Source: Dimorphilus gyrociliatus (taxonomy: Eukaryota; Animalia; Annelida). From it: DNA of 64,000 nt. The position numbers were made by a program, and so were the translations under genes. Location: contig CAJFCJ010000007.1 in NCBI GenBank assembly GCA_904063045.1, positions 802,819-866,818 of the forward strand. Direction: 5' to 3'. This document shows positions 1 to 64,000 of this stretch, piece after piece (position 1 is the first letter of the stretch; the number at the start of each line of letters is the position of its first letter). Under the pieces are notes generated by a model, which worked only from the letters and a program-made list of their open reading frames with translations, was not told the DNA's origin and ran no database searches.

Positions 1-3000
1 TTTGTGCCGGGTCTTTTTGACTTAGTTCCATCTTCCGACGTTCGTGCCAATTACTTTCTGGTGTTATTGACCAATTTAAGGCGTCCGAAGTATTATCATT
101 CTTTACAATACAGACTGCATTTTGTACCAAGAAGTCAACAACTTCGGGGAAAATCTCTAATAGAACTGGTCTGTAAGGCGACTTAAGAAGTGTTAGAACT
201 GCCAAAGTGCTTAATTTTTTCTTATCAATGTGATTAACGCAGTCGTTATGCTGTATGAATAGTTTAATAATATAGGGACCACTTTCTGAGCACAATTCGT
301 TTAGAGATGATATATTTTTTAAAATAAGCCTTGCTAAGATGGATAGTTGAAAGGATGTCATTACGGGGTTTTCATCTAATGGTTCTGATGGCTGAACTAG
401 ATATGAGACTGTATTTTCATAGACTTTCTTAAAGGTTGACGGCGGTATAAGTTGGATTGAAAGTTCAACTGTTCTTAGAATGAGTACAATCTGATTGGAG
501 AAAATTAGAAAATATAGCATATTATTTGCAAAGCATACATCAAATGATTGATTATTAGTGAAAGTACACATACCCCTTCGTTTTTCAATTCAGACATCAT
601 CATTGAGAAACAGTCATCAAACATCTGACCAAACACATCGTAAACTTTATTCGGTGATGCCATAACACAACTTTCAAATATTTTCAAACAACACCGTACA
701 TTCTCAGTAGAACTTTCCATTATTTTAACTATACGCCCTAGAAGTGATAGGGTCTCATCGGAAATAGCTTCGACGTTTTGAAGATGGGCTAACCAAAGCT
801 CTAGACCATCTTCTAATAAATAAATAGTATCGGGATTATCTAAATCTGTACAATTATCAATGACCGGTAAAACAAAATGTAGAAGAGAACAATTCTTTTC
901 TTGTAAATTTTCAAGTAGCAATTTCGTAGCGGTGACAATTGAAGATTTTAAAGTGTGCTCTTTTTCAGCCGCCGTCCACAAATTAGGTAGATAGTCCATT
1001 AATTTACTAGTCAAAGGTATAATACTCCTTCCGCATCTTTCCATTGAAAATGATATTACATTTAAAACCAAAATCTTTGATTCAACCTCTTCAACAGATA
1101 GTAAAATGTCATATAGCTTACGGAATATATCTTCAAGATACTAAAAGACAAAATGAATATTAAATTTATAAGAAAAGTAAACAAAAGTAAAGATTATAGT
1201 ACTAACTGGAACTAGATCTTCGGATTCCAAATGAAAATCATCCAGAGCTAGACGAAGAGCTGAGACAGTTTCTAATTTTACAACAGTATCTTTTTCTCCC
1301 AAAAGGATACTTATAATTCTGTAAAAATCCTTTTTTAATGTAAATTTCACTCCAAGCCATCTGGCGATCATCCAGACTATTCTTCTTCTAAGAATAAAGG
1401 AGAATGGTTGATCGAAATTCAATTCGGCTACTAAGGAGTTCTTAAACCAGGAATCAAAATCAAGTTCATCGTATAGTTGATAGGAGGCTAATCCAATGGA
1501 TTTGTAAACGGCATCTCTTCTGAGTACGCTTTCCAAGTCGTGAGAAAATGTTGCAGGATTACCGCAGTATTGGTTCAGCAGTTCAAGCAGCAGAGGGCAG
1601 AGTTGTTCCGAATATTCTTTAATTACGGATAGGAAAAGCTTTTCAACGCACTTCTCAAAGTAATAATATTTGTAACAGATACCAGCGTGGTCCTCATTGC
1701 CTATTACGAAGAGAAACATCAATATGATCAACTATCTAAAAACATTAACAAAGATAGTTTTACCGTATTCTTCTGGAATTTCCTCCCAAGCTTGTAGACT
1801 ATCTTCGGTTAGAACCATCATATCCATAACTAAATGCTGACCAAGCTGAGTGATTGTTGAGTAAGTGAAAAAGTTTGTTTTTTGTTTAAGTCCTTCGTTT
1901 GCATCATGAGTTTTAGATGTTTTTATTAATTTATAATCAGGTAAACGTATAATTGAATGCAAAACATTCAACAGATTTATTCTTATCTTTATATCATCTA
2001 TAAAAGTGAGAATTATTTTAAATGAAAATTGGACTTAAAGCAAAAAAAACTTACTTTCATCCGGAGATAAATTTCCAAAAGCTATTTCTGCTATTAGATT
2101 TAGAGCTCTTAAAACAAAATTTCCAAAAAATAATGGATGTTCTTCAATTGTATCTCTTAATATTTTAGTATACCATAGGCAGACTTTACCCATTTTTTCC
2201 TTATTTTCTCCGTCAGCTTCGGCTCTAACTGGAAAAAAGAAAATTATAAATGATCAAAAAGGGATATATTATAAAAATACTACTTACAAATTGGGACATT
2301 GCATCTTGTTTTATTTAATAAAGTATCCATAAACCAACCAACTTTATCATCGGGTTTAGGATAACCGAAAACTATAAGTTTCCTTAGAATTTTTAATGTA
2401 ACAACAATTTCGTCTGCATTTTCACTTTTTAGCCAAACATTAAGTACTATTTCAAATAAATTTCTTGTAAGTTCTTCAAACACCTTTCTATCGTTTGAGA
2501 GCCTTTTTGACGCTAGTGCTTTTATAACGTGTAAAAGTATTATTATAGCTCGTTTCCTTTGAAATGGATCAGGAATTTGAATATTCTGGATTAATGTTGG
2601 AAATAGTTCAGGCCACCTAAGAGGAATATCGTATCGAGCTATTTTCGCAATTAGAACGGATAATTGAGCTGCTATTTGTTCTGATGGTTCGGAAAAATTT
2701 AATATCATGTTCCTAATAACTTTTTTTGACTGCTCCTGAATAACATTGCTTACACCTTCTCTCCAATAACGATCAATGCCATTTTTAAGATATATTATTG
2801 CCATTAGCCTATTTTCTATATCTACATTTCGATCGTTCCAGATCAGCTGTTTATTTAAAAAGAATTTTATATAATTTGAAAAAATAAATAGGTATTAAAG
2901 AAAGTCTTACACATAAATTCTCAAAGAAGTTTGGAATCTTTTCAGATGATTTCAAAACATCTACTGCCGAAGTAACGCATTGGGCATCTTGGCGACAGGC

Positions 3001-3066
3001 AACTTCTATAATCGATCTTACAGCACTAAGATTTTCCATTCCCAGTGCCGATGAGGAATTGTCCAT
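1..3066 (-). CDS. IPO11: Importin-11 (spliced; runs off the left end of the window)
   Basis: ATG at 3066 (MDNSSS...). Importin-beta N-terminal motif AIIYLKNGIDRYWR, then IAKIARYDIPLRWPELF, RDAVYKSIGLASYQLYDELDFDSWF, RRRIVWMIARW and YLLEDGLELW. The last exon (~1-490) reads ...HERRKMELSQKDPAQ, matching the IPO11 C-terminal ...KDPV region. Confidence 0.92.
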
Positions 3067-3762
3067 TTTAAATTTTTATGATTTATGAATTTTGTCACAG
3101 ATTGAACCGTTTTTGAAATAAAAAAGCAAAGAATTCAAGTATTTTTACCAGATGCCTATGTATAGCTTTCGCCGTGGTGATCGATAATAGAGTTTCTCTT
3201 GCTAAAACACTCAAGTTGTATCATAAAACGTATAATGTGGTTTCCTCGAAAACAATAATGTAATACATAGGGGAAAATTCAATGTAAAAGATGCGGAACC
3301 GGATCCAGTATAGACTGCCCGTATGAAGACTTTCTATTTTATAGTAATTTGTCAATTAAAGTTATAAATTAAAGCACAGATATATATTAAGTTATCCAAA
3401 TCCCAATATAACACACAACTAATATTGAAAAGATATGTTGCAAAAAAAAAATTGACGTTCAAAGAAACTTTCCATTTTTGACATGAAAGTTTAGTACCAG
3501 TTTTACATTGTTAACTGGCTATTTAAGAAAATTATTCAAGAGTATATCTTAAATTTTGTAAGAGGAAATCAACAGTTCAAGATAAAATATATTAATTTAT
3601 TATAGAAAAGAGCTTTTAAATACTAAAAATGTATCAGCAAAAATATAGAAATAACAGAAAATGAGATTCTGAAAATGTAAAAAATAGTTGTAAAAATATA
3701 CTACCATTTCTATAAACAACCCATTACAGAGCACTATATACAGACTATAGCAAAGAGAATAT

Positions 3763-5181
3763 CTATACATGGACACTTGGTCCTTCACTTGTTCTTTCAG
3801 CATAAGAGTATAGGCCACGGGGACTTAGTTCGTTCAAAGCCTGATTATTACTGCTGAATTTACCCAAGTTTTCACGTCTATTCTTAATGGGTGTTTCTTC
3901 AATATAGGAATTATGTACGTCAACACTGGCCGTTCTGGAAGACTGGCTCAGATCTCCATTACTGGGTAGGTCATTGTCATATTCTTTTTTTTCTAATGAA
4001 TTTGAGTAATTGTTTTCATTATTAGAGTTCTTAATTTGCATCTTATAGCAATCAACGAATTCGCTCTCAAATCCTTGATTATCGTGCTTTTCGTAAGGTT
4101 TATTATCAGTAGCAGCCTGACGACGTTGCACATCTTGAGCCGTAAAATATCTGTCTTTTATTACAATTATACCTAGCACCATACAAGCTATACAAGCCAA
4201 ACCAAAGAAGAAACTGAGGGCTATAATAGCTTTTTTATGTTTTGACTTCAGATTAGAAACAGTTGGAGGTTCGTCGAAGCAAGTAGGGTCTGCCCACGAA
4301 CGTTTCCTGAGACAGGTACAAACAGAGTCTTCTTTGTTTCGATTGGAAGTGTCTAAAAGTTTTCGATATAGAAATTACCATCGTTTTTCCTAAAATAGTT
4401 AGATGGGAAAAAAAATGAAAAAACCTACCACAAACAGATACACCAACTTCTTTTGTTTTTCCGCCAATTTCACAAATAAAAATCCCAGAATCTTGGTATT
4501 TTATGTCTGTTTAAAAAGTATAAGGCGAGATATTATTCAATTTGTTCGATTATTCTGTCAATTGTAAAAAGTTACGGTTAATTGCTAAAGTAGATTTAAT
4601 TCCACTTTGTTTAGAGTCACGAGATATCCAGTATCTTTTAGTTTTAATGAAGTCATTTAATTGTACTCCTGTCCCAATTGCTTCTCTAATATCTGCCCGT
4701 TGTCTAAACCAGTTTAAGGAATTTCCCACATCGCTTTGACATTCAAGCGTTACTGAATCACCTAAAATTGAAATATTTAATTAGAATATGAATAATTATG
4801 TATTAAGTATTTAAGGACAAACCTGAATATATTTGATTTTTTGGCGGGTATATTGAAAGAGAAATGGAACCAGAAGAAACCACTAAAAAAGAAGAAAAAA
4901 AAACAATGGAGTAAAAGTTCATCTAATATATTAGACATTGTAATAAATTTACGATCTTTACTATAGAGTAAATAGTAAGAAAGATTTTTAAGGCCTATTA
5001 TATAAGATTTCTAGGTTATCAGTAATAAATTCGATAGCCATCTTGATAACAGATTCGAATCCCTAGTTTAAATCGAACCCCGAAACGGTTAAAGATAATA
5101 AAAAAAGTCCTTACCGAGTGAGAATAAAATCATTAGAAGTCTAGTACCAAAAAAATTCCGTGTTAAATTAATAAAATTCAT
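3763..5181 (-). CDS. Type I membrane protein with one Ig V-set domain, a short Cys-rich linker, a TM helix and a ~130-aa cytoplasmic tail
   Basis: Five exons assembled from GT-AG sites: MNFINL...LMILFSL / VVSSGSISLSIYPPKNQIYS / GDSVTLECQS...LNWFRQ...STLAIN / HIKYQDSGIFICEIGG...VSVC / DTSNRNKEDSVCTCLRKRSWADPTCF...AIIALSFFFGLACIACMVLGIIVI (TM)... The canonical Ig C-W-DSGxxxC pattern is present. Confidence 0.75.
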
Positions 5182-5636
5182 TTTTCACAAAAATCAAGGT
5201 AAGTATATGACTACCTGTCCAAAAACACCATTTTAATAACAAACAGATACTTGTAGATACCTAAATACAAAATGGCGGACTTTCTTTAAAGTCATTATAC
5301 CACCATTTTGAATTGTTCAGCTAAGTCTCACCATAGAAAACTAATAGTAATTTTGACCCTTAGTTGACTCTTTTATATATAGATTCGTTCTGGTCTATCG
5401 AACAATAAGTATTCGATTGTTGGTTATCTGTTGTTTCATTACGCAATGATACATAATAGACAATAATACATATGTGGATTGCAATAATTACTTTGTTTAA
5501 ATAAAAAATACGCTTTATATCATAGAAATTATAAAAAAAGCTTAGAACATTCTTTTTCAAAGAGAAAAAATATGATTACGGCGTAATACTTTCACTTTAA
5601 ATGTTTGGTACATTTGTTTGTCAATATTGATTAAGT

Positions 5637-6663
5637 ATGAAATTTAAGATATATCTTTCGATTAGTATAATTTCAATTTCCTTAAACTCATTCATACTTT
5701 TTTATAAGTGTTATGATAGCTTAAATATAATTAATAATGTTAATGATAAAGCCAGATTTAATTTAGAGAACAATACAATTATTTTTATAGGAGGTTATCA
5801 ACATTCAGGCTCTAATCTACTTAGACTGATTTTATCCTCTCATCCTGAAATATTCTGTTCTCCTTCTTTCAATAAAATTGATAACTTACTTAGATCTTTG
5901 CGTATGCAATTTTATAATAAAATCGAAAGGCAAAGGATACTTGAAGCTAAACTACCAATAAAGGATCTTATATTAGCATATAGTCGTTTATTATATAGTT
6001 TACTCCCCAAAAGGGAAAACCGTATTGTTTGCAGTCAAAGCAAGTTTGTTTTTTCCTGTTTTTTTAATTGTTTCTTATTCTTATTATAATTAAAAGTCTC
6101 TTATTAAATAAAAAAATAGCCCTATTTATATGGATATTTTATATAAACTCTTTCCAAATTCGAAATATTTGTTACTTGTGAGAGATGGAAGAGCAATTAC
6201 GGATTCTATCGTTAAACACTTACGACACTCGTACACCGATTATAGAAAATACGAAGATATTCTGAAAAATTGGAATGAAAAAGTTAGCCATTCTACGTGG
6301 CTATGTATAGAATTAAATAGGATAAAGAATAGTGAAATATGCAAAATAGTGAAATATGAGGATATTATTCTCAATGGAAATGAGACTTTGTCGTCAATCC
6401 TGGCTTTCCTTGGAGTAAAATGGACAAATAATGTTCTAAATCATTCAAAACATTCTACAGATAACTTGTTGAACGGATTACATGGATTGAAAAAGAGACA
6501 ATTATTAGAACCAATAAACTTTAAACATATCTATAAATGGAACAGAAACTGGCCTGAAAAGCTCCACGAAATGTCATTGAGAAAACTCGCCCCTCCTTTA
6601 TATTTATTTAAGTATATAAACTTCTCCGTAAGCCAAGCTATCCGACAAAAAAATATCTTCTGA
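5637..6663 (+). CDS. Protein-tyrosine sulfotransferase-like protein (probably catalytically degenerate)
   Basis: N-terminal signal anchor; IFIGGYQHSGSNLLRLILSSHPEIFC (TPST: [26 protein letters not shown]); LFPNSKYLLLVRDGRA; VKYEDIILN...ILAFLGVKWTNNVLNH. One intron at 6044-6119. Confidence 0.8.
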
Positions 6664-6893
6664 TTGAAAATAATATAACGGAAGTAGAAATATACAATTC
6701 TTTGATGGCTGTTACTATACTGTTTATTCTGTTAAAACATCTTTTTTTGAAAATAAAATAAAACTACCAAGACTTTTTATAGCTTGGACAAAATCAAATG
6801 GTTATATCGCCAGTCCTTTGGCGATATTCTATTTAAGTTGGGATATTATTATTTTTTTCTGGGGGGGAAATACCTAAATTCCATAAGGATGAA

Positions 6894-8092
6894 TTAGGTA
6901 CTTTGTGAAGGACAATAAGGACTAAAGGTTCTTAAATACGAATCAGCGGATTGATTATTTAATATCATCATGCTTTGATATGTGCGTGATGGTGCCAAGT
7001 AAGAATGTGGTACAATATTCATTTCTGTATCCATCTGCATTTCGAGTTCATTATATGAATTGGTATTATTGGGCCAGGCACAACATTGTTCCGAGCTTCT
7101 TTGACGATTTTCCAAATGCTGAGTTGGATCTGGATTCTGGTCCAAACTGAGCAAATAGTCTCTGGTTAAAGTCTGTATATCAGCCAATTGTTCTCTAACG
7201 TAGAAAAAGTCAATCGCTTCGGATCTTGCAATCCCAGTTTTTGTTTGAGCGGTTAAGTATATTTTTACTGGAATTCTTGACTCCAATATGCTTCCGTTAT
7301 AAGGTGGCGAGAAAACAATAATTACTGTCTGATTATGTATCTCTTTGGGTTGTTTTTCAACTTCCCAATCATGATCATCTTTGAAAATTACTGTTAGCTT
7401 TTTCGTTTTTAGTTTTTGAACCAAAATAAAGATTTTTGTTTCGCCTTCAACCGTTCCACATTCATGACTTAATTGACAAATTTCAAGTGGATTTTCGCAT
7501 GTAATTACATCAGTTAATATCGAATCAGTTTTAATACTAAAATTATCTTTCTTTACAAACAGCTCAAAGCGAATCTTTAAGCTTTTCAAATCCATTTCCG
7601 TAAGATCCTTAGGAAAGTTATATGTCTCATTAAAGACATTTGAATCACAATTTTGACAGTTATTCAGTTTTTCAGCTACATCTCTCTTTTTAACACGTCT
7701 TATACCTATTTGATATTCAAATTCGATATTCCCATTAACTTTTTTGTTAAAAACTCCATTCTCACAATCGGGTCCATCCAATATATATCCATGAATCAAA
7801 TGAGGCTCTTGGCTCGTAACGCAAATTCCTCTGATTAAGACTTGCTCATTTGGAGAGCATCCATGGATTTTTAGAGTAGGAAAAGTAGGTTTTTCTTTAG
7901 TTGAATTTATTCCTCTTAAAAGTCCTTTTGTCTTTTCCGTTTTGTATCTAAACCTAACACCGTATTGTTGAGGCTGTTCGCCAATAGACAAATATGGCTT
8001 TTCATTTTTACTTAAATCTACACAGGACGAAATGTCATTTCATTAATTTTCTTTAATTAGTTAAAAAACTTACAAAAACAGTCTTCAAACAT
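6894..8092 (-). CDS. Short Rel/NF-kappaB family protein (RHD + IPT, no ankyrin repeats)
   Basis: Small first exon MFEDCF (ATG 8092), one intron, then a ~1.1-kb exon: PYLSIGEQPQQYGVRFRYKTE, PTFPTLKIHG, HGYILDGPDCENGVF, EMDLKSLKIRFELF, IPT domain LEICQLSHECGTVEGETKIFILVQKL and IHNQTVIIVFSPPY. Confidence 0.85.
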
Positions 8093-8230
8093 GATGTATG
8101 TTAATTAAATAATCATAAAATTATTAATCAAGTAGGTGTGCTTTAATCCGTCGGTACTCACTCCAATATGAAATACTTATATAATATACTTTCGACTATA
8201 TATATACAGTATATATATATATATATTGCC

Positions 8231-8236
8231 TTTATA
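8231..8236 (-). promoter_or_regulatory. Candidate TATA box of the Rel gene
   Basis: TATAAA on the minus strand ~140 nt upstream of the ATG at 8092; AT-rich context lowers specificity. Confidence 0.35.
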
Positions 8237-8263
8237 AAAAGCCAAGAGGCCTGTATTTAGAGT

Positions 8264-8272
8264 GGGAATTCC
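8264..8272. promoter_or_regulatory. kB-type element GGGAATTCC
   Basis: 9-bp Rel-type site ~30 nt upstream of the putative TATA of the Rel gene, followed by GGAAATTT. Confidence 0.5.
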
Positions 8273-8542
8273 AGAGGAAATTTGTTTTGATAAGAGCTTA
8301 AAGTCTGGTATCACTTAAAGACTATCTATTTTAGATTATAGATCATAAACTAGCAAACGTTATAACAGGATTTAATTTATTACTTTATATCTATTTTACT
8401 ATTAATTTTATATAAATACGTTTAATATACATATTATTGTATTTTTTTTTCCATTTACTGACTTGAACCTCTTTTTAAACTAATTTAAATATGCAAATTA
8501 TGAACTATGTTTATTGGCCTGAGTGAGTTTTAAATCGATTGC

Positions 8543-8556
8543 GTTGTTATGGTATC
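8543..8556. promoter_or_regulatory. Candidate RFX X-box
   Basis: GTTGTTATGGTATC is a 13/14 match to GTHNYYATRRNAAC, ~180 nt upstream of the RIIa-domain gene ATG. Confidence 0.35.
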
Positions 8557-8734
8557 CAACAAAGATAAGGATAAACTATACAACTTAAAATATTCTTTTG
8601 TTTAATCAGTCTTTTCAAAACAAACTAACGAGAATAAAAGATTGATTGGTTAATTAATTAAGAGAAGGATAATAGTAAACAGTAATATCTACAATAATCT
8701 ATACCTTTGATACAGAGATAATTGTCAATTTTCT

Positions 8735-9088
8735 ATGGAAAACCAACGAAAATTAAGCGAGTCATCCGACTTATCTTTAGAAATAAAGCGTAGTGATTCA
8801 GAAGATATTACGGATAGTGAAAATTCAGAACACGACGTATCGGAAGATCCTCGTAGAAAAGCCGCTACATATTTATCAAAAGAAAACATTTTTGAATTAT
8901 TTCGGACTTTAACCGCTGGAATAGTTTATAATAGGCCAGAAAATTCCGTAAAATTTATGATAAATGAAATTGATAAGATAAATAAAGTTAAGGAAAAGAA
9001 TTCTGAATCTTTGGCCCCTGATCAAAGTGATTTATTGAACGATGATCCAAAAGTTGATAATTCATTAACTTCTGTGAAGCCTTGCTGA
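8735..9088 (+). CDS. Small acidic protein with an RIIa/Dpy-30-like dimerisation-docking domain (TEX55/EFCAB10-like)
   Basis: Single-exon ORF; RKAATYLSKENIFELFRTLTAGIVYNRPENSVKFMINEI fits the YLxxxxIxxLxxxLxxxLxxxRPxDPxxFL docking-domain pattern. Confidence 0.7.
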   Translation: MENQRKLSESSDLSLEIKRSDSEDITDSENSEHDVSEDPRRKAATYLSKENIFELFRTLTAGIVYNRPENSVKFMINEIDKINKVKEKNSESLAPDQSDLLNDDPKVDNSLTSVKPC

Positions 9089-9435
9089 CATCTTCTAAAT
9101 ACAACATTTTTTGTCTTTTACTCAACAGTATTCTTTTTCTTTCTATTTTTGATTTTTATATAAAATTATTTTGATTATCCTTTCTTCTTTTCATAGAAAA
9201 TCTATATTTTCTTAATTATCTACTTAAATTGTTTGTCAAATTTGTTATTAAGTGGCAATTGTTTATATAAGCAAATTTGTATTATGATAAAATGTTGTCG
9301 AAAAGATTTATTTCAATTGTTTTAAGAGTGATTGATAGGGATGTATTTTTACTATGATATAAACTGGTATGCTAGGTATTGAATATTTTACCGTAATTGA
9401 TAAATAAAATCTCAACAGCAATAAAAGTCTTAAAA

Positions 9436-10517
9436 ATGAAAGAAGAGTCAGCTGTTAAGTTTTTTATGAAAAATTCTGCTGCGGGTACTGCAGGAGGAAT
9501 TGCCGTTTGCGTTGTCGGTCATCCTTTTGATACATTGAAGGTCAGACTTCAATCTCAACCGATTGAAAATCCAGTGTACAACGGTCTTATAGACTGCTGT
9601 AAGAAAACTTATAAGTATGAAGGCATTGGTGGTTTTTATAAAGGCGTTGGTAAGTAAAAAGCTTAAAGAAAGTGCCATTTGAGAAAGATATGATTTTTAT
9701 TTTGTGCTTTTTGTTTCAGGGTCACCTTTGATAGGACAAATGTTTTTTCGAGCAGTAATGTTTTCATCCTATAGGGAGATTGGAAGTTCCCTAGGTGGTA
9801 AAAAGAAAAGACTTGAGGCATATAAATATTATGTTGCGGGGGCTGGGACTGGCTTTTGCAGTGCTTTTGTTGAAGGACCAATAGATTTGGTAGGTAGAGA
9901 TGTACCAAGATCGATTTCACAATGAAATTTTTATAAACTTTCAGCTGAAAACTAAAATGCAAACCGATATTATAAACTCAGAAAAGAATAAAGTGCCTCT
10001 CCGCTATAAGCACGTTTTCCATGCAGGCAAGCTTATTATAGGGCAGCATGGTTTTAAAGCAGTGTTTCAGGGTCTTACTGCCACTCATATGAGAAATATT
10101 CCTGCATGTGGCATATACTTTGGTAAGTTCGCCTAAACACGCGATACTTTTATAAAAACAATAAGTTCATAATATGTAACAGGATTTTACGAACTGGCTA
10201 GAACACACTTTACACCAGCTGGTGGAACTGTTGCTGACATAACTCTCTTTCAACAATTTTGTTCGGGAGGCATAGCCGGATTTTTCTATTGGAGCATGAC
10301 ATATCCAACGGATGTTATTAAGTCGGTTATGCAGAGTGACGACCTAGATCCAAAAACTCGACAATATAGAAATATAGCCGAATGCGCTAGGAAATTGTAC
10401 GCCGAAGGTGGTATTACAAGATTCTTTAAGGGTTTGACACCATGCATGATGAGGTCAATACCAGCAAACGCTGCTATGCTGTTCACTTTTGAAAAAGTTA
10501 GAGTACTCATATCCTAA
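9436..10517 (+). CDS. Mitochondrial carrier (SLC25; carnitine/acylcarnitine or basic amino-acid carrier-like)
   Basis: Three carrier signatures: GHPFDTLKVRLQ, EGPIDLLKTKMQ and YPTDVIKSVMQ. Four exons, with introns beginning near 9651, 9891 and 10123. Confidence 0.9.
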
Positions 10518-10831
10518 TTGACAGTATTAAGAACAAGCAATAAGATATCCTAATTTCATGTGATCGAGAAACTTCGAAGTTTGAACCTGCAGTGTAATTG
10601 ATTAGATACGCATCTCAAGTAAATAAATAAAATATCAATAAATATTTTTCTCTAGATTGAACTTTAATTGGAATAATTAAAAAAACGTATCTTATCTAAA
10701 TTACACACTTTACACACCATTGACAATATCATAGAAGATTGTTTAAATATGTATCTGAAGCAAATTTATAAAATTCAAAATTCTGCTTATTTCTGTCAAC
10801 TTTAAAAATATAAATAAATAAACTTTATACT

Positions 10832-13800
10832 TTAATTAGGAAGTTCGATGGATACTGTTGGTTCAGCTTTCAATTCTAACTGATATGATGGTTTTGAGGT
10901 ATTTTCTTGATGTTTAGACAACCAATTTGAGGCAAATTCCGTTGCAGTTGCAAAATTTGGCTAATTAATAAAGAAATATAAAAAGCTATTAGTTAAAAAA
11001 AATTATTAAAGCATTATAATTTGAATTTATTACATCGGGAGATGATAGTTGTAGTAATACAGTTTTTGCCGAATCAGAGGCATTGTTTCTTCGAGCTAGG
11101 GATTCTCTTTGAATTCTATATAGGTCAACTGTCATTCTATAATAGAATAAAACAAAAAAAATGTAAACAACTGTTGTATTGTTATTATTAAAAAAGAGCA
11201 AAGTTTTACTTACATAATTTTCTTTTTCTTATCAAAAAGCTCATAGTCTCGTTTTACTGTCTCCAAAGTTTGAAAATATATTTTACTTGTCTCTTGAGCT
11301 AATTCAGTTCGGACGGTATTAGATATATATTTTCTAAAAATAAGTATATAAAAAAACGAATTAATTTGCATATATTTACGTATTTGAATATTAATTATTA
11401 AATGTTTACTTTTCTTGATCAGGTACTCGTTGTAATGCTTTTTGAAAATAATAAAGCATGTAGCAATCATTTAGTTGTTTAAGAACCGCAATGAGAAGAT
11501 ATATAATCTTCTCTATATATGTGCAGAACGATCCTAATCTGTCTACTTCAGCTGAGGGACTTCTCCAAAAACCCTGGTTAGAAAATTATTAGATCGATAA
11601 TTTTAAAGGTAATTAGAATAAGTAAATTTGAAAAACAACAAACCGCAAAAAGATTATTTGATTTTCTCTCGGAAAATAATCCTGGACTGGGCATATGACT
11701 CATGCTACTCCACTGATTATGACCTAAGAGTATTTCTCTACTTTTTTCGTTGTTCTGTAGAGGTTCGTAGTGGTGGTAGATATACGCTAGACGGAAGAGA
11801 GATTTATAATGCTGAGGATATCGCTCAGCGCATAAGTGTAAACCAGCTATGCATCTTTTCATTAAAGTTACTTTCAACGTGTCAACTGTATGTACATTAG
11901 CTTGAGCAACTAGAAAAGCTGGATTTCTGAGAAGTCTTGTGCTGATTTTTTGCTTTGTATTTACAGGTGCTTTCCTTTTTCTAACTTTTTTCGAGCTATC
12001 TACATCACTTAAAGTTCGTCCTCTGTAAGATTGATTGGCAGTATTTGATCTAGCTCTGCTCCGTTTAACTGTTTCGGAAGCGCCACTCTGAAAAGAGGAA
12101 TTTATGTCTGACGCAGAGGGAGATTCGGTGGTTGATTTGAAGACGCTTATTCCTGATTGAGGCGTAGACATCAATGGTAAATTTGAAGGGGTTGATACCG
12201 ATTTTATTTCATCAGTCGAATCCTTTGGCCACTCTCTGAAAGCAGCACTTATTTGTTCCGACTTTTTACTTGCTTCATCCTTGTTAGTAGTCGCAAGTGT
12301 TGATAGAAACGGATAGACAACAGATGGTGATTGTGACAAAACTATTCTTCTAGGTTCTTTTGCCTGAGCGCTAGTTTCCTGCTGTGGGCGATTAGTAATA
12401 TCAAATTTGGGTTTAGGTAAACCAGGATGAGTCGGTTCCTCATCCCCATTTCCGTCAAGCTGATGAATTTTTGTTGAAGATGTTGGATCTGCCGAATTTG
12501 AAATATTCATTGTAGTTTTTGTATTATTTTTAGATTCTGAACTGGAATTGGACGAAGAACTAGTAGTTGAGCTGCTCGAAGAACTTGAGTTTGAATTGGA
12601 GCTGGAGTTCGAATTTGAACTTGAAGTAGAACTAGAGGATGATTCACTATTAGATTCTCTGTTAGAATCTTCAATATCATCTTCATTTTCTTTAACACCT
12701 TCATCATTCGATTCATCACTCGACTCGTCTGAATTCTCGTCTGAACTCTCACTCGAACTACTACTCTTTGTAAGATCAATAGATTTGGCATCGTCGTCTG
12801 TTTGTTTAGCAACATGCGGTTCATTAGTCCACTTTGAGCGAGAGTCACTATCTTGATCCCTATAGTTTAAGACTGGTCCAACATCAACATTTTCTTGTCT
12901 ATCATTACTTTTTTCATCTAACTGCATAGGCGAGTGTCTAGAAGCAGCTGGCATATCATTATCTGTCGAGTTTGAAGATTTTGCATTACTTTCCCCTTGT
13001 TTTTCATTACTTTTCTCATCTATTTCCATTGGGGATGCGCGTATTTGGCCAATGTCATTGTCCGTAGAATTTGAAGATTGCTTTTCTTCGACTGTTTTAT
13101 CAATTTCTTCCATTGGAGACTTGGAATCTTCGGCTTTTGGTTGTGTTAATGTCGATTTATCAATACTCTTTGAAGAAGAACGGGAGCTTTCATCTGTTTG
13201 GTGTCCAACTTTTTCATCCTCCTCAATCATATCCTTCTTATCGTCTACCTTATCATTAGTTTCCTTTTCAGTCGTTCTTATACAAAATTCGTCATTTGCC
13301 GTTATGGGATTATTGTCTTCAATTTCCATTTGTTTTTCATTTCCCTCGACATTAACTGGTGGATTATCATCATTATGCCTTGAAGAAGAATCTTGATTTT
13401 CTGTTATGATAAAGTCATCTTGTTCGTTTGAAGCCGTTTTAGGTTCTGATTGAGTTTGAAGTTCTGAATCTGTCTTCACTTTATTGTTTTCATCCTTTGT
13501 AGCGCTGAAAAATAAAGAAATTAGTTTATACAAACTTTTATAAATGTGTTTATTATTTACTCGAAATCCATGAAAAAGTTGGGAGTTTTCTCTTCAGTTC
13601 TTACGAAGCTTGTACTAGAAATCATGTCTAAATGAATTACTAGACTTTGTAAAACGCATGTTTCAATGTTATCATTTGCTAATAAAAATTTAACAACTGT
13701 TGTATGACTTCTGTAAAATAATTCCAAAGCTTCTAAAGCTAATTTTGGTGGTGTTCCTGCGTAATTTATCCTTTTCACGTATTTGGGTTTTTGTCCATGC

Positions 13801-16800
13801 AAATATTCTGCACTTTTCCTATAAAGTCTACACACTTCTTGAATATCTTCCTGAGCTTTTTCTTTTACTCTTGCCAACATGTAAAAAGCAAGCCATTGTT
13901 CTTCTTCGTCTTCAGTTTCCTCCCCAGCAGCACCTTTTACAGGAGTGCAAAATTTTTCAAAGGCTTTCTTTGAATATTTTATCATTCTTTCTTCCATGTC
14001 TTTTATTTCATCAGATGAATCTCTTTTCTTCCAAATTCTTGATATATAAGCTCTAACATTATACGCAAACGAACCAAATTCTATTGTAATTTTAAAAGAT
14101 AGTTCCAATTTACAAGCAATTATAAATGAATTTATAATTGCATTGATTTTAGTTAAAAGGTAGGCTGTGTCTAAATGTTTAGATTCAACATAAGAATCTT
14201 TTAGTTCATCTTCTACTAAAGCCTGTTTACACAGTGCCAAAGATGCCCAGGCATCAAAATCCTTCGGCGAATAAGAAAGGTGTCTGGTATAAAGTTTTTC
14301 AGCTTTTCTAAAGTATTGATTTTTAAATTCGTAATCAGCAAGAAAATAATACATTTTTCTCAAAAAGAAAACCCTGAAAAAGAGATATTAAGTAAATGAC
14401 GATACTCTCAAAACAACTAAAGAAAATTTTACTGTTCATTGTTAGATTTTGGCGGAAGTTTCAAAACGTATTTGAGTAATGTTTTTAAATCTGTTTCTAG
14501 TAATTCAATCAATCTACTATATCCAATAACTGTAGAAATTAAAATAAAAATATTCATTAAAGATATTTAAAATGTGTTATATCTTCTATCTCACAGAGAC
14601 TGGACTTTTTAACATCTTTGGGAATTTTTTGGCTTATCTTCCAAAGATAATCCTTCATCTAAAATTATATAAAAACAGAATAAAAACATCGACAGAAATT
14701 TGAAATCATGTTAAAATACTCACGTCGTCGGGTATACACGCTGTTCTAGGATCATCAAATGATGGAACTTCAGTCATAAAGTAGTATTTAAAAATTTGAG
14801 TATGATAAGTTTTGCTTTCGTCTTTTTTTTCGCATTTATGAGTTTGAAAATCAGTATTAACAGCAGTTTTGAACTTTAATCCAGTTAAACAATATAAAAC
14901 TTGTTCATAGACTGGATACTCGATTTCTTGAGATTTAAGCAATATTTTAGTACCAATATTTTCCAATTCTTCAAGGACACGTATTTCGTCTTTTCGTCTA
15001 TTAAAAGAAAAAACAATTTCAGTACTAAAATTATTTAAAGTGAAGTTTTAAATGTTTACTTTGCCATTAACGAATGTACTCTATCAACAATAGCAGCCCA
15101 ATTGCGATAGCTCTCTTCCGTGCGATCTTTTTCAAAACCACAAATGTCGTCTAATCTGTTAAAATGGAGTAAACGGAAAATATAAAAATCTACAGTATAA
15201 ACTCTCACTTATAGGTTACCTAAATGCTAAGTCGGCGTATAATTTGAATACATCGTATAGTGAAAAATAATTTTCAGTTTCAACTAATCGATAATATAAT
15301 AGTTTCGATATATCTTGCGATAAAGTAACTATTTTACTTTCTTCCAAACATTCCAGATTATCCCAATTTAATTTATCAAGTACAATTTCCAATATGTTAT
15401 AAGCATGTTTGTCTTCATTGTTCATGAATTGTTTTAGATAATAATGAAGGAATATTTGATACATTCTTAACAGTTCCTTTTGAAATAGTAAAGCATGAAT
15501 ATATAATGAAATATGTTAAAATTTGATTAATTTTTAATAAATAAACCTCGTGCTTTCCTATTAATTCCAAGGATTTAATCAACAATGAAAACTGTTTCCA
15601 ACCTTCGTGGTCCTCTTCGAGACAACGGAACATCTGTTAATTATTATTAGTATTAGTATAAAAATTAATCTTTTGTTCCTTTAACCTCATTTATATTATG
15701 CACTATGTATAATGGACGAAACACAAAACGTCTACAATTGAGAAAGATTTTGGATCGAAAAGCGGTTAAGAAGACGAAGACAGCAGCTGATTTATACTTA
15801 TCTAAGGGTGTGGGATCATGGAAAAGATTAGACAGAGACAAGAATTGGGATAGGGTTAGGTTGAGAGTATTAATTTGTGGACGTTTTCTGTTTCGCCCAT
15901 TATACATAGTGCCTAATATACTAATAATTACTTACATCAATACTTTTACGATAAACATGATCAGCAAGATATTTGACTACGCTCGAATATTTCTCTTCTT
16001 TTACTAAAGTGTCTAAATCAGTTGATTGTTTATTTTTCACCAAATGGAGACGAATAACGTAATCTAGAAATGTGAAAGAAGCCTTAAATCTGTTAAAATA
16101 TACATATATTAGAGTTAAATAGATTCGTACCATAAGAGAGAACTGTATTCGATGCCACAATGTATGTTGGTTCTTTTAGTAAGTCTTCAATATTTTGTAC
16201 TTTGTTATAAAGTTCATTGTAGTAGTTAATCCATTCAATTCTTTTACTTCCATATAGAATTCGATACCCTAGAGGGATTAATATTAAATATACATTAATA
16301 TCATACACTCTTTTCAAACTTACATCGAATAGTCCACAAAGGTTCATCGTCAAATTCAAAGTTGATATTTCTCTTAAACAGAATATCTTCTATAAATGAT
16401 GGTCTATATAATGAAATTACATTTTAAGTTAATATTTATTTATAATAAGCAGTCAAGAAATTTACAAGTCAATTCCTTCAATTTCATTATGAAATAGTAT
16501 TTCCCCAGTAAGAATTACTAATTTTTGTAAGAGTTTTTCATCTTCAAACCTAAAAAAATGAAATGTAATATAAATGTTTCTTCTTTTGATTGACATACTC
16601 GAAAGTTTGAAAATCTTTTTCATTAAATTTAATAATTTGAATTGCCGCCATAACGAAAACTTCTTTAACCGTTTCCGTCCATAGGTGATCTTGGAATTTT
16701 AACATCCACATGAGCATTAAAACTTGTAATTCAATACTGTTTATTTCGACAATATCGTCTGGATTTTCGATTAAACGAAGTGTTAAATCTTCAACAAAAT

Positions 16801-19155
16801 CTCGACAATCATCTTTTTTAAAATAAAATAATAATTAAATATGTGCAAATGAGGAATTATAAAATAATTTAGTATTTTAAAATAAGAACCTCCAAAGTTC
16901 TTAGCATTTGCTTTTGCTGTCGTTGCCATAATACTTTCGCTTGTGTCATTACTCTCTGAATGGATTGATGAAAAAAACCACAAAAACTTTCTCCAATCAG
17001 CAATTTCCTCCTCTTGGGTATCAATACTATTAATTACAGAATATTGAATTAACAAATTAAAACTTATAGCTAATAATAGAACCTAGCGTCAAGTGGTAAA
17101 TAACTAGAGAAATCTTTAACGGTATCTTGAACAACTATTTTTGGAGTTTCAGGTAATTTTCCCTATAAGAAATAAATTACATTTTATCTCCACTATGTAT
17201 AATTTAACGACTTACTCTTGACGATCTTCTCAAACAATCTGCATCAATTATATCAGCTAATTTTTCTTTCTTCTTCTTTGGACTTTTTGTTGTAGAATGA
17301 TTCTCTGTATTATTTTGCATACTGAGCTGTTTCTCCATGCTTCTCCTCAACTTTTTTTCATATTTTTCTTTAAATTGAATTAATAATATTAAAAAAATAT
17401 ATTTCAGAATTATAAAAAAAACTAAGTGGTTCGTCTTTTACCTTTGATTTTTATTTCTTTAAATTTAATCATTAAATCGCCAAACCAACTTGATAAACTA
17501 AATCTTTTTGTACAATAGTGATATACTTTCCTATAATCAATTATCGTATGTAAAGCAGAAGTAAATCTGTAAATAAAAGATGTGGTATAGTGTTATAGAA
17601 TGTTATAACTTGTATATGTATTTACTGTTCGGGTAGAAGAGGGGGAGATTCTGATTTCTTTTGTTCGTCTTCGTTATTGAATTGACTATCAATTTTAACG
17701 TCATCAGCATTTACGCATTTTATACATACTTCGTCTGGTATCATTTCATCCGGCTTAGATTTCCTTTTAATATTTAAAAAAAATAATTAGATAACTGAAA
17801 AAGTATATTAAATTTAACAATTTACATTTTTTCAAGCCAAAAGTATCTTTCGCATAATCTGAGTTCTAGTCCCCGGAAGTACGGCACATTGATATGTCGC
17901 CATTTTTGACAAATTTCGATAGCATCTACAAAATTATTTTTGAAAATTAAAAGTCAATTTTTACCAAAGACGACAAAAAAACGGTGAAAACCTCTTGTAA
18001 GACCGAATAAGCATAAACATTGCACTTGTTTTTTTCTTAAAAGCATATCTGTTGGATTTTGATTCAATAGCTGAAAATCATAAAATGTCTAAATTATATA
18101 TAATGAGAAAAATCATAGCAAAATTTTACTTGTTTTAAAAGTCTCAAGGCTTCTGGATAACATCCCTTTTTAATGAGTAAATCAATCTTATATAAATGCA
18201 ACATGCTGTTTTTATTCTCGTTGCCGCTGTCTTTCAAGTGCACCAGGGCCTAAATTTGAATATGGTATTTATATCATTAAAAGAGGAAAAATTTACAAGA
18301 TAATTACATCATCTATTTTTGATATGGCTTCATTGATTTTGTCTTTATCATTTAAGTCGCATAATTCTGATTTAATTTGTTGCTTGACAATTTCGCAAAG
18401 AATAAAATGACCTTTTCGCTTAAAGCTTTGCTTAATATTCTTTTCATCTTTTTCTTCCAGTATGTTTTGAATCTATGAATAAAATAAAGAACGAGAAAGA
18501 TAAATTTTAGAGCTCATTATTAATTTATCAAAACAAATAACCTACCCACTGCAAATCAACTAAATTTAATCTTTTCTTTACTTCTTCATTACGATTTTTT
18601 AGTAAAAGTGACCATGTATTAGAAAGTATCTTTTCAAGGTCTGCAAACTATTTCAACAAGTTTAAAGTTTACTGTAATATTTTTTGTCTTTTATGTTTCT
18701 TTGATAAAACACCTACTTTTTCGCTCAATTGTATTTCTATTGGAATCTCTGGCTCAACAGTCGGAGACCTTACTCTCCTCACAATATTTTCCGCTTTACT
18801 CCCTTCTGGTTCATTGAAAGCTCGGAGTCGTCTTACTGTGATCTACTTTGACGGATTTTTTAGCATAATACGTTTGTTTACACGATATTTACCATCTCAT
18901 GACTACTTTCCGACGTGTCAGAATCATAATCAACAAGACGTCCCTCCAGATGCTTTTTCATAATTTTTGACTGTTTGTAATAGGAAAAAAACTTAAGAAG
19001 TTAATAATTATCATTTAACGGTTGAATACCGGAATTTTGTTGCCTTTGGTGACAGACTCCAATGTTCTTTTCTATTTTTGTTAAAGAAAATTACATATAA
19101 AGGGATTATTATTATTTATACTTCATACCGATCCCACAGCGATCGTAGACGCCAT
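10832..19155 (-). CDS. CABIN1: Calcineurin-binding protein cabin-1 (HIRA complex subunit), many exons
   Basis: EEEQWLAFYMLARVKEK, YVKRINY...PPKLALEALELFYRSH and RYPQHYKSLFRLAY...GLFSERKSNNLF match Cabin1 conserved blocks; TPR-like segments upstream. The start (19155) and N-terminal exons are less certain. Stop inferred at 10832. Confidence 0.85.
12540..12760. repeat. Low-complexity Ser/Asn/Glu-rich coding repeat inside the large Cabin1 exon
   Basis: Encodes SSSSESSDENSDESSDESNDE...SSSSTSSSNSNSSSNSNSSSSSSSTTSSSSNSSSES. Confidence 0.8.
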
Positions 19156-19267
19156 TTTGATCCATATATCGTTTAGTTTTTCAATGATATGTCGTAATCA
19201 GTTTGTAATCCTGTGTGAAAATATGTACATATTCTTGATTTTCAAAAACAATTTTGACCGAAAATAA

Positions 19268-19276
19268 CCGGAAGTG
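19268..19276. promoter_or_regulatory. ETS/GABP motif CCGGAAGTG in the Cabin1-ASH2L bidirectional promoter
   Basis: Exact consensus in the ~370-nt gap between two divergent ATGs. Confidence 0.5.
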
Positions 19277-19528
19277 AACAATCTTAAATTGAAACCAGTC
19301 GAATGTTACGGAAAATGTGACTCCCTGTACTCAAATTCGGTTGTTCCGTGTTTTATAAGGATTTAAAAGCTACAATCTCTTTCAAGAAAAATTTACTGTT
19401 TTTATTGCAGAACCACTAAATTAAGATATCGGTTTCTCAAAGTTTATAAAGTTAAGAGCTCAAATATAACATCAATTTCTTCCTAAGGTTCAAATTGCTT
19501 CAAACGAATCAATTTTCAAGAATTTCAA

Positions 19529-22181
19529 ATGGCGGATTGTGAATGTTTGTAATTTTTTTCATCGTTACTTTTTTTGCTACTTAGTTTAATAACATCTATC
19601 TTGAAATCATTCATATATTAAAATATTTCAAAAATGAGATGTTCTCTGTAAAAAATTACAAAATATTAAAATTTCTAGCTTCAAGCGAAGGAAAGGTCTC
19701 TGAAGTTAAAAAGATGGATATAACGGAATCAGATACGAAAGATGACTGCGATTTAGATGAATTTGGAGAGTGTTATTGGTAACTTAGAATTTACATTATA
19801 TTCATATAAATAGTGAATTTTTTTTTAATTTACTTCAAATATTTCAGTGGAAAAGAAAGAAAAATTGGATCAGTTGAATATCAGTGTAATCAATGCCTTC
19901 AATTTTGTCATCAGGAATGTATAAATTGTTATATCCCAAATCGAGAGTACGTTTATATTATTTCAAAAGAATTCTAAAAAATCTATATCAACTTTATAGC
20001 AAAAATGTTCCATTTACCACAAACTATACATTCACTTGTAAGAGGTGCACTCCTCAGAATATTGAAAACTTTTCAAGAAAACAAATTGGTAATTGGTTTT
20101 ATTAAATCTTAAAAATATATTAAACTATTCCTTCTACTTTCAGGTTTCACACAAATGTGTCAATCTGCTATAGCTAATCTAATGATTATGAATCCTGGTA
20201 AACAAATTTTCTCTTTAAGTAAAGTAAGTAATCTATTTTTATATTAAACTTGAATAAATCTTTTAAAATTTAATAAAATTAGGAAATTATACCGTTTATT
20301 GATGAAAATTGGGAAAGTTTAACAACGATGGCGAGAAGAGTTAAACAAACATGGCATACAACTGTTTCAAAGACTATGGTAATAATAAAGATTTAATCTT
20401 AAAAATCAATTTAAAGTTTTGGTTTTTGCAATAATAGTTAACAAAGCTGGATATTTTTGTTTATAACGATGAAAATCCCCTAGATTATCATTACGGTTTA
20501 ATTTGCACGGTTGGCTATATTTGTTAAATTAGCTATATTTGTATATATATTCACCTACAAAACATTTTCAACAGGATCTGTCGAAAATTTGTCCAAATTA
20601 TGAACAAAATAAGGATAAAATCAGTCCTGCTGTAACTTTCGATGGTAAATCTTTATCAAGTTCTTTACTTTCTAATTGCGTTGTCATAAATTCATAGGTA
20701 AGAGTGGTAGAGGAGTTAAGAGAAAAGCTGCAGAAGCAGCCAGTATGAACTACAGAGCTAAGAAAGGGTAAATTGCTTTTATACAATACATATATACTGT
20801 ATATACTGTATTAGTATAATCTAAGTATATTTTTTTTGTTCTCTTTAGTGAAGTGACGTCTATTAATAAGCTTATTCCCCATTGCTTTCCTACTGACCAT
20901 CCGTTCAATAAGGATGGATATCGCTACATATTAGCTGAACCTGATATGCATGCACCAAATAGAACTACTTACGATCAAAGTACCGATTGGGCAGGCAAAC
21001 CAATTCCCGGTTATCTCTATCGAGCCTATTTAGAAGAAAATGTCTTCCTAGCTCTCCACGATCGAGGTTGCTATTATTCTTTAATGATTATACTTTAATA
21101 GTTTTTTCATTCTATGATTTAAATAGCACCTCAGTTGAAACTCTCTGAAACTCGTTTTACCGTAACTGGAGAGAAAGGTTATAGTACTATTAGAGCAACT
21201 CATGGTAATATTTCTAAATTATTTCCATCAAAATAGATTATCCCTCTAATTGAAATTTCTTGCAGGAGTAAACAGAGGTACCTGGTATTTTGAGGTTACG
21301 GTTGACGAAATGCCCGAAAAATCAGCCTGTAGACTGGGATGGTCACAGCACTTAGGTTGATATTTTATAAAATGATAAACTTTAATAACTAAGAGATATT
21401 TTGATCTATTACAGCTATACTTCAATCTCCTTGCGGATATGAAAAGTTTGGATATTCATGGAGATCTCGCAAGGGTACTATCTTTCACGACGCTCGAGGA
21501 AAGCATTACTCATCTGGCTATAAAGAAGGAGATGTTTTGGGTTTCCTAATTCATTTACCTTCTCCAAAGAAATTATTACCTTACGTTTACAAAGATAAAG
21601 TTAGTTTCCTATTTAAAAACTTTACAAAAATTGAAATTTTATTCTCTAAAACAAACAGCCTTTGGTGAAATTTAAGAATCATCTCTATTTTGAAGAAAGA
21701 GACGAGGTGAACAAAGCTCTTAGCGAGCTTACAGTTTCCCATGGAAGCAAGGTTAGTTATTATTTATATTTTTATGAGTTCTTTTTATCTAATTATTAAT
21801 GTCTTAAAGTTGGTTATGTATAAAAATGGAGAATGCCAGGGAGTTGCAAAAACTGATATTTACGAGGGCACTTATTATCCAGCAATATCTTTATATAGAA
21901 ATTGCACGGTTCGTATAAGATCATCATACCTACTATATTTCAAATTCTATCTATTGCTAATTTATACCATTTGCAATTTATAGGTAAATGTTAATTTCGG
22001 ACCTAAATTTCATTTTCCTCCTAAAGATGAAGTTGATTATCGTTCTGTAAGTCAAAAATTTCATTTAAATTCTTTATTTTAAACCATTCACTTTATAAAG
22101 ATGAGTGAGGCTGCAGCTCAAACGATGGTTGATCATGCCTTGGGGGATTTAGTCCATCATGTTGCCAATGAAGAATCGTGA
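19529..22181 (+). CDS. ASH2L: Set1/Ash2 histone methyltransferase complex subunit ASH2
   Basis: Atypical PHD (ECYCGKER...CNQC; YTFTCKRC), winged helix ([14 protein letters not shown]), [20 protein letters not shown] domain (LALHDRAPQLKLS...[23 protein letters not shown]; YYPAISLY), C-terminal helix [13 protein letters not shown]. Confidence 0.95.
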
Positions 22182-22542
22182 GATGTTTCTTTTTAATAAA
22201 ACTGTCATGAATTTGTCAAATCAGCGAAAGACGCCTTCTTCTTATGAATGTTTTATATTGAAAGAATCGAAAATATATAGTTCAACCATCAAGGAAAAAA
22301 TTTGAAATAGTCTTTTATGTTTGTTATAACTTGTGTATATATTCGTAGTTGAAAAAGTGTAGTTTGGTAGATATTTGTTTTTTTGTTTCTTTATTATAAA
22401 TAACATTCCTATTAGTCGAGTCTATAAAACAATTGTACTTAAAAAAAAACAAATGAAAGAATAATTTAAGTCTTTAAAAAAAAACTAAAATATCGTAGTT
22501 TAATTAAAAATCAACCTAAAGGTTAGCTGTTAATTATTCTTG

Positions 22543-24554
22543 TTACATTCTTCTCAGATCGGCTTCCATTCCGTATACTTTACTTTTTAAATTTTTTAAT
22601 TCTCCAACCATGTACTTTGATCTCTGAGCGGATGAGTGTATTCTTCTTAACATTGCCATGTCAATTTCGTCTGGCTTTTTCAATTTTGATAATTCTGCCA
22701 AGTCATCTCCAACACCAATTGTTATCTACAATATAAATCATTTCATAGTAGAAGAAAATAGATTTATTCTTAAATGCTCGGATATTTACCCTAAACAGCT
22801 GCTTCTCTAGACTTTTAATTTTCTCTCTTAAATTCTTAATATCCGTCTTAAATCCTTCAACCTAGACGGGGTAATTTTTTGAAAATCATTACTGAATAAA
22901 GTAATGTATTTGACATGCGAACCTCTAATATTCTTCTTTTCTCTAATTCTTGATATCGTTGATTCATCAAGTCTAATCTTTTGGCCATCTTTTCTGCTCT
23001 TTCCTATATACAAATTATTTTGATAATTAAAGTTCAAGTAACCTTCCTCTTAAATTTAGTTTCTTTTAGCATACCTTAAAAAGTTCCTTTCCAACATCAC
23101 CTTCCTCACGAATTTTTGACAATTCTTCTTCTAACTGAATAACTTGCTCGCGGTACATTTCTGCAAGCTCTTGAGCTTTTTCGCAATCATCTCTAAGTAT
23201 CTAAAATATATTATAAAATAATCGTAAGGATCGTTATTTGTTCACGAAGCTGATGAAAATCTTACGGTTATTTCTTCTTCCGCATGTAATTTGTTATCGG
23301 TAGAATCAAAGCTATTTGTATCTATATCTTGGTGAGGATTAAAAGTTATTGTTCGTTCTAATTTACACTTTGCATCGTCCAGTTGTCGTAAAAGGAGGTC
23401 TTTTTCCTTAACGGCAGCTAACTCTTGGGCCCTAGAGTCTGCTCTTTGCTGGAGAAATTGTTTAGTAGAATCGTAAAGTAGATCTTGGGCCTTATTTAAT
23501 TTTTCTTGCATTTGTCTCAATTTTTCTTGATCCCTGGAGGCTCTAGTATCAGACTCTTCTTGCCTTACTCTCCTATCCTCTAACAAAGCCTCCATCTGTT
23601 CTTTGGCTAATTTGGTCTGCTCTGCTAATTGAGCTTGTAAGGCCTCTACCTGCAAGGCTAGTGATTCGTTGTCACGTTCATAAATACCATTAGTCTGTTT
23701 TTTTTTTGGATCTTTACTTGAAAACTTCTTGGAACCCTCTAAAATAGAAACACATTAAAGGGGAGTCAGTTGATTGATAGTATTGCTAACGTTTCGGATA
23801 AATTTTTTCATCCAAGTGTAATCTTTCTAATTCTTGTCGAAGCTTTTGAGGAAGCTTTTGCTGTATAACAGCTGCTGAGGGTGGTTCCTTTAGGAAATAA
23901 GACACTTCTCTCTCAGTTAGACCACTTAAAGATAGCAAAAGATGAATTTTTTTTCGATCTTCAATCTCTCGAATCTGAGAATGATTAATTGAAAAAATTT
24001 TGTAAAGCTTTTCAATATTATCAAGTGAATATTATTAAATACCTTAAGACGATCATTTTCAGCATAGAGACGAAGGACATGCTCTCTTTCTTGAAACAGA
24101 TACGTCTGCAAAAGGGTCATTATCTGATAAAACTTTAATCCTACAGAGAAATTAAATGACTTATTTTATACCTGCATATCACTTAGAGCTTTTTGTAATT
24201 CTGTTATTTCCTCTTCCCTTTGTTTCATCTCCCATTCTATTTTATGCTAGAACGTTTATTCATATTGAAATTATATTGATTCTGATGCGTATTGCTGAAA
24301 ACATATACCTGTTCTTCATAAGTCATTTTGTACTTTTCTAATCTCTCTACCATACTATCATGTTCACAATCATATTCTAGTAACTTTTTCCTGTAAAACT
24401 CTAGCAATTCCCTAGATGGACGAAGTTGACCTGTTTTAAGTTTTAAACATTTTATCATGCAAATTATTAAAGAATTGTATAAATGTATACCCAGCCGATC
24501 ATTTAGTGATGGCATCTTTTGTTTGGTCTTTCTGGTACTTTTTTCTAATTCCAT
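22543..24554 (-). CDS. CCDC77: Coiled-coil domain-containing protein 77
   Basis: [59 protein letters not shown]...LLEDRRVR and EGFKTDIKNLR. Start is either 24554 or 24515. Confidence 0.88.
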
Positions 24555-25044
24555 TTTAATAATTCTTTTTATGCATTTGTCTTGTCTGAACTTGCCGAAT
24601 AAAAGAAAATTTTGATTTTTAATAAGAAATTTATTCAAAGACGATAATATATATCCTGTTTATAAAGCCACTAAATATTTACTCAAAATCAATCATAAAA
24701 TTTACCAATTAGAGAGAAAACTAATCAAAAACCTCTTTGATTAATTTCAAAATAACAGCCTTAAGGTCAAGGTCGAATTTATGTTGACTATTTTCGTATT
24801 TTTTAAAAACGATTTCTCCTCTTGCAAAGAAAAGAAAACAAGTAAAATATCGTTGTGGGAAAAATTGAAATTTTTATAAGTTACATAGTTTATAGTAGTA
24901 GCTGGGAACATTTTATCAGCACTTCCGTCACATACCGCGGACAAAACTTTCATCTTTCGGTCTCAGAAAAGCTGCTTTTCTCGTCAGCGTGACATAAATT
25001 CATTTCTCTTCAATAAATATACTGAAGAGAATATTCTGTTAGTA

Positions 25045-25941
25045 ATGGTAAGTCGAGCATTTATTACAGTTGGCATAGGAGCAGCCGTGGCTGGCTCGGC
25101 TTATTTGGCCTATAAATTTCTCTGTCAAGATGAAGGTGAAACAATCGGCAATGATAAAGTAAGTTGTAGATAACATTACAAACTTGATTATCTTAATAGC
25201 TTTTCTTCTCTTTAAAGGAAGAATCTCGTAGTAAGAGAATACTTGTGCTAGGTTTAGACAATTCGGGAAAATCAACTATAATACATGGATTAAGCGCAAA
25301 GAAAAAGGGTGAAACGTTTGTTAGTAAACCAACGGAAGGTTTTAATATCGTTTGTATCGAAGATTCTATGAATTTTTGGGAAGGTAATAATTACAACATA
25401 AAAGAACTATTGTCTGATACGATATAACCACGTTTCAAATTATGTTGAAATATTTCAGTTGGTGGCTCCCCTAAATATCGAACTTATTGGCCAAAATTTC
25501 TCGATAATGCCCACGATTTGGCCCTGTTAATCTATGTAATAGATAGTGCAGATTCTTCTAGAATGTCAGAATCAAGTGACGCCCTGCAAATGGTTCTGGC
25601 GCATGAAAATATGAAAAACGTCCCATTATTACTTTGTGCCAATAAACAGGTAAACACAGAGAGAAACAAATCAATAACATATAAATAGAAAGTAACAACA
25701 TAGTAACATATATCTTGATATCTAAATATCTTAATTTTTGTTACAACTATTAAACCTTTAATAAAAATATACTTTTTAATAGGATTTACAACATTCGAAG
25801 CCATTTGATTACATAATTAAAGAATTTGGTCTGCTAAATGAAGACAGAAAAGTGACGGGGGTTGATACAGCAGTACCAAGAGATTCGGACAAACAAGTCG
25901 GTATCGATGATTTAAAGGAAAGAATAAATTGTTTCTTGTAA
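25045..25941 (+). CDS. ARF-like small GTPase with N-terminal hydrophobic anchor (ARL9/ARL10-like)
   Basis: MVSRAFITVGIGAAVAGSAYLAYKF (TM-like) / RILVLGLDNSGKST (G1) / FWEVGGSPKYRTYW (G3) / LLIYVIDSAD / LLCANKQD (G4); four exons. Confidence 0.85.
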
Positions 25942-26597
25942 ATAGGCGATAAAACAAAAACTACGAAATTAATTATTTTATTGATCAAATCACAATTTAA
26001 TTTTAATATTATTTATTGAAAATATATGAATAGAAAATAAATAATATGTTGTATAAACTGTTAATATGTACTGTATGTACTGTGCATATATTTTTATATA
26101 TACTGTATATATTGCAAGCACATCCTTCTTTTCTATATATAGATTCAGTTTAATTATTAAATTGTTTGAGCAATAAAAAATTATCTTGTACAAATATAAT
26201 GCATATGAGAATAAGGAGAGAAAGAAGGAGTGAATTGAGATATTTATAGAGTCATCGATTTTGTAGGACTAAAGAACGTACAGAGTCTTGCATAAAGAAA
26301 AAAGATTATTATCTATTGGTATGAGTCATACATTGTTTTTTTAATTGAAAAATTCAGGTTTTGTCCCATACGCTTGAACTTATGATTAATTTCTTTAGAA
26401 TGTATTGACAAAGAACACTAATAATATTAACAAACTTAACGGACATCTTGATTTTAATTAATGTTTACAGAAGTACGTTGAATATATCGAGTATGATGAT
26501 AAACAAATTATCGACAAAATCTACTTCGTAGTTTAAATCAGTAACAAAACAAATCTCTTCTTAACAACGTAATACATTTACTTTTTACATTTACTTT

Positions 26598-27050
26598 TCA
26601 TTTATTTCCATGTGCGTATTTTTTTGTCCACTGTTCTGCTGTTTCGTTAAATTTATCTCTATTATGACGATATAATTTACCGATATTCTGAACTAGAGGG
26701 TCTTCTGGATTAGGTTCAGCTAATAGAGAACTAATTGAGAGAAGAATTTTAGGTACGGTTAACGCAGGTGACCAGCTACTTCTTAGTATATCTAGACAAA
26801 TTCCACCACTCTCGTTGATATTTGGATGAAATATTTTTGTTTTAAATTCTATCTTTGGTGGTTTAAATGGATAATCCATTGGAAACTGTATTCTGAGAAC
26901 AAATGTACCAGATTGATAAGGCGTACCTTCCGGTCCTATTAACGTTGCTTTCCATTCATTCATATTATCATTGACAGGCTGTGCAGAACAATTCGGTAAG
27001 GGACTTTTAGTAAAATCCATCAATTCCTTTCGTAAACGATTGCTAGCCAT
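26598..27050 (-). CDS. Ubiquitin-conjugating enzyme E2 of the UBE2D/Ubc4 class, intronless CDS
   Basis: Complete 150-aa UBC fold: DYPFKPPK, FHPNINESGGICLDIL (HPN motif and catalytic Cys), WSPALTV and PNPEDPLV. Confidence 0.92.
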   Translation of the reverse strand: MASNRLRKELMDFTKSPLPNCSAQPVNDNMNEWKATLIGPEGTPYQSGTFVLRIQFPMDYPFKPPKIEFKTKIFHPNINESGGICLDILRSSWSPALTVPKILLSISSLLAEPNPEDPLVQNIGKLYRHNRDKFNETAEQWTKKYAHGNK

Positions 27051-28583
27051 TTTCTTGAGAGAGGTAATAATAGTAATAGAGCTCGATAGAAAATTTTATA
27101 TATATAGAGGTCGCTGGGTGGTAATGTGTCATGATATGACTAATACAACCATGAATTTTTGTAATAACAGCGATAAAATTTCGTAGTATTAATTCATGGT
27201 ATGGTTGTTGGTCAGGTTAACCTCCTTTGTCAATGAAATCCACAAAACTTTTATAATTAAAGACATTCAGGTTAAACATGGGAAAAAATATCAGCATCTG
27301 TACCAAATATCAATCAAAAAATCTTATTTTAAGTCGGACATTTAATCATTTCAGTCAATGTTCTAGAACTAATTAAGGTATGATTATCAATAGTCGTCTA
27401 AGAAGTGGAGAAATTGGGAGGGTGGAGAAACAAGGTGAAAAAAAAACCTTATTAATTACGTGACATAGTCAATATATATATATATGTTAAGACTTAAGAA
27501 TCTATACCTGCTGCTATATTTCAATAAATTCTTTGTCATCTAATAAATGAATATTACGACAGATTTTCTTATCCAAGCAATTTCAACTATATATCGACAT
27601 ATCAGACGTTTTATATTCTCCATAAATAGTTGTATTGAATAATTATACTAACCTTATTCAATAGTATTTTACATGGAGAACACAGTACCTACCGCTTAAA
27701 ACACACACACACATATCATCATCATATTATTTCTATAGAATGTACCTTACCTATTATTGTACTTATATATCAATATACTGTATATACATACATCGTATTA
27801 GTATATAATGTAATATTAAAGCTATGCTAACTCGCCTTATGAAGTAAAATAGCAGGTAGGCGTTTATAAACAAGGGAATTTGAAATCTCTTTTTATACTA
27901 CTGTACAATTGACTATCATTCAACGATTGAAATTTTCTAACAAACTTGTCAAACAATCGATGAAAATCTATGAATAGTGCAACGGAAAAACAGAAGAATG
28001 TTACATATAGAATAATTAGTATATTATAATAGATTTATTCTAATCTGAAACTATTCTTATACAAGAATATAATAGTTCCTGCAATTCTTTTTATAGAGGT
28101 TTTTTTTTTAAGTAATAATCATAGAGGGAAAACGAAACCTGTGGATTATAAATAGTCCTATCATCAAAGTAAATTATTCTTTATAATTCGTAGAATTGAA
28201 ACTGAGGAACTGATCCCTCTTTCTTCCAGTACAATATGGCTTCTAGAGTTTTAACATCAATTTTATACAAGTGTTTTGTTTTTTTTGTTATTATAGGTAA
28301 AGAATGGAAATATAGTTTCTACTGTTTTTATCGCTATTTACCTATTAATAAAGAAAAAGAGTAAAAAATATTCGTTTTAAACATATAAAGACTGGATTTC
28401 AATATTATACAAAATAAATAATCAAGTATCGATTACCAGTTTGTAAATTACTCTTTAAAGACGGACGTTTTAGAAAAAAACATGAACAAATTTTTACTTC
28501 AAGGTCGTTAATAGCATTTTAATAAAATAATTAAACGGTATCTTTGCGAAGAACGCACGTAAGACGTTAAAAGAAAAACAAGA

Positions 28584-28592
28584 GGGAATTCC
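28584..28592. promoter_or_regulatory. Second kB-type element GGGAATTCC
   Basis: Identical 9-mer to 8264-8272, in the 3.3-kb gap between the divergent E2 and ABCC genes. Confidence 0.35.
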
Positions 28593-29032
28593 GTACTTAT
28601 GAGCTATTTTAATATAAAGTCAAAGATAGACCTTTGCTTGATAGTAAATCTAAAACATTCTTGATAATTTGATACTTATATTTGATATTTTATCTTGCTA
28701 TATCAACTTTATATACTATTAGTAATACATTCATAATCAATCTATTGCATCATACTCTACTTGTATTTCTGAACTATCTATTGACTATGCTGAAGATTAG
28801 AAATAAAGAGAAGAGTACTTTCCTCCATTTGCTTAAACTATTTTCCATTTTAATTAAATTCTAACCTTGAACTATATTTTTGTTTTTTTAAAGAAAATGT
28901 TATTAAACTTTAAAGTAAACTTCTGTTCTCTTTTGAATATCTTTCAATTTATATTGTTTCCTTGACTAATAGAAAGAAGACAGACTCTATGATACAAAAG
29001 CCGTTTGCGTATTGTTAGGTTATTAATCCGAT

Positions 29033-29050
29033 AGAGAGAGAGAGAGAGAG
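29033..29050. repeat. (AG)9 microsatellite
   Basis: Seen directly. Confidence 0.9.
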
Positions 29051-29787
29051 AAAGAATGATTAGAATATACTATTTTTAAATAACTCGTATAAAATAACTG
29101 GTTAAAAAAATCGATAATACTCTTCAAGAGGGAAGATTGTTTGTACTTGAAATTACCAAACTTTTTTTTCTCTATAACAGTATATATAACTTGTCACAGA
29201 ACTAGCTCGGGAAATCAAATAATTCTCAATTCTTTCAATGAAAATTAGTGATATCTTAATCGATAATATAAATTATCAATTTAATTAGTCCACAGGGGCA
29301 TAGTACTAGTCACCCAATAAACAAACTGTCTTTCTTTCTTCCGTTAATTATTATGTAAAGAGTAGTCATTGATAAAAGGGAGCAGAGGTGAAAATGAAAA
29401 ATCGATAAAATCTTAATTAATTGAAGAGTAATAAAAGAAAAGAAAACAATAGTCAACAATAGAAAAAGGAAAATGAAAGGAAAACGAGAGGAAATTTTCT
29501 TATTAATTAATAAATAGAAAGAGGTAGAGATCGTAATCTTTTACTACGAAAAACGAGTAAAACTGAACTGATAATACAATCAGAATGGAGAAATGAATAG
29601 TAAGAAAATTTCATCATCTTACGCAACATTTTTTGTTATCATTTCTAATCAAAACGATTGATAATCAAAGCAACAACAACATATTAATTTTAATTAGTAG
29701 GTACAATTACCCTTAGTTTACATATAAAGAAAAGAATTATTTTAGACCTATAGGTCAGCTGAGTTTAATATTGTACTATCTAGTTAA

Positions 29788-29803
29788 AGAGAGAGAGAGA
29801 GAG
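29788..29803. repeat. (AG)8 microsatellite
   Basis: Seen directly. Confidence 0.9.
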
Positions 29804-30378
29804 AAAGAGACAGAAAAGGGGGAATAATAGTAATTGAATAGCTACATATATTATCAAACTTGTATCTTAGTATTTTAAACAATTAAAGAGCCGGTCGTAT
29901 TGTTTGAAAAGTATTGAATTTCTTATCAGGCACGTCGAAAATTTAATCTGTTTCATTCAGCCAAGATAGGTTGAACAGAATCTATATTTTCTCATATTTC
30001 ATCATCCAGGTATGCAAATTACCTCAAAAGATTATAAAGACTATAACAATTTGTTTTTAATATCACCTTATTATTGTTTGAATCTCTTTGTTAATCGTTT
30101 CTTCTATGGCTTCATCTTTTACTTCATAGCCACTATATCTATTGTCTTTTTTTTATTTGTTTGTTTCATTACTCTATATTGTTCTTATCGTTAGCACTTT
30201 GTTATCTTTGCTCTCTGCTAAAAAACTCTTGTTCAAATTGTAGCGTGATTTCGGAACGAATTCACTTTTACCGCGATCCTTCAAACAATAAAGACATATA
30301 CAGAAAGAATCTTAACCGTAATAATATATATTGTTGTATATAAGCTTCTCCTGTGCGGTAAAAAAGTAGTTATTCTCA

Positions 30379-36638
<6,260 letters not shown>

Positions 36639-37612
36639 AACATTTTAATCATTAAAATAGAATTTAAAAACTCTTTAAATGAAAAAATATTATACAGGCT
36701 TTTAAAAATGTATTGATTTTTCCGATTGAAAAAGTCTAACATCTCTTTTAATCAATCTTCCAAATCATTTCATTAAAAAATTGGGATTTGGTTGGTTAAC
36801 TTACAAAGAATTCGAGTTAAATAGGCTGTAAAAGGAAAGTTAATATCACTTGGAAAGAAATACCTTTGGGTAGATTGGTAAAAAAAAATGTCAAAAAAAA
36901 AAATTACTAAAACATTTGAAAGGTGTAATTGTTATTTTTTTCATATATTTATATATACTTGGTATAAATATATATATATATATACATTTATATACTGTAT
37001 ATATATATAGTATCATATAATAGTATATAGAATATTTGAGCTGTCATAATTACGTAATCGACATGCAGTAATAATGGACAAATAACGAATTAGCAGTCCA
37101 CTTACTGTAAAAAATTTTATTTTCCCAATTTATTCACTCTTTACAATTTTCTAAGCCCTAGTTTACCTTTCAAAACTGTAACAAAACCCAAAGTGTATTC
37201 GACTTTCACTGCATATACTGCAATATAGAGACTCGTTTTTTTCTTTTTAAATTGTCACATAAACTGTTGCAACACTACAAAAAATTAATAACGCGTTACG
37301 TTTGTTTGAAAAAAGCTTATTTTAAACGTATATGTATAAATATACATATATATATGTATATATAGAATTAGACAATAAATTCGGCTAAAAATATAACGCA
37401 TCGTCTTTGGCATCCCTATTCCCCCCTCCCCCATACGGCGTATAAATCAGTCCGAAAATTCTTGAAAAAAAAAAGCGCACGCACACTCAGGATCATTTTG
37501 TTGATATCACAATTTGCTTTAATAAATCGAAACATTCCTTTTTTTTTTCATACAAGCACGCAAAAAAATAACCTATATCTTTTACATAAAAAAAATTAAC
37601 CGACATGCTCAA

Positions 37613-40600
37613 TCAGAGTTCTTCATTTGGCGATGGTATGTCGTCTGAACATTCTCGACTTGCCGGCTGTTATTAATGAAAATATATAAACAAATTAATT
37701 TTTTATTAGGTAACTAACTACTTTTACTATCAAAAATATTTTCACTTACGGATTTTGGCGACGGTGACCGTCGGCAGTCTTCCATATCTTCTTCAGGTAA
37801 AATTTGTAACGCGTGTTGAAGTGTCAATTTAGCCGAATTTGAACGTTCTAAAAAGTAACCGTTTGATGTTTCATTCGATTGGGCTGGTGGAGACCAAGCA
37901 TAGGTGTTATGACTCGTGTAAGGTCTTCTTTCTAGTTCCTCGCTTAACCACTCCACTGCATGTTGCCATTTTTTCTTGAAATCGGTGTATCTACACAGTA
38001 TGTCTAATGAACTTTGACACTTATTAAATAGCTGAACCATCATTTTAATAATCTGATAGCCTCGTTTTTGGTAATGGTTTTTAGACTTTTGAATTATATC
38101 AAATAAACCGTCTCTATCATCAGGAACTCCTTTGAATGCTAACATAATTCGCTGCATTTGGAAAGAGTCTTGTATGAATAAAGTGTTCATTATAAGATCC
38201 AGATACGGTCTTAGCTCGTAGGTGTAAGAAAATGCAACTTGCCACACCAATTCCGATAGCAAATAATTTGAAAAACTCTCATTCTCCCACGAACAAAATA
38301 ACAACAATTTTGTAATGTCTTCACTAGATTGACAATCTTCTACAACTTTTTTAATAATGCTTTGTCTTTGATAGAGCATCTCCGATACTTCTGAAGTAAT
38401 TGGATGTATTGGGCCACCTTCATCGGCGTAGGGATTCGGTTTTATATTTGTACTACCATCACTTGTTTTACAGAATGCACTAACATCGTAGCATCTTACC
38501 AATACTGATACAACAGAGTAGAGCTTTCCCAATTCAGTATACTGATACTTAATTGGTGGGCCGGGACCTTCATCAAGAGCAACAGTTATAAACAAGGTTG
38601 GAACTTGATGACGGAGGAGTTGTTCTTTTTCTTCTCTTCCTAATTGAGCGTACATGACGAACAGCTGGAAGTATTGTGCTAAATGTCGTCCATTCTCCGA
38701 AACTTGTCTCTTTAATAAATTCAAAACACTACTTATCAAAAGATCTGAATAGGATAGTGATTTTCCTTCTGTTAGTGGTCGATTACCGTCACTGCGACTA
38801 CAGTGTGCGAGAAAGACAAGAATTCGCATGAATGTTTGTCTAACTTCTCCTGACGGGCACTCCAATAAATACTCAGAAAATCTGCTGGGATGCTGAAGAA
38901 GAACTTGCTCGATAAACCACAATCGAACGTTTTTGGAAGTTCTCAAGTGAAACGCAAAAGCGTCATACCATTCGTGTGCTGAACCTCGAAGACTCTTTTT
39001 TGTTCGGAATCCAACTGTAAACAAAAACTTTGCTGCTAGTTGCACGCTTAACATTGCTAATTCTTCACATTCACTGGTACTCAAATAAGACGGTGAAGGT
39101 GAAATTACGTTGATCTGTACAAGACTACGTATGAAATGAAAATATTCCGGGCAAAACTGAGCTCTCTGATGCATAAACTGCAGGTTATGACGACGAACAG
39201 ATTGTTCAATAAACGATGGCATTATCTCGTTAAGGTTTAAGGTGGCAAGACTTTTCGCGACGGTTTCAACATCGCCTTCGCCTTCAATATTACGATTCTG
39301 ATCTACACGTTCGTATAAAAGAATATACGCGTTCCACCATCGCTTTTGTCTGCGATATGACATTCTTTTTAGCATATGATCGAATACTTCACCAAGATAC
39401 TCTCCTCCAAAGCACTGATTTCTTAGTTCCTCGTCATCCATTCTACATTCTGTTACGTCGCCATCATCAAATTTGTACCACTTTTCAGTACCTCCAGGTA
39501 CTCTATGCAATATATAACTGAAATAATGACCTCCGGACGCTTGTCCAGAATGAACAACCATTCCGACAAGCCTGTATTTAGTACAGGTTTGACTGTTGGC
39601 ATTTTCATCTCCTCCTCCAGCCTCTTCATCGACGACTGCTTCCCCTTCCATTCTAGCTAAACCATGAACTGTGTAGGGTTCCATATCTAGTTGTTGAGGG
39701 AACTCAAAGTAATCATTAAATTTAACTGCACAGTCTCTTTCCCAATCGTAATCAAATCTCTTTAATTGAATGGCTAAAATAGGGGGTAGTTTTTTAATGC
39801 ACATTCGTTTTACGGTGTCTACTTTTTTGTCGCAACGTTCACAGTGATAGGCATTCGCTCCCTCAAGAAGATCACCTTTTACATATTGTTCTAAAGACTC
39901 TAATAAATTGTGTTGGTTTCTTATGTCAATGTTTAAAGTTAAAAAACTTTGAGAACGCGAATATCGATGGGGACAACCTTTACAAATTTTTTGATCAGCA
40001 TACGCTCCACCCATAACTTTTGAAATAATAGGCTGAGCACCAATGGCTTTCATCGCTTCATCAATACTGTCGGCTACGCTTGCCAAAAATTCTAATGCGT
40101 CTTGCTGCTCTCGCAAATTTAAGGGTTCGCCTTGCAATCGGAAATGTTTCCAAAACCTCTTTGGAATATGATATTGCAGATCGGATTTACTCAAGTGGCC
40201 AAAAATATGTTGAATATGGCGTAAAACTCCTAAGTGATAGGTTTTCTGTTGTTCCTCCGGTTTTTCTTCTATTACTTTCGATTGTTGAACATCTTCATCT
40301 TCGTCAAAGTCATCTGGTATATCATCCTCTCCTCCAGCATTCGCTTCTAGTACAGAACGACGGATTGGATCAATCATAAATAACTGCTGCAATACGGAAT
40401 TCATGTAGCATGTAGCTCCCGCATTCTTTAATCCAACAAAACCATTTGCTGGCCTCTTCCCTACTGCAGGTACATACTCCCAGTCTGTTAAAGATGAATC
40501 TTTATCAGCGTAATACATGACTGTCAAAAGCTTTGATAATAGTTCCAAATTTTTTACTGATCCCTCACATAAAGTTACCAATAAGTTAAAGGCTGCCGAA

Positions 40601-43600
40601 GTTGCCATGGGTGAATGGCATACTGCTTTCGTAATTGGTGCTATAATACTTGAATGATCTTTCAATACAGCAACGTATTTTGATGCGGGGAAAATGAAAT
40701 CCTCCACCAATTTGCGTATCAAACGAACTCCGCTACGTGAATCAGCCCCAATTTCCTCTTTCTTATCTTTTTTGTACATTGACAAAAATGAACGAAGAAT
40801 CATAAGATGACCCTGCAATAATACTTGATCAACTTCATCCTGTTCTTTTGTAACTTTGCTTCTGGCGTCCTCTAACCAAGTAATTTCATTCTGAAGTAAA
40901 ACATCGGCATTTGTAAAGTTTATATTCTTTTCTGTCGATTCGTTCAATAACTTGCACAGCAAAACAAAATATTCATGTGACTGATTAGAATATTTCGGAA
41001 CTTGTGATTTCAAGGCCGTAAAAAGAAGAGTAACAAAAAATTGCAAAGGTTTTTGACCTTTCACACATTTTGTAGCGATGTTAAAGAAATAATCTTGAGC
41101 TTGATTACGAATTTCTAATATTGGGCACACCAAAAGAACATCGAGTATAAAAGCTTGCCATTGCTTATCTTTGTTCAAAGATTCTAACGCTTTAGGGCAC
41201 AAGGCTAATACTAAACTCAATAGTTCTAAAGCTTCGCACGAAACCTTCACATCAATATCATTGGGTTCGTATCTACTGGACGCTATTGTTTTTTCCGAAT
41301 CATCGATTGTATGGGATAAGTGCAAAACGCCCCAGCTAGCACACCAAGCAATTTTCTGGACAACTTTTGCAGTGATCAAATCGGGCTGGAAATCTATCAC
41401 TTTCTCTTTTAGCTCTTGACCATGGGAGAGCGTAGCATTATGTAGTTTATTTTCTGGATGAAAGCATGTTACATTCGTAAGAGCTTCTTGTAGAATTCGG
41501 GCTTCCTCATATTCATCGAATTGTTCATTGTTTTGTTGAATATTATTCACTCCATCGTATTTAGAAGACACATACTGTACTCGTGCGTGAGCAACAATCG
41601 TTAGAACAAGCTTACAAATCCGTAAAACGTGCAAGTAAGCCATACGTTTAAGAAAAATATCTGCGTCCTTCATAAAATCATGTCGCGTCAACATGGCTAA
41701 AGACAACTGTACTCCTCCGTTAAGCAAAAAATTTGTACGCATATGAAAAGCATCTTTCCAATTAATATCTTGAGCCGGGAGTAGAAGTGAGTATAAAATA
41801 TTGACATAATATAGAACAGTTGCATGAGAGGAATTATTGAAGAATATCTCATGCAATACTTTACTCATTTTGGCTTTATCAACGGTTTTTTGTGGGCATG
41901 CCTCCTTCAAGATTTTGACTGATTGGTCATGAGCCGGAATTACGAATAGTAGTTGCAAGGCATGATCTCTTAGAGCTTCTTCTCTAAGTTCACAACCTAA
42001 ATCAATTACCTTACATAAAAACAAAGCTCTAACAGGATGCTCAGTTAAGAGAACTCCTGGTAAGCAAGATTCAATCTCTAAACTCGGACCTTCAAAGTGA
42101 TGACTAGTAGACATATGGTGCGGAGGTGATGGTGAACTATCCGAGCTACTCTCAGCGCTCGAAGGATGCCCAGTTATGTTAGTTAATTTTGCAGTAATCG
42201 TCGTTCTATTTTGAATGCATAACTCGCTTATTAATCTTGAATCGTGAATGGCTGGCTCAAGGAGCTCTCCATTATAGCCTAACTCAACTTTTCCACAAGG
42301 ACTGGAAAATTGAGAGCATTTGAATATTCTGCTTGAAATTTTTAATTCAATCGCCCGGCGAAGACTGGCCAAAGTCTCAACATCGTGAGTCCAAATGTCG
42401 AATTCATCTTGACTTTGCGATCGATGCTGAGTGATTGTTCGAACTTTCAACAGGATATTATTACCTCTGGAAGCTCTAAATAATGGAGGCAATGCTCTTT
42501 CCTGAAGATATGTGCTATCGCATTCTTTTATATATTCGCATAATACAATGAGTACTCTCGTCATCTTTTTTAGCTCCTTTCGTAAGGCAATTTCATCTCC
42601 CTCTTCCTTTCTCGTTGACTTTAATAATTTGACAGTTTCTGCTGATGTTTCTAATCTCTGCATACAATCATTCAATAATTCTTGATGTAATTCTAATTGT
42701 TGTGGTTGCAAATTTGGACTTAAATTTGTATATAATTCTTTTAAGAGTGTGATTGCTTTTGAAGCTACTGTTTCCTCAGCATTCATTATCACTCGCCATA
42801 CGTAATCTAAGCCAATCAAATCAACGCTATCCATGACAATGTTCTTCCCCCCGCATTTCAATTTCTTTTCTCTTAAGTTAACCATTTTAAAAAATCTCTC
42901 AAAACATCCCATGCCAAATTCAGTTAATAGTGATGAATCCAATTCGAGAACACAACTAACAAAAAAATGATTCGAAATCTCTGGATCTAGATCTTGCTCA
43001 TCCCCCATTATTTTGGCAAACCATTTGAAACAAGCCTCCCTATCAGATTGGTAAACTGCATTAACCGCTAAACAATTCCAAATTTGCCGAGCTTGTTCCT
43101 CCAAAAGCCAGATTTGTCCCTCTTTTAACAAAAATCTGATAAACCTCAATCTTTCTTGCACCTGTATGTTGTGATCATATCTATTATCTAGTAGTAACAA
43201 CTTAGCATCAGTTCCAAGTGTTTTGTTTTCCACAATAGCTTGGCGAGCTTTGTTTATATAATCCTCTAAGTTATTTGTTACCAAGCCAATAACACTATGC
43301 TGACTTTGAAGTTCGGAAATTATATTCTGTCTATAATAAAGATTCTCAGTTCTTACATTATTGAAATTTTGTTGAGGAGCTTCGCTAAATAGTTGACAGA
43401 TTTCACGGATGTGTTTTAAGGCAGGAATTGCCCAAGAAGGATTTCTCTTAAGCTCGTCAATTAGCGTACTAATCCAATCCAGTTTATGCGTATCTCTGTC
43501 TTGAGAGCACGAAAAGTCGAGAATTTTTATGTGAGCATTCATTGCCGCTTCCATTGTTTCAGTTGGAACGTCTTGAGAATGTGCTAAACTCCAAAGAAGA

Positions 43601-45338
43601 CTTAATACCTTATTGGCCATAACGCCTTCCTTATCATCTTCCGCTAATCGACGGATTAGCTCTAATAACTTTTCACGTTCCTTTTTAGACGCATGAGTCC
43701 AAGAATTTTGAAAACACTCAAACAAATGATCTAGCTGCTCTGCGGAGAAATCCCATGCTAATTTAGCCAAGAGTTCATGAACATTTTTTACTATAGCTTC
43801 ATGCTTTCCAGCCTGAGCCTGCCAAATTCGATCAAGATCTTTTGAGGTTAATGTTTTTTCCTTTATCATAAATCGAATAATTTTTTCTAACTTCTCTACA
43901 TATTGGGGTTGATGTAATGAGTCTCTTAAAACAATATCAAGAACATTGTTTGTATTTATCCATTCCGCCATTTTTTCTGTTGTCAGCCATTCATCAACAT
44001 CAATATGATGTCTAGGTGAGCAATACGTAACGCTGGTTAAAACTTTGTTCACTTCATTTAAGGCGTTCATTTTTCCACTAAATGACGATATTTGTAGCAA
44101 CCTTAAAATCATTTCTAATCGTAGTATTTCTAATTCCTTAATTATTTCTTCTGTTCCCACCGTTCTTCCTGCTAAATTCTTGAGAGCTTTAATGATACCA
44201 GATAAAGTGTCGTTTTTCGCCTCAGTCTTAGATTCCTTTTTAAGATCTTCGTCTGATAAATTTTTGAGAATACCGGGTACAATTTTAATTATCGGGAGAA
44301 AATAATTTTCCACAGTATGAGTCGTTAATAACTCGTAACAATTTCCCCAAGGCCTGATTATAAGTAATAAATGAAAAAATCGTAAAATAGTTTAATTTAG
44401 ATATAGTTACTTGATTAAGGCTGCTATAAGCGATACAGATAAATTACTGCCTTTAGTAAATCGTTCTAAAATAATTTGAAAACCACCCAGGCGTCCAAAT
44501 AAATTTATTAAATCGACAAGCCAACCCTGGAGGGGGAAATTCAAAAATCAGTTATTCATACCTCAACAAAACAGCAATAAAATATTAATTTTATTTACTT
44601 TTGGGATTCTGGTATCATAAGTATTTGCAAAAGCAGCCTCTTCATCGTATTTACTTGAATATTCACATTGCTTAGATTGATTAAAATGATGAAATCTACA
44701 ACATTGACAAATTAGCAAAACAAAACTATTAAAGTGATATGTTTACTTACTTAGACATAGGATTTAAAGCCACAGCTAGTAGATCCAAAAGTGGAAACCA
44801 ATCTTGTGACAATTTTGTTACAATAAGCTCTATCAATTTTTCAGTATTTCGAAAAATGCTTTTCTGAAATAATTAAGAGTATTCCCATGGTAAGTTATAT
44901 CATTGATTGTAGAAAAGCATAAAGGCTAACCTGTATCTCTAATTTCCAGCCACTTACGGCTTCATCCGATAGAATTTTAGTAAAAGAAGTTGTCAATCCA
45001 TCTCGAAAAAAACGTTGACAAGCTTCGCTCCTTGTATCTTTTCCTGTAAATATATATGATGGTAACGTGATCAAACCAGGAAATACAAGCATACCTTCTT
45101 TACATAATTTGATTGCAGCGTTAAGTAATTTTTCTAATTCTCCATCGGGTAATACAGGAACGACCCATCGCGGTCTATTAATCATTTCATCCAATCTATT
45201 CAATATTTCAAGTGGAAAGTCAACCTCATCAAATTCGTCACTCTGTGTTTCTAGTTCATCATGTTGCATGGGAGCTTTTTGATTCTGCATTTTTTCTGGG
45301 GAATCATCATTCTTCTTGTTTCCACTTGCGATTGTCAT
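37613..45338 (-). CDS. USP9X: Ubiquitin carboxyl-terminal hydrolase FAF/USP9X
   Basis: [25 protein letters not shown]-terminus; Cys box [13 protein letters not shown]; His box [11 protein letters not shown]; WYKFDD; C-terminal [20 protein letters not shown]. Six introns; one exon of ~6.6 kb (37750-44354); last exon PASREC...EEL*. Confidence 0.96.
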
Positions 45339-46304
45339 GTTTTCTTTATTATTTCTATTATATCTTGATTAAAAAATCTGTATGAATGTTATAAAAAATA
45401 GATATCCTCTTGCACAACCATATCAAGAAAGCTATGAATTTGATATTAAAATTTCATGTAGTTTATCATATGTGATTACACAAAAATCGCATAATACTTA
45501 TAGAAAGATTATTGTTAGTACGTTTTACAACTACTGTATTAGTAATTTTTCAGCAATTTATGAAAAAAATTCATAAAACCGCTTGGTGGCATTTCAATAT
45601 GGCTACCGGTTGAAATAATCCACTCAAAATTAGCAATTTCATAAATAACATCAAGAACTTGCGCAATATACCACTTAACATTTAACAAACTGTGCATATG
45701 CTAACCTAAATAAGTACTCCTCTAATCAGTACTTAAGGAATTTGGAGAAAATTTTCTGCAGTTCGATGTAAACATAGCATAAACTACAGCGGACATTCTT
45801 CCGCCGCACTATTTTACCTGCATAATTATCTTTTTCTTGTTTGAATTTCTCTTCTTAGTGGAACATTCAGTAATTTTGTTATAAACAAATCTTCTTAGCA
45901 AGTAGAAAAAAATAACTAGTTAACTCTTTGATTTTTATAAATTTAATGTATTACTACACTATTTACGTCAGAATTTTATTACTTCTACTCGGATTAGGAT
46001 ACCACATCTTGAAAATATTTTTTGTTGAAAATGGTAAATTTTCAAAGAAATTTAAGCTATTTTCTAATAAAATCTAATATTTATATAAAAATGTCATTTA
46101 ACATATTGTAAGAGTTACCATCGTATATCAATTAATATATTTATATGGAAAGAAATCGCTATTTTTAGTCTTTTTCCATTGCGGTTTTCATGTTCCATTG
46201 TTTGATTAATTTTGCAACTTTAGCAAATGCTTTAGTAATTTGTATTATTTTAACTTTTCAGCAATAAAGAATTTACTGCCTAAGTATCAGAAAAAAATAG
46301 AGAA

Positions 46305-49300
46305 ATGGTTTGTTTTCTAATAAAACTAAATGATAAAATTTTTTAAGACCTATGTCTTTCAGACGCCAAAACCGAAATCGAACAAAGCGGAGAGTGTAAA
46401 AGTAGTTGTAAGATGTAGACCTTTAAACAGCAAAGAGGAGAGCCAAGGCCACGTCAGGTTTAGTTTCCTCTAAAATTTCAATTTCAGTGTATAAATAAAC
46501 ATTCGATATTTTTAGAATTGTGGATATGGATGTTAAAAGAGGAGTTATAGATATACGTAATATTGCTGGTGCAAAAAATGAGGCGAAAAAAACTTTTACA
46601 TTTGACTCAGTTTATGATTGGAAGTAAGCGAGGCTTATTTTCGTAAAAAATATTACCGCAGATAATGTTATTAATTATTATAACCAATGTTTTTCAGTTC
46701 AAAACAAAGAGACTTATATGATGAAACCTTCCGCGATTTAGTACAGTCTGTATTAGATGGCTTTAATGGTACAATTTTTGCCTACGGTCAAACTGGCACG
46801 GGGAAAACTTTCACAATGCAGGGTTAATATTAACTTGCCTATTTATTCTTTTAATATTACAATACATCTGTTATTACTTAATATAGGTGTTAAGAACGAT
46901 CCAGAAATGAGAGGAATTATACCAAATTCCTTTGAACATATTTTTCAGCATATTGCTATTTCTGAAAACCAACAATATTTGGTTAGAGCATCGTATCTCG
47001 AAATCTATCAGGTTATATTTAAAACACTTGAAAAGTTTCAGCTTCTAGCCTAAGATTATATTTCTTAATAGGAGGAAATCCGCGACTTATTGGCTAAAGA
47101 TCAAGGTAGACGTTTAGAGTTAAAAGAAAGACCTGATACTGGAGTTTATGTAAAGGTATGATAGCCAAGTTTAACTAATAGTATATATTAAAATTTATTA
47201 ATGCAATTTTACAGGATCTTTCGTCCATCGTTACAAAAGGTGTTAGGGAAATCGAACATATAATGAACGTAGGAGATGCCAACAGGAAAGTTGGGTAATT
47301 ACTTCTACAATTCCATATATATGTATAGTCTAATCAGTGTTGCTATCATAACTTAACATCAGGTCTACAAATATGAATGAGCATAGCTCAAGATCTCATG
47401 CTATTTTCATCATTACCATAGAATGTAGTGAGGTAAGTACCATATTCGATACTTCTAGTATTTTTTCTCGTTTTATTGAAAACAACAATTATTGCAGGAA
47501 GGAGCTGATGGGGAAAATCATATTCGAGTAGGAAAATTAAATTTAGTAGATTTGGCAGGATCCGAGAGACAAGCAAAAACGGGAGCTGAGGGAGAAAGGC
47601 TAAAAGAAGCAACTAAAATAAACTTATCACTGTCCGCTTTGGGAAACGTCATTTGCGCTCTTGTTGATGGAAAAAGTTCCCATATACCCTACAGAGATTC
47701 TAAATTGACTAGATTATTACAAGACTCTCTAGGTGGGAATGCCAAAACAGTCATGGTGGCGAACATTGGTCCTGCTAGCTATAATTATGATGAAAGTGTT
47801 ACTACACTAAGGTAATTTTCTTTTGAAATGTAAATTAAACTAAATCTAAAATAAATATTTTAATATAGATACGCGAACCGAGCTAAAAATATAAAAAATA
47901 AACCTAAGATCAACGAAGATCCGAAGGATGCTTTACTGAGAGAATTTCAAGAGGAAATTGCAAGATTAAAGAAACAGATTGAAGGTAAGGGAGGAGGAGC
48001 AGTTGTATCTGGTAAAAAAAGAAGAAGAAGGAGACGTCGGGGAGGTGATGGTGGTGCCGATGGTGAATTTGAAGATGACGACGACGAAGAAGATGAAAGT
48101 GTTGATCCAGAAAAAGCTGCAGAACTCTACAGACAAGAGCAACAACAAAAATTAGAAGAGGAAAAGCAAGCAATTATGGGTGATCAGTCCATGATAGCAG
48201 AAGTAAGTGAAATCAAAATAGACATTAAACAAAATATTCCTTATATTTAATTATCTAAAAATAGAAAAAACAAAAATTACTTGAAGAACTCAATAATCAA
48301 GAGACAAGATTGAAAAAAGAACAAGAGGCTAAACAAGCCCTTCAAATGAAATTAAAAGTTTGTATCCAGATTTGTTAAGTTTCAATCATATTCTATAGAA
48401 AATTTGATTAGGCTATGGAGAGTAAACTGCTTTGTGGAGACGTTAATATAGTCGACCATACGAAAGAACAACAACGAGCTCTTGAGCAGAAACGAAAAGA
48501 AATTGCTGATCAAAAGGTATTTTTTCACATTTAGCATTATGATTTGTATTATATCAATTTCTAAAATAGAAACAAGAAAGAGAAATGCAACAAAAACTGG
48601 AAGAAAAAGAAGAGACCGCAATTAATTTACAAGAAACTTTCTCGTCGCTGCAACAAGAAGTCGAAGTGAAAACCAAAAAATTGAAAAAAGTAATTGTATT
48701 TCAGACATTTATCAACATTAATGATTACTTAATTTTTTTATCTTAGATATTCGCTAAATTGCAATCAACTAAACAAGAAATTGTAGATCTACAAGAAGAA
48801 CATGCAAGGGAACGGCAAGAACTGGAAAGAACTCAAAACGAACTTACAAGAGATTTAAGAATGAAAATGCTCATAATCGAAAATTTTATTCCCATCGAAG
48901 AAAAACAGAAGATCATGCAACGAGCCATTTTCGATGAAGATGAAGATAGCTGGAGAGTTACACCTTTTGCCGAACCAGGATCAATGGCAAAAAGACCTGC
49001 TTCTGCTGTTGGGAATAGACGACCAATGAGCGATTACGCAAAGACGCAGGCACTAAAAACTGCTAATCCCAGATATAAGGTACAGAATTCTAAACAAAGC
49101 TCTTTAAAAAATCATTAAAATATTTTATTTCTGCTTTGCAGGGAGAAAACATATTACTTGTGGAATTAGATATGCCTACTCGCACTACTCGTGATTATGA
49201 AGGACCAACAGTTGCTCCTAGAGTTCAGGCCGCAATAGATGCTGCTTTAGCATCTGATGGCGATTTAGATATCGATAGGTATGTGGTTTGTTGTTATCAT

Positions 49301-49785
49301 TCTATCCATGTATTTTAAGTTATCTTTAATGGTGTATTATGAAAAAGAAAAGAAGCTGTATATTTTTTTTTATTTTCTTTTTAGTCACAACAGACTGATC
49401 AATACAAAGTATGATTTTATTTGATAATCCTTTAGTATATAATGCATTTCACTGTTATCTTGTCTAACTAGAAAGGAGTCTTGTTAATATTTTACTGATT
49501 ACTAAAATTAGATGCAATGATATCTTGCTGATTGATTTATAAATATCTAAAGTTTTATTCTATTCTTTGTTTATCAACAGTCCTCAACGTGGGCCAGAAG
49601 TCAGAAAGAAAGGAAACGTTTTAAAGAAGAAATCAGCGAAGTATATTTTTTTTCCTTGATTTACATTTTTTAAAGAAAGTAATTAATGTGTTTCTTATCT
49701 TTTTTTTTTACTTAGAAAATCATCGCCTTCTGTTGACAAGTCGAGCATTTTTCCAACATCTCGAGGTCTCGTTCCTAAATTTTAA
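46305..49785 (+). CDS. KIF3B: Kinesin-2 motor subunit KIF3B-like
   Basis: [84 protein letters not shown] and tail ...[12 protein letters not shown]. The first exon is ATG only. Confidence 0.92.
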
Positions 49786-50242
49786 AACTATTCATGCCTT
49801 TTTTTGCTATGCAAACATATCTTCGAACACTCAGTATTTTTTAAATTCTCTTATTGGAACGTCAAGATTTACTTATATTCTTTTATTTTTTTTGTTTCAA
49901 GTCTAAAAAAACCGTCCACACAATTTATTTTCTTTTATTGTTTTTGCAATATTTATTTTACAATTTCTGCTCGTAATGTTAGCAAAAGCTAAAATTGGTA
50001 TCATAAATAAACATTTGAATGAAATTAATGTGTTTTTTGCATTTAATAGAATAGAATTATGAATTCAAAGGCTTAGAGTATCACTTCAAATTTTTTTATT
50101 GAAATAAACCTAATAATTGCGAAATATCCAATGACTTTTTTTATAAACTGGTTAGAACAACCTTGACATTGTAGTTGTGTTACTGGTATCACGTGCAATA
50201 TTTAAACTCGTTTCTTAAAGATTAAGGATTAGCTTTGAAAGT

Positions 50243-50696
50243 ATGCCGCAAGGAAAATTAAAAACAAAAATTAAGAAACCATGTCCAACCAAGCAAAAGA
50301 GTAATTTGGTTAAAAAAAAGGAATCATTGACAAAAAGAGGAAGTGAGCATTGAAAGGCAATGTATGATTGGTTGTATTAAATATATCTGTTTCTCAATTT
50401 TAGAGCGAACTATTGCCCCCAAGAAATCTAGAGCGGTTGAAGCTAAAAAAACAGAACAGGTTCGTATATTCTAATTTGATTCATTGATTTTAGTTCCTAA
50501 GCTAATTATTAATTATTACATTTTGCGTAATATGATAAAATAAAATACCAGTTAAGATAAGAAATTTAAATTGTTACAGGCAATTTCAAAGGTAATTAAC
50601 AGCCGTCTTCACCAAGAAATCAGATCCCAAGCAGAAACGTGTGAAATAAAAACTTTGAAACAAATGAAGCAAAAAAATGAGATGGAAACGAAGTAA
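50243..50696 (+). CDS. Small basic UPF0390 / Leydig cell tumor 10 kDa (C19orf53-like) protein
   Basis: Three exons: MPQGKLKTK...KRGK / RTIAPKKSRAVEAKK / AISKVINSRLHQEIRSQA. The M-x-QG-x-K and G-R-x-IAPKK motifs are typical of the family. Confidence 0.75.
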
Positions 50697-51133
50697 GCAG
50701 AAACGTTCACAAAAAGTTTCAATAGTGACGCATCTAGCAGCCTTGTAACTTATATATTTTGTTTGTAAAAAGAAAGAATATATTATTTTACTATATTATA
50801 TTTATTATAGTATTTCGAAATTCTATTGAAACAATTACACTTAACTGTCTATAAAAAAAAAAATAGTCCGTATATATTATCTTTCAGAAAAATATTTATT
50901 AAGATCATGAACCCGATCATTCCAATTTTCCAAATTAAAGGTCAAGGTTTTAATACTCTAAGCTAATTTAAATATGAAATAAATTTATACATCTTACAAA
51001 TAGGACAAACACTATCTTATAGTGTACATGTAGTCTTGTTTTATTTATTTACTTTTTACAAATATACTTTATATTTGAATTTGTTTTGAATTGATTGTAT
51101 AATAAATATTTTTTGAAAAACTAGTAAAAAATT

Positions 51134-53202
51134 ATGGAAACAACTACCTATACTAACGAATGTCTTGTTTTTGAAACTGGTACAACTAAAGTATACGTAT
51201 ATCAATATGATATCCACTCAACTAGCGTTGCTGTAAGGGTTATTCAGATTAGGGAAACCAATACAGATATTGATTTCGATATAAAAGTTACTTTTGGTGA
51301 GGAGAATGGTACTTCTGTGTTGAGAGTAATCGGACCTTGTAATAGAGAACCTTACGGTTCTGCTGTTGCAAGTATGAAAGTATTTTATTGGTGTTTAACA
51401 AAAATATTTAACAAGGCTGAATCAATTTCTTCTACTTCTATTGCCCTTCCATTATATGATTTGAGTAATTAATTAACTTGAAATCAGTTTTCTTTATATA
51501 TACTAATAATTTAGCTATTCTGTAAAGGTTCATCGCTTAAATTAACTCCTGAAATGGAGGCGAGAGTTTATGTAGATTTTATAGGAAATAGGCAAACGCT
51601 CATTAAACAAATACATCTTATTGATACAAGAGGTTTTGAAAGTTTTCGAAACTTTGCACACTATTTACGACAAATGGTTTCTCACTCCTACTGGTATGAT
51701 GATATGAAAAATACACTATTAAAACGTTTAGAAGATGATAAATTTACATCTCGTCATACGTTATCTCGTAGATGTAGTACTTTTAGCGACAATAAGGTAC
51801 ATTTTAATGTATCTTTAGTTTAATTTATTTACATAATGTGTGTTTATTATAGAGTAATCGTACATCTAAGAATACATCTTTAGATTTAGATCCTCCGGTT
51901 ACAGATGATACAGATCGAGAACGCTATAAAACTTGCAACGGTTTACAAATATGCATAACGAAAGGAGAGATATTAGAGCAAACAACAGATGCTATAATAT
52001 ACGGTCAAACAAATCCACCATATTTTGGAAATGGTCTAGCAAAATCAGTTAAAGAAATTCTTAGCGACGATATTTTTAAAACTTATCAAAATCAACTGTC
52101 TATCCTTAAGGTCTACGACCACATTGTCACTACTTTGCCAAACGATGTTCACATAGTTCATTGGGTACTACCTTCAACAGCAATACCAGAAGCTAAAGCG
52201 TCAAAGATTGAAAATTCTTTGGGTGATATACTCCTAGGTATGGATCAACATAACGTCATTTGCGTTTCAATAAGCATCCTAGGTACATACTTATCTTGGT
52301 CATTGGAAGAAAAATATGCGCTAGCTAGATCGATTATATACGTCTTAACTTCCATTAGTCAGCTAAAGAGTCTTAAATATACAATATTGATTGATAATGA
52401 TGGACAAAATGTAGCAATACTTAAGAAAATTTGTCAATTCTGGGCGGAAAAAGGTTTACTTACAAACTGCAATAAAGTTAATCCAAGTGAACAAGATGAG
52501 AGAGAAGAAGTAAATTTGAGAGACAAAATATACGATTCAAATGAACAGATTGTGTCGCTAACGTGCGCCCAATGTTTAGCCCTAAGGGGTGACGGCTCAG
52601 AGCAAATGAAATGCGGTCATTATCTATGCAGGGAATGCTCCAAGTTGTCGCAGTATAATCCTGAGGCTAATTGCAAAGGATCCTACTCGTATCAGCAACC
52701 TCCAGGAACTATGCGCCACTATTTCAATAAAGATATAAATTGCTCAGGATACGAGAATAAAGGAACAATCATTATCGAATATATTTTCCCTGATGGTATA
52801 CAACAAAATTGCCATCCCAACCCCGGGAGAACTTTTGTTGGCTGTAAATACATTACATTCTTACCAAATAATAAAGATGGTTTATTAGCCTTAAAACTAT
52901 ATCAAAAGGCCTGGGAAATAGGAATTTTATTTAAAATTCAGTCAACTTCAAACGACGAAGTGAATTACGTAACTTGGAATATTATTAAACAGAAAACCTC
53001 CCTATACGGTGGCCCTGATAAGTAAGTTTTTAACATAAAAATATTCTAATCCTACTTTGTCTTATTTCATCCTTTTTGATGATCTTTTTTTATCACTCTC
53101 TTTCTCATTCTCTCTCTCTCTCTCTTTTGCAGTTCGGGCTATCCAGATCCATACTATTTAGAGAATATTAAACAAAAATTTGTACAGTTTGTCGATTTGT
53201 GA
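51134..53202 (+). CDS. Macro-macro-RING-Deltex C-terminal (DTX3L-like) E3 ligase, divergent
   Basis: Four exons joined in frame (introns 51465-51527, 51797-51852 and ~53022-53132). Two macro-like units (KVYVYQYDI...VIGP...TSIALP...IKQIHLID; ICITKGEILEQTTDAII...IVHWVLP), RING-like CAQC...CGHYLCREC, and DTC QPPGTM...HPNPG...FLPNNKDG...KTSLYGGPDNSGYPDPYYL. Confidence 0.85.
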
Positions 53203-53464
53203 CCAATTCTATTTTTAGATTAAATATACTCTAACATCTTAATGAATTATTTGAATATGAACTAGTTATTTTTAAATTTTTGGCGGAAATTTCTAAGCCA
53301 ATAAGAACTACTAAATTTTTGAGTGGCGCCACTTGTATGTAGCCACTGAAATTTCTGTCATTTCCATCGAAATTCTCATATATTTCATTGATTAAAATCT
53401 TAATCTGTTCAATTTTTTATACAATCTTTAATATAAGAATTTAGCTTTCAAGTTAAACTATACA

Positions 53465-55272
53465 ATGGACAGGAAAATCGAAAATGATTCCGGTATTACC
53501 GAAACGACCTCAATTTACCGTGAACTGTCTACAACAGATGATGATGGTATGATATGCCCTGAAGTGGAAAATGTTTCATCTATTAATAGAAATAGACCGT
53601 CACCCTTTTAAAAGAGAAATAAATATCACCATTATATCATCTACTTCATTTTATCTCAGAAATTAATTAAATAATTAATTCTTATTCATTTATTCTATTT
53701 TCGTTACTCAACAGACAACGCTGGCTTTTCAGCAGCTGGACGTTTAGTTTTTGCTCAAATCAATTTGCAAGCCCTTACAAACAATATCAAAATTCTTCGT
53801 AATAAATTACAAAAGCCAAATGCAGGTTTCGTAAAAAGAACATAATAATACATTTGTTATGTTTGTTTATTCCATCTTACCTTTGTAGGTATTATTGGTG
53901 TTGTTAAGGCTGGAGCATACGGACACGGATCTGTATATATATCAAAACATTTAAAATTGATTGGTAATCATTGATACTTTACTCCTGAAATCGGATGTTG
54001 AATTGCTATACTATCGTTAGGTGTTGAACGACTCGCTGTTGCAACTGTTCACGAGGGAATTTACCTCAGAAGAAATAATATCTCTGGACCAATTCATGTA
54101 TTTGGCAATCTCTATGAGTCAGAGGCGCTTCCTTGTATTGAACATAATTTGATTCCAACTGCTAACAGTCCGAATGTCATCGAGGCAATAGGTAAAGCCA
54201 GGGATGAACTGAAATCACACCCAGGAAAGTGGTTAAATTTAATCAAACAGGGTAATGATATCGAACCCGGTACAATTAATATCAAGATCGATACGGGAAT
54301 GTCTCGAAATGGTTGTTCACCGAAAGATTTTGCCACTCTATTGAAAATATGCGATGAGTCGAGAGTAAATAATTTTCAATTTACAATTTTTATGAATAGA
54401 TACAATTATATAGAAATGAATTTCGACGTAGGTAAAGATTGATGGGGTTTTCACACATTTTTCCGATTCCTACGCTAATCCTGATTCTGCTAGAAAAGAA
54501 TTGGAAGTTTTTATGAAAGTTGTTAATAAACACAAGTATCTATTAATTTAATATGAAACAATAATAAATACACTATTAATGTTCTTTCATTTCTTTCTTA
54601 GACATAGAAATTTTCATCTTCATTCTTCGAACTCAGGAGCCATATTACATGATATTGGAACTAATTTAGACTTTATTAGACCAGGTATATCCATGTACGG
54701 CCTTTCTTCAGATTCTGATTCTGACATAATAAAACCACTGGGATTTAGGTTTGATTATCAGATATTCAAAGATGTTATAATGTATTCTTTGATGTTTTAG
54801 GCCAATTCTAAGTTTACATGCCCGTCCAAATTTGGTTAAAGTTATGCAGAAGGGAAGATTTGTTGGTTATGGCGGGACCTACGAATGTGAAGAGGGCGAT
54901 GTAATAGCAACTATTTCAATTGGTTATGCAGATGGATATTGGAGGCATCTTAGCAACAACGTTGGAAAGGTGAACCTGAAGTTGTTAAATCAGCTTTGTC
55001 CAGTTGTTGGGCGGGTTTCAATGGACGCAATAACAGTAAAAATACCAAGGGATATCCTATCAGTAACAAAAAGCCATAAGTTTGACGTCACAATAATAAG
55101 TCCTGATTACGACAAAGAAACATCTGCATTGGCTATAGCTGCGAAAGTTAATTCTATATCCTATGAAGTAGCTACAAGGCTTAGTTGTCGAATACCCAGA
55201 TTGTATACAGAATCCAATTCTATAGAGAACATTGTATGGAGCGTTCAGGGCTGCGATCGGGATATTTATTAA
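53465..55272 (+). CDS. alr: PLP-dependent alanine racemase (fold type III, bacterial Alr type), 7 exons
   Basis: GVVKAGAYGHG (PLP Lys at 53906-53908), LAVATVHEG, IKIDTGMSRNG, FTHF, HSSNSG, RPGISMYG, VGYGGTY (catalytic Tyr 54868-54870), IGYADG, VVGRVSMD and ISYEV. Introns: 53547-53714, 53826-53888, 53964-54020, 54365-54431, 54536-54601 and 54749-54800. Confidence 0.95.
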
Positions 55273-56195
55273 TAACATTGTTAACTTTGTCTATTTCAGT
55301 GAATGTTTGAGAATATAGTACATAATCTGCATATATAGTATACAACAATCAATATTCTTTAAAGACCTTTAATGTTATATAAGCGAAAGCGAAAATAGTT
55401 GGGTATTCTGATAATTGATATTCGTTATGCGTTCGGTTTTGTTGTAAGAGATGATGCTTATGATCACGGCTAATTTCAAATCGGTCAACGTTTAAACAGT
55501 CATAATATTTAGACTGCTTTGCTGATAAATTATATCCCTGTAGCGGTTGTAAGATTAGCCACTGCGACTCTTGACTTAGATATAGGCATATATCTAAGGG
55601 AAAGGTATTACAGTTCTCTTCTCCTTTAGAAAGCACTTCTTTAGACTGCTTGCTGTAAATAATAATTTAATAACAACAACAAGCTATCTGGGAAAAAACA
55701 TTTGTGTTATTCTGTGAATTTAGACCAAAATGATGATGCCATTGATACTGTACCTATTAAATTTGATGATTATTACAGTAGTGAGTTAGATTGCAGTGCT
55801 ACTGCAAACATGTTTGCAATCGATGTAATTTTACCTTTCTTAATCAATTTAAATATTATACAACAATAACGGATGATTATAATCTTGTTTATCGCTTTAA
55901 ATCGATAGAGAAAAACGATCCAACATTTTGAATATATAGTTACAATATACTCACATTTTCTTGAAAGTAATATTCAAATTATATAATAATAATGTTATTA
56001 ATTGACAAATTGCGTAATAAAAAAAATAAGGTAGTTTTTTAATTTTATATTATTAATAATAACAATATTCAAACATCTATTATAAAAAAGACATTGTTTG
56101 AATAGTTTTATATTTAAATTGTGAAGAAGAATTTTGTTTGCGGTTAAAGAAATACAAAGGAGAAGGAGGGGAAAAAATGCAATATTTATACAAAA

Positions 56196-57071
56196 TTATA
56201 CAATTATGAAGGGGACGTAAACAGTAATGTGACATTCGTCATTTATCTCGGCACTAATTCTATCCATATCGCTCTTTTTAGGTAAGATATATCTTCTTTT
56301 TAACACTTTATCTCCGTTCTCTGTAAATGCTGTTATCAATAGAGTTTTATCATCGATTATTTCTATGTCAACTTTCGAAGCTTGCCAATAACTTTCAAGA
56401 TTTACTGTAATTTCTAAAGCATAATACTCTTTTTTCTTTTGTTTATTTATCTTTTTCATATAGTAATTCGTATCGTTATTAATCCATTTTTGATTGGGAA
56501 AATGATACAGTATAGGAATGGTCACTTCAAGAATTCCATTGTAATTAATATTCTTAGACATATTGATAGGATCGGCGTATTTTGGTAAATTAACTTTTTG
56601 TACTAATGTTTTCGTTAAATCGCCAATTCTTTTTACAGCTGTCACGACTACCTTGTTTAATATCCTATCTATATTTACTAATACTTCACCTTCTTCGTAT
56701 TCCCTAACATCGAAAAAAGCTTTGAACAAAACCTCTCCGGGAGATTTGCCAATTATCAATGTAGGTTTAGATGAACGTTCGTTATTATTTATTGTTACTC
56801 CTTCTGTTAATCTTGATATTTCTGAACTCCAAAGACGTCTCTGCATTTCTAACTCTTGTTGAATTTCACTAAGAAATTTCTTCTTTTTCATTACTTCGTT
56901 TATCCTAACAGAGTCTCCTTGCTAAAGTGGCCGGTGTAACGTTTCAAAGTTTTCTTTTTAAAAAACATATACACCTATAGGCCAATATTCAGGGGCATTG
57001 ATCCCTTACTACGAATGGAAAGAATAGAGTCTGTGGCTCACAAGTAGGGAAGAAGCAGTATTATATACCAT
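56196..57071 (-). CDS. Small heat-shock-like protein with two alpha-crystallin domains (p40 major-egg-antigen type)
   Basis: FKAFFDVREYEEGEVLV...VNLPKYADP...NGILEVTIP and a second unit VDIEIIDDKTLLITA...KRRYILPKKSDMDRISAEI. The main exon is 56196-56921. A putative ATG-only first exon at 57069-57071 has TATATAAAAG at 57101-57110 upstream (less certain). Confidence 0.7.
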
Positions 57072-58021
57072 GTTTACAAAATCGTTGTTGACAGCAATCA
57101 CTTTTATATAGTTATAATAAACCTAAATTGCCCTTTCCAAAAGCTTTCTGCATGTTTTCGTAGCGACATCTCTAGTCGAAATATGAAATTATTTAATAAC
57201 CATTAAAAGTAATATTTATGTCATAGTACATTATTATCATTTATTTTATATTTCAACAAGATGAAAATAAAGATACTCATTGAATAAATTGAATAGTATA
57301 CAGCGTAATTTTTCACCTAAAGGACTGTTTAAAACAAAGATGGTGACCTTTATATGATTTTTACTAGCGAATACGATTAATTTTATTTTGCTTTGTTTTT
57401 TAATGAATCATTATGATTCTCTAGTTTAACAATATAAGATTCACAGTAATAGTATATGATAATGCTGTACAGTATTTTTTTTATTTTTGGGAGAATTAAT
57501 AATCTAAATGATAATTTAATTCAGGAAAGCAATGTGAAGAAAATGTGAAAGTGCGTTGTAACTTAGGTCATATAATTCATGTCTTATCTTGAGAATTAAT
57601 TTGCATAGGATAACTTACGTAAAATGGACTCTATTGGAGGATATCTTAAACTTCTATGATCGCGGAGTAGTTGATTAAAATCAAAATGGCGCTTAGCTTT
57701 GAGAATGTATTTTATTTTAAATTCAAAACAGCTCGGAAACATTATTTTTTAATCTTTAACGAATATTTACATTATTATCAACTGTGTCTTGACTTGATAT
57801 GAAAAAAGACTTTGCAACGACTTTATTTTTCAACAATATTCTCCATTTTGAAAATCATACCTAGTTATCGTTCATAGTAATAGTTGTCGTTCTATGTAAT
57901 AACCTCCAAAAGGTCATTGACGTAAAGCGGACATTGGCATACACCAAAGTCACGCTCTTAGGATAGGTATATATATTCTAATCGTTCCAGTTTACCCGAA
58001 AATTCTGACTAGGAAACAACT

Positions 58022-58394
58022 ATGCCTGAACAAAACGCTAGCCAACCTGTCTTGGAATATGGAAATACTGAAACAGTTGGTGGAAAGTTGTGGAAAAAGA
58101 CAAAAAATGAACCTTTTGTTCCATTAGGTTAGTTGAATTTTAAATTTTTTGTTAAATTTTTGAATAATTTAAATTATATTAGGTCTCCTTGGTATGATCT
58201 CTGCTCTGGGTTATGGATTTTATAAATATAAGCACAGAGGAAACATGAGCACATCAGTTTACTTGATGCATTTGCGTGTACAAGCTCAGTCCATGGTCGT
58301 GGGTGCAATGACCGTTGGCGTAGCTTATACTCTCTTTAGAGATTACTGGAAGAAGAGCCAAAACGGCAATGGCAATGGAAACGGAAAGCACTGA
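58022..58394 (+). CDS. HIGD1A: Hypoxia-induced gene domain protein (HIG1 family)
   Basis: KLWKKTKNEPFVPLGLLG...RGNMSTSVYLMHLRVQAQSMVVGAM; two exons. Confidence 0.88.
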
Positions 58395-58713
58395 TTGTAC
58401 ATATGAAAATCGGAAACAGAGACGTTTTTTTTGCTATTTATAAGTAACTAATCTGCAAATGTTGTCGTTTGATCTGGCAATATTCTCGTGAGTTTCTGAT
58501 ATTTTTTAGGTAAATTTTTCCGTTATTGTTCAATACTGAATATTTTGTAAATTACAAATAAACTCGATAATATATTAGTATTTATTATTTTCGAAAACCG
58601 TCCCAAATGTCGTTTCAAGGTTATATACGCCATTGTTATATAATAGTAGTAGAGAAGCATAACGCATACGTATTTGATAATATATTTTTAATTATAGTAA
58701 ATCATTATTCTTT

Positions 58714-60186
58714 TTAAAATTCTTCATAAAATGGGAAGTCCGGAGCTTTACCGTCTCTAAATTCTATCTTACCATTCACTTCTACGACGGGTGCAATGTA
58801 TCTATAATTCTTATCGATACTATCAATAATCTTCACATCTTCATCAGATATAGTAAAATCAAAAATCTATTGAAGAATACATTGCTGTTAAACGATCGAA
58901 AGGAAATGTAGCTGAATTGATAACGTACGTTCAGATTCTGCTGAATCCTGGAGGGTGTTACGCTCTTCGGAATAACAGCGATATTTCTTTGTGCCAGCCA
59001 TTTAAGAAGAATCTATCAGCCACAAAAGTTAGTGTTTACCCATAGATTAAAAACTATTGATGTTAGTAACTTACTTGTCCGGGTGTTTTCGAATATTTTT
59101 GACCTAGTTTTTCTATGACAGGGTCCTTAAGTAGAATTGGTTCTTCTCTGGTTCCAGCCCTTGCAATGGATTAATTTGCATAGAGCAACAACATGTTAAT
59201 ACTATAAAAAAAGAAAAATGTTACCATGGCCTGTCTGGTGAACCTAAGGGGCTGTAAGCAGTAACAGTTATCCCATTTTTATGGCAAAAATCCACGAGTT
59301 TTTTTTGACCAAAGTAGGCGTGTATCTCAATCTTGAAATTGAAAAGATTAAATTTCAATAGACAATGTGCTAAACAGAAATATACCTGAAGATTAGCTGG
59401 TTTTATTGAGCAATTATCAAGAATGTTTTGAATTTGTTTGCTATTAAAGTTAGATACTCCAATACTCTTTGTCAAACCTAGTTTAACGCATTCTTCCATT
59501 TGCTTTTAAGAAAGAGAGAAATTTCTATTTTATTAATATTATTTTAATTTTTATTCTTTAACCAAACCTTCCAGGTTTCAAGATGGCAAACTTTATCGTA
59601 TATAAGATTTCCTTCGTCATCTTTGGGAAAATTTTCTCGTCCTTGCTAAATATAGTAACAAAGATACCGGTTATCTACATATTATAAGTTATATTTATTA
59701 CAGTCGAGTTCAAACCTTGAAAGCTGTAGGCCAATGAATCAAGAATAAGTCTAAGTAGTCAACATTTAGATTGGTCAATGATTCTTTTAGAGATGGGATA
59801 ACATCTTCTTTATGATGACGTGTATTCCACAACTATACGTTTTAATACAAAGTTTCAGTTATACATAAATAAACATTACCGTTTTTAAATTATACCTTGC
59901 TTGTAATGAACACTTCCTGCCTCTTAAGACCACTTTGAAATTTTTCTTTTAAAGCTCTACCCACCTCCTCTTCATTACCATAAGCATAAGCGCAATCTAT
60001 AAGTTTATAATTATTGTCGATTGCAGTTTTGACAGCATTTTCTACCTCTCCAGGTTTCGACTAAAATGTATTTGTTTTAAATAAACGATATCAATTAAAT
60101 AGAATAAGTGTTAAAGTTACCTTCCATGTTCCTAGTCCCACTATTGGCATTACTTCACCACTTAACAATTTTAGAGTTTTAGCCAT
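58714..60186 (-). CDS. Aldo-keto reductase family 1 (AKR1A/1B-like)
   Basis: [40 protein letters not shown] (D-Y-K-H tetrad intact), [16 protein letters not shown] and [11 protein letters not shown]. Confidence 0.93.
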
Positions 60187-61385
60187 TCTTATTTTATTGT
60201 TCTAATGAAGAAATTCTGAAAGAAATCCTCCCTTAACATAGTTTTAAGAGTATATAGATGGCGCTTCGGACAACGAATATAATAGCGAGCAAACTTTCTA
60301 GATACACAATTTAATTTTGAACAAGTAAGATAAAATATGTTTAATTCAAAGAAAGCTTTAAAATATTAAGAAAAGGATTACTAACCTCCGTTGTTCCAAT
60401 GTTTAATGTTTTTTTAAGATTGCTTAAAGAGCTGATTATCTGCAAAACATACTTGGAATAATCTTGTACCATTTTCCTCAGACTATACACTTTCAAATGA
60501 ATTATCGTTCAAATCTATTACAAATATCCAAAAGAGATTATTTAAGAAATATGCGTTTATTTCTTTTTTACTCTATAAAAGACAATTATAACAACTATAA
60601 TTTAGTTATTCTCAACTCTTTAACAATTAAAAAATGACGAAATGTATCAAATAATAATAATAAAATGTAAACACAAATTATAATATCATTATTTAATACT
60701 TTTAAACTTATTAACAAGATGTTCTTTTAGTATTAAATCTTATAAATGACCTACTTAATCATTTTGTTGCAAAGATTTTATCTTAAATCTCTCCACAGCT
60801 ATTTATTTTCTAAAAGTTGATGGAGGAAAATTAAAAATTTCCAAATTGTTCATTGTTTGTTTATTTTATAGATTATGTTTTTTTTAAAAGTAAAAACTAG
60901 TCTATCTAAGTATATTTTGTCGATATTTTAAGAGAATATACATATAAATTTTGATATCAATATACAAAAATACGAAAAAAAAGTCTGTATTCCTTAGACG
61001 GTTAATCTTTATATTAATAATATATATAGAAAGTAGAGTAAAGAAAGATTAGCGAAAGAAACTAGTGAGTAATCCTTGATTTGAATAAGTGGAATATAAA
61101 TTTGGGGCAGTAACGCTCTATCATGGCTCCTAACAGTTTATCAGCTGCCAACAGTTGCTGGCCAATCAGTGTCTTGGGTTCGATAAGGTCGACAAATTTA
61201 CAGTAAATTAACTATGAAAAGACCTATTAAAATTTGAAATAACATTAAAAAACAATTATTTGGAAAAGGGGGGACTTATAGAGCAATAGATATTTAAACA
61301 ATATACATGATAAGAAAAATAGTAGAGTAGTGAAACCCAGAGTTCCGCTTGGAATTTCGATGCTAGATGCGCTCCTACACCGACC

Positions 61386-61392
61386 TATAAAA
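61386..61392 (+). promoter_or_regulatory. TATA box of the glycosyltransferase gene
   Basis: CTATAAAA in a locally GC-richer context ~70 nt before the ATG at 61463; CCAAT at 61162-61166. Confidence 0.45.
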
Positions 61393-61462
61393 TACAAACC
61401 GGGGCTGCTACTAGCATAAAAACTATAGACAAACGTCTCGGGAAGCGCCTGCAGACGTAAAC

Positions 61463-63127
61463 ATGCAACAATCTTTCATCAAATCCTTTATATTTCTATT
61501 TATTCCATCTATATTGTGTATTTCTTGGATTTTTTCTTCATTTCAAGAACCGATTCCACCTACTTCAACAGCATCAAGTTCCAGTTTTATTGTTGAAGGA
61601 AGAACTAGACGAGAAAAGCTAAACTCTTTGTACAAATTATATAATTCTATAAACAAATCCACAACGCTTTCAAAAGGAATAAAGAAGAGAATTCGTTTAG
61701 AGGAAGGAGCTGACGAAGCCGAAGAATTAGGAAAATTAAGAGTTATACATAAGCCCAAGTTTGTTATTATTATGATTATTACTATTACTATTATATTATT
61801 ATTATCCTTCTGTATCTTTCTCACTTATAACCTTAATATTGATATAAAGCGGATTGAAGATATTTGATTATAAAGTAATAGATTAATTAATGAACGAGTA
61901 AAGCTTTTAATTTTTATTTTTAACAGATCTCTAATAACATTACCAAGGGATACAACCATTGTTTCAATGCCAAAAGTAACTGCTGTTTCTCCGAGACCAA
62001 GGAATTTGAGTAAGTAGGCCTACTGTTGAATGAGAATAATATTCGGGATGACTGAGTATATATATTTTACGGGTGTATGGGCACGTTTCCTTTATTTATT
62101 GGGCTATGTAAGTCAAATTTGACGATTGAGCCGTGAAAATAGTGAATGAAAGAAAAGTGGGAAACTGGAAAAGGGCACACAATTCTTGTCATTTTTTACT
62201 TAAGCCTTTTATCTTTAAAAAGGGGGACGGATTATAATTGATCAGACACCTTTAACATGGAAACAATTAGTACAGAAGAAGTTTGCTTCAAGATTGAAGG
62301 GAGGACATTTGAAACTTCAAGGGAAGAAACAAACGGAATCTCGCCGTCAAAGAGTTGCAATCATTATTCCATATCGTAACAGGGACAGTCATTTCCGAGT
62401 ACTGTTACGTTATTTGCACCCTTTATTACAGCGGCAAAATTTAGTAGAATATACAATATATATTGTAGAACAAAAGAACAAATTGCCATTTAATAGGTTA
62501 GTCATAACACTATGAGTAGTGTTTGCCTTTTCATTCATTTACTTTATTCATTATAATAACGAAATATACAACAGAGCTTTACTGATAAACATCGGCTTTG
62601 CCGAAGCAATGAAGATTCATCCATTTGATTGTCTCATCTTTCATGACGTTGACCTCATACCTGAAGACGATAGAAACCTGTATAACTGCGCTGCTCAACC
62701 TAAGCATATGTCTGTGGCTGTGTCATCTTTTGATTATAAACTACCATATACTGACATCTTTGGAGGAGTTGGAGCGGTTTTTTCAAATCAATTTAAAGCT
62801 ATTAACGGAATGTCTAACTGTTTTTTCGGTTGGGGAGGGGAAGATGACGATCTCCGAAATAGACTAACTGAGAAAGCTTATCGTATAGTCAGACCATCAG
62901 AAACAATTGCTCGATATACTATGTTAACACATGACCAACAGTTTCGATCACATGAGAGATTCAAGTTACTATATAGTGGTTTTGAAAGGTTCAGTAAAGA
63001 TGGACTGAATTCTTTGAAATTTAGATTGTTAAAAATATTTAAGCATAAGCTGTTTACAAAGATTGTTGTTGACTTTGACAAGTTAAGTTTTATCAATAGC
63101 ACAGAGGGAACGGCAATTTGCAAATAA
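61463..63127 (+). CDS. GT7 beta-1,4-N-acetylgalactosaminyltransferase (bre-4-like)
   Basis: Signal anchor, then RVAIIIPYRNR, FNRALLINIGF, FHDVD (DxD), LPYTDIFGGV (Ile at the bovine B4GALT1 Tyr289 position, which established work links to UDP-GalNAc use) and GWGGEDDD. Introns 61759-61926, 62010-62222 and 62497-62574. Confidence 0.88.
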
Positions 63128-63330
63128 CAAAAGTATTATATTGTTATATATACACGTATTTTAAATTAAATAAACATATGGTGTATGGAATTCTTTAGAA
63201 ATTTATGATAAGGAGAAAGAGAAACTTTTTTTTATGACGTTTTAAATGAATTTTAAAAATATAGTCACTGAATTTTTTTTATTAAAAAACAAAGACATCT
63301 TGAAATTTAAAATAATTACAAAGTAAAAAT

Positions 63331-64000
63331 ATGCCAAGTCCTATTTTTCAACAACCTAATCGACGATTATTTAAAACTCGAAGTGCCTCATCCTCCCGAG
63401 AACGATTTCATCCGCACATTAGGGATACTTTACACCGTCAAAGGCAAGAGATGCAATTGTTAATTAACGAATTGAAGAAAAGAGACAAGGAGCTAACGAC
63501 AATGTCGAGTTCTCATAGGCGTCAACTGCTTAGTTGGGAAGAGGATAAACGAAAGTTGAAGGCGGCAACGGAACACCTACAGACTATAGAGAAGGATAAT
63601 AAACAATTGAAAGATGAGAATGAAAGAATACGAGAAGAAATCAAGAAGTTTAAAGGACAAGTAAATAGATTGAATGAGAACAAAGCTTGTAATTTAGCAA
63701 GATCCTTAGAAATGGAAAAAAAGAATAAAGATTTGGCGGAAGCTATTGACGAAATGACCTCCAATATGGGACGTTTGGAAGCAAAAGAAATTGAATTAAG
63801 GTAACTTTGATCACTATTTCACAAACATCAAAGATTATTATTATTTCTTCTATAGCAATATGCTTAGCCTTAGGGAGAGTGATATGGAATCGGCTACGAA
63901 ACATATTATTGAATTGAACCAACGTCTTAAAGAAGAGAATTCAAAGAGACGATTACTTGAAGGTGTTCAGTCGAAATGGACAAAGTTATGTAAAGAATTT
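63331..64000 (+). CDS. CCDC62: Coiled-coil domain-containing protein 62-like (3' truncated by window end)
   Basis: TLHRQRQEMQLLINELKKRDKEL...HRRQLLSWEEDK resembles the CCDC62 N-terminal block; continues after an intron at ~63801-63855. Confidence 0.75.

Follow-up and report, generated by a model that had tools for sequence, protein, structure and literature searches.

Gene structure and genomic context

The window, a 64-kb stretch of DNA from the annelid Dimorphilus gyrociliatus to which all positions refer, carries an alanine racemase (Alr) gene on the forward strand at 53465–55272. Joining the exons by reading frame and splice signals gives a model of seven exons encoding 444 amino acids. 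The coding sequence of 1335 nt, 444 codons and a stop, runs without interruption from the ATG at 53465 to a stop codon ending at 55272. The six introns measure 168, 63, 57, 67, 66 and 52 nt, every one of them with GT..AG borders, and have a GC content of 0.17–0.33 versus 0.38 in the coding sequence. GC content of the window is 31%, with no compositional break at Alr. The published median intron length of D. gyrociliatus is 66 bp, and intron loss has been reported for the species (PMC7854359); the sizes of the Alr introns and the intron losses described below fit this published picture.

Transcript data agree with the model. One public sequencing run from 2017 contains 71% of the sampled words of the region 53300–55500. 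Aligned to positions 52900–56100, the run provides a 2114-nt contig that aligns to 53332–55918 with no mismatches and has six joints, at which exactly the six predicted Alr introns, all GT..AG, are removed. A second contig of the same run comes from the upstream gene and ends at the exon border of that gene, at 53021. Although the record of the run does not list RNA, the absence of introns from its contigs leads us to regard it as a transcriptome. Since the Alr contig skips exactly the six predicted introns, a spliced Alr mRNA exists. The seven exons and six GT-AG introns described in the initial annotation are exact in their coordinates, with the coding sequence open throughout, and the splicing for which it had proposed a check is seen at all six predicted sites.

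The features of the gene, all on the forward strand, are arranged as follows. The untranslated regions are known as far as the transcript contig extends: the 5' UTR (53332–53464) has 133 nt or more, the 3' UTR (55273–55918) 646 nt or more. Exon 1 (coding part 53465–53546) encodes an acidic N-terminal extension that lies outside the Pfam domains and is poorly conserved in alignments, and the N-terminal barrel domain begins in exon 2 (53715–53825); both exons are supported by gene model and transcript. The 168-nt, phase 1, GT-AG intron between them (intron 1, 53547–53714) is absent from the transcript contig and has a position that is not clearly common to other animals. Intron 2 (53826–53888, 63 nt, phase 1) is placed by the transcript and the intron alignment at an ancestral position right before the PLP-lysine motif. 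This motif, VVKAGAYGHG with Lys71 and Tyr75, is encoded by exon 3 (53889–53963). Intron 3 (53964–54020, 57 nt, phase 1) is known only from this lineage, an orthologue on contig L002 from another species being interrupted at the same place. Exon 4 (54021–54364) encodes the barrel core with the motif KIDTGMSRNG (Lys178, Arg185), and is followed by intron 4 (54365–54431, 67 nt, phase 0), six alignment columns away from an intron common to Haliotis, Lineus and Lamellibrachia. Exon 5 (54432–54535), recognised by gene model and residue conservation, carries the THF motif with His213. Intron 5 (54536–54601, 66 nt, phase 2) again has an ancestral position according to transcript and intron alignment, and exon 6 (54602–54748) encodes the NSG and IRPG motifs (Ser250, Arg265, Gly267). 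Intron 6 (54749–54800, 52 nt, phase 2) is known only from this lineage, as judged from the transcript, the L002 orthologue and the intron alignment. Exon 7 (54801–55272) comprises the whole C-terminal domain with the catalytic Tyr311, Arg336, Arg359, Met362, Asp363, Tyr409 and the stop codon.

Domain matches identify the neighbours upstream of Alr as a USP9X-type deubiquitinase (37714–44313, reverse strand), a kinesin motor (47492–47815, forward strand) and a gene with a Deltex C-terminal domain (52135–53025, forward strand). Downstream lie a convergent HSP20-like gene, separate from the Alr gene (56196–56891, reverse strand; weak match to the HSP20 profile, 2.3e-05), an aldo-keto reductase (59221–59499, reverse strand) and a beta-1,4-galactosyltransferase (B4GalT; 62519–63127, forward strand). 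The genes flanking Alr are animal genes, which bears out the view of the initial annotation that the gene sits between animal genes and is unlikely to be contamination. Two further features of the neighbourhood were observed. The USP9X-type deubiquitinase is encoded by a single open reading frame of 6.6 kb, or 2199 amino acids, with ARM_UBP24_USP9X-Y, UCH and DUF3517 matches (37714–44313); such an exon is unusually long for an animal gene, and more USP9X exons seem to lie upstream at approximately 44895–45338. A (CT)n simple repeat occupies 53091–53135, in the last intron of the Deltex-type gene.

The L002 contig comes from an independent run, ERR14224706, on the other species. It has 3411 nt and 29% GC, and its Alr orthologue is interrupted at the places of D. 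gyrociliatus introns 2–6. Downstream of the orthologue, on the opposite strand (2958–3410 of that contig), is a gene 57% identical to the HSP20-like neighbour at 56196–56891, and the proteins of the two species are about 60% identical over the last Alr exon. The interruptions and the HSP20-like neighbour mean that gene structure and local order are conserved between the two species. The HSP20-like gene is divergent in sequence and stands tail to tail with Alr in both.

Domains, active site and substrate specificity

In searches with the individual exons, Pfam domain Ala_racemase_N (PF01168) matches exon 4 (2.4e-17) and exon 6 (1.4e-05), and Ala_racemase_C (PF00842) matches exon 7 (4.4e-31). 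All three matches exceed the gathering scores and follow the order of a barrel domain and a C-terminal beta domain. Exon 3 aligns without gaps to residues 34–52 of the Geobacillus enzyme (PDB 1bd0/1sft), placing Lys71 on residue 39, and exon 7 aligns to PDB 3s46 (2.8e-21) with Tyr311 of the VGYG motif on Tyr263. We take Lys39 of the Geobacillus enzyme to be the PLP-binding catalytic lysine and Tyr265' to be the second catalytic base; the residues that bind the cofactor or line the entry are presumably Tyr43, Lys129, Arg136, His166, Ser204, Arg219, Arg290', Arg309', Met312', Asp313' and Tyr354. Alanine racemases act by two-base proton transfer on the PLP-alanine aldimine, with the lysine and the tyrosine contributed by different subunits of the dimer.

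Residue conservation was scored across 228 aligned sequences of the family, all of them near full length. The D. gyrociliatus protein has the family-majority residue at all 16 checked columns (K71, Y75, K178, R185, H213, S250, R265, G267, Y311, Y315, R336, R359, M362, D363, Y409 and R421), including every cofactor and entry column. The catalytic columns are close to invariant: the Lys71 column is lysine in 228 of the 228 members, and the columns of Tyr75 and Tyr311 are each tyrosine in 227. Judged by these alignments, every residue needed for the two-base mechanism is present, and the intact motif set previously noted, with its catalytic lysine in VVKAGAYGHG and tyrosine in VGYG, stands against the 1bd0/1sft and 3s46 structures and in invariant or nearly invariant columns.

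The substrate is a separate question, as the fold could have been kept while the main substrate became serine or a range of amino acids, or the protein took on another PLP-dependent job, with D-alanine not the product. Profile scores from NCBIfam give this reading some room. On exon 7 the alr profile (TIGR00492) is best at 1e-29 and VanT-G next at 4.5e-27, close behind, whereas on exon 4 the two score about equally, VanT-G at 1.7e-10 and alr at 1.8e-09. With exons scanned singly, TIGR00492 reaches 103.6 bits on exon 7 and 37 on exon 4, against an equivalog cut-off of 168 that applies to whole proteins. The only PDB match to exon 4 is the VanT-type serine racemase 4ecl. Because the single-exon scores fail to separate Alr from VanT-type serine racemases, the assignment of specificity rests on conserved residues and homology. 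VanT has asparagine at the position equivalent to Tyr354. In the 228-member alignment this column is tyrosine in 206 members and asparagine in three, and the D. gyrociliatus protein, with Y409, does not have the VanT-type replacement; it also retains the entry residues R336, R359, M362 and D363. The best PDB matches of exons 3 and 7 are structures annotated as Alr, and the purified crustacean and mollusc enzymes have been reported as alanine racemases (PMC7700177, table 4). A shift of substrate in the D. gyrociliatus enzyme is thus improbable, if the least so of the readings that compete with an alanine racemase of the worm's own. Specificity may nevertheless drift within the family: the Tyr354-equivalent entry residue is replaced in Lineus P0154, Lamellibrachia P0198 and transcript P0007 (by S, P and S, respectively), and on these sequences the substrate range may differ among animal Alr paralogues.

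Relatives in other organisms

Exon 7 was searched against 1.84 billion representative proteins, giving 9342 matches, the best of which are eukaryotic and not bacterial. Among them are an exon-sized ORF of 141 amino acids from a genomic contig of another species (62% identity), proteins of 404–428 amino acids from Haliotis, Lineus, Eriocheir, Meganyctiphanes and Batillaria, and sequences from the choanoflagellates Salpingoeca punica and Codosiga hollandica and the jakobid Andalucia godoyi. A protein-atlas search with the same exon matched only generic bacterial clusters of the C-terminal domain. The best matches to the full spliced model are P0151, from run ERR6349723 (46% identity), P0007 (40%), the Lineus protein (41%) and that of Haliotis (41%). 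In this comparison, identity to D. gyrociliatus Alr is 40–47% for animal sequences and 30–36% for bacterial ones.

A wider search with a profile of eleven eukaryotic Alr sequences matched further molluscs, namely Patella ('alanine racemase'), Mya ('ALR-like protein'), Mercenaria, Mactra, Pomacea, Physella, Gigantopelta, Candidula, Potamilus, Sinanodonta and Dreissena, as well as Scylla and the annelids Lamellibrachia satsuma ('Alanine racemase, partial') and Paralvinella palmiformis. Among bacteria, Thermaceae (Marinithermus, Oceanithermus and Meiothermus) provide the best matches to the profile, one of which sits in an ordinary bacterial gene neighbourhood. Among the matches listed there are none from cnidarians, sponges or deuterostomes, and likewise none from vertebrates, insects or nematodes. 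D. gyrociliatus Alr is a further member of a family already annotated in many invertebrates, annelids included.

The family appears in more than one copy in some genomes. Lineus longissimus has two Alr genes in tandem (1–452 and 2001–6487 of its locus, L004), one of them an additional copy whose 447-aa product extends past the start of the locus, and two copies on one contig are also found in Mactra (loci 000446 and 000447) and Mercenaria. Going by these sequences, Alr has undergone local duplication in several spiralians. The 355-aa model of Paralvinella palmiformis (P0195; 3001–10467 of L008) is without the KxDTGMxR and THF region, which falls inside a 4.3-kb 'intron'; exons were probably missed in this annotation.

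Phylogeny

We built a quick tree of 104 sequences and a careful maximum-likelihood tree of 69 sequences under LG+C20+F+G4, and the two agree. The trees are unrooted, and support is given as ultrafast bootstrap/SH-aLRT. Eleven sequences deviate in amino-acid composition from the whole alignment, ten of them bacterial or unnamed. Several members of the animal clade are unnamed transcript-like contigs, which we assume to be animal because of where they fall in the tree.

The 35 animal sequences form one clade (100/96), which the choanoflagellates join as sister group (37 sequences, 99/96). The next larger clade unites all eukaryotes with one metagenome protein (39 sequences, 96/84), and eukaryotes and Thermaceae-like bacteria are separated from the other bacteria with full support (48 sequences, 100/100). 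Within the animals, crustaceans (3 sequences, 100/100), molluscs (19 sequences, 100/99) and molluscs plus nemertean (21 sequences, 99/96) are recovered. D. gyrociliatus Alr falls in a clade with Paralvinella, Lamellibrachia and unnamed transcripts (11 sequences, 99/87). On this alignment, the Alr gene tree follows the animal phyla. Three sequences of 308–542 amino acids, P0176, P0153 and P0199, form a tight subclade within the annelid group; their sources are a Logan contig, an IMG metagenome and a EukProt transcriptome (GHVO prefix), and two of the three have N-terminal extensions of about 100 amino acids.

Intron positions

Intron positions were compared with the loci of Haliotis asinina (L001), Eriocheir sinensis (L003), Lineus longissimus (L004), Paralvinella (L008) and Lamellibrachia (L009); at each locus we used the exon chain whose translation reproduces the annotated protein without deviation, in Lineus that of isoform X1. 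Two of the six D. gyrociliatus introns have counterparts. Intron 2 (column 71, phase 1) shares column and phase with Haliotis, Eriocheir, Lineus and Paralvinella, the partial Lamellibrachia model stopping short of this point, and intron 5 (column 265, phase 2) does so with all five. At the columns of the other four introns (34, 96, 228 and 322) the compared animals have none. Conversely, introns common to the compared animals at columns 125, 222, 304 and 385 are absent from D. gyrociliatus Alr. The alignment indicates that the D. gyrociliatus lineage remodelled the gene, yet that two of its introns are older than the divergence of annelids, molluscs, nemerteans and crustaceans.

Origin of the gene

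In our judgement the locus very probably represents the animal alanine racemase, as the orthologue native to this worm: a fold-type III enzyme that depends on PLP and whose gene is expressed, old and not an acquisition of this animal. A bdelloid rotifer carrying a transferred Alr, to which 31% GC and introns of roughly 60 nt had at first pointed, was rejected as the source because relatives and tree place the gene among annelids. A competing reading has a bacterial gene enter this annelid lineage recently by horizontal transfer and gain its introns afterwards, as described for bdelloid rotifers. It starts from the facts that Alr is characteristic of bacteria and missing in vertebrates, and that a transfer of Alr into the rotifer Adineta vaga is cited in a survey of D-amino-acid enzymes (PMC5169069). 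This reading is highly improbable here. D. gyrociliatus Alr groups with other annelids in an animal clade that branches by phyla, its identity to bacterial enzymes is below that to animal ones, two of its introns are common to four other animals, and its composition is that of the host. Unlike in transfers of the bdelloid type, its nearest relatives are from annelids, molluscs, nemerteans and crustaceans, not from bacteria. Even less credible is a contaminant or assembly artefact, bacterial or protist sequence misjoined to animal DNA: we found no evidence that supports it, and six spliceosomal introns of a size typical of this genome, a spliced transcript 100% identical to the window, continuity with animal genes on both sides and the recurrence of the Alr/HSP20-like pair on an independent contig of another species all speak against it. 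Tree, shared introns, spliced transcript and synteny are the reasons for which we exclude both recent transfer and contamination.

The sequence comparisons favour old vertical inheritance with losses over recent transfer, because the animal clade is supported, the choanoflagellates are its sister group and two introns are common to four other animals. On this reading the gene descends from one that the last shared ancestor of annelids, molluscs, nemerteans and crustaceans already possessed, together with at least two of the present introns, and that probably goes back to the ancestor which animals share with choanoflagellates. The single observation that places the gene in the ancestry of all animals is the choanoflagellate sister group. 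Since the nearest sampled bacteria are Thermaceae (Deinococcota), a placement valid for a sampling in which the bacterial sequences were chosen by similarity to eukaryotic queries, any bacterial origin would be very old; both the direction and the date of such an ancient transfer are inferred.

We lean slightly towards a scenario in which one old Alr, derived from or shared with Thermaceae-like bacteria, was present in the ancestor of animals and choanoflagellates, or in an earlier eukaryote as the jakobid Andalucia may suggest. The introns would have been acquired before the protostomes diverged, many losses would have followed, and the patchy occurrence of free D-alanine in marine invertebrates would reflect differential loss and not repeated transfers. 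The searched literature yielded no paper that sets out this scenario with intron evidence. The initial annotation spoke of a 'domesticated' gene, 'anciently transferred or patchily retained', and proposed a phylogeny and a comparison of intron positions. The single animal clade (100/96) with its choanoflagellate sister (99/96) and the two introns matching Haliotis, Eriocheir, Lineus and Paralvinella uphold the ancient and patchy part of that description; a special event in this animal finds no place, the gene being the orthologue of a family annotated in many invertebrates.

Comparison with known alanine racemases

A bacterial-type Alr has been known from an animal since the kuruma prawn cDNA of 2009, as cited in PMC12414876 and PMC12259925. 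In the searched literature we found no paper that links alanine racemase with Dimorphilus, and no statement of animal-Alr monophyly, of a choanoflagellate sister group or of introns shared across phyla. The prawn enzyme, from Marsupenaeus japonicus, was reportedly cloned and characterised by Yoshikawa, Okada and Abe (2009, J Biochem 145:249). Going by the crab and krill orthologues, this cloned enzyme presumably belongs to the animal clade described here.

The animal enzymes that carry the RefSeq name 'alanine racemase-like' (Haliotis, Lineus, Eriocheir, Mercenaria and Patella, among others) have the same two-domain architecture of fold-type III and 404–447 amino acids. D. gyrociliatus Alr shares their clade (100/96) and two intron positions; it is 34–41% identical over the full length to named members and at most 47% identical to unnamed transcripts of the annelid clade. 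It differs from them in having four of its six introns at positions of its own, in lacking four introns that the others share and in its acidic, unconserved N-terminal extension. Its nearest named relatives are Alr of Lamellibrachia satsuma and LSH36_79g03022 of Paralvinella palmiformis (joint clade 99/87). These two retain the ancestral introns at columns 125, 304 and 385, which D. gyrociliatus lost, and their genes span 3.7 kb and 7.5 kb, compared with 1.8 kb in D. gyrociliatus.

Bacterial Alr (Thermaceae; structures 3s46, 5irp and 1sft) has the same domains, catalytic lysine and tyrosine and PLP-binding residues. The bacterial genes are intronless, lie in bacterial neighbourhoods, encode about 356–390 amino acids and serve cell-wall synthesis, whereas animal Alr is extended at its N terminus and carries an insert in a variable region of the barrel domain. 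The Adineta vaga gene (Flot et al. 2013, as cited in PMC5169069) is likewise a bacterial-type Alr in an animal nuclear genome; it is described there as a lineage-specific transfer, while D. gyrociliatus Alr is an orthologue across phyla. That survey (PMC5169069) treats horizontal transfer of D-amino-acid enzymes. Since many invertebrate genomes contain annotated members of the family, and the cloning and characterisation of one of these enzymes dates from 2009, the discovery is a modest one. Animal-Alr monophyly and the shared introns are a modest addition, which argues for patchy retention over repeated transfer.

Proposed function and implications

Translated from an mRNA of at least 2.1 kb, the predicted 444-aa protein retains both catalytic bases, Lys71 in the barrel and Tyr311 in the C-terminal domain, along with the residues expected to hold PLP and line the substrate entry. 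It would form the usual head-to-tail dimer and interconvert L- and D-alanine in the cytosol. Conserved residues and homology suggest that D. gyrociliatus makes D-alanine, and likewise point to a putative active enzyme, its probable alanine specificity and a presumptive physiological role. Both D-alanine and Alr activity have been documented for bivalves, crustaceans and gastropods (PMC12259925, PMC7700177, PMC10918092), where D-alanine serves as an osmolyte (PMC12259925, PMC7700177, PMC6047364, PMC4950565); in polychaetes, too, D-alanine has been detected (PMC10918092). The likely purpose of the enzyme would be to maintain a pool of free D-alanine that acts as an osmolyte or as an anaerobic end product, as in crustaceans and bivalves, and by analogy an osmolyte role may apply to this worm.

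With this gene, possible D-alanine synthesis in D. gyrociliatus, a miniature annelid whose genome is compact and tractable, has a molecular basis. For the family, the implication is that the bacterial-looking racemases of invertebrates need not be recent transfers. With a gene tree that mirrors the phyla, and two introns common to four of them, the case advises caution in screens for horizontal transfer that flag genes by their bacterial best-known homologues.
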